Shown: positions 1 to 64,000 of the stretch, one piece after another | How the letters are laid out: each line of letters begins with the position of its first letter | How positions within the stretch are numbered: the first letter of the stretch is position 1 | Position numbers and translations under genes: made by a program | Assembly (NCBI GenBank): GCA_039621445.1 | Contig: CP154954.1 | Coordinates: forward strand, 25,308,954-25,372,953 | From: Euglena gracilis | Lineage: Eukaryota | Length of the DNA stretch: 64,000 bases | Direction of reading: 5' to 3' | Notes under the pieces: generated by a model | Told to the model about the DNA's origin: nothing | Database searches by the model: none | What the model saw: only the letters and a program-made list of their open reading frames with translations

Positions 1-459
1 CCAGATATCCAAGCCCTTGCATCATTTATCTCAAGCACGCATTCATTGAACAGTTTAACCTCGAATGAACCCCTCTCCCGAGCTTGTTCAAGAGTTGGGG
101 AGGCAGGCCGTGTCAAGGCGCAATCCGGCCAGGTCTTTATTGTGTTATTCAAATGCTTGTTCAATTTTGTGGGTGGGTGGGTGGGTGGGTGGGGCGAGTG
201 GGCCCACCACCCCCAACTGGGAGGACGGGGAACCTCTTACTTGTAACCCCTCTTCAAGTCGACAAACCAGAGGTGATACCTCTTCATACCCCAACCCTGG
301 TGATGCAAAATGAAAGGTTAGTGGCATAAAACCTAAACTGGTTTTCGCATTTCTTTTTCTGCCAAAATTTGTGAAGGATGGAATTTTTTGACGCAGGTTT
401 TTAACGTGTGATTCAATATTTGATTTAAATTAGATTTGTGATTTGATTTAAAATTATTG

Positions 460-870
460 TGTTCAGTTTACTGGCCATCATGGCTGTAGGCAACCTTGAC
501 CCTCATTGTTCCATCTGGGACACTGGGTTAAACCTGAGGCAGAGCGACACTTTTTGTCCGTTGTCTTCAATTTCAACTCCCTGCCTTCCACCCCACCAGC
601 ACCACCCCCCCAACCGCTGGGTAGGCAGCCGCCCCAAACATTATCTACACACTGACATAAACCCAGTACCAGCTTATACCACTCCTCGCAGCAGCGGTTG
701 CTGCCCCCCACACGACGTCCTGTCTGTGGTCGGGGGCAGGGGCCCTGCACCCGCATATGGGTGACCTGCTCGTCCCTCGTATTCATTCAGTAATGCCCCA
801 TGCTGTGGTGTGTCCTCACATGGCCAACTTCCAGTGAACTGGAGATGGTCGACCGAGGACAGTATGGAGG
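460..870 (-). pseudogene. Possible RLE-domain relic of a CRE-like non-LTR retrotransposon
   Basis: Fragments VDHL, RP..DV and GRELKLKTTDKKC resemble the CCHC-RH-RPD-E..K..KY layout. 672-850 is paralogous to 21846-22020. Confidence 0.35.
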
Positions 871-2255
871 CAAATACATTTAATTGCTTTTTTTTGTGTT
901 TTTTTATTTTGACAAGATTTGTTTCTTGCTCGTTTGTGTGTGTGTTTTCCTGGTGGTTTTTTCTTTTTTGTGAGGAAGTTTTTTCGACTCGGATAAAATT
1001 CACATTTTGGGCCTAATTTTTCCGTGAGACCAACCACCGTTTTTTGAAGTTGCTTTTTTTTAAAAAAAAATGCAATTTTTCAGAATCAGCATATTCCCAA
1101 AACCTATTCAAAATACACAACAAAATATTTTGGCACATCATGTATATGCAACCATATGCATAATGTTGCATATGGTTGCAAATTTTTCCTGGAGAAGGCT
1201 GACAATCTTCTCTGCAGCAGAGAACCGGGAGCTCCTGGAGGAAGTTGCATGGAAACTCGCGGTTTTTTGCGTTTTTCAGGGTCCATTTTGTGTTTTCCCT
1301 CCCCCGCGTTCCTTGGGCAGTCTTTACTCGGTGTGGGGTCAATGGAGCCACGGGATGGGCCATGTGTCGCGTGTGTGACAGCGCACATGAGCACCAGCCC
1401 AAGGGAAATTGATTCCCAATGATTCCAAGGAAGGCGCGCGTGCAGTGCAAAACTGTGTCATGAACAGCTGGCTGGCTGGCTTGCCAATCCATGGTGGCGC
1501 AAAGGGAGAGCGTGGCACAGGGAAGGGAGGGGTGGGCGTCCAATCCGCCAGGCTATCGCTTAAGGGTTTTCAGCACCCCCCCCCCCCCCAGGGGGGAGAT
1601 GGAATGCCGCTGGTAGCTCATAGCAGCCGGAAGAATCCCCCCCCCGGGTCATTTCTTGCGAATGGGAGAAGGGTGAGCTTGGCTGCCCGCTCCTGCCGGC
1701 GCCGGGTGATCCACATCGGGGGAGGGCTGCGTCGTGGGGGCTGGGGGATCGGGTTCCGGCTCGGGGACGCTGCTGCTGGCGCCCCTGCTGTCCTGTACAG
1801 GGGTGGGGGGCATTGGTTTGGGACCTTGGGACCACACCACGCTCCCCTCCTCCCTGACCGATGCCCCCATCCAACTGCTCCGTATGGCTCCGAAGACGCT
1901 CTACTCCATCCGCCGACACGAGTCACTTCAGCTTGGGCCCATCTCACCACACTGATCACCTTTTCCCTCCACCGCCCCCCCATAAGCGCCTCACAGCAAC
2001 GGTTCCTGCCATGACTGATGTTGTGCCCAGGGGCGTTCATTTGGAGTGTGCTGCATCTGTTGCCGTTGCTGCTTTTTTTGAGTGGCAGGGGGAGCTCACT
2101 CTGGTTTGGCCACAAATTCACACAAATTCACAGAGATTACTTAAAAAATGTGTTGTTTCCCCCAATATAACGTTAAATTCTATGAATGGCCACATGTTGC
2201 ATCCCTGAAATCTTATGCGGTACAATCTTTGTTGTTTTTTTTTTCTTCACTGGTA

Positions 2256-2508
2256 CACCCCCCCCTGTCGTACGACCACCCCTCATTTACGACCACCCCC
2301 CCGGTCACAGGTTGCAGGTCGTGGGGGCGTTAAGACTCCCCCGGTCACAGGTTGCAGGTTGCGAAAAATTTAACACCACCTTACCTACGACCGCCCCCTC
2401 ATTTACGACCCTCCCCCGGTCACAGGTTGCAGGTCATGGGGGTGTTACAACCCCCCCCCCCCCGGTCACAGGTTGCAGGAACCCGGTCGTGCGACAAGGG
2501 GGGGCGGG
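2256..2508. mobile_element. MITE with TA TSD (Tc1/mariner-like)
   Basis: TIRs CACCCCCCCCTGTCGTACGACC / GGTCGTGCGACAAGGGGGGGCGGG flanked by TA. Four internal CCCGGTCACAGGTTGCAGG repeats. Empty site in the paralog at ~44837. A partial relative lies at 35586-35710. Confidence 0.85.
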
Positions 2509-3520
2509 TAGGATACAAAAAAAACAAATAAAAAGTCTTTATCTACTACTAATTGCTCATATATATTTATGATTTAACTGGAGTGGTACGGTGGGTTTAT
2601 TTTACTGCTAAATCAGCACACAATCCCAAATGGCATTGATGTTTTTGTTTGTGTTTGTTGCATCCACCCGATACCAACCTCCTCGATGCAACGACCAAGC
2701 CCTTCTTTTCAAAGTGCCTGGTGATCAGAGTCAACAGATGAAATATACACCTCTTCTTTTGAGCTATTGCATTCTTGTTTAAAATGGGCATGGCTTTGTT
2801 TGACTGAAGCATTCGAAGTCCTCAGGAGCTTGAATGAGGCCTGTGATAATTGTATCTGCCGGAGAAAGCAGGTCAAGCACGTTGTGTCTTGCTTCCTCTC
2901 AGCAATATTTCCCCTCCACCCCCAGGCTTCCTGTTCTGCTGGCACGCTCACACCTGACAACGGGTTGCATGATGCAAACCTGCCCATTTGACTCGTTACC
3001 CACGAAGACAGTAACATGGCGGAAGTTGTTCCAGAATGATTTTAATTCAATTTAACAAATTGCAAATGCATTCCCCACATCGTGGACGTTCAACGACCCC
3101 TAGGTCTTACAAAAGGCAATGCAGTCATTCACAGTGAAGAACAGGCTTAAGTGTATGTTTTGCTGACGAACTCTGAGGCTTTGCTGCAAAGCACCTCTGT
3201 CTCCAAGGAGGTGCAGACTGTGGCACCTCCTTATGAACATCAGGAATAACAACAATGACTGAAAATTCAAATCTAGTCTTTCCCATTGTACATTTGTTTT
3301 GCCCCCGCTGGGCACTTAGCCCCCTCCTCCTTTCATTCAAACTTGGCCTACAGTTGGCCTTCGGTCTTAACTTGCAATCCTGGCCCCCCATTTTTGAAGG
3401 TTTTTGGCCTATGTTGCATTTGTCTCGCCGAAATTCTTCACATACAAATATGGCCCCCATAAGCTTGACCCCCTGGCCTTGCCTTCAATCATAGCCCGGG
3501 CCAAGCACCAAGGGGAGGTA

Positions 3521-3757
3521 AACCCCCTCCCCCCTAATAGAAGCACGGGTGCGCTTATAGGGGACCGCCGCCCCCGGCAGCAGGGGGTGCGCTTCTATTT
3601 GGACCCTACCTGCGCGATTTTTGTTGATTTCCTTTAGAAATCCCATCAAAATGGGGGGTGCGCTTGTAGCGGACCGCCGCCTTCGGCGGCGGGGGGTGCG
3701 CTTTTATTTGGACCCTGCGCTTGTAGCGGCCCCGTGCTTCTATTAGGGGGGGGGGTT
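3521..3757. mobile_element. MITE with TA TSD (Tc1/mariner-like)
   Basis: TIRs AACCCCCTCCCCCCTAATAGAAGCACGGG / CCCGTGCTTCTATTAGGGGGGGGGGTT flanked by TA. A single TA is present at the paralogous empty site 48889-90. Confidence 0.9.
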
Positions 3758-5562
3758 TATGCCAAGGAAGAACCCACCTCTGCTGTTCTCATCTTTGCTG
3801 TTTTTTTCTTATTTTTTTGCAATACCCCCCCCTGCGCCAAGGTCGAGTGTAAAGCGTCTTCGTCCCTTGCCTGTGCCATGGCATGTTCATTCTTGTTTGT
3901 TAAATGCCTGTGGTTCCCTTAGTTCAAAAACACTCTTTATAGGAAATTTCTAAACCTAATTCTAAAGCTTTCTAAACCTACTCTCATTTTTTCATTCATG
4001 GGAATTGTCAGACGCCTTAAATGATAATGTTTGTTTGTGCATCTGTCAGGTCCCACGACATCCCAAAAGAAACGTGCAAGGCAGTTTGTGCAGGATTCTG
4101 TCGTCATTAGCGCACAATATGTCTTTTGGTTCCACTTTGGAAAATTTCTGAAGAAGTTGCTTTATTTCAGGCCAATGGAGGTCAGGGATTGCAAGTGCCC
4201 TTGATGACTCATACATGATCTTTTGCCGGATGTAGCACGTCAGAAGACGTCCAACCCCCGACAATGGTTCAACAGTTGTAGGGTGTGGTCAGTCGACGAA
4301 TTGTTCTTCCGTACCCTGCGACTCCACTTATCCCTGAGAGCCGCTTTGTGAATGGCCTTGCCAACAAATTTCCTGCTCCATCTGATATGTGAGTCTGATT
4401 TGGACGTTTGCACCATCCACAAACCCAGTGGTAGGACCCTGGTAGGAATTGCTTGATCAGAGAGGTCCACGGCCAAACGTTAATCCCAGGAGCTGTATGG
4501 GTGGCGGTGCAACCATCCTTCCGGAAATGACCCTGAAGTGAACTTCCGGAAGTGACCCAAAGTGCATGGGTTTCGGGCCAAAAACATAGGGCCGGGGGGT
4601 CGAAAAACGTTCATTTTCGTTCATTTTTGGCTCAAAAACAGTTTTTCTGGGTCCAGGAGACTCAAAAATTGTCTGTATTGTTGTTATTGTATTTCGGGCA
4701 AAATATTTTTCCCGTTTTTTTCCAATTTGTGGGTGGGGGTCCGACCCCCCACTCTTTGTTCTTTTTCCTGCGGCGGTTTTTTAGGTGAACTTTTCCTTCC
4801 ACCCCTTCAGTGCAGAAGGAATTTTAGTTTGCGCGGTGCCAAGGGGTGGTCTGGCCATTGTCCACTTCCTGGGTGGGGAGTTGACCCCACCAGGCCTTCC
4901 CGTACCGTCCTGGAGGAGGCACAGTTGGCCTGCCTTCTTTCTGATTGATTGCCAATCTTTTATTTTTTGGGCAGGGAAATGACAATGGTGTTGAATGAAT
5001 TTTGGAGCAAATTTTGGGGCGGAAAGCACCGGAATCGTTATGTTATTCATTTTTCTAAGTTTTATTGGGCATCCCCATCATGGCCGAGCTTTAATTTGTG
5101 CTGGTTCCTTTTTAAGGAAGTGTGCACCCTCCCCCAGGGGGGGGGGGGTGGGTGTTATGGGCAGGCAGGGAGGTGCCTGCTATGGTCAGGCCTCCCATAG
5201 CACAAGGCATCCCTAGGGTTGGTAAAAAAAACAACCCCAAACACCCCAGGTTGTTGTTGCAATCTTCCCTCCCTCTGATGATTGTCTCCTCCCAATTATT
5301 TCCAGCTCATATCATCCTCAAAATTGTGCAAGTCAACTGTCTCAAAAAATTCCTTTCTCTGTGGGGACTCTGCACCCAAGGGCGTCCATCCAGCCAGCTC
5401 CGTTTTTTTTCCCAGCCAGCCATCAGCTCCCAGCCTGACTGCGGAGCCCCCCCCCCCCAGAATCCGCTTGGAAGCTCAGCACAAGGCTGGACCGAAAATT
5501 TTGAAAGGGGTGTCAAAAATAACCAGAAATGGTGTATTTGGGAATTTGGGGGATTTGTAAAT

Positions 5563-5760
5563 TACCCCCCCCCCCGCGGGCGCTTGGCCCCCCTCCTCCT
5601 TTTATGCAAACCTGGCCTCCCCCTAAAGTTGGCCTTCGGCCTTTTGTACATGGCATGTACATTTTGTACATACAAAATTCTTGACATGCAAAACTTGGCC
5701 CCCATAAGGTTGGCCCCCTGGCCTTACCTTCCATCACGGCCAAGCACCCAGGGGGGGGGG
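5563..5760. mobile_element. ~200-bp MITE family (CCCC.GGGCGCTTGGCC...GGCCAAGC.CC.GGGG)
   Basis: Imperfect TIRs. Related copies at ~3300-3518, ~14552-14745, ~45660-48888 (split by transposon copy 3) and ~54270-54430. Confidence 0.65.
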
Positions 5761-7240
5761 ACCAACCTGGTCCAACTGGCAGTCGACCGTACCCCCCCCC
5801 GAACCCCCAACCCTCAGGGTCCAAACAACACCATTTTCCAGCCGGCTGGCTGGACCAGGGGGTATTATTTTTAAGATGTATTCTCAATTTTTCAAAATTT
5901 TAAAACTGCTTTTTTAACCTTTTTTACGGCGTCGTTTTTCAAGGGAAGTCCAAGGGTCATCCCACCATCGAACGGGGTCCAAAATCAAAGAAGTCTCCAT
6001 TTTTTTTTCGAGTTTGGGTAGAGAATGATCCAGTGATGCCAGAAATCATTTTTTCCCGGAATTGGCTTGCTTTTGCCGAGATTTTGCGACTACATTTTCG
6101 CCTCGAATTTCAAAATTTTCGCCAGAAGAATTAGTTCAGGTGTTTCTTTGAACGGGTTTCACAGCATTTTGACCCAAAATTCTAAAGCTTTTTTTTTGGG
6201 GGGGGGAAAGGGTTTTAAGGATTTTTAACGTGCCTTAAAAAATACCGTCTGGGCCGGACCCCTCCCACCACGAGGTACGCAAGATATCCCCTGTTTTGTG
6301 TCCCAGCCCGAATGATTGATCCAGAGAGAGGCGTTTGAAAGTTGGGTTTGCTTTTTTTTTTGAGCATAGCTGCCCCATGACCTCTGGTTCTCCAAGGACC
6401 ACTGGATCCACATCGCACCCACAAGCCAAATGCCGGCGTACCTTCCCCTCCCCACGTGATGCCCACCAGCTTAGACGACCCCCGCAGCTTTTTATATTCC
6501 GATTTTTTTTTAGCTCATCCTTCCCGGAGGAGTAACGGATATGCCGACACCCCGTGTTCCACCCGATGGTATTCCCTATTCGTTCGCCCTCAGAGCGTTG
6601 TTTAAGAATGTTTGACACCCTGACCCCGTTTTCTGGGGGGGACGGGCTGTCCCGCCAGCCGGCTGCAACTTAGCCTTGGACCCTCCTCCCTCCCATCGAC
6701 AGGCATTATTTTCTCTTCGGGCGGCTGGCGGGAACGGTTTCTTTTTGGCTTTCGAAGAATTTTACGAGATTTCAAATGTTTTTTTGGTACTGTCCCCCCC
6801 ATTCGGCCCAGTTCCTGCTGTGGACCCCCATGGAGGGGGTCAGCCAACACCCAGCACCCAGCCAGTCCAAACTTTCCAGGCTCTGAGTTGAACCCACGGG
6901 AATTGCTAAGTGACTCTCTGGTCGGCTGGTACTTTGGTGGAGGGGTTTTTTCATGTCTCGTCTTTGATCGTTTTGGGTTTTTGGGGGGACTGGATATCTA
7001 AACACCATTCATAAAACTGACAAGAAACGGTGTGTGGGGCAAAGGTGTGTGTGTGTGTGCAAAGGTGGTGGCAATGTGGTGCAGGGCAGGACGTGGTGGT
7101 TGGTGGTCCATAATTTCACAGAATTGATTGTGGATTCGGAGGATAAAATGGAATGAGATTGAGTGGGCAGGCCCAAGGTAATGGTGGGGAAAGGGGTTGG
7201 CAAATATTTTTTTCTGGTGGTGAAAGCTTGACTGAATGGA

Positions 7241-10200
7241 TTTAGGCGCCCGGATTCGCATTTAAGCTTTTTTTTTCTTTTAAGCTTTTCGTGTTGGTTT
7301 GTGCACGTGCGCAAATTAACGAAATTTTTCATTTGGGTTTGAAAACACGGTGATAAGAGAGTCAACAAATGAGCAAAATTGTGTTTTTGGCGGTGTGACC
7401 CCTGGGACTTTGGCAAAAAAATGGTGTTTTTGTGGGGTCCGGAAATGGGCTCTGTCGAAACCCCCGATAAAAAAGCAAAAAAGCAGCACAGGAACGCCGG
7501 GTGTCCTCTAACTGCCGCCGGCGGTGTGTGTCGTGAGTGTTTGCCAGACTGCTTCGCTTGTGCCGCGTGATTGTGGTGTATTTTGTTTCTTTGGCAAAAG
7601 CGCGCGCGGGAAGTGCCGGGGTGTGTGGGTGTGGTGTGGCCAAGCCGGTGCGCAGGGCGTTGTTCATGCTAAGGCGCGAATGAACCCTTTTGAAATTCTG
7701 GAATTTATGTAGGCAGTTGATTTGCTCCTTGGAGCCCATGAGCAACTTGATGCGCACATGAACCACGAGCGATTTGCCGGCGTTTGACGGTTGTGTATTT
7801 TGTTACGTTCATGGACTATTCAGAATTCATGAACATAATTTTGCTTGTGCGCGCATTTGCGCCCATAAACACATTTTTGTCTGTGCGAGCTTCAGCGCCT
7901 GCGAACCGACGCCATCCAAAAACGTTGTGACAAATCCACCAAATTATGTTTCTGCACAGCCCATAACTGGTAATAAGCTGGTCCACGCCATCACGGTCCC
8001 TTTGTCGCGCTGTTTATCGACGGTGTCAATTCATGGACGCTAAAGCCTAACCCTTGAAGAACAAAACTGTGTTTATGGGCGCAAATGCGCGCACAAACAA
8101 ATTTATGTTTCTGCCCCAATGAACACAATTTTGTCCTTCAAGGGTTGGGCTTCTGCTTCCGGTGCAACAAAACTGGTTGTGCGGATCCCGGGCATAAATT
8201 GGGTGGAAGACACCCATCCCTTTCATTCCTGTGGACCCCCCTCTTTCTTCCCCCTTTGCATCATTTGCCAAACACCACGCACTTACCTTCGTGACGCGTC
8301 TTAGGGTAAATGAACAACCAATGGAGGAATAAAGGCAAAATTATTTGGTCCTCCAACAAACGCCATTCACTGGCTTCTGAAGGGGTTCAACCCCAACGGC
8401 CACACCTTCTCCTCCAACCCCTGGTATTATGGGGCCAATTCTGGTCTAGTGACAGGTCCCACGAAAGATAGAGACAGAGGACCTCCTGAAGGTGGGTGCA
8501 CAACCACCCGATAACCATGGACGTCCGCCGGCACCGATTTTAGGATCCCAAAGGCCCTGCCACTGGCCCGCTGCTTGGGCTCCGCTGCTGCAGCCACATC
8601 AGCTGCTGATGCTTCAGCACCCGCCAGGCTGGCACCGACCTGCACGGTGCAACAGCATCCACCGAAGCGACCACGGTATTCCCCGCAACAGGGGCGTGAG
8701 ACTGGCGGGACGACGTGGTACGAGTTCATGGCAACCGGCAGCCGGAGAGAAAGCCAGTTCTTGAACGCTGGTTATTTGGACGTAGGATGTGTTGAACCTT
8801 TACCACTCGATTGGTTGCATGAAAGCGGTGGGAGACTTACCCCCCACAAATATGCACAAAAACTGGTGTGTTGCATGTTTTCCCAGGGGGGAAAAAAGAG
8901 GAAATACAGTGGAGAATACCAGAAAATGTATTCCGGCCTGACGCATCCCGGGTATTTCAGGTCCAAAATGTTGTTGTGTGAATTCTTGTAACGCAACACT
9001 GTTGCAGAAAAAGCGTCCAACAGTCACAGGTCGTTTGCACGTCATCAATTACCCTTAACTGCCAAACCGATGCAGCAAATGTTTGCCTGTCAGATGCCGC
9101 GTTCTATGTGCATTACACATTACCTCTGTACGTATTGTGCACTATCTCTCACCAGAAATTTCATTGCCACGCCATCGCGGCGCACAACCAATGGTTGGCG
9201 CACGCAACTGCGTTCGCCAGCCGTCACAAACGAGGAGATGGTATCGCACAATTTATATATGTGTTCGTGCACACATTTGCGCGCACAAAGAAAATTTTGT
9301 TTGTGTGCGTTTAGGCTCGTACAGATGCATCATTTTGAAGTGAATGAGTAAATGTTAGTGGGCGCATTTGCGCGCTTTGTTCGTGCGCGCAAATGTGCAC
9401 ACAAACACGTATCACGTTTAAAAACCTCGTTGTGGTGATCCTCAGTGTCCTTTAGCATGAACATGTTGTGTGTCTGCGCCAATGCACAGACCATCCGCAT
9501 ATCAATTTCCCAAGTGGTTGCATTTGCGCGCACAAGCAAAATTTGTTTGTGGGCGCTTCAGCGCGCAAGGACATGTCATTTTAATTTCAACGTTTGGCGT
9601 TGTGCTCACGCAAATGCGCCCACAAACAAAATTTATTTGTGCGCGCCATCAGTTGCATGACGGCTGGCCAACACAGTATGTAGTGTGTGATGTAATATTG
9701 CTACTTGTGCCCTGGCCAGTTCAGGCACCGCGTCAGCACCAGTACCAATTGTAATAACGGCGGGTGCGTACTTCCCACCAGTTTGGCATACAAGAGCACC
9801 AGTCTGACCCTCGGCCCTCCTCGCCTCACTCGGTAAGCAGCATGCATACAAGACAACCTGGAGTTACAGTACGTAGTTATATAGTTACATATACGTAGTT
9901 ACTGCGTCACTACGGAGCTCGCGCTTCTGTTTACAACGCCGCCGGAGATGGAGGACTGTCATACCGAGAGGAACTTTTCCCAAGCCATTGGCGGTCATCC
10001 GGCAGTCTCTCACCGAAGGGCTGCGTAGTAAAATGCGGGTCGTTGAAGTCCAAACAACTTCCAAGTCCAACCAACCAACCAACAAAGGTCCACCATGGGC
10101 CTTTGTTCGTGGTGCTTTGGCCATATGGATCGCATGGCTTAAGAGGCTGACGCAGGCGGCATGCTTCCACCTCCCCGTTGATGGACAGAGTACCCCTCCA

Positions 10201-10327
10201 ATACAGGGTTGCAACAGTTCATCAATTGTTTTCCATGTGTCAGGGTTCAGGGTCCCAGGGATTTCGTAAAAATAAAGCATTTCCGTTCTAAAGAAGGAAC
10301 CCTTAAGAGCGATTCCGGCCGCTTATG
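7241..10327. mobile_element. Non-autonomous TIR DNA transposon (CTTAGG family), copy 1
   Basis: Termini TTTAGGCGCCCGGATTCGCATTTAAG / CTTAAGAGCGATTCCGGCCGCTTATG. 5-bp TSD ATGGA at 7236-40 and 10328-32. Interior is homologous to copies 2 and 3. Confidence 0.85.
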
Positions 10328-13300
10328 ATGGATGCAAGCTTCCACATTTGCACTTTTGGAAGCGAGGGGATAAGAATTGAAAATTTGCATTTTTTTGCAT
10401 AATGTTTTGCATAGTGAAAAGAACGTTTTTCCTTGCCATTTTTTGAAAAAAAATTGAAGAAATTTTCGGGAGGTTTCGGGAGGGGGAAATTGTCTTTTTG
10501 GGGCACTGCCTCCCAGCATCTCGTTTTCTGTGGCTGCCCTTTCTTCCCCTTTTTTTAGTTTTTTTTATTATAGATTTTTAAAAAACACTGAGCTCTGCGT
10601 AGAAGTAGCTTTTGTGACAGCCCCGGATCTCTGTCTGTCTGGGCCCCCAGAGTTGGCTGATCCAACCCAATTAGGACTCTTTCTCGATTTGGGCTTTGTT
10701 TTCAGCTGGTGGCTGTTCATAATTTTGTGACCAACAGCGAGGTTTCGAGACTATTATTTCATGCTGTTTGATGAGGATGGTACAAAAATATTGGTTCGGT
10801 TGGAAGCCTCCCTCCCCCGGAGCCACTCTCGCCATTACATTAGCCTGACCCCGGTACTCGGGAGCACGGCCATGTCCCAGTTCTGGGTCAAAGGAGTCAG
10901 AGCACCCTCCTCCACCAACCAATGGAACCCCTCCTGGAATGCCTGGAATGCAATGGAACTTGTCATGCACCTCAGGTTTTGGCGCTTGGAGTGTTTATAG
11001 TGGTCAGGGTTTCATTTGAAGGCAGGTGCCATTTTCACCCACTGCTACATCAACCTAGGGGCGAAGCGGGCCAACGAAGCGGGCCACGGGCGGCGGCGAC
11101 TTTGTGCGTGCCCCTGCGCGGCGTTGGACCGGGAGGGAGGGACTTCACCCCACCTCGCCGCCGTCATCGCCAGCCTCCCTCCCCTGCGCTGCTCTCCGCC
11201 GTTTGTGCCCAACCCTGCGGCTCGCTGCCTGGGTCGGTGGTGGGGTGGTGCTGGTCAATAACCTCCAGCGACAAATCCCAACAAATCCCGACAAATCCCA
11301 ACAATCCCAACAAATCCCAACAACAGCACCAAAAAAAAAAGCAACAGCAACAACAGCAAAATTTTTTTTCCAACGAGATGAAATTGCTCAAAGAGGATTG
11401 TTTTTCTGGTCATTGGTTTACACAACCCGTTTTTTTTTTGCTATCCTTGTTTTTGGTGTCGCCTTTTCAGGGGGCGTTTTGAAAATGAGAGCTTAATGTT
11501 TTTTTGGGGGGGTTAAAGAACTCATTGCTGGAAAACGCGAAAAAATAAAATGTATTTTGGCTACAGAATACCCACACCATTGGCCTTAATCATGGTTTTA
11601 GGTTTGACCAAAGTCGACAATTTTTGTTCTGTTTATTGTATACCCCCTTGTACTTGGCACTGTGCCCCCCGTGTCAACTGCATTTTCCCCGTATTTTGTT
11701 GGGTCAAGGACTAGGGGGGGGGGGGTGTACAAGGCCTCAGAAAGATGCTTGGCAAAGTCGACTCGATGGAATCGCTTTGGGACTGCTTGAAATCCTCCAA
11801 TTGTTTTGGGGCTTTGTTGCACCTTCGCTGTTCTCTGGCCCAATGTTCGTCTTCCGAACATGGGGGGCGGCAGCTGGCAGTGTACGCCCCTTTATGGTTT
11901 TGCAGACCCAGGGAGGGCGTTGCCAGAGAGGTGCTGCGAGAGCGCACCCTCGGTGTCTCCGATGCTCCGGTGTCCAAAAGTCATTCAGAAGGGAATTCTG
12001 CCTGGTTGAGACTCTGTCCCCCCGGTTGGTCCGCCGCACATAACGTGGGATTTTTTCAACCGCCCGTTCCCATGGCTTGCATTAATGAGCCCCATGTGCT
12101 AGTAACGAGCCCAGCAACTGCTTGGTGGGCCACGGGTGGCGATGCGCTGTCCCTCCTCTGCCTGTGAGACCATGAGAGGTGGTTGGCCTGCGCTGACCCC
12201 TGCTGTGACAGCAGGACACCGTGGTGCAGCTGCCTCTCGAGTTCAAGGCACACCGCAAGCAGGTTTTTCTCTTTGATCGGTATCTTTTCCTGGACCATCC
12301 AGAATCAAGTTTTGTCGCAAGGTTGCCATTCCGGATGGAGATGGGAATAGCTGATGACGAAGACCAAACTGGTCAGCGGCGAACTCCTTGTGGTCCGTGG
12401 CCATATATTCACTTAGCACCTGCGTGACCCCTCCGGGATTTCACGAATGGGTGGGTGGGAAGGTCGTTGGGGCGGTGTGCTCCATGGGCAGGCTTCTTTT
12501 TTTTTTTGGTAAGTTTGCCCCCAGGGAGTGACAAGGGCAGGCAGGAGGTTAGGTCATCAACCAGGGAGGTCGCGTTTTGGGCGTGGGTCGTGCTTTAGCA
12601 CACCCACCGAAAATTGGCTTGGTTGGCAGGTGCCGGGGCCGAAAAACTGACTCTCCTCGGGGGGGGGGGGGGGGGGGGAGGTTCCTGCTATGGGCAGGCA
12701 CCCCATATCACGAGGCACTCCCTCCCCCCTCCCACGGTAGGTAAAAAGAACCTTGGCCATGGGTCAGTCCCACCTGTGTGAAGCTTGGGCTGGAAAAAAA
12801 AGTTTTTTCGAGTGTTTTCAGCCAAGTTTGGGTGAGCTTTGGGTGGGTGGGTGGGTGGGTGGGCGCCCCCTCCAGGGGGAGACCGTGCACGGGTCCGTTT
12901 TCGAAAAAAAGTGGGCGGGTTTGGGCCTGGAAAAAGTCCCCCCCCCCACCCAGAGGCTAAGCGGAAGTGGTCAGTATTTGTATCTGCAATGAGAATGCTG
13001 CTGCTGGCGTCGTCGCAAGCTGCTTTCATACATTTCGACCCACAGGCAGAGGAAGTGGAAAAACCTTCAGCGAAAAATGAAAATTCCGTCACAGGGAAAG
13101 TTGAAAAACCTTCAGCGACACATGAAAATTCCGCCCGCTTCTTCCAGTTAACAGCGCACCGTATGATGGCCTGAATGCCAAACACACGTGGCGCACAAAC
13201 GGTCTGCCATTTCCTCGCTTTTTGTTTCCATGTCTCTCCTTGCAATGCCCAGTTCAGGCTGGATTGGAGGATCAATGCCACCAAGGGGGGGTGGTGACAT

Positions 13301-16300
13301 CCAGCCTGCCCAAACTTTCAGCCATTTCAGCACCCCTGGCCCAGGTGTCCTCGCAGGGGTGCTCGCAGGGACTGTTCAGAAAGGGTCAGTCCACCCCTGG
13401 GAAACTGTCTGTCTGTTACTGCTGACCTGTCATCATTAGAGGCTGTATCTGCTGAGATGTCTTCCATTAAGCTATTTTAAGAGTTTTCACATTTTTTTGT
13501 TAAAAAAACAATTTTCCCAAGTTGAAAAAAAGCTATTTCCATTTTTTTTGAAAGAATTTTTTAATATTTTGAAAATCACATTTTCGACTTTTTGTGTCGG
13601 CCAGGGTCAAAAGAATGGCAATTTTTATTTTCTTCGACCCGGACCCCCAGAAATCGCCCTCTGGTCCCCTGTCTTCAAAGGGACCTGTTTCCGACCTCTG
13701 TACTCGCTGATCAGTTTGTCAGTTTGTCAGATGTCAGTTCCCTGTAGGCGTGGGTACAAAATTTCGACTGGCTGCAGGGAGGGAAAACACAAACACGTAT
13801 TTTTGCCTTTTTTTTTGCTTTATTTTTGGCCATTTTCCTATTTTTTTGTTTGAAATTTTTGACTTTGAAGAAATCTTCATTTTTTTACCCCAATTTTCTT
13901 CTGGGACAAATAATTGCCAATTTTTCCATTTTTTGCATTTTTTTTGTCAACAACGGCATATTTTTATGCAAAATAAAAGTTTTCCTGGTGGAGGTGGAAA
14001 TTTTTCTAAGTGCTTTCCAGCAGAAAGTGCACATCCCGGGGAGCTCCTGAAGGATTTTACATATGCAACTTTTTTTTGCGTTCTTTTGTGTTTTTTTTTT
14101 TGGCGTCATCTGTTTTTGCGCCTGCGCGTTGCAAGCGTTTTTTTTTTTGGCGTCGCGCTCGCCAAATGTTCATGTTGCGTTCCCTCCCCCTGCAGGATGA
14201 GGTAGGGTGGCCAGGTTTTCAAAAGGTGGGTGGCTGCAGGGTTTCCCACAAATTCGTGTCGCAAAAAACCACAAATGATCACAAACCAGCCAAAATTTGG
14301 GACTTCCCAAATACATGTACGTAATACAATTACCTGACGAAGGGGGAAAATGGGTCGGAGGGAATTGGGTGCTTTTAGCAAGAAATTTGTGAGATTTGTT
14401 GAGTCGAAATTCTTCTGCGACCTTAGGATTAAGTTTCTCCACGACTTCTCTGAGGACCGATTTGGGATCAAGCATTCAACACAGGGTTGTCTTTTACGTT
14501 TTAGAAGTTCCCATCCCACCACATTCAACAATCCACATGATAAAGTACCAAATACCCCCCCGGGCGCTTGGCCCCCCTACTCCTTACATGCAATGCAAAC
14601 TTGTCACCCCCCAAAGCAAAGTTGGCCTTTAGCCTTTTGCACATGGCCGCCAGAATTCTTACCATACAAATTTGGCCACCCCTAAGGTTGGCCCCCGGCC
14701 TTCCCTTCAAACGTGGCTCGGGCCCACCGCACAGGGAGGGGGGAGGGGATTGCCCTTGTGTCAGCAAAACACAAACAATATCTGGTGTCCCGGGACCTCC
14801 GCCCGATGCATCGAAACAAACACGTCACTCCCAGGCTGGGCTGTACGGGATGCCCCGCAACAGATGGGTGTGTCGGCGGTGGGGGTTGACCACCTCCCCA
14901 CCCCCATTCCATCCTGGTGGTAGGGGGCGGATCCCTCCCACCAGGACTTCCTTTATTCCCGTTGCGCCAATTTTTAGGTCAGAATTGTCTTTTGGCGCCT
15001 TGGCGCCGAAGGAATTTTCTTTGAACGGGTGCCACGGTGGGCGGGAGTTGACCCCCCCCCGGCCTTCCCGTACAGCCCTGCCCCCCAGGGCAACCGCCTG
15101 CAGGTGCTTCTTCCCTTGACCCTCCCTTCAGAGACAACCGATGGGCTGCGCCACCTCATGCCCCAGCGCCCCCGGCCCTGCGGAGGCCTCCCCGGCTCCC
15201 CCAGTCGCCGACGGCCCCACGCGGCCCCGCCTCCCGACCCGGCGGAACAACGAGGGACGCGCCCAGGGACCGGAGGAGAGCGGAGGCCGGTGGGGGCGAT
15301 GGTGCCGGAGGAAGCCGGGCGGGAACGGGAGGGGGGGGGGCCTCGCATTTGGCGCTGTGGTTTGATCTGTGTCGGGCCAGCGGCCGGGCCGGCCCGCCTC
15401 CCCCGGCGCGCTGTCCGCCGACAGCCTCGGCGACGGCTCCGGCGACTCCGCCTTTTGCCGGCGCGCCTCCGCCCAGAGTGGGCGATCAACAAAGCTGCAC
15501 ACGGCCTCGTTCGACGGGCTGGAGCAGGTGGTGGAGTAGCCCGGCCAGGTCCCCAGACCGAATGCCTCTGGGGACCAGAGGCATTCGGTCCCCAGTGGGC
15601 AAGGTCGGCACCACCCTCCCCTCGATACAACTTGCATTCCCTCCCCCAACAGTTTGCGTATTTTTTTTGGCAAAAACCTGTTTTGTTGAAGGTTGGTCGC
15701 TGTTGTGAGGTTGTGTGCTGAAACAAGCTCGCTTTCAGTGTCAGGGTAAATGCTGAGGTGGCAATTCTGACACAATTTTGCCCTAAAAGTGCCCAAAATG
15801 GCATTTCAAGTCGGTTGGGTGGGGGGGGAAGGATTTTGTTGCCTGGCACCTCGGGCCGGACCAGAAATGATCTATTTTGGCTGCGCCACTGCTTAGAGGC
15901 AGGGAGGGTGCCCCCCCTTGACTTGGAGGAGAGGTATCTGACCTCCCTCCATTGTTGCACTGTGAGAACAATGTGAGCACATTGCACCTTTGGGCACCAT
16001 GCGGCCATCGAACCCTGTCACCCCCAGGGTTCGATACAATATTCCCTCCCCCTTGTCCTTGACACGGCTGGCCCATGACACCGCCCCATATCAACCGCAT
16101 TCTTCCCGCACCCAAAATACCAGGCACAGTGGGCATGGCACGGTGTGTCCATGTCACACCGCCCCGTGCCAACCTGCATTTCATTCCTCGATTGAAAATC
16201 ATGTAAGTTGCCGGCCATTTTTCAGCTCATTTCTGAAAACGTCCTCATATCCAAACTCATTTCTACATCTTTCTATACATTGTTATATTTTTGGTGTAGC

Positions 16301-18679
16301 ATAAGTATTTTCAATTTCAAAGGCCCACCTATTTGCCCAAAACTGCGACCGAAGAGGGGTTCCTTTTCCAATGTCTTAATTTTATAAAATGTTTCCACCC
16401 TTGCACGACTTCGCAAATGGTCCATTAAACAAATTTTCAAAAGTGAATGGTGAAAAAAAAATTTAGGAAAGAAAGGTGCTCTTGCAATCTTTTTATTTTC
16501 ACATATTTTTTGTTTGGATTGGATTACACAATGTGCCTTTCCAAAAATAACATTTCGAATGGAATGAATTTTGAAAGGAAATTTGATAGTCTCTTTTTTT
16601 TGGTTTTTTTTTTCGGGACAGCCATGCAGGCTTTGTTTCTGACGCAGGTGCTGACATGAGTGTGGAATCAAACTCTTCCCGATGCGGCATTTCATTTAAG
16701 TTTTTCATTCATTTTATGCGTTCCGTGGAAAATGAATGGACGTCGCACTGTAAAAGAAATATTTTTTCCAATTATTCATATTTTAAATTGTTTTGTTTTC
16801 CCGACAAACAGCATTCTGTGGTGTGCTTTTGTGTGTGCGTTCGTGCGTTACCGCCTGCCTGTCCCATCAACCTCCGTGTGCTTCTCTTCTGGAGGAGATG
16901 GTCCATTCCCCGGTGGCCCAGGGTCAGCCTCCGCCAAAGTAGTGGCGGAACGCCGTAACCTTTGTCCTCCCAGCGGAGCCCCGGCTCCCCTGCACCAAGG
17001 GGTTCCGCGACCTCCCATTTGCGTTTGCCAGAGTTGCTGCCGTGCGCTTTGCTTCCAAAAACCTTGCGGGCTATTGAGTGTGTATGTGTATGATTTTTTT
17101 TATGGCCTGTTTGCCCCTGTTCATTGCCACGCCTCAGTGTTCAGGGAGGTAATTGAGATATGGATCATAGAGCCGAACATCCAAAACATTTTCCATCGAC
17201 CATTCTGCATTCCTGATGATGCACCCACACACTGAAGCAATGGCGAAAAAGTGCGGAAAGAATTGGAAGAATTGGAAGAACGCATGTGGACGTCGCTGAT
17301 TCCCATGGCCGATGGCAATGTCCTTTCTGGACATGGTCACAGGGTTGCTTCCTGACTTTGCACACATGCAAATCGGCCCTGGTCGGCCCTGGTCGGCCGT
17401 AGGTTCCTGAGCGGGGCATCCACTTGCTGCCGGTGGCGGGTGGGCGAGCGCAGTGCCACGTGGGAAAGGAGGCAGCGCAAGTCAAAAGCAGAGCCCAACT
17501 AAAAAAAAAGCAGTCAGTGACTGCAAAAGGGGATCAGTCAGTCACTCTTCCACCTGTGGGGAAGTGAATACCAGCAATGTTCCAACGTTGTATGTGATTG
17601 TATGGCCTGGGACGATGCGGCTGGCATGTGGCGGCGGTCGGGGTTCGACCCACTTCTGCGGGACGTGCACCGCAGCGGAAGGGAGGGGGGCTGCTCTCCC
17701 AGACCCCACTGCAACCCTGCCTTGGCCGACCGAAGGGGAATGGATGAAGGAATTCGGCAGCTTTCCCTCTGGAACAAGCACCTCTGATGATGCTGGGCGA
17801 TGCTGGGTGATGCGGATTTTTGGAGACCATAGGTGGGGTTCCGATGCTGGGCGATGCAGGGCGATGCTGGGCGATGCTGGTTGATGCTGGCATTTTTTTT
17901 GTATATTTTGAAGAATTAAACCCATTTTTGGATAATTTTCTCACAAATCTCCAGTTTTACACCCATTTTGGCCGTTATGGATCAGTTTTTGCTATTTTTG
18001 GCAAATATTGGGCTAATTTGGGTCAATCTGAGCATTTTTTATGGCATTTTGGCCATTTTGCGCCCTTTGGTAATTTTGGGTCATTTTTCACAAATCTTTT
18101 GTGGATTTTGTTGGCGTTTTTGGGTAATTTTTGGTTATTTCAAGCCATTTTAGGTCATTTTGGTTGCTTTTAGGGAGCCAATGGAGGCCTTATGGGGCAT
18201 TTCCTTTTGATCTTGGCGAGACAATTCAGACAAATCATTGCATCCCTTCACATTTTTTCTGTGACGGACACCCCCACCTACGACCGACTATTTGCCTACC
18301 AGGGCCGACCAGGGCCGACCAGAGCACCAAAATGGGAAGTGACCATAGGTGCCTGGCCCCGCCCCCACTGCCCTCGACGGCTGCGTTCTGCCACGGGTGC
18401 AGTGCTTGCTCCGAGGAGGCCTTGGACTGCTGCTGGCAGGCTCGATGGCCCGGGCTGCTGTCCCCCCCCCCCGTTTGAGGGGAACCCCCACCCCCTGGCC
18501 ACCTCCAGACCAAGCACCTCCAGCGACAAATCCCGACGATTTCGTCAAGGTTTTCACAGCATGGAAGAGACTGGGTTGTGGTCCGGCCAACCACGACAAT
18601 GACGAATCAAACCTAATCTAAACTGAGTGTAAATACACATAAAAAAAAAAGGGTTGAAGAGAGAATTTTGAAATCGCTC

Positions 18680-20170
18680 CTGTGAAACCTTTTGGATGTG
18701 CAGCATATACAGTCTGTCTCTGTGGCTTTTCCCCTGAGAGTTTTGTTTCTTTCCCTTCATTGGAATTTCTTTGTGGTTCTTTAAATGGGCCCATCCTGTT
18801 TCTGTAAGACTAATCGGCCACCAAAATCCTCCATTGTTCGCGAACCTGGAAACTGGAAAAGCTCAGGGGATCCCAGAGGTGCAAGTGCAGCATGCACTCT
18901 TGCGGTATTGCCTTGGCGGATGCCGGGTGGTGCACCTCCTCCGTTCAACGGAGAGAGCAAGCGCAGGGGACTCCCGCTCATCCTCAGGTCACGACTGCAA
19001 GAAGCCGTATAAGATCTCCTCGAAATGGGAATCACTGAGAGCACGTGGGATCAGGTATCCTTGCCCATCCGCAGGGGGGGGGGGGAAACTGCACACGGGC
19101 CAGTCAAAAACTGCACTGCAAAAAACTGCAAAAAAACTGCAAAAAAAACTGCACTTCAACAAAAAATAACAATATGCAAGCCAAAATGGTGTGCATATGC
19201 AAACTCGCAAATCAAATCACAAAATTGCACTGCCCCCGAGAGCACATGAAGGGGGAGGAAGGGACACCGAGGGCGAAACAAAAAGCCAATGTGAGGTCAT
19301 GCCTTTTTGCCGGCTGTCTTTGATGGAGTACAAGAAGCACTTGACGTAACCTTGCAGGGACGCCGCCACCATGGCGGCGCCAATGAGGCGCTCAATACCC
19401 GCCGCGCATTTCGTGGTACTCCAATTCGGCTCGCACTTGTGGGCTTTGTTGATGAAACTCCACCACATCCACATTTGCCCCCAATAAGGCGACTGCGACC
19501 TCTGGCGATAAGAACAGCTCATTCACATCAGTTGGACTTCTGTCTCATCTCCGCTTGTTAGAAATAAAGTGAACAAATGAAAACCCATAAATATTGAACT
19601 CTGGCTTCTTCTGGTAGACGGGGCGCTCCTGTGTTGAAGACGCAGCAGCAACTTCACTATCACTCCTTTTTCGTTTTAAAAAAAATGTTCACAGTTTCCC
19701 ACGGGAAAACGAGAACGTTACACGATTCCAACAGGGAAAGGTTTAACGTTCACGGGTCCCTCATGGGGTACCCGTGAACGTTACAGCCCCCGATTGACGT
19801 GCTCCCCTCTGTCACCCATAACAGCATGGCAATTATGTCGAGGTTCCGACCAGGCAGAATTTTAACGTGAGGTCGTCCCCACTTTGGGGGACCTGCTTGG
19901 ACGGGCACTCCAACACGCACACCAACAGCCCCCACGTGGGAGTACGACATGGCAAACATTGCCTGGGCTTGGTCCAGGCACTCTTGTGCCAGAGCCACCG
20001 CGAATAAATAATTTGTTTGTGGCAATTTTCCACCCAAACCTAGGCAGGCACGATCCCCCAAAAGTAATTCCTGTGCTTTGAGGCTCCTGCTCTCTTTGGA
20101 TTGGTCAAATTCAGCCTGACTCCAAGAGCCATGGACCTCTCATCAGTTGCAGCATACAGCGGTTGGACCG
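18680..20170 (-). pseudogene. Second, distinct RNase H + tyrosine recombinase relic
   Basis: Minus strand: LYAATDERSMALGV, NYLFAVALAQECL and DIIAMLLWVTEGSTS (RNase H-like). Then YWGQMWMWWSFINKAHKCEPNWSTTKCAAGIERLIGAAMVAASLQGYVKCFLYSIK (integrase SAM-like N-terminus). An AAAACTGC-rich insert interrupts it at ~19072-19236. Confidence 0.45.
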
Positions 20171-20182
20171 GTTCTTGGTGTG

Positions 20183-21632
20183 TGTGTTATCCCCCACTTA
20201 CAACCTCCCCCTATTTTAAATCATTTTATAAATCCCCGCGAGCAGACCGACCAAACCTGGATCATAATCCCCCGGAAAAGACACCGCAGACGAAACCTCC
20301 CAAAACCAATTTTATGTGACTACCCATCCTCAAAAGTGCCATTTTTTTGACAAATTTTGCCTGAATTTGCTGATTTGGGAGGTTTGGTGTCATTTTGGGA
20401 GGTTGTATTTTCAACAACAATTCTTTGGTTTATAACCAGGTTTTGTCTAGCGTTGAGCTCTTTCCCTGCCTGATGGTGCCAAGCAACCCGGCCCAGCCTG
20501 GTGACCCGGCCCAACCTGGTGCGGCCAGCGGCTCGGCATAGGTGCGCAGCTGGCCATGGAGGTCTATTCGAGACGATGGACGTTCCCCAGGGCTTCATTT
20601 TTGGTCCCCAGTGATTTGCTTTCATTCCCCATCATTTTTTGAGGTATTTCCAAGTTTTGCTTTTTTTTTTGACTCCGAAATGGCCCCAAAAGCAAACCAA
20701 AACATACAGTATTTGGAACGAAACACCCTTAAAATAACAACTCGGACTTACGAGGCAATCAAAAATACTTTTACCTTTAAAAATGTGCGTTCTAGGGGCT
20801 TTGTTTTTGGCCTTTGTTTTTGCTTCATTGCCAGAACGGCGAATGGGTGGCGATGTAGGTTCTCCGGCGACACACTTGGTCTGATGTACATTTTCTCGAT
20901 ATTTTTTTTAAATTGATCCTTTGACCGAAAATCTTCCCCGGCGAAATGGCAGAGGCGGAATTTGGGGGGGGGGCAAATCCTCCAGTTTAAGCCCCTGATC
21001 GGATGAATAATTTGGGCATGGCGGGGAGTTAGGGTCAAACAAAGGGGATTTGGAAAGCCAGGATCCTGTCGCTTGTGACCGGAAAAAAATTCTGGGAACT
21101 GGTCCGGGTTCATGGTGATAATCCATGGGTTGCATAAACCTTTTCGTTGGTGGTAAGCTCTGTTCTTCCTTCAAAAGAGATATGGGCCAAACGACCCCCC
21201 TCCGTGTATACCCTCCTTCGGCTTACCAAACCAGCCAGACCTTATAACCCCCCCACTTATAAACCCCCCTGGGTTTATAGGATCTTAAATCTAGGAGGTT
21301 TATAGGTTTGTTTGGTCAGCCGAAGGGGGGGGGGGTTATAGGTGGGGGTTTTATAGGTCCCGGAATTGTTGGTGAAAATCCGACCCCCCAAATGGCCCCG
21401 AAGCCGCCCAAAATTGGCATTTTTGGCAAAGTTGGTCAAAAAAATGCATTTTTGATGATGGTCGGTTTCAAAAAGTTGCCAAAAAGCAGTTTTTGTGTGG
21501 TTTGCGGCAGAAAAAAAACCTCCTTGGCGGCTTTCGTTTTTCTTCCCTGGGGGGGGTTATAGGATCTGGTTTTTTTGTTCGGCTCGAGGGGGGTTTATAA
21601 GTGGGGGTTTTTATAAGTGGGGGGCTTTACAC
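20183..21632. mobile_element. Probable non-autonomous TIR element with CCCCCACTTATAA subterminal repeats
   Basis: TGTGTTATCCCCCACTTACAACC at the left is inverted relative to TTATAAGTGGGGGGCTTTACACG at the right. More motif copies lie at 21240-21270 and 21590-21665. TSD is not clear. Confidence 0.5.
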
Positions 21633-21845
21633 GTGGGGGGGTTTAAGCCCCGGTGTTTATAAGTGGAATTGTGGGTAGTTTTTCGATAATTCAAGTTCAT
21701 TGGGCGTCGTGGCTGTGCAATCCGGATCGACGTTTTTTTGGTTCAGTGTTTTTTTGATGGGTTGAATCCACATCGATGCTGTTGCCTGGACTGCGCCACC
21801 TCCGCAGAAACCCCGGCCCCCCTAATGCGCACCGCCTCAGCCTAG

Positions 21846-22740
21846 GCTTACACTGCTTCTCGCAGCGACGCTTCCTGCCCCCTGCATGACGTTCCGTCTG
21901 TGGTTGGGTGCAGGGGCCCTACACCTGTATATGGGTGACGTGCTCGTCCCTCGTATTCATTCATTAATACACCACACATGGTATGTCCCTCACGTGCCCA
22001 ATTTCTGCAATTGACCATTGTTTTGCAGAACTCTTGTTGACCGACAGCACAACTGGTGTGTGGTGTGGTGTAGTTATGCATTGTGCAGCATTCATGTAGT
22101 TATGCATTGTGCAGGATTCAAATCACGCAGAAATCACAACCTCACACCCCTCCCGATGCAGAACATGAGTCATAACATTGTTTCAGAATATCCAGCTGCA
22201 AATGTTTAGCATGCAGGTCAGTGAGTGGGCAACAGCAAGGATTCCTCTCTCGGAGTCTGTGAGGCAAGCCTTCCTTCCCAAGCAGATTGAATTCACAAAA
22301 ACGAAACACTTGGCCGGATGCTAAGTTTCGCTAAAATGCCAAAAGGGTTGTCCGGCTTGTGAGGCTTTTTGGGTTCGGGCATCAACACAAAACCACCAAA
22401 CAATCTTCATTAAAACCCAGGAGTGAGTGGCCCCACCAAGCTTAATGAATGTGTGGTTGAGTGCCATGGTTTGAAGGCAGTCAACCCTCCCCAGACTTTG
22501 CTTGGGCCACACTTAAGGGCTAACTTGGGGGAAACATTTACATGTCAGAGGGGCAAACAGCCCTGAAAGTGAACGTTGTCCGCCCTACGGCTTGGCATTG
22601 TGGTGCTCTTGGTGTGTCTTCTTCGGCTGTGCCATCCTCCATCGGTGCATCAATTGGGACGCCCAACGCCGTGATGCCCTTTGGTCCTCCAAAGGGAATC
22701 ACGGGCATTTGCCGCCCCAAGTGGTCTTCTGCCAAACCAC
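21846..22740 (-). pseudogene. Possible CRE-like non-LTR relic (post-RT GITALGVPI motif plus RLE-proximal segment)
   Basis: KGITALGVPIDAP in ORF 22538-22735. The downstream segment is shared with 672-850. Confidence 0.35.
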
Positions 22741-23159
22741 CAAACCACCCGGTAGAGGGGGCAGGGTGGGCGGGTCCGCCAGACGCTCTCCCGGCCTGAC
22801 ACCTCTCACTGCCTCACACTGCCTGGGGGCACCCCCAAGAGCCCCGTACATATATAAGGGCCCCGTACGAGGCGGGGCTTTTCTCGGGTTTTCGCATTTT
22901 TTTTGCCCTAAAAGTGGGTCCCCTAGATACTGAAATGACTCGTGATCAAAAACCATATGGCATAAACTTGATAAATATGCTCCTTTTTAAAAAACACTTT
23001 TTGTTTCAGAATGAGGTAACATGAGACAGCAAGCCGAAAACCATCAAAAAAATCCGCCACCTCTCCCAAGGCACTGAAATACTGCTATTGCTACAGCAAA
23101 TGCACCGTTGAAACAGGGCAATAGGGTGGTTCAACAGTGCGCTTTACATGACGCTGTTC

Positions 23160-23820
23160 TTCACAACAAATGCCGGGTGGTGTCCCAGAAAGGCGTCCTT
23201 GACTTGGGAGTGGGTGGCAAATGCATTCTGTGCTTTGGACAAGGGATAACCAATTTATAACTCACAACGTTTTCCTAAGCTTTCCCCCTAACAGATTTTG
23301 TCACCAGCGACCAACCCTGCCGGAGGCGGACCATGGGGAAGCGTTGGTTGAGTGGTGGATTCTCATATTTCCCAATATTTCAGCCCCCGGGGGGACCCGC
23401 CCCCCAGGGATCCGGGGTGGTCGAATCAGCTGCCCGCAGTGATTCCCCACACCGTTTTGGTCACGAGGGACATCACTGCCTGCCCATTTTCTCTTGAACC
23501 TGATGGGGAAAGGGAGACAGAGAATGTTTTATGAGTTGAATTTTACGAGTTGAATGCCCAAATGATGCGCCAGTGGTTCTTTGTGCAAAGTTAGCGGCGA
23601 GGGGCCATTTGGAGAAACATTTCGTGAATCTCAGCTTCCAGTCATGGGTCAAGTCATTTCAACAGGGTGGGGGGGACGCCGCAACCATTGTGTTTCGCTG
23701 GCGGACCCATATGGCGAGATGGGGACCCCGGCACTGGCTGACCCACAACACGCCCGTCTCAAACCGCTGGCATGTGACTCATATGGTGGTTGCTACTCTC
23801 CACCGGAGACGTTTCCCAAG
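23160..23820 (+). pseudogene. Possible LINE 3' relic
   Basis: GKCILCFGQG and (frameshift) THNVFLSF suggest a decayed CCHC knuckle. Confidence 0.25.
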
Positions 23821-24664
23821 GGGGTTGTCCTTTTTTTTGTCCCCGGTTCACTCATCGGCTACCTGGGGCCAGCCTTAATTTTTTTCAGGAGTTTTGCCCA
23901 CTGTCTATGGTTGGTGGGTTGGTTGTACTTTTTTTTGCGGGAGACCCACCCAGGGGGGGTTTGAAGATTCAGGGTTGCAAAAATTTTGGGTGGGCTTTCG
24001 GTGGCCCCTGGGGAGCCCGAGCTCGAGCTCGAGCTCGAGGCACGGACCTCTGGGCTGATGAACAGATGGAGGTGGGACTTGATTAACCTTGCCCCCTGCC
24101 CGTCCGCCTTCGCAGTCGGTACCCAGAAATATTTCGGGTCCCCTACCCCCCACTCGACATTTACGCTCAGAATGCTGAGCAACGTAGGAAAGGGTGCATG
24201 GGAAAGCTGGCATACAAACGTATTTCCGCCAGACCCTTCACTTTGCATAGCCCCCCATGGAATTTTTGGGCGAGGGTGGGTGGTGGCCTGCCTCGTGGAA
24301 ATGCCCCTTCCCTGCTGAGGGCGTCGCCAGTTGAAGTTTGGATCCCTCTCCGCGGCTTTCGACCGGGAGGCCCTCCTCAGGGTGCCTCGCCGCCGTCACC
24401 GCCGTGGACGGGGTCTCTTCTGCCACCTATGACAGCCCGTGGCCGGCGTCTGCAGCAAAATATTGCGTTAACCGTATTCCATTTGTGTATTTGTTGATTT
24501 TCAAGGGGGGATTGGAGGTGTGTAATTAGAGGTTCTGAGATAATTCATATCTATACATGCCCGGGTTTTAGCTGGTTTCCAGGTTTGCCAGCTTTTGGTA
24601 TAATTTGATTTATTTCTTCCATTTTCCCAGTGTTTCAAGTATTTGACATATTTAACCAGGGCGG

Positions 24665-25625
24665 TCCATAAGGGACGGGATTTTTTTTTAGTTAAGGACC
24701 GCCCCCTTATATAAAAAAAGCCAGTTTTTTTAAAAAAAAAACATGTTTTTTTTAAAAAAAACTTTTTTTAAAAAAAGTGCTTTATATTTTAACATATTTT
24801 TTAAAAAAAAGCCTGTTGTTTTTAAAAAAACATGTTTTTTTAAAAAATGCTTTTAAAAAAACACAACAACAAAACGTCTGGAAAAACCAAAAAATCGTCA
24901 CTTTTTGAAGACCAAAAAAATGATTTTAGAATTTTTTCCTCAATAAATGGCCATTTCGCAAGGAAGAATCAACATTTTCTCAAAATTTTGATTTTGAGAG
25001 GTTTTTGAAGCAAAAAAAAAATGCCATTGACAATCCAAAAAAATTGACAGAGAAAAATTGTCAGCAAATTTGATTGTTCCAAAATTTGGTCCACTTTTTT
25101 GACCTTCGTTATTTTCCACCCCCTTCCTAAAACTACCAAATTTAACCCTGAAATCTTTGAGATTTTTTGTTAAAAAATGTGGCTTTCCATCAAAAAATCA
25201 CCAATTTTTCGGCTTCCAATTTTGTCGGTTCAATTTTTATCTAGCCCCAATTCCCCCCCCCCCCCTGGTAATTTGGGTTCATTGTCAATTTTTTTTCAGC
25301 CCAAATCCCCCGTTTTCCCGAAATTGGTGAAAATGACCCCCCCCAAACCCCATTTTTTTCCAAGGGAATAAAATTTGAATGTTCCAAAATTTGGTCCCAT
25401 TTTTTTTGACCTGCATTTTTTGACCCCCCTCCTAAAAACTAACAATTTTCAACCCTAAATTTTTAGAGTTTTTTTTGGGAAGAATGTGATTTTCCATCAA
25501 AAAAAACCATGTATTTTGGTTCATTTTTCAAAAAAATTCAAAAAAATTCCCCGGCCAAAATCCTCTTTTCTTATTTTTTGGTTGAAGTGTATGGACGGGT
25601 TTTTTTTTTGCTTAAGGACCGACCT
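24665..25625. repeat. A/T-tract-rich repeat region with short direct repeats at its edges and an internal duplication
   Basis: GGACGGG.TTTTTTTT..TTAAGGACCG at ~24673 and ~25593. Palindromic TTAAAAAAACATGTTTTTTTAA units at 24730-24845. TGTTCCAAAATTTGGTCC.. is duplicated at ~25075 and ~25380. Confidence 0.6.
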
Positions 25626-26026
25626 GTATTTAACTACCCTGATTAGTTTAACCATCCTGATTGATGAATGGCAAGAGAGTTAACAAAATCAAAAAAAATG
25701 AAACAATGGAGTCTGTTTTGATCCACAAGGCAAGCTGTGTGGCTGGCCGATCCATTTTTGCCGCCAATGCTACTGGTCTGCCACCCCGTCCATGCGCACC
25801 TGCTGCAGGCGACACCTCCCCCTGTCTCCCCACGTCGTGATCTTCTCCCCCCGTGCCCCCCCCCCCTGTGTGCTCTTCACCTGTGCCAGGTAGCAGGGCA
25901 TGCAGTGTGGTGGCTTCTGTGCGATGTTCATTTGCGACGCATGATGCCGCACCTCAGGTTCCCGAAGTTGCACTTTTTCTCTTCTTGGGAAAAAGTCTCC
26001 AGACGGAGACTTTTTCCCAACACAAG

Positions 26027-26508
26027 CAGGGGGGGAAAATTGATATCCGCAATTTTTCCGCAATTTCCGCAATTTTCCGCAATTTCCGCAATTTTCCGCA
26101 ATTTACCGCAATTTTCCGCAATTTCCGCAATTTTCCGCGATTTTTTCACCATTTTTTTGAATAATTATGCTTTAATATTTTTCCCCCACCACCGAAGATG
26201 GAAGATGCAATGAGTTCAAGCCATTCTTCAAATGGATCAACAGGTGTGCTATTGTGTTTTGTTGTCCCCCCCCAGTTTACCAATTTTTCTCACAGGTGCA
26301 CCACTGGTCACAGGATTGGGTGCGTCCCACCTGTGCTAAGGACATCAAGCGTGTTGATTTGTGCTCGCCTCCATCGACGTGGGTGTTGCGGTGTTCTGAA
26401 CCTCACAATTGAAAATTTTCCGCAATTTTTCCGCAACTTCCGCAATTTTCCCGCAATTTTTCCGCAATTTTTCCGAAGGCCTCCGATATCAATTCCCACC
26501 CCCCCCTG
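26027..26508. mobile_element. MITE with CAGGGG/CCCCTG termini, apparent 6-bp TSD and TTTCCGCAA arrays
   Basis: TIRs CAGGGGGGGAAAATTGATATCCG / CCGATATCAATTCCCACCCCCCCCTG. CACAAG on both sides (26021-26 and 26509-14). Tandem TTTCCGCAA arrays at 26046-26140 and 26416-26475. Confidence 0.8.
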
Positions 26509-26944
26509 CACAAGACCGCCTTTCCCCTGGGTCTCAGGCGGCACATCTCGCACTTGAGTTTTTGTTTTGATCCATGCGCGCATTTTCACAAACCGATCAA
26601 AATCCGATTTGAGCACCGGCGTTACAAAGTGGTGAGAGCGAGAGGGAGCGGAGTTGGGCGAAATACTTGGACGTATCCCGGTGAAAAAACACCAGCAAAA
26701 AAGCCCCCGAAACCCCAGTTCCACCACCCCCCATTCCTTGTGTGACAACTGCCAGCGCCAGGTAGTGTTCTGGAGGTGGGGTGGCTGTTCTACCCCTTTG
26801 ATTGCTTTCTGAAGTTTTGCAGTAAGTTGTGGAGGTTTTTCAAGTTGGTTACGAAAGGAGTGGAAGTGCGCATGCCACATAAACAACGGATTGTTTAAGA
26901 ATTCTGCCACTGGGGGTTGATGAGGGGGATACAGAACACAGGAG

Positions 26945-29900
26945 CTTAGGCGGCCTAATTCGCACTTAAACTTTTTTCTTTTTTTTTTTTTTTTTGTTTT
27001 TTTTTTTCTTTTTTTTTTTTTGTTGTTTTTTTTTATTTTTATTTTTTTTTTTATTTTTTATTCTTTTTATTTGCGCACTGGAGCAAATTTACGAATTTTT
27101 TGATTCTTCTTTGATTCGGCTGTGAAGGTCAGGGGGGTTTGAATACACGTTGACAAGAGAGTGCAAAAAATGAGCGAAATTCTGTTTTTGGCGGTGTGAC
27201 CCCCGGGACTTTGGCAAGAAATGCTGTTTTTGGGGTGTCCGAAAATGGACTTTGTACGTTGAAACCCCCGGGACCTTGCTGACCCACACTGAAAAAAAAC
27301 ATAAAAAAGCTGCAAAGGAATGGAACCTTTACTGCCCTTGTTGCTTCTTTCAGCTGTGTCCCCGGGTGAGCCCGAGCTACCGGCGGTGTGCGTCCTGAGT
27401 TTTTGCCGGACTGTTTTGCTTGCGGCGCCTTGGTGTGGTGTTTTTGGGCTGTCTGTTAAAGTGCAGGGAGGAGTTGCCGGGGGGTGTGGGTGTGGTGTGA
27501 TCAAGCCGGCGGGAAGGACGCAAGGGATGGAAGGTAAGTGCGGGGTGTTTGACAAGGGAAGCGCAGGGGGGAAGAAATAGGGTCTGCAGGGAATGAAGGG
27601 GATGGGTGTCTCCCACCTGGCTTATACCCGGGATCCGCACAAAAAAAAAGAACCCAGCGGAGAAAAGCAAAGAAAAGAAGCCCAACACTGGAAGGGCAAA
27701 TTTGTGTTTATTTGCGCAAATGCGCGCACCAACATGTTTATGTTTATTTGCACAATTGCGCAAATAAAACATAAACATGTCCTTCAGGGATTAGGCTTTT
27801 GTACCCATGAACTGACGCTGTTGATAAACGGCGTGATAAAGGAGCTGTGAGTGCGCAGACCAACGGGCCGTCCAGTTGCGACACGCAAGCTTGTGCACGC
27901 ACAAACACAAATTATGTTTATGCGCGCATTTGCGCAAATGCGCAAACAAACATAATTTGTGTTTGTGCGCAAACACAAATAAACACAAAGATGAACAGTG
28001 TGCCGGAAACACAACCATCAAACACCAGCAGCAGATGTGGTCTATTTGCGTATTTTTGCGCATCATATTGTTTTTGGGCGCAAATGCGCAAATAAATTGC
28101 ATGAAGAAACTGCACAGTTCACTAAGTTTATTTGCACGTTTGCGCCCAAAAAACAACGTGGTGCGCGCAAATGCGCAAATAAAAAACCAATGGAGAAGTA
28201 AAAGGTGATTTTATTTGACCCTCCTACAACTACCTTTAGATGCTTCTGATTGGGTTCAACCCAAATGAACGCACCGTCTCCTCAGGCATATGGTGTTATT
28301 GTGCCGTTTTTGAACCATTGACAGGTCCCACAAAATATGGAGACAGAGGACCTCCTGAAGGTGGGTGCACAGCCACCCAGTAACGGTATACATCCTCCGG
28401 CACCAATTTTTGGGTCCCAAAGGCCCTGCCGCTGGCCTGCGGCCTGGGCTCCGCTGTTGCAGCCAGACAATTTTTTAAGCACTGTCCCATCCCCCACCCC
28501 CCCGGCCCGGGGGTGGCTGACTGGTTTTTTTCAGAGTTATTGACTGGTTTTGGGCCCGGACCCCCTCCCCCCCCCGGGGGGGGGGGGGTCGGCCAGGGGT
28601 GGGCAAAAGTGGCTTGAGTGAGGAAAATTTTTGTGACTGGAAAGTGGCCGTTTTTCTGAGTGGCCGACCCCCCCTGGGGGGAGGGGCCCATTAGCTGCTG
28701 ATGCTTCGGCACCCACCAGACCGGCATCCACCCCCCCCCCCCCGGTGCAACAACACCCAGCTTTAGCGGCCACGTTATACCCCGCAACCGGGGTGCAAGA
28801 CTGTGGGGGACAGCGTGGTGCCAGTGCATAGCAAACAGCAGTCGGAGAAAGATAGCCCTCAAACACCCGTTACTTTGGATGCAAGGAAGTGTTGAAGCTT
28901 TACCACTGCATTGGGTGCATCAAAGCGGTGGGACACAATCACCCCAAATTATGCACAAAAGCCGGTGTGTTACGTTTTTCAAGGGAAAACTGATGGAGCA
29001 TAAAACGGACTCCGGCCTGACACATCCCGGACATGTCAGGTGCCAAATTTTGTCTTCTCGCAACGCAGTACTGTTGCAGAAAAGGTGTCAAACAGCCACA
29101 GGTAGTTTGCACGTCATCAATTCATGACGTTTAACTGCCAAACGGATGACGCCAACAGGTCGTGTGGGCCGGGTAACAGCAGTACAATTGTACACATATA
29201 AGGCAGGCAAATTTTCGCCAGTCAAATGCTGTGTTCCAGTGAACACTCCACACTACCTCTCACCACAAATCTCATCGCCACGTAATTGTGGTGCAAATCA
29301 TTGGTTGGCGTAAGGAATTGCATTCGCCAGCTGTCACGGACGAGGAGACGGTATCGCACAACTGAGGTGTGTTGGTGCGCGCATTTGCCCAAGGAAACAC
29401 AATTTTGTTTGTGTGTGTTTAGGCTCGCTCAATTCTGAAATAATTTATTTAGTGTTTATTTGCGCATTTGTGCAAATGCGCACACAAACGTAATTTTGTT
29501 TATTTGCGCAAATGCGTGCACCAACACGCCCATCACATTTTATAACCTCATAGGGTCATGGTCCTCATTGGTGCCTTTTAACATAGAAAGTAAAAATACA
29601 TGTTTGTTGGCGCAAATAAATATAAACATGTAGGTGTGCGCATTTGCGCAAATGCGCGCTCCAACAAATGTGTTTATGCGTGCATTTGCGCCCACAAACA
29701 CGTCATTTTATCATCATCGGTCTACATTTTTTTGTGCAAATGCGCCCACAAACACAGTTGTTTTTATTTGCGCAAATGCGCCCATAAACGTAAGTCAGTT
29801 GCGTGACGGCTGGCTGACGTAGTCTGTGGTGTGTGATCTAACGAGGCTCCATGTGTTCCTACCAGTGGCGGTAGTGTCCAAGTCAGCTCAGCCAGCACGT

Positions 29901-30181
29901 CAGCACCATTTCTAAGTGTCGTAACAAGGGGTGTGTGCCTCTCTCCTGTTTGATGTACAACAGCACCAATCTCACCATCAGCCCTATTTACGTCACTTGG
30001 TAAGCAGCATTTACACCAAACTATTGGGGGTTACATCCCTCCAACACAGGGTTGTCACTGTCCATAATCTGTTATCCCTGTGTCAGGGTACAGGGTCCAG
30101 GAATTTCGTAAAATTTGCGCATTTGCGCAAATGCGTAAATTCTGAAGGAAAAACCCTTAAGTGCGAATTCGGCCACCTAAA
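26945..30181. mobile_element. Non-autonomous TIR DNA transposon (CTTAGG family), copy 2
   Basis: Termini CTTAGGCGGCCTAATTCGCACTTAA / TTAAGTGCGAATTCGGCCACCTAAA. 5-bp TSD AGGAG at 26940-44 and 30182-86. Expanded poly-T at 26972-27070 and a nested insert at ~28467-28687. Confidence 0.9.
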
Positions 30182-32559
30182 AGGAGGACTGCCACCAGTT
30201 TCCTGCTGAGTTCGGTGGCGTTCAGGCTCCGTGGCACCCACACAACAGCATAAATGATGTCATGTGTGCAAATGCGCATATGGACAATGTGCGCATTTGT
30301 GCACACCGACCACTTTAGGACCAAACAAGAGCTTCCTATGGCACTGTGTTTGCAGCTGGAAAATGAATGTGGCAACACTGTGATATTATTTTCCGTGCAT
30401 TCTTGTGGCTGGACACCCTACGTTGAATGCTACTGGTATGTTTGGGCAGTTGGTGTGCGCAAATGCGCACATCAACCATTAGAATGGTAGCTTTTCACAA
30501 TTGTGGGCACCAACCAATTTTTTTTTCATTTTGAAGCCTTGGCAACATGACTTCTGCGACACGACAAGGATCGAAACAGGAGTAGAACAGATTGTGGAGG
30601 TGTTGTGTCTCGCAGGCACAAACCCCGGGTTCTAGGCCACCAACGGATTTGCAAAGGCCCAAGGTGGGGGTGGGGTGTTGGGCTTGGCTTCGTCTGCCCA
30701 AAGGTGCAGAAGGGCCGTCATCGCGTTCTGGTTTGCCTCAACCTCCGGGTTTCTTTTTGGCCTCGCTATCTGCTAACGTTGAACCCCTGAGGGGTATTTG
30801 TGGCACACCCTGAGGATGGGGTCTGTGCTCGTTTATGTTGAAGGGAATTAATCATGTCTGGAAGCTACGAGAAAGAATGGCTGCGGCAAAAGAATTGAAG
30901 AATTGCATTCAAAATTAAGGAAAAGCTGCATTACGAATGAACTCGCTAATCCAATTAGCCCCCTCCACCGTCTTGGGGGGTTACCATTTTGGCTTGGAAG
31001 ACCTCCACGTGATGCACAATTTTTGGACCACGAAGGGGAGAACACATTCAAAAGGCAGTGTTTTTGTTGAATTTTTTAAAGTTTTTTTTTAAAGCTGTTT
31101 GTAGTGCTTTTGACAAGGAAAAATAAAGCACGATATAAATTTTTTTTCTCCCGCGTGGAGCTTGTTGCTGTCCTGATGGGTTGTGTCTGTGATGTTTTGG
31201 TGTCCCGAAGTGTCTGTGTCGGTGGTCGTTGTCGGCGCCATTATTTTTTACAGTTGGCCGAGACAAGTTGAAAGGGAGCTGTGGCTGCTCCGCTGTGGCA
31301 GCAAGCACCCCAGCAGGCGGAAACCTGCCTGGCATTTGAGCAGGAGGGGGACACCCTCCTCTCTAATCAGGAGGCGGACGTGTTCCCCCTGGCCAGTGGT
31401 GAAGGGCTCATCTGCAGGGACAGCAATGGAACGCGTGTTTCAGGCCGTGTGCGATGTGGTAGTGTGATAGTGTGATAGTGTGATAGTATTATGCCGAAAA
31501 AACAGCCAAAAACCTGAGGTTGATTTTTTCTCAGGAGGAACAAGAGCACCTCCCAGAGCCCTTCACTTGTAACCCAACGGTGTTGGTGGTCCGAAATCAT
31601 GGTTCGTTGAAGGCTGACGAAAAACTGAATGAAGATATGGACGGATAAACGCCTATTTCAGCAGCTGGTGGCAGCAATCAAAAAATTTGGGGGGTTTTCG
31701 GAAGGAGTTCTCCAAGTTCTGAAAAATTCAAGGCCTTTTTTATTGTTTTTTTTTAAAAAAAGTTGTACAGCATTTTTTTTGCTTTAAAAAGCTGCAGTTT
31801 TTGCTGAAATTCAGACAAAATGCCCAAAGCACCTCTTTTTTTCTGGCTCCTCTTCCTTCGAGTCCGGCATCATGCCTCCCGAAGAGGCAATGGTGGTTTC
31901 CACAGTTAGAAACCACGTGGAAGGGGGGTAACCCAGAAGGTTGTCGCTCTCAACCAACGCCGGGTCGATGTTTGACCCGATGCATTTGGTTTCCAGCCAT
32001 GTAATCACCTTCAGCACAAGTGTGTCCGGTCGCTTTGGAAACCGGTTCTTTGTGGAAAGCACCCCTGCTCTGAGTCCCCAAGTTTAAAGGAATCCCGTCT
32101 CTCCTTGTTTGGTCAAACCCTCCTCTCCCTGATTTCCATGAAACTTCATCCCTCAAACCCTGCACAACACACCGGACACCATTCAGTTGTAAACTTGGCA
32201 AGCTTGGCAACAAATTCTGTTGTCCATGTCCTCTGCAAAGGTTCACGTTTGCGACGGGTGTCACAAGTAGAGTTTCAAAATTTGCAGTCAAACCAGCAGA
32301 GTTCATTTCCAGGGCGTTTCCCATCTTCCACCCCCATCCCGTCGTCCACAAACCCTTTTGCTTTTTCTGCCCACCCTTAACGCGGCTAGGCGGTTTCCCG
32401 CCTGACTTCTCTGTCCTCACAGCTGGTATGCCCCCCCCCCTCCATCTCTCATTAGTTGTGTTTCTGCAAACCCCGTTTCCATCCCAACTCATAAAGGTAG
32501 ACCAGTCTCAGTGCTCAAGGCTGACAAGTCAGCTATTGGCCTCCAGAGCGGGTGTTCTG

Positions 32560-33873
32560 CATTTTGTTTTAAGCGGATAACCGCATAAGTCGTCTCTTGG
32601 TCCCCACCCAACCCCATGCCATTCTCAATGGTGTTTTTAAATTAATGTGTGGGGATGGTCAGGCGGTTAACCGCCTAAAACAAAATTGTTGGTGGTGGAA
32701 AGACTGTGTGGAATTTTGGCTCCGGATGCTACGACTGAAGAGTTTCATAAATCAGTTATTTCTTCTCTTTTTTTGTTTTTTGAGCCGTTTTAGACAGGCA
32801 CCTGTTTCTATCCATGTGCGTTGGTGAAGGCAGGATATCGTCCGGAGGCACCTGCCCACGCCGCCAGGGAGTTCCCCAGCTACCATTTGCTACAGTGTTA
32901 CTGTCGCCCATTCCAGAGAACCCAGCAGGCAATGGCACCTGGCCTATGCCAGTCTCGACACAGGGGCAGGGATTTTTTTAAGTTTTGACCCCGGGGGGGG
33001 GGGGGGGGGGGTGGGGGGGGTGGGTCCGCCGGACCCCCTCCCCCCCCCGGGGGGGGGGTCCCCCCCGGAGGGGGTGGGATATACTTTTCGGCGCCGCAGG
33101 CGCCGAAAAAAATCTATTTTTAGTACTTTTCGCGATTTTTCGGCCATTTTTTGTGGGTCCCCCGGGACCCCCTCCCCCCCCGGGGGGGCCCCCCCAGGGG
33201 GGTGGGTGGGTGGGGGGGGGACCCCCCCTCCCCCCCGGTCTTAAAAAAAACCCCTGCACAGGGGGGGAGGGTGAGGGCAACACGCCTCCATTGTTTCTTC
33301 TTTACTCCCAGACGGATATCCGCCCACAACAAGTCGCCAAAAACTCACCTTATACACACACAGCAGGCGGATTCCCTCCTACCAATCATCAACTGTTTGT
33401 GTTATTGTTAGGCGGTAATCCGTGTACCGTGCTTTGTTTTCAGTTTTAGGCGGTAATCCGCACACAAGTTTATTCTGCGCGGATATCCGTGTAAACATGT
33501 AACTCCGTCGTCTGTCACCTCTTGTTTCGTTTTACGCGGTTATCCGCACACATTTGTATTATTCATTTGTTTCTCAAATACTGTTTTTATCATAAACCAT
33601 GGAGACACAGCCCCATGTCACACCCATTCAAAGTCAGTGTTTTTAACCATTTGAAACATTTCTAGTACACCCCCAACTCACACAATTCACAATTTCACAC
33701 ACAATCGTAAATTGCTTAAGCGGAATACCGCACAAAACCACTTTCGGAAACTTTGGCCCAAAGCTGCCACACACCCCTCTCAGCCCAGAATTTAGTGCCC
33801 TTTTATGAGGGGTTTTAAAACAGCCAAAAAAACGTCAAAAAACACAAAAATTGGGCAATTAGCGCCGCCTAAG
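32560..33873. mobile_element. Probable sister family (right terminus GCCGCCTAAG) with dispersed GCGG[A/T]TA[A/T]CCGC palindromes
   Basis: The terminus ..AATTAGCGCCGCCTAAG at 33873 matches the CTTAGG-family end. Motif copies occur near 32573, 32663, 33312, 33412, 33450, 33479, 33536 and 33720. The left end was not located. Confidence 0.5.
32967..33256. mobile_element. hAT-like MITE with 8-bp TSD, extremely G/C-run rich
   Basis: Termini CAGGGATTTTTTTAAG / CTTAAAAAAAACCCCTG. Perfect 8-bp TSD CACAGGGG at 32959-66 and 33257-64. Confidence 0.9.
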
Positions 33874-33899
33874 AGTGCGCATGTGCGCATTCTCTGTTG

Positions 33900-34950
33900 T
33901 TGCGGTGAGCTGTGTCTCGCGCTGCTGAACCCAGTGCCAGCACAGAATTGTGGCAGGGTTACCCCGTGGTGCACTGATGGCTTTTTTTTTCGGCGATTTC
34001 AGAGGCATCTCATTACACAGATCAATGCCGCCAGAGTAGGGTGTATGTTTCCCGGGTCGTGCCTCCACCTTGTGTGCTGAGTTGTTTGGCATGGCCCTGT
34101 GTGTTCAGGGCGCTTATTGGGGCGCACATTGACTGTGTGCTGCCATGCACGCTCTGGGGCGTGGGGTCAGACAACGCTGGCAGCAACCGGCCCATCACCT
34201 CCCCCGGGTGGGGACGGTTGCATGTCATTGTGACGTGCACCACACGTTCGTGAGAGCAGCATAGGTTGGGCTGGGCACGCAACTGCAGCGTGGAATGCGC
34301 AGGTGCGCATTCTGGTTTGTTCGATGATTTGAGCCGCAGGGGGGCAGTTCCCCTGTCACTGAAGGACATGAATTTGTGCCTTGACTCCTGCCGTCGCCTA
34401 GCCCAGCGTTTTCCACGCCGCTGCAGGTGTCGTGTTTAAGGGTGTGGTCTGGTACAAAGACACTGTTGCCAAGGGTGATTTCCTTGGTTCATCTATCCCT
34501 CACACACCCACGTTTTGCAGGCCCGAAACCACATCATAACAGTGCACAACTTGGATTCAGGGCAGGCAAACAACAGGCCATACCCAGTGTGTCCTTCAAC
34601 ATCAATGCGCGTGTGCGCATTGTCGCTTCCCATAGCCTGTGTCCCTTCCAAAAAGTGCGCACCTGCACATTCTTTCGGGCGTTTGCAGTGTGCCGAGTGT
34701 GTGCCCAACCACGCACTGTACCACAGTCGTCGTGAAACAGCTGCAAACAGCGTGATACGCTGTTGAAGCAATATACAAGGGGGTGGTCTGCATGCCGTGT
34801 TAACTTCAAACAGCTCATTTTTGTGGTGTCCATCTGGAAGAGGCATCAAACCATTCGGAATGCACACCTGCGCACTCCGCTTCCAGAATGCGTTAATCAC
34901 TAAAGCTACCATAATTTTGTGACCAAACAGGAAAAGTGCATTCCCGGTTG
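33900..34950 (-). pseudogene. Possible LINE 3' relic with CCHC knuckle
   Basis: PNLCCSHERVVHVTMTC resembles C..C...E...H....C. Surrounding sequence is coding-like but broken. Confidence 0.3.
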
Positions 34951-36700
34951 TCTAAGAAACTAATGGTGCGCTCTGAGGCGAGGGATGAAGAGCCATCAAC
35001 AAGATGGCTCCTCTGGGCTTTTCACCACAGAAACACCGGATAGCAATGGATGTTTATGGTTGTTGGTCAACCACGGTGGCAGCAACGTCGATTTGTTTGG
35101 ACCCCCCACCCCCCACCCCCAGGGTTGTCCGCCATGGGCTGCGCCTCCTCCTGCGCCACCGTCGTGCCCCGCGCGGAGGCCCCTCCGTCTCGGGCCGCTG
35201 CTGCCGCCGCTGCCCTGAAGGCAGAGTCCAGCCTGCTCTCTGCCAACCCAAACCGACGTGACTGGTTGGAGCAAGTCGAGCGGTGGGTGGGGCAGGCTTG
35301 CCAGGGGTTGCGGGGACACCATATGGTGGTGTACGGTGTTTAGATGGGGCGTCTCCCCTCACGCCTCCCTCCTGGACCGGAGGGGGGTGGTTCGACCCAC
35401 CCCTCTCCACCTGCCCTGGCAACCCCTGCCCATGACCGGCAGGGGGGCGGGACCGGGCAGCCAACGGTGAAGCCCCACGCCGCCGCAACCGCCTCGTTCG
35501 ACCTGCTGGAGCAGGCGGAGGAGGAGCACTCCCCCAACCAGGTTGCAAGGGCCCAGTAGTCAATGGGGTCAGGCCTCTTTCTTTACCCGCCCCCCCCCCC
35601 CCTCTCTGTTGTACGACCACCCGTCATTTACGACCACCCCGCGGTTGCAGGTTGCAGGTTATGGGGCGTTACGACCGGTGTCGCAGGTTGCAGGAACGTG
35701 GTCGTACGACTTAATTGAAACAAAGGTATCCTGTGTCTGGTTTTTTTGCCACCAGCTTCATGGCGCGTTGTGGCATTATGATGTCGTGTGATGTGTCGTG
35801 GCGTGGTGTTGTTGATAACATGTGTCTGTGTAGCTGTTTGTGTGTCCGGATGTTTGTGTGCGTACATGGGTTTTGGCTTGTTCGTTATGCATTGTGCCAT
35901 CTTCAAGCCTCTCAGGCTTCCCCAGTAAGTGGCTCTCTGGTTGCCCGGTTCTGAGCCCTCGGGTCTGTCCCCACCAGTTTCTGCACGCCGCCTGACGACG
36001 AGGACCTGACAGGCCCTACGGCAACCTGTGCCAGCCCCCTGCCGCGGCGCCGCCCAAACGCCCTCCTCACGTTCCGCGTTCGGGGGCCCCCGCGGACCCC
36101 CCAGGGCGAGAACGTGCTCACGTCCTACCCACTGTTTGCCTTCATGGCCTGTGCTGCAATTGCACAGGTCTGTGCGGATGGGTATGGGTTGGTGGGTGGG
36201 CTGCTGGGTGGGGCTACAGCTTACGGCACCCTGATAAAACCGTGGCAGGTTTTTGAAATTTGGGGCATTCATCACATTGGGCTTACAAGCCCAACGTGCC
36301 GAGAAGGAAATGCTGTAAGGCTTAATGAAATGGGCACAGTACTATTCTGGCCCCTCGGCTTGCACAGCGGGCAGCAGAGCCCATTTCCCAGTGTGGCCCG
36401 CCTGCCCATCGTGGCCCCCTCCCCCAAACCCTGGGCCGCGGCACCCCGGCCTCTGCCCCGCACCTACCGGGTCTCCCCCCTCCTCCCCCCGCTGCCCACC
36501 CCACCCCCCAGGGGCCTGCCCGGGGGCCGAAAGCTGCCGCAGCTGCAGTCCGTGATCTGGCTCGGGCGGCGCAGACTGTGCCAATTTTTCTTTCCCTCCC
36601 CAACCCTTCAGAGATAGATTTCTTTGGCATTTCGCACTTCGTGAAGACGCCATCCCCCTCCCCCGAAAAAAAAACACAGCTACCCTCCTCAGGGGTACAA

Positions 36701-37583
36701 ACATACATACATACATACATACATACATACATACATACATACATACATACATACATACATACATACATACATACATACATACATACATACATACATACGT
36801 ACATACATACATATGTACGTACGTACGTACGTACGTACATACATACATACATACATACATACCTACCTACCTACCTACCTACCTACCTACCTACCTACCT
36901 ACCTACCTACCTACCTACCTACCTACCTACCTACCTACCTACCTACCTACCTACCTACCTACCTACCTACCTACCTACCTACCTACCTACCTACCTACCT
37001 ACCTACCTACCTACCTACCTACCTACCTACCTACCTACCTACCTACCTACCTACCTACCTACCTACCTACCTACCTACCTACCTACCTACCTACCTACCT
37101 ACATACATACATACACACACATACATACATACATACATACATACATACATACATACATACATACATACATACATACATACATACATACATACATACATAC
37201 ATACATACATACGTACATACATACATATGTACGTACGTACGTACGTACGTATATACATACATACATACCTACCTACCTACCTACCTACCTACCTACCTAC
37301 CTACCTACCTACCTACCTACCTACCTACCTACCTACCTACCTACCTACCTACCTACCTACCTACCTACCTACCTACCTACCTACCTACCTACCTACCTAC
37401 CTACCTACCTACCTACCTACCTACCTACCTACCTACCTACCTACCTACCTACCTACATACATACATACACACACATACATACATACATACATACATACAT
37501 ACATACATACATACATACATACATACATACATACATACATACATACATACATACATACATACATACATACATACATACATACA

Positions 37584-37617
<34 letters not shown>

Positions 37618-38420
37618 CGTACATACATACATATGTACGTACGTGCGTACGTACGTATATACATACATACATACCTACCTACCTACCTACCTACCTACCT
37701 ACCTACCTACCTACCTACCTACCTACCTACCTACCTACCTACCTACCTACCTACCTACCTACCTACCTACCTACCTACCTACCTACCTACCTACCTACCT
37801 ACCTACCTACCTACCTACCTACCTACCTACCTACCTACCTACCTACCTACATACATACATACACACACATACATACATACATACACATACATACATACAT
37901 ACATACATACATACATACATACATACATACATACATACATACATACATACATACATACATACATACATACATACATACATACATACATACATACATGCAT
38001 ACATACATACATACATACATACATACATACATACATACATACATACATACATACATACATACATACATACATACATACATACATACATGCATACATACAT
38101 ACATACATACATACATACATACATACATACATACACACATACATACATGCATGCATGCATGCATGCATGCATGCATGCCTGCATACATACATACATACAT
38201 ACATACATACATACATACATACATACATACATACATACATACATACATACATACATACATACAAACATACATACATACATACATACATACATACATACAT
38301 ACATACATACATACATACATACATACATACATACATACATACATACATACACACACACATACATATATACAGACACACACACACACGCACACACACACTC
38401 ATGGTACATACATACATACC
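36701..38420. repeat. Compound tetranucleotide microsatellite (ACAT)n/(ACGT)n/(ACCT)n with ~360-400 bp higher-order units
   Basis: Read directly. Three cycles of ACAT block, ATATGT(ACGT)4-5, short ACAT, long ACCT block, followed by a final ACAT/GCAT/AC block. Confidence 0.98.
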
Positions 38421-40819
38421 CATATGCGAAGGCCATTTAAAAGCTCAAGTTCAGAAAAAAATCGTTTCACGTCGTGCACACAGCGGGGTTGCATTTTGGG
38501 GGAGGCTGTCGGTATCGCTGTGGGTGCAGACAGATATCACAGAAGTTCACGGAAAACTCTGTACCGCACTTACCGGGTCTCCCCCCTTCTCCCCCTGCCG
38601 CCCACCCTGCCCCCCCAGGCCCCTGCTTGGGGGCCGAAAGCCGCCGCAGCTGCAGTCCGAAACCCCCGTGGGTTTTGGTGTGGGTAGTGCCACAGAACCG
38701 TGCCGAAGGTGCCAGGGGCCCGGAAGTGGCTTTTGTCAAGGAATATTGCTTGGTTTCCTGGGGCCGTGGCCCAACACCGACCCCCCAGGGCAAGTTGTTC
38801 CTTCTGTTAAGAAGGAGCCCGAGCAGGACCTGAGGGCTTCCCCAGGTACTCACGCAGCATTGATTTTTCCGTTTTAGACCTTTTTTAGGCCTTCGGTGCC
38901 AATGGCCCTCACAGGACGATTACCCTGACTTTGGGAGATGACACACGAGGACCCCTCCTTTGAAGTAACTCCCGAGAAGCGATAAATGGTTTGGCCTACG
39001 CGAACAGAACCCGCCAGCAGTTTGCACCGCCCAAGTCTGAGGGGCCGGGGTCTGCTGCTTCCCCCCCCCCCCCCCGGCAGATCAGACCCCAGTCCGCCTC
39101 CCTGCCGTGGTGCAAGCCTCTCCTGTGCTCGGGTTAGATCGAACTCCCATCAGCCTGTGTTTTAGAAACCCCCTCCTGTTTAATCACCAGCCCCCCTGGG
39201 GAGGGCAGTGGTGCCGTTTATTACCCCCCAAAAAACTGGGGATGTTAAATTTTAAAAGCTGGACTGGTTGCCTCCACCACCGCAAACTTCTTTCATTTGT
39301 GCTAGCTTCTTTTTAAGGAAGTGTGCACCCTCCCTCCGGGGGGTGGGTGCTATGGGCAGGCATTTTCGACCCCTCCCAATGGGGGTCGAGCTTTGGGGTG
39401 GGTAGTGTTATAGCACACACCCCAGCGCCTTCTGCGCTGGGGCCCAGAAATGATCATTTCCAAGCGAAAATTGGCTTTGTCGGCAGTCACCGGGACCCAA
39501 AACCGACTGGCCCGAGGGGTGGGGTGCCTGATATGGTCAGGCCTCCCAGAGCACAAGGCACCCCTGGGGTTGGTAAAAATGCCTGCCCCAGGGGTGACAC
39601 TATTTGCTCTGGAGTTCCGGGCCAAGGACCACCGTGGTTGAAATCTGCCAAAAAGCACAAAGAGGTCTGCACCCACAGCGATGCCGACAGCCTCCCCGAA
39701 ATGCAACCCCGCTGTGTGAAACTATTTTTCTTTTGCATTTGAGCCTTGATGTTGAGAATTTCAGGTCCAAATGAAAATTCTAACCTCAACACCACCTACT
39801 CCAATGCAGCCTCCCCATTTCAAAAGTTTTTGTATAGGGGGGGGGTAATTGATAAGGGTACTGAAAAGAAAGAACCTGGAAAAATATTTTGTGGGAACCT
39901 CTCCACAAATTCCAAGGTCTAGAAAAATTTGTCCGCCACATTTCTGTGTCATCACTTTTTTTCAACAGACAAATTCCCAGATGTATGATTAACCCAGTGC
40001 GTATAATTAATACAGTGCGTACTGTTGCAATCTTCCCTTCCTCTGACGGCAAAATGGTGTATTTGAGAGTTTGGGGGTCCAACCAACACCTTTTTTTTTT
40101 TCCAGCCAGCCGGCTGACTTAGGGGGTATTTTTAAGAAGTATTTTTTCAGAAATTTCAAGGTTTTTTAAAGTTTTTTAAAACCTTTTCATGAGCTCTATC
40201 TTTCAAGGAAAGTCCAAGGGCCATTCCGGCATCGAATGGGGTCGAAGAAAGTCTAAAACCCCATTTTTTCGAGTTTGGGTGGATAGAGAGGGTTCCAATG
40301 ATGCCAGAAATTATTTTTCCCCGCAATTGGCTTGTTTTTGCCCAGATTTTGTAACTTCATTTTTTGCCTCAATTTTCAAAAATTTTGCCAGAAGGATTTT
40401 TCCAAGGTTTTCAGGGGTTTAAGGCATTTTTGGCCAGAAATTCTAAGGCATTTTTTTAGGGCTTTTAAGGTTTTTCAAGGCGCCTTAAAAAATCCGCCTG
40501 GGCTGGACCCGCCCCCACGGGGTCCGCAAGATATCCCCTGTTTCGGGTCCCAGCCCGAATGATTGATCCAGAAAGGGGCGTTTGAAAGTTGGGTTTATTT
40601 TTTTTGAGCGCAGCTGCCCTACAAGCATAGCTGGTGGGTTGGCTTACGTGGCTGCCCCACGACCCTCTGGTACTCCACGGAGCACTGGAACCACATTGCA
40701 CCCACAAGCCAAATGCCGGCGCATGACCCGCGTACCTTTGCCTCTCCACGTGATGCCCCCCGGCTCAGATGACCCCCGTGGCTTTTTATATTCCGAATTA
40801 TTTTACCTCATCCTTCCCG

Positions 40820-41603
40820 GGGGAGCAAAGGATATGCCGACACCCCGTGTTCCACCCGATGTTATTCCCCGTTCGTTCGTCCTCAGAGCGTTGTTTAAGA
40901 AAGTTTGGCCCCATCTTCTGGGAGCGGGGGGAGGGGCGGTCCAGCCAGCCGGCTGGAGAATAGCCTTGGACACTTCTCCCTTCCATCGACAAGTATTATT
41001 CATCTTCGGGCGGCTGGAGGGAACGGATTATTTTTGGCTTTCGAAGAATTTCTCGAGATACAGACATTTTTTTGGTTTCGAGTTATTTGGTACCGTTTTG
41101 ACCCACCCCATTTAACTCATGGAGAGGGAGGGGGTCAGCCAACACCCAGCACCGAGCCAGTCCATACTTTCCAGGCTCTGAGTTGCACCCAAGGGAATTA
41201 CCAAGCGACCTCCGGGGAGCAAAGGATATGCCGACACCCCACCCGATGTTATTCCCCGTTCGTTCGTCCTCAGAGCGTTGTTTAAGAAAGTTTGGCCCCA
41301 TCTTCTGGGGGCGGCCTGAGGGGCGGTCCAGCCAGCCGGCTGGAGAATAGCCTTGGACACTCCTCCCTTCCATCGACAAGTATTATTCATCTTCGGGCGG
41401 CTGGAGGGAACGGATTATTTTTGGCTTTCGAAGAATTTCTCGAGATAGAGACATTTTTTGTGGTTTCGAGTTATTTGGTACCGTTTTGACCCACCCCATT
41501 TAGCACATGGAGAGGGAGGGGGTCAGCCAACACCCAGCACCGAGCCAGTCCAAACTTTCCAGGGTCTGAGTTGCACCCAAGGGAATTACCAAGCGACCTC
41601 CGG
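40820..41603 (+). repeat. Recent ~390-bp tandem duplication
   Basis: GGGGAGCAAAGGATATGCCGACACCCC...CAAGCGACCTCCGG occurs at ~40820-41213 and ~41214-41603, nearly identical. Confidence 0.93.
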
Positions 41604-43499
41604 CATTTGTTTTCTTCGAAAAATACCATGCAAGGTACTTTTTGCAATTTATTGTCTGGCACAAATAATCTGGCACAATGAAATTTTTTCATCGGAGGAG
41701 GTGAAAGTTTTTTTTTGCAGTCTTCTCCAGCAGACACATGCACAGCCTAGCGCCTAGGTGAATCAAGGAACCTCATTTTTTGCATTCCTTGTATTCTTTG
41801 TAATATATCATAGTTCAAGGTGCCTAGTTGCATATTCCAGAATGAGGATATTATGGGGCAATGGGGAATGTGTAGAGTGGAACTCTGTGTGCAATTATCA
41901 AATAATCTGGGAGCCTCCCGACCCCCTCCCGCCCCTCCTGGTTCCCCAACACCGCACTCACCCCCTCGGCCTTATGCCAAACCCTGCAAGGAGAGCCTGG
42001 GTGCACAAAGTTTGAGAATTGGAGGAAAAAGGAAAAAAACCACATTACAATTTGCGCTCCCCCCCCTCCGGAGAGGTCTAGATACCCGCCACCTGGTCTT
42101 TCATTCAACCCCCCTTGCTATGCATCTTCCACAGTGATCACAGTTTCAGGGAAAATTAAAGCGGTAGATGGGACAAAGGTGTGGAGCAAGCGGGGTACAT
42201 TCGCTCTGGCCGGTTTGGCGGCACTGCCTCCAGGCCTCGTGTTTCCTGTGATTGTCCCTTTCTTTGCCCCATTTTTTTAGGTTTTGAAAAGGACTGAGCT
42301 CTGCGCAGAAGTAGCTTTTGTGACGGCCCCCGGGTCTCTGCCCCTCGCCCTGGGCCCCTGGGGTTGGCAGATCCAACCCAATTGGGACTCTTTCTCGTCT
42401 TGGGCTTTGTGCTTAGCTGGTGGCTGTTCATAATTCCGTGACCAATAGGGAGGTCGACAAACCCCATCTCGAGATTATTATTTCATGCCGTTTGATGAGG
42501 ATGGTACAGGAAATGTTGGTTCCGGTTGGAGGCCTCCCTCCCCCGTAGCCGTTACATCTCGCCATTACATCAGCCTGACCCGGTACTCGGGAGCACGGCC
42601 ATGTCCGAGTTCTGGGTCAAAGGAGTCAGAGCACCCTCCTCCACCAACCAGTGGAACCCCTCCTGCAATGCCTGGAATGCAATGGAACTTGTCATTCACC
42701 TCAGCTTTTGGCGCATAGAATGTTTACAGTGGTCAGGTTTTCACTGGAAGTCGGGTGTACCTTCACCCACTGCTACAGTAACCTGGGGTTGTTTTTCCTC
42801 CTGATATTTGGTTGCGTAGCGGGCCACAGGTGACGGCGTGACGGCGCCTTTGTGTGTGCCCCTGCGCGGCATTTGACCGGGAGGTGCCAAGCAATGCCAC
42901 ATTTTCTTCGTCTTGGTTGTTTCATGTCTTGTTTTTTTTTTTGCTCATGGACACCTCAAGGAACCCATGTCTTTCGTGTTTCGCCGAATTTTGCCAATGT
43001 TGTTTTTATTGGTCATGTGCCACGTGGGTGATTTTATTTCATTTTTTACAAATGTGTTTTTGCTTCGTCCCCTTGGGGTTTCACCCCACCTTGCCGCGTC
43101 ATCGCCAGCCTCCCTCCCTTCCGCCGCCCATTGGGTCATTGGCTTACACAACCTTGTTTTTTTGTTGTGCTTTTATTTGGTGACGCTCTTTTCAGGGGTT
43201 GTTTTAAAATGAGAGATTAATGTTTCTGGGGGGGTTTTGAAGAAGCTGAATGCCAAGGCCAATAGCAGGAGAGCATTGTTGCCAGCAAACAATGTACTTG
43301 GAATATGCAATAAATATAAGTATTTTGGCACAAGCACACCCACACCACTTGCTCTTAATCATGGGTTTGTGGGTTTGACCAGAATCGCCATTTTCTGCTT
43401 TTTATGCAGGCTTCCTTTGATTGTATACCTCCCCCCTTTGTCCTTGACACTGCTGGTACATGACACCCCCCCCAACTGCATTTTTCCCACATTTCGGTT

Positions 43500-43858
43500 T
43501 AACTCTTTGCAGATATGTTGTTCTCTGTTCACCACAAAATTCATCACCTCGCAATCGTGGTGCGTATCAACGGTTGGCAGGTGGAATGCACTATTTTGGA
43601 GTGAATTATTAAATGTTTGTGCGCGCATTTGCGCCTACAAAATTTATTTGTGCGCGCAAATGTGCGCACCAACATGCCTATCACGTCCAAACACCTCGTT
43701 GAGTTGTGGTTGTTATGGGTGTCTTTTGACATGGAACATATGTTGTTTGTGCTTGTGTCAGAGTGCTGGGTACCAGGTGTTTCGCAAAAACTGTAAAATT
43801 GCGCAAATGCACCAATTCTAAAGAAAAAAACCCTCAAGTGCGAATCCGGCCGCCTAAG
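43500..43858. mobile_element. Truncated right end of a CTTAGG-family transposon
   Basis: Ends in CTCAAGTGCGAATCCGGCCGCCTAAG and carries GCGCATTTGCGC motifs. No left end found. Confidence 0.75.
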
Positions 43859-45684
43859 TGCCAAAAATGCACATTTTTGGCCATTTGCGGGATTTTGAGA
43901 ACAAAATTAGCGAGAAAAACATCTTTTCCACCTGCACCGGCACACAACGCCGGAAAAAAAATTTTTTCCAGTCGTGGGGAAAGCAAAATATCTAGCCAGT
44001 AGATCCCCCCCCCCGGGCCTTTAAGCAATACCCTGCAATCCACTCATACCATGAGAATGCGCGGATGCGCAAGACTGTTGTTGGGGCGCCGGAAGAGTTC
44101 CCCCCCACCGGTTCATTTCTCGTGAACTGGAGGAGGTTGAGCCCGGTCGTCCGCTCCTGCCAGGTGATCCACACCGGGGGGAGAGCTGCAGTGGGGGGGG
44201 TGGGAGATCAGGTTCCGGCTCGGGGCTGGGCTGGTGGGGGGGGTGCGCAGTCGCTGCTGCTGGCGGCCACAGGGGGGGGGGGCATTGGTTTGGTACCACA
44301 CCCGCTCTCCGGTTATTCCCTCCTCCCTGACCGATGCCCCCAACCGCTGACACATCCCCACTCCTTATATCTCCGAAGACGCCGTAGCCCATCTGCCGAC
44401 ACGAGTCTCTTCAGCTTGGGCTCGTCTCGCTGCGCTGATCACCTTCTCCCCCTCCCCCCCGCCCCCCTCCCCCCCCCCAATAAAGTGCCTCACAGCAACG
44501 GTTCCTGCCTAATGACTGATGTTGTGCCCAGGGCCCCCGTGCCCTATGCTTCCCAGCCGCCCTTCGCTCGAGTTGCATGGGGGCTGCGGTGCAACTGCCG
44601 CAGTCAACTTTCATTTGGAGTTTGCTGCATCTATGGCCGTTGCTGCTTTTAGTGCCTGAGGGAGCTCACTCTGGTTTGACCACAAATTCACAGAGATCAC
44701 CTAAAAATGCGTTGTTTTCCCCCAATGTATTGCTTAACCATTATCAAACAGTGTTAAGTTTTATGAATGGCCACATGTTGCATCCCTGAAATCTAATGCG
44801 GCATAATTGCTGTTGCATTTTTAATATTTTCACTGGCAGGAGGCGAAAATATAATATATCTTTAGTTTAATTTAATAATATAATTTGCATACTGCATATA
44901 TATTTACGATTGACCAGTAGTGGTACGGTGGGTTTATTTTTTTTGTGCTGAATCAGCACACGATTACAAATCGCATTGTTGTTTTCTGTCGCTTGCATCC
45001 ACCTTATACCAACCTCCTCGATACAACGACCAGGCCCCCTTTTTTTCCCTTCAAAGTGCCTGGCGATCAGTGTCTACAGATGTAATATCCACCTCTTCTT
45101 TTGAGCCATTACATTCTTGTTTTAAAATGGGCATGGTTTTGTTTGGCTGAAGCCTTCAAAGTCCTCAGGGGCTTGAATGAGGCCTGTGATAATTGTTTCT
45201 GCCGAGAGAACAGGTTAAGCACGTTGTGTCTTGCTTCCTCTCAGCAATATTTCCCCTCCACCCCCAGGCTGTATGCCTTGCCCTTGTTCTGCTGGCACAC
45301 CCTCACCTGGCAGCGGGTTGCATGATGCAAACCTGCCCATTTGACTCATTACCCCCGAAGACAGCAAAAAATGATGGAAGTTGTTCCATAATGATTTTAA
45401 TTCAACTTAAAAAAATGCAAACGCATACCCCACATCGTGGATGCTCAACGCCTCCTAGGTCTGACGAAAGGCAATTCAATCATTCACAGTGAAGAAAAGG
45501 CTTAAATGTATGTTTTGCTGACGAACTCTGAGGCTTTGCTGCAAAGCACCTCTGTCTGTAAGAATCCAAATTTGGCGCAGATTGTGGCACCTCCTTGTGA
45601 ACTTCAGGGATACCAACAATAACTGAAAATCATATTTTATTCCTTCCCATTGGCACTTGTACCCCCCAGGCGCGTTTTGCCGCT

Positions 45685-48684
45685 CTTAGGCGGCCTAATT
45701 CGCATTTAAGCTTTTTTCGTTTGATGCGCGCATTTGCGCAAATTTACAATTTTTTTGATTGTGCTCTGTTTCGGCTGTGAAGGTCCGGGGGGTGTGAAAA
45801 CACGTGTACAAGAGAGTGCAAAAAACGATCAAAATTCTGATTTTGGCTGTGAGACCCCCGGGACTTTGGCGAAAACAGTGATTTTTGGGGGTGTCGGGAA
45901 GGACTTTGTGGGCCCAAACCTACGGGACCCTGCCGGCCCACCCTGAAAAAAACCGCAAAAAAGCACCATAGGAACGGGACCTTTACTGCCCCTGTTTCTT
46001 CTTTCGGCTGTGTCACCGAGTGTGTCCGAGCTGCCGGCGGTGTGAGTCCTGGGTGTTTGCCGGACTGCGTTGTTTGCGGCACCGCAGTGTGGTGTTTTTG
46101 GGCTGTTCGTTAAAGTGCAGGGAGGAAGGTCCGGGGGGTGTGGGTGTGGTGTGACCAAGCCGGCGACAAGGACGCAGGGGAAGGAAGGTGAGTGTGGGGT
46201 GTTGGGGAAGGGATGCGCAGAGGGTGAAGAAATGGGGTCCGCATGGAATGAAGGGAATAAAGGGGAACGGGTGTCTCCCACCCAGCTTATACCCAGGACC
46301 CACACAACCAGTTGTGTGGCAAAGAACTCTGCAGGAGAAGCCCAACACTGGAAGGCCAAAATTACGTTTGATGTGCGCAATTGCGCGCACCAACATTTTT
46401 ATGTTGATGCGCGCAATTGCGCAAATAAACACAAACATATCCTTCTAGTGTTGGGCTTTGGTACCCAAGAACTGACGCCATTGAAAAACTGTGTGACAAA
46501 GAGGCCGTGACGGCACGGACTGACGGGCCATCCAGTTGGTGAGTGTGTCACACTGTTTGTCAACGCGTAAGCTTATGGGCGCAAATGCGCGCATCAAACA
46601 CAAAACATTTTTATGCGCGCATTTGCGCAAATGCGCACATAAAAATGTTTTGTGTTTGATGCGCGCATTTGCGCAAATGAACGCAAAGAAGAACGGTGTG
46701 ACAGAAACACAGCCGTCAAACGCCGACAGCGGAAGTGGTTTATTTGCGCATTTGCGCGCATCACGTTGTTTGTGGGCGCAAATGCGCAAATAAAACAGAT
46801 GTAAATTGTTCAGTTTACATCTGTTTTATTTGCACACTTGCGTCCACAAAACAACGTGATGCGCGCAAATGCGCAAGTAAACCACCAATGGAGGAGTAAT
46901 AAGTGACTTCCTTTGGCGCTCCTACAGCCACCTTTAGTGGCTTCTGAGTGGGTTCAACCCAAATGACCACACCGTCCCCTCCGGGATATGGTGTTACGGT
47001 GCCGTTTTTGGGCCATTGACAGGCCCGGAAAAAGATGGAGACATAGCATCTTTTGATGGTGGGTGCACAGCCACCCAGTAACGGTGCACGTCCACCGGCA
47101 CCAATTTTTGGTTCTCAAGGGCCCTGCGGCTGGCCTGCGGCTTCGGCTCCGCCGCTGCAGCCCCATCAGCTGCTGATGCTTCAGCACCCAGCAGGCCAGC
47201 ATCGACCTCCCCGGTGCAACGACACTCACCACAGCGGACACGTTATACCCTGCCACCGGGGTGTAAGACTGGGGGGACGACGTGGTGCCAGTGCATGGCA
47301 ACCAGCAGCCGGAGAGAGGTAGCCCTCAAGCACCCATTCCTTTGGATGCAAAGAAGTGGTGAAACTTTACCACTGCATTGGGTGCATCAAAGCGGTGGGA
47401 CTCACTCCCCCCAAATTATGCACAAAAATCGGTGTTTTTTACGTTTTTCAAGGGAAAAATGGCAAAGAAAACCATAAAACGGACTCCGGTCCGACACGTC
47501 CCGGGCATTTCAGGTGCCAAATTTTGTCTTCTTGTAACGCAGTCCTGTTGCACAAAAGGTGTTCAACAGTCACAGGTCGTTTGCACGTCATCAATTCATT
47601 ACATTTAACTGCCAAACGCATGACGCCAAAACAACAGGCCGTTCGGGCCGGGGAACAGCAGTGCACATGTACACACGTAAGACAGGCAAATTTTGGCCAG
47701 TCACATGCCGTGTTCCAGTGAACACTCCACACCGCCTCTCACCACCAAATTTCATCGCCACGTAATCTTGGTGCAAATCATTGGTTGGCGTGAGGAGTTG
47801 TGTTCGCCAGACGTCACGGAGCAGGAGATGGCATCGCACAACTGATGTGTTTTGATGCGCGCATTTGCGCAAATGAACAAACTTTGTCTATGTGCTCTAA
47901 GGGCCCTACAAACACATCATTTTGTAGCGGTTTATTAACGTTTGATGCGCGCATTTGCGCAAATGCGCGCATCAACAAAAGTGTCTTTATTTGCGCAATT
48001 GCGCGCACCAACACGTCCATCACGTTTTTAAACCTTCTAGTTCATGGCCCTTAAGATGTCTTTTAACATGGAAGGAAAACGTACGTGTTTGGTGGGCGCA
48101 AATGCGCGCATCAAACACATTTGGTGGTGAGTGCATTTGCACAAATGCGCACATAAACAAATTTGTTGGTGCGCGCACTGGCGCCCATAAACACGTCATT
48201 TTATCATCATCTGTGGACGTTTTATTTGCGCAAATGCGCGCATCAAACACAATTGTTTTATTTGCGCAATTGCGCCCATAAACACACATCAGTTGCGTGA
48301 TGACTGGCTCACGTAGTCTGTGTGTCTGTGGTGTTGTGATCTAGTGAGACTCCGTGTGTTCTCACCGGTGGCGGCAGTGTCCAAGCCAGTTCAGGCAGCC
48401 CGTCAGCACCGTTTCCAAGTGTCGTTACAAGGGGTGTGTGCCTCTCTCCCGTTTAATGTACAACAGCACAAGTCTCACCCTCCGTCCTATTAACGTCACC
48501 TGGTAAGCAGCATGCACACCAGACCACTGGCAGTCAATCCCCTCCAGTGGAGGGGTGTCATAGCTCATATATCGTGTTCCGGGTGTCAGGGTACAGGGTC
48601 CCAGGGGTTACAAAAAAATCGTACATTTGCGCAATTGCGCGCATCAAAAGGAAAAAAGCTTAAGTGCGAATTCGGCCGCCTAAG
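45685..48684. mobile_element. Non-autonomous TIR DNA transposon (CTTAGG family), copy 3
   Basis: Imperfect ~60-bp TIRs, CTTAGGCGGCCTAATTCGCATTTAAGCTTTTTTC.. / ..GAAAAAAGCTTAAGTGCGAATTCGGCCGCCTAAG. 5-bp TSD CCGCT at 45680-84 and 48685-89. Absent from the paralogous site near 3310. Confidence 0.93.
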
Positions 48685-49099
48685 CCGCTCCCGCGCGCTT
48701 TGGCCCCCCACTTGGCCTACAGCTGTCCTTCGGTCTTCATTTGCGACCTTGGCCCCCATTCTTTAAGGTTTTTGGCCTGCGTTGCCCTTGTCTTGCCCAA
48801 ATTCTTCATATGCAAATTTGACCCCCATTGGGTTGACCCCCTGGCCTTTCCCTCAATCACAGCCCAGGCCAAGCGCCGGGGAGGGGGGTATGTGATTGGA
48901 CGACAGGGAAGAAACCACCTCTGCTGCTCTCATCTTTGCTGTTTTTTTTTAATATCGTTTCCAATACCCCCTGCGCCAGGGTGGAGTGTAAAGCCTCTGG
49001 GTCCCTTGCCCGGGCCATGGCATATTCTCATTCTTGTTTGGTAATGCCTTGTGGTCCCCTAAGTTCAAGAACACTCTCCATAGGAAATTTCTTCACCTA

Positions 49100-52000
49100 A
49101 AACTCTCACTTTTTTCATTCATGGGAATTTGCAGACGCCTTAAATGATACTTTTTGTTTGAGGTTTGTTAGGTCCCACGGTATCTCTAAAGAAACGTGCA
49201 AGGCAGTTTGTGAAGGATTCTGTGGTCATTAGGGCACAATATTCCTTTGATTCCACCTTGAAAATTTTTTGAAAAAGTTGCTTTATTTTCCTGCTAATTG
49301 GCTCAGGGATTGCAAGTGCCCTTGATGACTCATGATCTTTTGCCACATGCTGCACGTTGGAAGACGTACGACCCTCCCCCCCCACAATGGTTCAAGGGTT
49401 GTAGAGTGTGGCCAGTCGACGATTTGTTCTTCCGTCCCCTGCGACTCCACTTATCCCTGAGAGCCACATTGTGAATGGCCTTGCCAACAAATTTCCTTCT
49501 CCATCTGATATGTGAGTCTGATTTGGACTTTTGCACAATCCACGAACCCAGTGGTAGGACCCTGGTAGGAATTGCTTGATCAGAGAGGTCCACGGCCAAA
49601 TATTAATCGCAGGAATTGCATGGGTGGCGGTGGGGATGTTGACACCCAACTTTGTGAGGTCCGACCCCCCCACTCTTTCTACTCTTTCCTGGGGCCGGTT
49701 TTTTAGACAGAAAATTTTCTTTCCGCCCCTTCGGTGCAGAAGGAATTTTAGTTTGCACAGAGCGATAATGCATTTTATGGCCTCGACCTTTCAAAGAAAT
49801 TCCAAGGGCCATTCCAGCATCGAACGGGGTCCAAGATCAAAAAAGTCTAAAACCCCATTTTTTTCGAGTTTGGGTGGATAGAGAGGGTTCCAATGATGCC
49901 AGAAATTATTTTTTCTCCCCGCAATTGGCTTGTTTTTTGCCGAGATTTTGTAACTTCATTTTTGGCTCGAATTTCAAAAATTTTGCCAGAATGATTTTTC
50001 TAGGGTTTTCAGGGGTTTAAGGCATTTTTGGCCAGAAATTCTAAGGCATTTTTTTAGGGCTTTTAAGGTTTTTCAAGGCGCCTTAAATAATACCATCTGT
50101 GCTGGACCCGCCCCCACAGGGTCCGCAAGATATCCCCTGTTTCGGGTCCCAGCCCGAATGATTGATCCAGAAAGGGGCGTTTGAAAGTTGGGTTTATTTT
50201 TTTGAGCGCAGCTGCCCTACGAGCATAGTAGGTGGGTTGGCTTACGTGGCTGCCCCACGACCCTCTGGTACTCCACGGACCACTGGAACCACATTGCACC
50301 CACAAGCCAAATGCCGGCGCATGACCCGCGTACCTTTGCCTCTCCACGTGATGCCCCCCGGCTCAGATGACCCCCGTGGCTTTTTATATTCCGAATTATT
50401 TTACCTCATCCTTCCCGGGGGAGCAAAGGATATGCCGACACCCCGTGTTCCACCCGATGTTATTCCCCGTTCGTTCGTCCTCAGAGCGTTGTTTAAGAAA
50501 GTTTGGCCCCATCTTCTGGGGGCGGGGGGGGGGGGCGGTCCAGCCAGCCGGCTGGAGAATAGCCTTGGACACTCCTCCCTTCCATCGACAAGGATTATTT
50601 ATCTTCGTGCGTCTGGAGGGAACGGATTATTTTTGGCTTTCGAAGAATTTTACGAGATAGACCCACCCCATGCAGCACATGGAGAGGGAGGGGGTCAGCC
50701 AACACCCAGCACCCAGCCAGTCCAAACTTTCCAGGCTCTGAGTTGCACCCACAGGAATTGCTAAGCGAATTCCTCTGGTCGGCTGATATTTTGGTGGAGC
50801 GTTTCTTTTTCTTGTCTGGTTAGACCGCTTTGGATTTTTTTGGGGACTGGATATCTAAACACCATTTATAAAGCTGACAAAAAACGGGGTGTGAGGCCAA
50901 GGTGTGTGTTTTCATGTTTTCAGGTTTCATGTCTTGTTTTTTTTTTGCTCATGGACACCTCAAGGAACCCATGTCTTTCGTGTTTTTACAAATGTGTTTT
51001 TGCTTCGTCCCCTTGGGGTTTCACCCCACCTTGCCGCGTCATCGCCAACCTGCCTCCCTTCCACTGCTCTCTCCCATTCGCACCCCAACTCTGCGGCTCG
51101 CTGCCTGGGTTGGTGCCAGTGGTGGCGGTGCTGCTCCAGCGACAAAATCCAACAAATCCCGACAAATCCCGACATCAGCACCAAAATTTCTGCAAAAGGG
51201 GACGAAATTGTCCAAAGAACATCCTTTTGATCGGATATTGGTTTACACAAGCTTGTTTACACAACTGTTTTTTTAAAAAAAAATGCGAGATTATTGTTTT
51301 TTGGGGCGGTTTGAAGAAGCGGAATGCCAAGGCCAATGGCAGGAGAGCATTGTTGTCACCAAACAATATACTTGGAATATGCGATAAATATAAGTATTTT
51401 GGCACAAGCACACCCACACCAGTTGCTCTTAATCATGGGTTTGTGGGTTTGACCAGTCGCCAATTTTCTGCTTTTTATGCAGGCTTCCTTTGATTGTATA
51501 CCTCCCCCCACACTGCTGGTCCGTGACACCCCACCCCCACGTGTCAACTGCATTTTCCCCATATTTTGGTTTGGCAGGTCAAGGACAGTGGGGGATGTAC
51601 AAGGCCTCAGAAAGAAACTTGGCAGAGGTATTCGAAAGAAATCATCTACTCGATGGAATTGCTTTAGAAATGCTTGAAATCCCCAAACTTTTTGGGGCTT
51701 TGTTGTTCTATGTTCACCTTCGCTGTTCTCTGGCCCAATGTCCGTCTTCCAAACATGGGGGAGGAGGGCATCCACTGGCAGTGTACATATCTTTATGGTT
51801 TTGCAGACCTGGAGATTGTTGCCAGAAAGGTTCTGCGAGAGCGCACCCTCGGTGCCTCCGGTGCTCCGGTGCCCATCAGGCATTAAGAAGGGAATTCTGC
51901 TGTTTGGTGCTCAGCCTGAGCACAAACCTGAACCCTAAAAACACCCCAGGTTGGTCGGCCTCACTTAACGTGAGAAGTTTTTAAAGCGCCCATACCGATG

Positions 52001-54250
52001 GTTTGCGTTGATGAGCCGCATGTGCCAGCAACGAGCTGCTGCCACGGGTGGCGCGATGCGCTGTCCCTCCTCTGCCTGTGAGACTGTGAGAGGTAGTTGG
52101 CCTGCGCTGACCCCTGCTGTGACAGCAGGACACCGTGGTGCAGCTGCCTCTCAAGTTCATGGTACACCGCATGCAGGTTTTTCTCTTTGATCGGTATATT
52201 TTTCCTGGACCATGCAGAATCAAGTTTTGGTGCAAGTTTGCTATTCCAGATGGAGACGGGAATAGCTGATGGCGAAGTCAACCTGGTCAGCGGCGATTTC
52301 CTAGCGATCCGTGGCCATGCATTCATTTAACACGTGCGTGACCCCTCTGGGGGGATTTCTCGGGTGGGTGTGGCACAACCTTGGATGAAGTCAAGGTTAC
52401 GTCGCTTGACCCCCTCCCTGGGGGTTGGGATGCTCCATGGGCAGGCTTCTTTTTTTGGGAAATTTGCACTCCCAGGAGGTGCCAAGTGCAGGCAGGAGGT
52501 TATGGCATCGACCCCCTGGGAAAAAGTCCCCCCCCTCCCTCGGAGTCACTAAGTGGAAGTGGTCAGTATTTACAATGCTCTTATTTGCGTCGTCGCCAGT
52601 AGCAGTAGCAGTGTTTTGATACATTTCGACCCACAGGCAGAGAAAGCAAAAAACCTTCAGCAAAAATTACAATTGGTCCACAGCTCAGCCCGCATCTTCC
52701 TGTTCACAGCGCACCATATGATGGCCTAAATGCTAGCACACGTGGCGCACAAACGGTCCGCTATTTCTGCGCTTTTTTGGTTCCATGTCTCTCCTTGCGG
52801 TGTACAGTTCGGGCTGGGTTGGAGGATCAATGCCGACACGCCGAGGGGTGGTGATCCAGCCTGCCCAAATTTTCAGCCATTTCAGCACCCCTGGCCCAGG
52901 GGTGCCCATAGGGCTGTTAAGAAAGGGTCAGTCCAGCCCGTTCAGAGTTAGAAATTCCCTACCTACCCCTGGGAAACTGTCTGCTACCCACTGTTACCGC
53001 TGACCTGTCTCCTGACCTAGTCAAGAAGACAAAATATGACCTGTCTCCAATGCTTGTACCCGCTGACCTGTCTCCTATCAATTTTTTTTGAAGAATTTTC
53101 ACATTTTTTGAAGCATTTTTCCCAAGTTGAAAAAAATTTCTTCCATTTTTCTCCAGATGCTGATTCCAAATATTTCGAAAAAAAATCATGCCAATTTATT
53201 CCCACTAATTTATTCCCACTGACCCGGTGTACTGGCTGATTTGTCTGGAGGCAGTTTCTCGGCGGAGATGGGTAACAAAATATTGATTTTTTGGGTAGGT
53301 GTACTTGTGAGTCACCTCCCAACTGGCTGCAGGGAAGGAAAACCCACACAGGAGAAACACAAACACAGTTTTTTTTTGCATTTTTTTATGCTTTTTTTGG
53401 TTTTTTTTGGTCATTTTTTGATCTATTTTTTGTTTGAATTTTTTGACTTTGAAGAATTTCTCATTTTGATCCCATTTTATTATGAGACAAGAAATGCCAT
53501 TTTGCCATTTTTTGCATCTTTGGTCAACAAATTGCATATTTTTTATGAAAAATTAAAAAATTTCCTTGTAGAGGTGGAAATTTTTCCAAGTGCATTCCAG
53601 CAAAAAGTGCACATCCCGGGGAGCTGCTGAAGGATTTTACACACACAAAAGATGCACCTTTTTTTTGCATTCTTTTGCGTTTTTTTACGCCTACTTTTTG
53701 GCGCCGGCGCGTTGTAAGCATTTTTTTTTGGCGTCGCGTTTTCCAACGGTCATGTTGTATTCTCTCCCCTGCTGAGGGGGAGTGAATGCAATGAATGAAT
53801 GAGGCTGGTGGTAGGGTTGACAGGTTTTCAAAATGTAGGTGGGTGCAGCATTTCCCACAAATTTGTTTCACAAACAACCACAAATAATCACAAACCAGCA
53901 CAAAGTTTTGGGACATCCCAAAATCACAAGAAACCACAAATGACCACAAACAGCGATTTTTCCCTTTCTTTGAACGTGCTCCTCTGAAAATGGCTTTCGG
54001 TCGAGGATTAATTTCCCTATTTCGACAAATTATTGATGAATTCACCAAGCTGCCTAGGGAAGGGGGAAAATGGGTCGGAAAGAATTGGGCATTGAAGGTG
54101 CAACCGCTTTTATGCTGAGTTGAAATTCTTCTGCGACATCAGGATTAAGTTTCTCCACGACTGCTCTGAGGACCAATTTGGAATCAAGCATTCAAACACT
54201 GGGCTGACTTTTACGGTTTAGAAATTCCCATCCCACCACATACAACAATC
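49100..54250 (-). pseudogene. Decayed YR-retrotransposon relic, copy B
   Basis: Paralog of the above. Fragments include IPIKEKNLHAV, TTKPQKVWGFQAFLKQF (YR SAM-like W..F..FL), IVQKSKSD and GWTDP. Confidence 0.42.
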
Positions 54251-55363
54251 CACAGGATAAAGTACCAAATACCCCCCCGGGCGCTTGGCCCCCCTCCTTA
54301 CGTGCAAACTTGCCCCCAAAGTGCACATGGCCGCCAGAAACCTTAAGATATAAACTTGGCCCCCCAAGGTTGGCCCCCCGGCCTTCCCTTCAAACGTGGC
54401 CCAGGCCCACCGCACAGGGAGGGGGGAGGGGGTTGCCCTTGTGTCAGCCAAACACAAACAATGTCTGGTGTCCCGGGACCTCCGCCCGATGCATCGAAAC
54501 AAACACGTCACTCCCAGGCTGGGCTGTACGGGATGCCCCGCAACAGATGGGTGTGTCGGCGGTGGGGGTCGACCACCTCCCCACCCCCATTCCATCCTGG
54601 TGGTATAGGGAGGGGGTCCCTCCACCAGGCCTTCCCTTATTTCCCGTTGTGCCAATTTTTAGGTCAGAATTGTCTTTTGGCGCCTTGGCGCCGAAGGAAT
54701 TTTCTTTGAACGTGTCCCACGGTGGGCGGGAGTTGACCCCCCCCCCCCAGGCCTTCCCGTACAGCCCTGCCCCCCAGGGCAACCGCCTGCAGGTGCTTCT
54801 TCCCCTGACCCTCCCTCCAGAGACAACCGATGGGCTGCCCACCTCATGCCCCAGCGCCCCTGGCCCTGCGGAGGCCTCCCCGGCTCCCCCGATCGCCGAC
54901 CCCCCGACCGGGTCAAACGGCCCCATGAGGTCCCACGTCCCGACCCGGCGGAACAACGAGGGAGGCCGCCGCCCAGGGACCGGAGGAGAGCGGAGGCCTG
55001 TGGGGGCGACGGTGCGGGTGGAAGCCGGGCGGCAACGGGCGGGGGGGGGGCAGCGCATTTTGCGGTGTGGTTTGATCTGTGTCGGGCCAGCGGCCGGGCC
55101 GGCCCGCCTCCCCCGGCGCGCTGTCCGCCGACAGCCTCGGCCACGGTCCTTGGCGACCCCGCCTTTCGCCGGCGCGCCTCCACCCAGAGTGGGCGATCAA
55201 CAAAGCTGCACACGGCCTCGTTCGACGGGCTGGAGCAGGTGGTGGAGGATCATCGCTGAGGTTAAAACTCCCGAAAAAAATCTGCAATTACCGAGCTCGT
55301 GAACAGGAAAAAAATTTTCTTGGCCATCCTGGGGTGTATTATTAGTACCCCTCCTGGGGGGGT

Positions 55364-55784
55364 ACACCAAGAGCACAGAACCCAGGTGGGGTCCAAAGGT
55401 CGAGGAAACAGCAGCAGCAGCAGCAGCCCAGCAAGCAGCAGCGGAAAGTATTTCCTTCCCAGGGGGACCCGGAGGGCCGTGGTGGTAAAAAGAGTCCACT
55501 GCAGGTGACACCGGTACTCGCCGGCACGCAGTGGAGGAGTGGGCCCCTTGGGAACCCCTCTTGGGAATGAAGTTGAGCAGCAACAGAAGCAGCAGCAGCA
55601 GCAGCAGCAAGAAAGGGGAGCCAAAAAGCTCAAGGGGGAGGGGAAGGACCAGGAAACCACAAAACGGACGTTTGAAGTGGATATAGGGTCAGACAATTAT
55701 TGTGAGTTGCTCCGAAGAAAGGGCCAGAAGCGGAATGCAGCGCCAGGCCTTGAACCAGACGGAAGCCAAAGTGCACCTAAGGGG
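55364..55784 (+). repeat. 5' pseudo-LTR of the PLE
   Basis: Direct repeat of 60555-60968, from ACACCAAGAGCACAGAACCCAGG to GTGCACCTAAGGGG, roughly 85% identical by eye. Confidence 0.9.
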
Positions 55785-56058
55785 CATCACCCGCGCAAGC
55801 TGTGTGGTCCTGCACTCCCAGGACATGACATCCAAGAATTGCATTTCCATACCCTTGGACAAAAAACAATTTTTCCAGGAAAGTTTTCAAGGTTTTCAAC
55901 TGGAGGGACCATCGTGCCTGGTGTGAAAAAATCTGGAAGGAAGGAGCGTGAAGGAAGTCCAGACCAAGGTGGCCTCCATCCAGCACCGGTGGTCGGCAGA
56001 TGGTGATTTCCACCATGTCCCGCAATTTGTGGAAGGAAGGGATTCTGGCACAATGTCA

Positions 56059-56345
56059 GAGATCTATTACATGCACCATTTGCCTTCAGGGAAGGGGTAC
56101 GTGGGCCTGGCCCACCATGGTGCGCACGAGCGCATGAAAACACATTGGGGTGTCAGAACCGGGAGACTGATCCCATCAGCATGATGATGCGTAACAGCTC
56201 CAGTGCATTTGAATGGATATGTTGGCCAGTGGAGAGGTTCCCAGGACGCCGAGAAAGGCGCAAACAGTTTCACAAGAAAGCTGCCCATCGAGAGGGCTGG
56301 TGGGCATCTTTCCTGGGCACCTGGTGGCCGCGGGGCTTCAACTGG
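56059..56345 (+). pseudogene. GIY-YIG endonuclease domain (frameshifted) of the PLE
   Basis: ORF 55948-56184 has EIYYMHHLPSGKGYVGLAHHGAHERMKTHW (GIY..YVG..R..H). ORF 56145-56468 continues with REGWWASFLGTWWPRGFN, the E..W...L.T..P.G.N C-terminal motif. Confidence 0.88.
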
Positions 56346-57229
56346 GGAGCACTGGCGGGTACCATAAAGGTGGTGCAAAGGCGGATTGGAACACCCACCG
56401 AGAAAATTTTTACCGAGAGTGGTACAGCAAGTCGGAAAGAGGATTGGCAGATGCGAAACAGTGGGTGAAGGATATTTGTGACGCCATCACCTCAGGGCAG
56501 GACGTAGGCTGGGAACAGCTTGAGCAAATTCAGCAGAAGCGGGATGTGCTCCAGGCGTTGAACATGGACCCAGCGCTGGCAGGACCCCACCGGCGGCGGC
56601 TGGAGCGTTTGGTGCGGGAGGAGCTCAAGCGACACAAGGAGCTCAAGAAGAAGCCCAAAGGAGATTTTGTGAAATTGCTAATCACCCACAAAGGATGGAA
56701 CGCACCAGAGGTGAGGAAAGTGATCCGGGAACTGCAGGTTTGCAAGTTGCACCCAGACCCCACAGCTGCAGAACACATTTGGGTGTGTGAACACAAATTT
56801 CCACCCATTGGCAGCTGGTTGCTGAATTAAACTGCGCTTGAAGATGAGCACCTCACCGCGAAACAGAGAGCCGAACTCTTAACTAGGAAAACATCAACGG
56901 TGAGAAAGACCCCAAAAGTTTCTGTCATATCTTTCATCCACGGGTGGAAGATGTGTGGAAAGGACATATCGGCACCGCAGATGTCAGGAAGTTCAACAGT
57001 CCGCTTGTGCGTGGTTTGTTGATCAAGGGGCAAGCCTACTAGCTGGAACACAGGGCTGAGACCTTGCTGCAGGAGTTAGGAAATGGGCTGGATGGATATA
57101 TCCAGTAAAAGATGAAAAGGGGAGGAGACCCTATAGATTTTGAAGCCTGGAAATTGGCAATCATCCAGAGAGTGAAGGAGAAGCTCACAGGCTCTGACAA
57201 CGCCATGTTCCCCACAGGAGACAAGGGCC

Positions 57230-58520
57230 AGAAAGAAATCCAGGCCCTCCAAGAGCATTTGGTGTTTCTGAAGGAAGATTGGGCACCGCATGTTGGGGTG
57301 GCCATGTGCACGTACAGATATATGTGGGGGCATACCTTTCAGGTGGACAAGGAAGACCCACAAGCCCTTACCCAAAGGCATTGGCATTTCCTCGAAAAGA
57401 GAGGGCTGCAGCCCAACAGGCACACATTTATGGAATCTGGAAATCTGCCAAAAGGAACCTGCGGTGGATAAGCGGTGTGGGAAAAGACAAGGAGGAGGAA
57501 AAAGGAAAGGAACACACAGAGCCAGAAGGGTCCATTGCAGGCGCCGGCAAGGAGTTGGTGGGTGTGCACACACAAGTGATGCATTCACTCCGGAGCAAGG
57601 ACGCCCACAACCGCAGGAAAGGGTTGGCCAAGGCATGCTGGTTTGTTGAATCGGTTGAGGAGGTGGCACAGCCGTTGCGCTTTGAAGCCACAGATGTGGC
57701 CAAACAGGGTGCAATGGCAACTACGGTGGATTTTGTAACAATGTAGCCCTCATTTGACCAGATGTTGTTGAAAGACAGGCTCAGGGATGCGATCTGTGAG
57801 GCTTGGGGATGGGAGGAAAAGAGATTGGAAGCGAGGCACCTGCTACGGGCAAGGAAAGACAGGTGGGTGCACCTCAGCCAGAGGAAGCAGCACAGGATGC
57901 TTCTGGATGCTGGTCAAAGGAGGCGGTGTTGGCAATTTGTGATTGACACTGGGTTCATCAAGAGGGGAAGCACGCTGCTGAAGCAGGTGAAAGGGTTTGG
58001 GATGGGGTTGGCATGTGCACCCCAAATTGCCAACCAAATTGCTACCCTGTTGAGAGAGGTTTTGACGTCACAAAGACATTTGAGGAAATGACATTTGAGG
58101 AAATGGAGCACAATTACCATTCCATTGATGATATTCTCTCATTTTCCGGATGCATCCCGACTGCAGAGCAGTATGGCATGCAGTACAAATACACAAAGAC
58201 CAATGATGGAGAATCTGTGTACCTCGGAATGGTCCTCAAGTGGCTCCTGCTAGTGCACACAGGGGAAATGATGTTCTTCACCGGAATGCATTTCAGAGAT
58301 TGCATGTACCCAATCCGAATCAGGAGGTACCCAGGGGCAGGGTCAATGGTCACAGACTCCCAGCGCTTGGGGGTCCTCACTGGCCAGTTCATCAGAGCAC
58401 AAAGGCTGTGCTCTACACTGCAAATGTTCAAATTTGCAGTGCAGGGCATTGTCCTGGCAGCCACCCGTAGGGGGTATTTTAGGCGTGCACTGGACCGCAC
58501 GTGGAGCAAATTCCTTGCTG
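57230..58520 (+). pseudogene. PLE-type reverse transcriptase and thumb (stop codon and frameshifts)
   Basis: Motifs appear in order: LQEHLVFLKEDWAP..MC..Y; IYGIWKSAKRNLRWISG; WFVESVEE; TVDFVTM*P (TAG where Y is expected); KQVKGFGMGLACAPQIAN; YHSIDDIL (YIDD-like); VYLGM; thumb YPGAGS..GVLTGQFIRAQRLCS..F..RRGY. Confidence 0.92.
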
Positions 58521-58650
58521 ATTGGTGGAAAGCGGAAGAAATCCGGCGGGTGGAGCTGCGTTCGTGGTTCCGCAAAATGATTTGTGTGGTGAGGCTGCAA
58601 TTGCAGAAGGAGGGCAAGGAGCACAGCAAAGCTGTCCCATTTGCAAAGAA

Positions 58651-58710
58651 ATTGTGCCGGTTTGGAAGCGGGCGTTTGTACCAAGAGGTTGGGTGCCCAT
58701 TCCAGCACAA
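58651..58710 (+). pseudogene. Degenerate CCCH zinc finger after the RT thumb
   Basis: LCRFGSGRLYQEVGCPFQH fits C-x5-[C>R]-x6-C-x3-H. The R codon CGT is one transition from TGT. Confidence 0.6.
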
Positions 58711-58789
58711 GGTGCCAGTCCGTCAGCACGCTGCATGCCAATGCTGCTGTGGGCACAGCGGGGAAGTAGTCAGGAAGAACCAAGCAACC

Positions 58790-59195
58790 CTGTGGTTAGC
58801 AGCCCCCGATGGGTCATTTCTGTTCCATTGCGCCGCCGTGTCTAACGAGGGCACCGTGGCTCTGGAACTGCACCCCAAAGTATGCAAAGTACGCAAAGTA
58901 AGCAGCTTATGTCAGGGAGGAATGGGATACAGAGATCCCGGGTTCGGGAATGTCGGTAGGACAAACCTTGACCACCCTGGGCTGGGACAAGGAGGATATT
59001 TGGCATCTGTGGTCAGCCATATCCATTGGGCTGAAGAACCAGAGCTGGATTTGTTGCCTTCTGTCTTGAAATTCAGACTGCGGGTGTTTCTGGACCATGG
59101 TGACCATTGGCAAGAGTGCACACAATATGGCTCCAGAGGTCCCCTCAGGCGGGTGGTGTTCCACCAAAACAGGGGGCATCACGACGCGATCATGA
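58790..59195 (+). pseudogene. OTU-like cysteine protease (deubiquitinase) domain in frame with the RT
   Basis: ORF 58013-59542 contains PDGSFLFHCAA (cf. DG[N/S]CLF; TTT is one change from TGT), YLASVVSHIHWAEEPELDLL (Y....W[G/A]..E[L/I]), LRVF and VVFHQNRGHHDAI (cf. HYD). Confidence 0.7.
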
Positions 59196-59908
59196 TGCAC
59201 GGAATCCCGGATCCAGAGAGGAGCCACCACACAACCCACTGGAAGGTGAGGAAACCACTGCTGGTGGTGCCAACCAGGGCTGAGAACAAAGCCGAAGCTT
59301 ACCAGAAAGCTGTGCAGAAGCGCAGAGCAAAGATCAGGAGGGAGAAATTTGAAGCGAGTCGCCAGGGCAATGTTTTCATTGATGACGACGTGGAGTTGTT
59401 GATGAGTTTTGCAGAGCGCAGCTGTGACACGAGTGTTGCCTGCAACAACTCCATGGCAAGCCCTGGGGGTCCGAGAAACCACTCCCAGCCAGGACTGCAT
59501 GGCAGTTTACAAGAGGATGGGCTTTCTGATCCACCCGGATGAATGTTCCAAAGAGGCTTTTCAGAAGCTGGGAGATGCCAAGGATTAGGTGGATGACAGA
59601 GAAGCATGGTACGCAAATTACCAACAAAGGGAGGCGTCCGACCGACTGGCGAGGTGTTGGGCACTCTGGGTTGCCGGAGGCGGGCAGCTCAACATCTTGC
59701 TGGTAGAAGAAGACCTGCAACGCCATTCTGGTTTGGGAGAGGAGGGCGTGTTGCACATACAGCTGGCAGCACATCGGTTTGGCATGGGTGGAAACCGAGG
59801 TACTGTTGCAGAGCAGGCTCAGGCAAAGCACACACACCAGGACCCAACCTCAATAGTACCATAGTGAACAAACAGAGCACAGACAACAGAATATGAGGCG
59901 CTAGGCGA

Positions 59909-59958
59909 GGGCGTCAGGAAAAGAGAGGTTCTCTTCTGATGGGGACACAGAAATGGCA
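59909..59958 (+). ncRNA. Candidate degenerate hammerhead ribozyme
   Basis: GTC (59913-15), a stem (agga/tctt or aagaga/tctctt), CTGATGG (59936-42; consensus CTGANGA), a short spacer and GAAA (59950-53). It lies between the ORF end and the ORF restart. Stems II and III are imperfect. Confidence 0.3.
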
Positions 59959-60968
59959 GCAGAAGAGGAGAGCCACGATTGGAAGTAAGGGGAGCGGATA
60001 GGCGAGGCCGAGAGCCGTGGTCCTCTGGTCACAGCCAAAGGGGGTCCCTGGGGACAAAAAAAGCGAGAGCCGGGGAATGCACCAAGAGCCCAACAAGCTC
60101 CTGGAGGCAGCCAGCCCCACCAGAAATGGCACCAACCCGTTAAGCAAAACAAACCAAACAGTGCCGAAGGCTGGACCACAGTCCGAGGCACCGGAAAATC
60201 AATTTCTACACACACTCCCAACCACCTGCCTTGATTTCGCCACCACAGTTTGGAGGTAACCACACAAAAGGTGGACACACCCACATCTACACCAACGCCC
60301 GCAACAATGGCAAGGCGTGCTGGTTTGGGCAGCGGTGTCTGTACCAGTACCCAGCCAACTGGTGGGGATACACCCAAAAAGTGCAGCCCACAGAGAAGGG
60401 CACCCCATGGGGAGGGCGGGGCAGACCCGCGGGGGAACAGCGCATGTGCAAGTATGGTATGGGATGCTCGCGGAGGACCACCTCCTGTCCATATATCATC
60501 ATGCCCATCCAATTGTGAACAACGACGCAGACAGCAACACAACAATTGGGAACCACACCAAGAGCACAGAACCCAGGTGGGGTCCAAAGAGTCAGGGAAA
60601 CAGCAGCGGCAGCACCAGCCCAGCAAGCAGCGGCGGAAAGTATTTCCTTCCCAGGGGGACCCGGAGGGCCTGGTGCTAAAAAGGACCCACTGCCGGTGAC
60701 ACCGGTACCCGCTGGCATGCAGTGGAGGAATAGGCCACTTACCACCCCGAGCACCTCTTGGGAACGAAATCGAGCAGCAACAGAAGTAGCAGCAGCAGCA
60801 GCAGCAAGAAAGGGGAGCCAAAAGCTCAAGGGGGAGGGGAAGGGCCAGGAAACCACAAAAGTGAATATGGGGTCAGACAATTATTGGGAGCTGCTCCGAA
60901 GAAAGGGCCAGAAGCGGAATGCAGCGCCAGGCCTTAAACCAGACAGAAGCCAAAGTGCACCTAAGGGG
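59953..60968 (+). pseudogene. Restart of the PLE ORF N-terminus (two CCCH-like fingers and a Q-rich tract) in the 3' pLTR region
   Basis: ORF 60231-60518 has ACWFGQRCLYQ.. and MCKYGMGCSRRTTSCPYI, the same C-x5-C-x6-C spacing as the finger at 58651. The downstream CAG-rich segment equals the 5' repeat that leads into GIY-YIG. Confidence 0.6.
60555..60968 (+). repeat. 3' pseudo-LTR of the PLE
   Basis: Direct repeat of 55364-55784. Confidence 0.9.
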
Positions 60969-63900
60969 GTCTTAAAGTTCCCCCCATGCACTGCAAAAAA
61001 AATTATTCCTCCAGTTATTTGTATTTTAAATTGTTTTGTTTTCCCGACAAACAGCATTCTGGTGGTGTGCGTTTGTGTGTGCGAGCATGCGGCACCGCCT
61101 GCCTGTCCCATCAACCTCCGCCTGCTTCTCCAGGAGGAAAAGGAGATGGTCCATTCCCCGGAGGCCCAGGGCCACCCTCCGCCAAAGTAGCGGCGGAACG
61201 CCATCACCTTTGAACCCCGGGCTCCACCGCACTAAGGGTTTCAGCGACCTCTCGTTAGCTTTTGCCAGGGTGGCTGTAGTGGGCTCTGCTGCCAAAAACT
61301 GTGCGGGCTTTGGGTATGTATGTTTATGTTTTTTGGATCATAGAGTATGGGTGGAATGACGGAACATCAAAAAATTTACCATCGACCAAAGGCCCACCTA
61401 TTTGCCCAAAATTGCGATTGAAGAGGGGTTCCTTTTCCAATGTCTTAATTTTGTAAAATGTTTCCACCCCTCCGCGCGGCTTCGCAAAAGGTCCATTAAA
61501 CAAATTTTCAAAAGTGAATGGTGGAAAAAATTTTAGGAAAGAAAGGTGCTCTTGCAATCTTTTTATTTTCGCATATTTTTTTGTTTGGATTGGATTACAC
61601 AATGTGCCTTTCCAAAAATAATATTTCGAATGGAAATGAATTTTGAAAGGATTTTCGATAGTTTCTTTTTTGTTTTTCGGGGCAACCAGGCCGGCTTTGT
61701 TACTGACGCAGATGAGTGTGGAATCAAACGACAGTCCGAAGTGAAGAAAATTTACAAAAGACGAAAAGGAAGCGGAAAAGCGCTTCAATGAGAAGATGAA
61801 AAATTTATGTTATAAATCAAATGAAAGTGAATTCAGTTCAAACGGTGCATATCAAAGCCTAAATACAGCTGCTTTTCATTTCAGGAGGGATATGAAAAAC
61901 CTTACGCACTGAGCAATCAGATTAGGCATTAAGTTTAATTAATGTGCAACAAATCACAGTACAGTCACAACAAAATGTACACAAATAGAAGATACAGAAC
62001 GATACAGACCTGTAACTAAAGTCCCCGGGTGAGGATCACCGCCATCATGAGCGGGAGGAGGGAATACCTGCAAAAAAAACAGACGGTAAGTTGATGAATC
62101 GGTATTCCGCTTCCTGAAAATGAAAAGGAAGGAATTTCACCGATTCATATTATACTGCAGAGGTCCAAAACTGAAAAGAGTGCCACCAACGAAATTGAAA
62201 TCACTGCATGCTCAATGTAATAACAAACACTGCAGTCCCGAACAATCTTGAATGGATCATCAAACCCCACTGAGAAGATGCATCCGAAACAAAGCAGTAA
62301 AAAGCCATCAAGATCAAGATGCTGTAACGTCAGCTTAATTGCCAAACAAATGAATGAAATGAATGGTCTCAGCAACCCACGTCCCCCCGGCACACCACCC
62401 AGCTCCGCAGCCATGCCAACACCAAACACAAAGGAAAGACACGGGTGGTTCTGGTGTGACGAAGGTGTGCGCAGGTGTGATGGTGCGACGAAGGTTGGGG
62501 ACTGGGTCTGGATGGATGCACCAGCCCTGCACCTGCAGGCACTGCCCCTTCAGGACGTGCACTGACTGACCTGTCTGACATGTGCAGCGTGTGTCCCAGG
62601 TTTGCTGTATTGATATCCTTCAGTTTCAACCGGATTTTCTTCAATCACAGGTAAATCGTTGTAACCAAAGAGATCAAACTCCACGGTTTCTGGTTTTCTG
62701 GCTGGTTTTTCTCTCGTTTCCTTTGTCAGATCCACTGCAGATTCGGCAGATTTAGCTTGCTGATTTTGTTGCAATTTTTTCCGCTCCTGCTGTTACATTC
62801 GAAGTTCGCTGCACTGCTGTTGCAGTAAAACTCCAACCTGCTGTTTCATCTTTCATCTTTCATCGAATTTTCCATTTCCGCCCGGATTTTCAGTGTCTGG
62901 GTGGAGGTTCGTGTGACCTCGCCATAGAGGTGGCCGGGGGGGGGGGGCACAGAAATTAGGCACTGCAAAAAATGCCCAAAGAACTGCAAATTGTGTAAAA
63001 TACCGACCTTTCAAAACCAAATTTGAGCTGGGCGGCCCTGATGGACGGGGGTCGGGGGGGCTACTGGGCTGCTCTGGTTAGGTTGCAATTTTGGACCCGA
63101 GCCCTACTGATGGTTGGGGTGGAATTTTACCGTAACAGTTTAGACCGTGCCGCTGCGTCTGGGCTGGGCCAAAACCGGGGCCTGGCAGCAGCCCTCTGGT
63201 GGGATTTGCCAAATTGTAAAGAGATGTATGTGCCCCATAATAATCTACCACAACCACTGCTACTGCCAGTGCTGCTACAATGATGCTGTGCTCTGTTGTC
63301 CTAGGAGTAATCCGCATAACATACACCCAATGGAGGGAGCAGAAAGGTCTAAGTTTTGGAGTATACGTATTTGTTTGCTACCCAAAGAAAAACACATGAG
63401 AGGAATACCTCCTGTCTTTCTGTCTGCAAGGGGGTATATGCAACAAAGCCCCTCAAAATATGCAAATACGCAGATGCACTTTTATGTTGGAGAGGACATA
63501 ACGTTGGAAAGGATCATTTTTTCATCTCCTTCAGAAAAAAAATCACTTTGCGACATTAATGCATTTGGTGTGCAATACGGTGCATGTTTTTGGACAATCA
63601 TACAATTATTCAGATTTTTCTGTAACAGGACGCATAAAAGCATAAACAAAACAGTGTCTTTAACAAGTTTTTGAAAAATGCCAAAAAAAAAAGATCAAAA
63701 AATGCACCAAAACTGCACAAAAATGCACACCAAAAGAAAGAGTGGTGCAAACTTGCAAAATGACATTGGTTGGTTTGCCCAGTTTGCTTGACCTCATATT
63801 TCATTATGCAACGATTTTCACTGTTTAAGTTTCTGTGTAGAATTGGTCAAAAAAATTTTGAATTTTGCAACTTCCAGTATTCTTGGAGTAGAGCTGTTTG

Positions 63901-64000
63901 CCTGCACCTTCCCCTTGCCCTTGACACGCCAAAATATGGGGAAGGTGCGGTTGACAGGGGGGGGTGTCATGGACACACCGTGCCACATGTACTGTACCAT

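What the first reader, a model, noticed from the sequence alone, without database searches (positions are those of the whole stretch)
58013..59542. Penelope-like retroelement polyprotein with a C-terminal OTU-like deubiquitinase and a CCCH finger
Seen: one uninterrupted reading frame runs from the RT IDD motif and thumb through a CCCH finger into a segment with OTU hallmarks in the right order and spacing: PDGSFLF, W-A-E-E-P-E-L, a beta-strand V.V and GHHD. The catalytic Cys (TTT, 58817) and the Tyr of HYD (CAC, 59180) are each one substitution from consensus, consistent with neutral decay. Known: PLEs normally encode only RT and GIY-YIG, whereas OTU proteases occur in viruses and some Helitrons. 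I am not aware of OTU as a standard PLE domain. Inference: this is a PLE lineage that captured a deubiquitinase or processing protease, perhaps to protect its RNP from ubiquitin-dependent degradation or to edit chromatin or repair ubiquitin marks at the insertion site.
Basis: partly seen in the sequence, partly recalled or inferred. Interest (0 to 1): 0.88.

Follow-up and report, generated by a model that had tools for sequence, protein, structure and literature searches.

The report
Decayed Penelope-like retroelement carrying OTU protease
This is a dead copy of a protist (Euglena-type) Penelope-like retrotransposon whose intact relatives carry a real OTU ubiquitin-removing protease and an Hsp70-recruiting J domain after the reverse transcriptase, a combination not found described in the searched papers.

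Summary
Stop-to-stop ORF 57947-59542 contains IDD, DGSFLF (TTT at 58817), WAEEPEL and GHHD (CAC at 59180).

The window copy gets no Pfam OTU hit. Its relatives do, up to 38.9 bits against a cutoff of 23.3. They keep DGxC and HY(D/N), and the OTU part of a predicted model matches solved OTU deubiquitinases.

The best relative is a 1264-aa Euglena gracilis transcript product, 78% identical. Family proteins have:
- an N-terminal GIY-YIG nuclease, shown by transitive profile matching;
- a CxC linker;
- the RT and thumb;
- a CCCH finger, then OTU, then a DnaJ J domain.

This places the family with the permuted N-terminal-endonuclease PLEs (Chlamys/Naiad type) rather than canonical PLEs.

The window copy is a pseudogene:
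- about ten frame changes and four in-frame stops;
- start codon ATA instead of ATG;
- CxC deleted;
- the second CCCH cysteine changed to Arg;
- catalytic Cys changed to Phe;
- a compensated frameshift pair inside OTU;
- an ORF tail that is a J domain read out of frame.

More distant RT relatives carry USP, Josephin or Ulp1 proteases in the same C-terminal slot. One USP+DnaJ lineage nests inside the OTU clade. This argues that ubiquitin or Ubl removal is the selected activity.

Verdict: new variant of a known kind.

The parts
55364..55784 (+). Upstream pseudo-LTR: a partial tandem copy of the element's 3'-terminal ~420 bp. It holds the ORF start, which here reads ATA at 55683-55685 instead of ATG.
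   Evidence: 87.9% identical to 60555-60968. Sequence read. P0024 residues 1-34 align here.
55785..60968 (+). Full-length unit (5184 bp) of the retroelement, heavily decayed: about ten frame changes and four in-frame stops.
   Evidence: tblastn of P0024 and P0025. Repeat spacing is 5184-5197. Similarity to the flank ends at 60968.
55999..56410 (+). N-terminal GIY-YIG endonuclease remnant (EIYYMHH...KGYVG...R..H...E...N), split over frames +1, +3 and +2.
   Evidence: ORF 55927-56184 and alignment to P0024 116-251. The family EN profile matches the Pfam GIY-YIG stretches of relatives.
56887..56920 (+). Site of the CxC linker motif, removed in this copy by a 9-codon deletion.
   Evidence: alignment gap (NQRQEETCPC is missing). 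CxC is present in 11 of 11 family rows covering the column.
57265..57300 (+). DK(G)-like motif upstream of the RT. The window reads FLKEDWAPHVGV; the family reads FLKEDRAPHVVV.
57423..58590 (+). Reverse transcriptase core and thumb. Frame +3 runs to ~58034, then frame +2. There is a stop at ~57744. IDD lies at 58124-58132.
   Evidence: Weak RVT_1 hits in relatives. Atlas features point to HTH_animal/RVT_1 clusters.
58655..58708 (+). CCCH finger (C-x5-C-x6-C-x3-H in the family), with the second Cys replaced by Arg in this copy.
   Evidence: Weak Pfam zf-CCCH_2 hit in P0007, 19.8 bits, below cutoff.
58775..59190 (+). OTU cysteine-protease domain, inactivated. Catalytic Cys is Phe (58817). HYD reads HHD (59180).
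   Evidence: Pfam OTU in relatives. Fold match to OTU deubiquitinases.
58872..58993 (+). Out-of-frame stretch inside OTU. A small tandem duplication at about 58872-58905 and a 1-nt deletion at 58993 together leave the ORF open.
   Evidence: Frame +3 translation. tblastn HSP 58911-59024. 7 contigs carry an extra G after 58993.
59412..59579 (+). DnaJ J-domain remnant with HPD, in frame +3.
   Evidence: Alignment to the P0025 J domain. Pfam DnaJ E=0.0036, 17.8 bits, below the 27.8 cutoff. Relatives score up to 70.5 bits.
60312..60494 (+). Remnants of downstream CCCH fingers (KACWFGQRC..., CKYGMGCSRRTTSCPY).
   Evidence: ORF 60144-60518, aligned to the CCCH repeats of P0025. No Pfam hit.
60555..60968 (+). 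3'-terminal segment of the unit (the downstream pLTR copy), with an intact ATG at 60867 that opens MGSDNYWELL...
   Evidence: 33 of 34 residues identical to the P0024 N-terminus. Highest DNA word depth of the element.

Best explanation
**Identity (shown).** Window 55364-60968 is a dead insertion of a Penelope-like retrotransposon of the N-terminal-endonuclease (Chlamys/Naiad-like) type. It consists of a partial upstream copy (pseudo-LTR) and one 5.2-kb unit.

In intact relatives, one long protein carries, in order:
- GIY-YIG nuclease
- CxC linker
- RT and thumb
- CCCH finger
- OTU cysteine protease
- DnaJ J domain
- further CCCH fingers, and in some members a PHD finger

The first 34 codons lie in the last ~100 nt of the unit. 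The ORF therefore starts in the upstream pseudo-LTR and runs across the tandem junction.

**Mechanism (inferred).** The element probably copies itself by nicking the target with GIY-YIG and priming reverse transcription there. I did not test this. The OTU domain most likely acts as a ubiquitin (or ubiquitin-like) isopeptidase that strips conjugates from the element's own large protein or RNP, or from nearby host factors. The J domain would recruit Hsp70. Together they would shield the element from ubiquitin-dependent quality control or restriction. I put this specific role at about 45%.

The window copy can do none of this: its OTU domain has Phe at the catalytic Cys position and an internal frame disruption.
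For: **Family and host**
- 22 near-length and 8 longer homologues match the ORF.
- The best is EukProt EG_transcript_489, 78% identical and 1264 aa.

**OTU**
- Pfam PF02338 scores above its 23.3-bit cutoff in P0002, P0005, P0007, P0008, P0013, P0020, P0026, P0028 and P0029. It also does so in P0044, P0063, P0122, P0139, P0147, P0154 and P0159.
- In the AF2 model of P0008 the OTU part has pLDDT of about 90.
- Foldseek against PDB gave 52 hits at E<=1e-3. All 29 listed rows are OTU-domain entries: nairovirus and other viral OTUs, OTUD1-3, DUBA, yeast Otu2 and a Wolbachia OTU.
- Motif conservation: Cys 19 of 20, DGxC 18 of 20, His 16 of 17.

**N-terminal endonuclease**
- An HMM of the family's N-terminal 136 columns hits the same stretches that Pfam calls GIY-YIG in six relatives:
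  - P0083: 109-223 against Pfam 109-184
  - P0107
  - P0118
  - P0130
  - P0135
  - P0168
- Atlas features also point to GIY-YIG clusters, scores 0.93-0.94.
- The CxC motif is present in 11 of 11 rows.

**Structure of the insertion**
- The pseudo-LTR pair is 87.9% identical.
- No hammerhead ribozyme was found.
- Summed DNA word depth rises from about 2,200 at the 5' part to about 339,000 at the last 180 bp. This is as expected for 5'-truncated copies.

**Selection on isopeptidase activity**
- P0183 is 43% identical to P0024 from the nuclease through the thumb. It then carries USP (113 bits) followed by DnaJ in place of OTU followed by DnaJ.
- P0183 is sister to the OTU-bearing P0031 inside the OTU clade, SH-aLRT 98.
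- Josephin occurs in P0058, P0186 and P0088. Ulp1 occurs in P0176 and P0190. USP occurs in 8 further relatives, including Diplonema papillatum proteins.
Against: **Weak points in the domain calls**
- The window translation itself gets no OTU hit.
- No direct Pfam, PHROGs or PDB-profile hit for GIY-YIG in this family.
- The nuclease model was too poor to search: pLDDT 54, no Foldseek hit.
- The Pfam HTH_animal hits listed as precomputed were not reproduced by my own scan.
- The DK motif reads DR.

**Placement and structure**
- No reference PLE sequences were available, so placement within the PLE tree is indirect.
- The flanks show no clean target-site duplication or microsatellite.
- Word depth is not a copy number, as the tool itself states.

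**Function and taxonomy**
- Nothing here shows enzymatic activity, substrate or benefit to the element.
- Most relatives come from unnamed ENA, JGI or Logan records, so their taxonomy is largely unknown.
- 17 RT relatives form a clade with no C-terminal extension. The protease is therefore dispensable for the RT lineage as a whole.
Confidence: 0.8

Rival explanations
1. The OTU domain is a polyprotein-processing protease, like arterivirus PLP2 or the tymovirus protease. It would cut the long, possibly multi-unit translation product into nuclease, RT and accessory parts.
For: - The ORF is very long and in relatives runs across the tandem junction without a stop (P0025 and P0041), so cleavage could be needed.
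- A conserved LGG lies between the nuclease and the CxC linker in 6 of 9 rows.
- That viral OTU and papain-like proteases both process polyproteins and deubiquitinate is recalled knowledge, not tested here.
Against: - The slot is filled by USP, Josephin or Ulp1 in relatives. To my knowledge these enzymes recognise a folded ubiquitin or SUMO moiety and not a linear site.
- The LGG motif is absent in the USP-bearing P0183.
- No ubiquitin-like domain was detected in the protein.
Confidence: 0.15
2. The protease acts on chromatin, not on the element's own protein. It would remove ubiquitin or SUMO from histones or repair factors at the target site, to allow integration or to escape silencing.
For: - C-terminal PHD fingers co-occur with OTU or DnaJ in P0028, P0043, P0044 and P0046. 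P0042 has a C-terminal PHD finger alone.
- Craig et al. note PHD as a common accessory of Chlamys elements, with a possible chromatin role (PMC8557442, section 9).
Against: - PHD is found in only a minority of the scanned relatives.
- The J domain, the more constant partner of the protease, points to protein folding or turnover.
- No histone-binding or nucleosome-directed feature was tested.
Confidence: 0.2
3. The OTU segment is a passenger: a captured host exon or a gene-model fusion with no role for the element.
For: - The window copy is inactive.
- One clade of RT relatives has no C-terminal extension at all.
- Some database proteins are clearly fused gene models, for example P0076 with a kinesin motor.
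Against: - The same order, thumb then CCCH then OTU, recurs in one frame on more than 20 separate contigs.
- Catalytic residues are kept at 40-60% overall identity.
- The window's own DNA carries RT and OTU contiguously.
- The slot is refilled by other isopeptidases.
Confidence: 0.04
4. The element is not a Penelope-like element. It belongs to another RT class (LINE, DIRS or an unclassified group) that happens to carry a GIY-YIG-like N-terminus.
For: - Pfam RVT_1 hits are weak.
- No PLE-specific model matched in my scans.
- The DK motif is DR.
- No hammerhead ribozyme was found.
Against: - GIY-YIG linked to an RT is the PLE hallmark.
- The CxC linker, the pseudo-LTR and the lack of a hammerhead are the stated traits of Chlamys/Naiad.
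- The nearest Atlas clusters carry HTH_animal and RVT_1 in green algae, cnidarians and rotifers.
- No APE, RLE, integrase or tyrosine recombinase domain was found.
Confidence: 0.05

Closest known systems
Chlamys/Naiad N-terminal-endonuclease Penelope-like elements (Craig, Yushenova, Rodriguez, Arkhipova 2021, PMC8557442)
   Same: - N-terminal GIY-YIG with conserved R, H, E and N.
- CxC linker before the RT.
- Pseudo-LTR from a partial tandem insertion.
- No canonical hammerhead ribozyme.
- Length within 3.3-8.2 kb.
- Accessory PHD fingers in some members.
   Different: - Hosts reported there are the green lineage, Physarum and invertebrates. The paper's main text does not contain Euglen-, Excavat-, Discoba or dinoflagellate.
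- OTU, USP, Ulp1 and DnaJ are not mentioned there (one search covers OTU and deubiquitin; section 9 was read).
- The DK motif is DR here.
- Its supplements were not seen.
Chlamys-1_cBra of Chara braunii (same paper)
   Same: A long ORF of about 1,800 aa, with a C-terminal extension that holds a cysteine-protease-like motif of a deubiquitinase family plus a C/H-rich motif.
   Different: There the motif has only 'weak homology to Josephin'. Here the domain is OTU, with Pfam and fold support, followed by a J domain. Clear Josephin-bearing relatives also exist (P0058 41.9 bits, P0088 27.0 bits).
Dualen non-LTR retrotransposons and Helentrons
   Same: Mobile elements that fuse a deubiquitinase-type cysteine protease to their replication protein. 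Dualen carries a Josephin-like domain (as cited in PMC8557442). Animal and fungal Helentrons carry an OTU-like domain (PMC6431247, passage).
   Different: Different element classes: an APE/RLE LINE-like element and a rolling-circle DNA transposon. The original Dualen paper was not seen.
Viral OTU deubiquitinases (nairovirus L-protein OTU)
   Same: Best structural matches. CCHFV OTU: E=5e-7, target TM 0.67, 24% identity. These are an OTU domain fused to a replicase polyprotein of a selfish genetic element.
   Different: An RNA virus polymerase, not a retroelement RT. There is no evidence of common descent beyond the shared OTU fold.

Membership tests
Penelope-like elements, N-terminal EN+ clade (Chlamys/Naiad) | GIY-YIG endonuclease N-terminal to the RT, with conserved R, H, E and N | tested here: met
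   - The family EN profile hits the Pfam GIY-YIG stretches of P0083, P0107, P0118, P0130, P0135 and P0168, E from 1e-17 to 4e-5 in a 201-protein set.
- All 9 Pfam GIY-YIG hits lie before the RT match.
- Direct Pfam, PHROGs and PDB-profile searches on the family found nothing.
- The window keeps a frameshifted remnant at 55999-56410.
Penelope-like elements, N-terminal EN+ clade (Chlamys/Naiad) | CxC motif between the endonuclease and the RT | tested here: met
   C-x-C is present in 11 of 11 family rows covering the column. It is deleted in the window copy.
Penelope-like elements, N-terminal EN+ clade (Chlamys/Naiad) | DK(G) motif upstream of the RT core | tested here: inconclusive
   KEDR(A/G)PH occurs in 14 of 14 rows. 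D is kept but K is replaced by R. Equating this position with the DK motif rests on recall.
Penelope-like elements, N-terminal EN+ clade (Chlamys/Naiad) | PLE-type RT and thumb grouping with PLE/TERT RTs | tested here: inconclusive
   - Precomputed Pfam PF26215 is listed on P0002, P0006, P0009, P0010 and P0031.
- The Atlas names PF26215 as HTH_animal.
- The Atlas places the RT next to HTH_animal/RVT_1 clusters, scores 0.94-0.97.
- My own Pfam scan did not reproduce the PF26215 hits.
- No reference PLE or TERT sequences were on hand for a tree.
Penelope-like elements, N-terminal EN+ clade (Chlamys/Naiad) | Pseudo-LTR from a partial tandem insertion, and frequent 5' truncation | tested here: met
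   - Direct repeat 55364-55784 / 60555-60968, 87.9% identical, spacing about 5190.
- Summed DNA word depth rises about 150-fold from the 5' part to the 3' end. This is not a true copy number.
Penelope-like elements, N-terminal EN+ clade (Chlamys/Naiad) | No canonical hammerhead ribozyme (unlike other PLE clades) | tested here: met
   Rfam scan of 52000-64000 at E<=1 returned 0 matches.
Penelope-like elements, N-terminal EN+ clade (Chlamys/Naiad) | Insertion into (CA)n or (C)n microsatellites | tested here: inconclusive
   The flanks hold only short C or G runs: CCCCTCCTGGGGGGG on the 5' side and TTCCCCCC on the 3' side. The paralogous segment is not a clean empty site.
Penelope-like elements, N-terminal EN+ clade (Chlamys/Naiad) | Insertion in fingers domain (IFD) between RT2a and RT3(A) | not tested
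   About 85 residues separate RWISG from TVDFVTMYP in P0024. No reference alignment was available to call an IFD.
OTU cysteine proteases (Pfam PF02338) | Profile match above the curated cutoff | tested here: met
   - Family: 16 relatives named in the For line score from 23.9 to 38.9 bits against a cutoff of 23.3.
- Window copy: no hit at E<=1.
OTU cysteine proteases (Pfam PF02338) | OTU fold | tested here: met
   In the AF2 model of P0008, residues about 260-400 have pLDDT of about 90. Foldseek against PDB gave 52 hits at E<=1e-3, and every listed row is an OTU-domain entry.
OTU cysteine proteases (Pfam PF02338) | Catalytic Asp/Cys/His residues | tested here: not met
   - Window copy: Phe replaces Cys (58817), and 58872-58993 is out of frame. 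The copy is not an active member.
- Family: DGxC in 18 of 20 rows, Cys in 19 of 20, His in 16 of 17.
OTU cysteine proteases (Pfam PF02338) | Isopeptidase activity on ubiquitin or Ubl conjugates | not testable with these tools
   Needs an enzyme assay on an intact family member.
DnaJ J domain (Pfam PF00226) | Profile match and HPD tripeptide | tested here: met
   - Relatives above the 27.8-bit cutoff: P0007 64.5, P0031 56, P0067 70.5 and P0183 69.5 bits. P0025, P0026, P0027, P0029, P0043 and P0063 score 29-35 bits.
- Window 59412-59579: HPD is present, but the score is 17.8 bits, below the cutoff.

The most novel reading that the evidence does not exclude
N-terminal-endonuclease Penelope-like elements of protists have repeatedly fused a ubiquitin or Ubl isopeptidase to the C-terminus of their RT. 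Four unrelated folds are used (OTU, USP, Josephin, Ulp1), often with a J domain, and one fold has replaced another within a single lineage. This would mean that removing ubiquitin or SUMO is a required step of the life cycle in these hosts. It would be a retrotransposon counterpart of viral deubiquitinases, and a sign of an unrecognised ubiquitin-based host control of retroelements in Euglenozoa and other protists. The substrate could be the element's own protein or the chromatin at its target site.
Probability: 0.45. Interest if true: 0.75.

Novelty: new variant of a known kind. Interest (0 to 1): 0.62.

Why it matters
PLEs are usually described as RT plus GIY-YIG only. This family adds a bona fide OTU deubiquitinase and an Hsp70-recruiting J domain. 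Its relatives fill the same slot with USP, Josephin or Ulp1.

Non-homologous replacement at one architectural position is strong comparative evidence that the activity itself is under selection. It gives a testable handle on how hosts restrain retroelements through ubiquitin, and on how elements fight back. It parallels viral OTU and USP-type deubiquitinases.

It also extends the permuted-domain PLE clade to a Euglena-type host, probably a euglenid, and to diplonemids. There these proteins are currently annotated as hypothetical, or as 'Ubiquitin carboxyl-terminal hydrolase 26' in Diplonema papillatum.

My searches found no description of these elements:
- 'Penelope-like' with 'OTU'
- 'Penelope-like' with 'deubiquitin'
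- 'Euglena' with 'Penelope'
- retrotransposon, OTU, cysteine protease, RT and endonuclease together

The library lacks most subscription journals, and I did not see the supplements of Craig et al. 2021.

Tried and rejected
- **Window ORF and upstream frames:** Pfam gave nothing relevant. The only flag was a weak T5orf172 hit, E=0.23. The PDB sequence search gave only chance hits, E>0.3.
- **Whole genome:** not held, so genomic copies, a consensus and dN/dS were out of reach.
- **Metagenome-contig scan with A1:** 60 pattern matches, none confirmed. No DNA of relatives was obtained.
- **GIY-YIG by direct methods:**
  - Pfam on the P0024 N-terminus and on 5 homologues: no hit.
  - PHROGs: no hit.
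  - PDB profile of A4: 0 hits.
  - AF2 model of P0034: pLDDT 54, and no Foldseek hit at E<=1e-3.
- **PF26215:** not reproduced by my scan.
- **Hammerhead ribozyme:** none found.
- **Empty-site comparison:** the paralogous segment 14339-17098 is rearranged, so no target-site duplication could be read.
- **Sequencing runs:** no RNA holder listed.
- **Reads laid from three RNA runs of the same species label:** 104, 76 and 64 reads at >=88% likeness, from about 5-6% of each run. Depth was under 3 except at 60787-60968, and reads fell on both strands. This is too thin to claim expression of this copy.
- **Earlier findings of this scan:** nothing relevant.
- **Conserved LGG as a cleavage site:** considered, then dropped because it is absent from the USP-bearing relative.


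Full report
**1. The observation**

The stop-to-stop frame 57947-59542 on the + strand is open for 531 codons. It holds:
- HSIDDI;
- CRFGSGRLYQEVGCPFQH;
- DGSFLF, with TTT at 58817;
- HWAEEPEL;
- GHHD, with CAC at 59180.

On its own this translation gets no Pfam OTU or RT hit at E<=1 and no meaningful PDB sequence hit. The motif reading therefore needed outside support.

**2. Relatives**

- A search of 5.8 billion protein clusters found 22 near-length and 8 longer relatives, with E values from 1e-41 to 1e-237.
- The best is EukProt EG_transcript_489 (P0024), 1264 aa and 78% identical. The host is therefore probably a euglenid.
- One NCBI hit is labelled Genlisea aurea. I cannot tell whether that label reflects the true source.

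**3. The OTU domain is real in the family**

- Pfam OTU scored above its cutoff in 10 of the 21 relatives scanned. It also did so in 7 further proteins. The best score is 38.9 bits against a cutoff of 23.3.
- In alignment A5 the catalytic Cys is present in 19 of 20 rows, DGxC in 18 of 20, and the His of HY(D/N) in 16 of 17.
- An AlphaFold2 model of P0008, built from a 20-row alignment, has pLDDT of about 90 over the OTU part.
- Foldseek against PDB gave 52 hits at E<=1e-3. All 29 listed rows are OTU-domain entries. They are led by the Crimean-Congo virus OTU (E=5e-7, target TM 0.67) and include OTUD1-3, DUBA, yeast Otu2 and a Wolbachia OTU.

**4. What kind of element it is**

P0024 begins with an N-terminal region conserved in six homologues (A2, A4). 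Its pattern is IYY...KGYVG...R..H...E...N.

Direct searches for GIY-YIG failed:
- Pfam;
- PHROGs;
- the PDB profile search;
- the structure model, which was poor.

Protein-language-model features pointed to GIY-YIG clusters, scores 0.93-0.94. I treat that only as a lead.

The decisive test was transitive:
- A profile of the whole family (A5), run against 1.84 billion representatives, found 4489 proteins at E<=1e-3.
- Of 44 long hits scanned, 9 carry Pfam GIY-YIG, 5 of them above the cutoff. In every case it lies N-terminal to the RT match.
- An HMM of my family's N-terminal 136 columns hits those same stretches with E from 1e-17 to 4e-5.

Further features:
- The family has a C-x-C motif between nuclease and RT, in 11 of 11 rows.
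- It has a KEDR(A/G)PH motif where PLEs have DK(G). That equivalence is recalled, not tested.
- Rfam finds no hammerhead ribozyme.

These are the traits that Craig et al. 2021 list for the permuted-domain Chlamys/Naiad clade (PMC8557442; section 9 read in full; other passages).

I had no reference PLE sequences. Placement inside that clade is therefore inferred, not shown by a tree.

**5. Structure of the insertion**

- 55364-55784 and 60555-60968 are direct repeats, 87.9% identical and about 5190 bp apart.
- Similarity to the element stops at 60968.
- The start MGSDNYWELL lies at 60867 in the downstream repeat and at 55683 in the upstream one, where ATG has become ATA.
- The first 34 codons therefore sit in the last ~100 nt of the unit, and the ORF of the full copy must start in the upstream partial copy.
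- In relatives P0025 and P0041 the frame runs from the C-terminal CCCH fingers straight into this N-terminal sequence without a stop.
- In Logan contigs of a DNA run with the same species label, summed word depth climbs from about 2,200 (55925-56298) to about 339,000 (60787-60968). This fits many 5'-truncated copies. The tool warns that this depth is not a copy number.

**6. State of the window copy**

Against P0024 the copy uses frames +3, +2, +1, +3, +2, +1, +3, +2, +3, +2 and +3 between 55683 and 59431. It also has four in-frame stops.

Other lesions:
- The CxC motif is lost in a 9-codon deletion.
- The second Cys of the CCCH finger is Arg.
- Inside OTU, a small tandem duplication near 58872-58905 and a 1-nt deletion at 58993 put about 40 codons out of frame.

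In the DNA contigs, all 3 contigs covering 59180 read T (Tyr), and 7 contigs carry the extra G after 58993. Other copies therefore carry the family state at these two sites.

**7. The wider pattern**

A DnaJ J domain follows OTU in many relatives. RT relatives carry other ubiquitin or Ubl proteases in the same C-terminal slot:
- USP (Pfam UCH) in P0067, P0183, P0094, P0192, P0097, P0112, P0138, P0174 and, as a sub-cutoff fragment, P0123. The P0094 and P0192 cluster is named from Diplonema papillatum.
- Josephin in P0058, P0186 and P0088.
- Ulp1 in P0176 and P0190.

P0183 is 43% identical to P0024 from the nuclease to the thumb. It then has USP and DnaJ where P0024's relatives have OTU and DnaJ.

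I built a quick IQ-TREE tree of the RT core:
- 391 columns and 64 rows;
- three near-duplicate rows dropped (P0190, P0191, P0195);
- LG+G4 model, SH-aLRT support only, midpoint root.

In this tree the OTU family is a clade of 15 rows (support 100). P0183 is sister to the OTU-bearing P0031 (support 98). A 17-row clade has no C-terminal extension.

**8. Mechanism**

*Shown:* the domain content, conservation of the catalytic residues, the OTU fold, and replacement by analogous enzymes.

*Inferred:* target-primed reverse transcription from a GIY-YIG nick, and an isopeptidase role for OTU together with Hsp70 recruitment by the J domain.

I favour protection of the element's protein or RNP from ubiquitin-dependent turnover, at about 45%. 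Action on chromatin comes next at about 20%, supported by the PHD fingers in some members. Polyprotein processing is about 15%.

**9. Novelty**

Craig et al. report a weak Josephin-like motif in one Chara element and cite Josephin-like domains in Dualen. OTU is known in Helentrons (PMC6431247, passage).

The following searches found no description of these elements:
- 'Penelope-like' with 'OTU';
- 'Penelope-like' with 'deubiquitin';
- 'Euglena' with 'Penelope';
- retrotransposon, OTU, cysteine protease, reverse transcriptase and endonuclease together.

The passages I read of three papers on Euglena or Diplonema do not name PLEs:
- the Euglena genome paper (PMC11252322);
- the Diplonema genome paper (PMC10161547);
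- a 2026 preprint on Euglena retrotransposons.

Supplements were not seen.

**Verdict.** The window copy itself is a fossil. The family is a new variant of a known kind.

Noticed in passing
window 60787-60968 and 55364-55737: The last ~180 bp of the element, which holds the ATG and the first 34 codons, has by far the highest DNA word depth (about 339,000 against 2,000-30,000 internally). It also has the only appreciable RNA read depth, 2-10 per strand column of table 2. Many reads run on into unrelated sequence. This may reflect solo 3' fragments or a non-autonomous derivative that shares this end.
   Followed up: partly
window 11529-17098 versus 51373-55247 and 60988-61729: A segmental duplication, 72-88% identical, brackets the element. 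The other copy has a different 1.2-kb stretch at the corresponding place, and two blocks are in swapped order. It is therefore not a clean empty site.
   Followed up: partly
window 36695-38428: A dense tandem or satellite-like array with many internal self-matches and a strong GC skew of -0.55.
   Followed up: no
family alignment A2, P0024 residues about 300-312 (window about 56560-56600): An LGG tripeptide (LQALN.D..LGG..R) between the nuclease and the CxC linker is kept in 6 of 9 rows. It resembles a ubiquitin-type C-terminus. It is absent in the USP-bearing relative P0183.
   Followed up: partly
relatives P0028, P0042, P0043, P0044, P0046: C-terminal PHD fingers follow the OTU or DnaJ part in P0028, P0043, P0044 and P0046. 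P0042 has a PHD finger alone. The PHD finger is also noted as a Chlamys accessory by Craig et al.
   Followed up: no
relative P0076 (2811 aa): This protein joins a kinesin motor to GIY-YIG and RT. It is probably a gene model reading through an intronic copy of a related element.
   Followed up: no
window 40185-41208 versus 49773-50768, and other pairs: Several further dispersed repeat pairs, 65-95% identical, fill much of the window. The region is repeat-rich.
   Followed up: no
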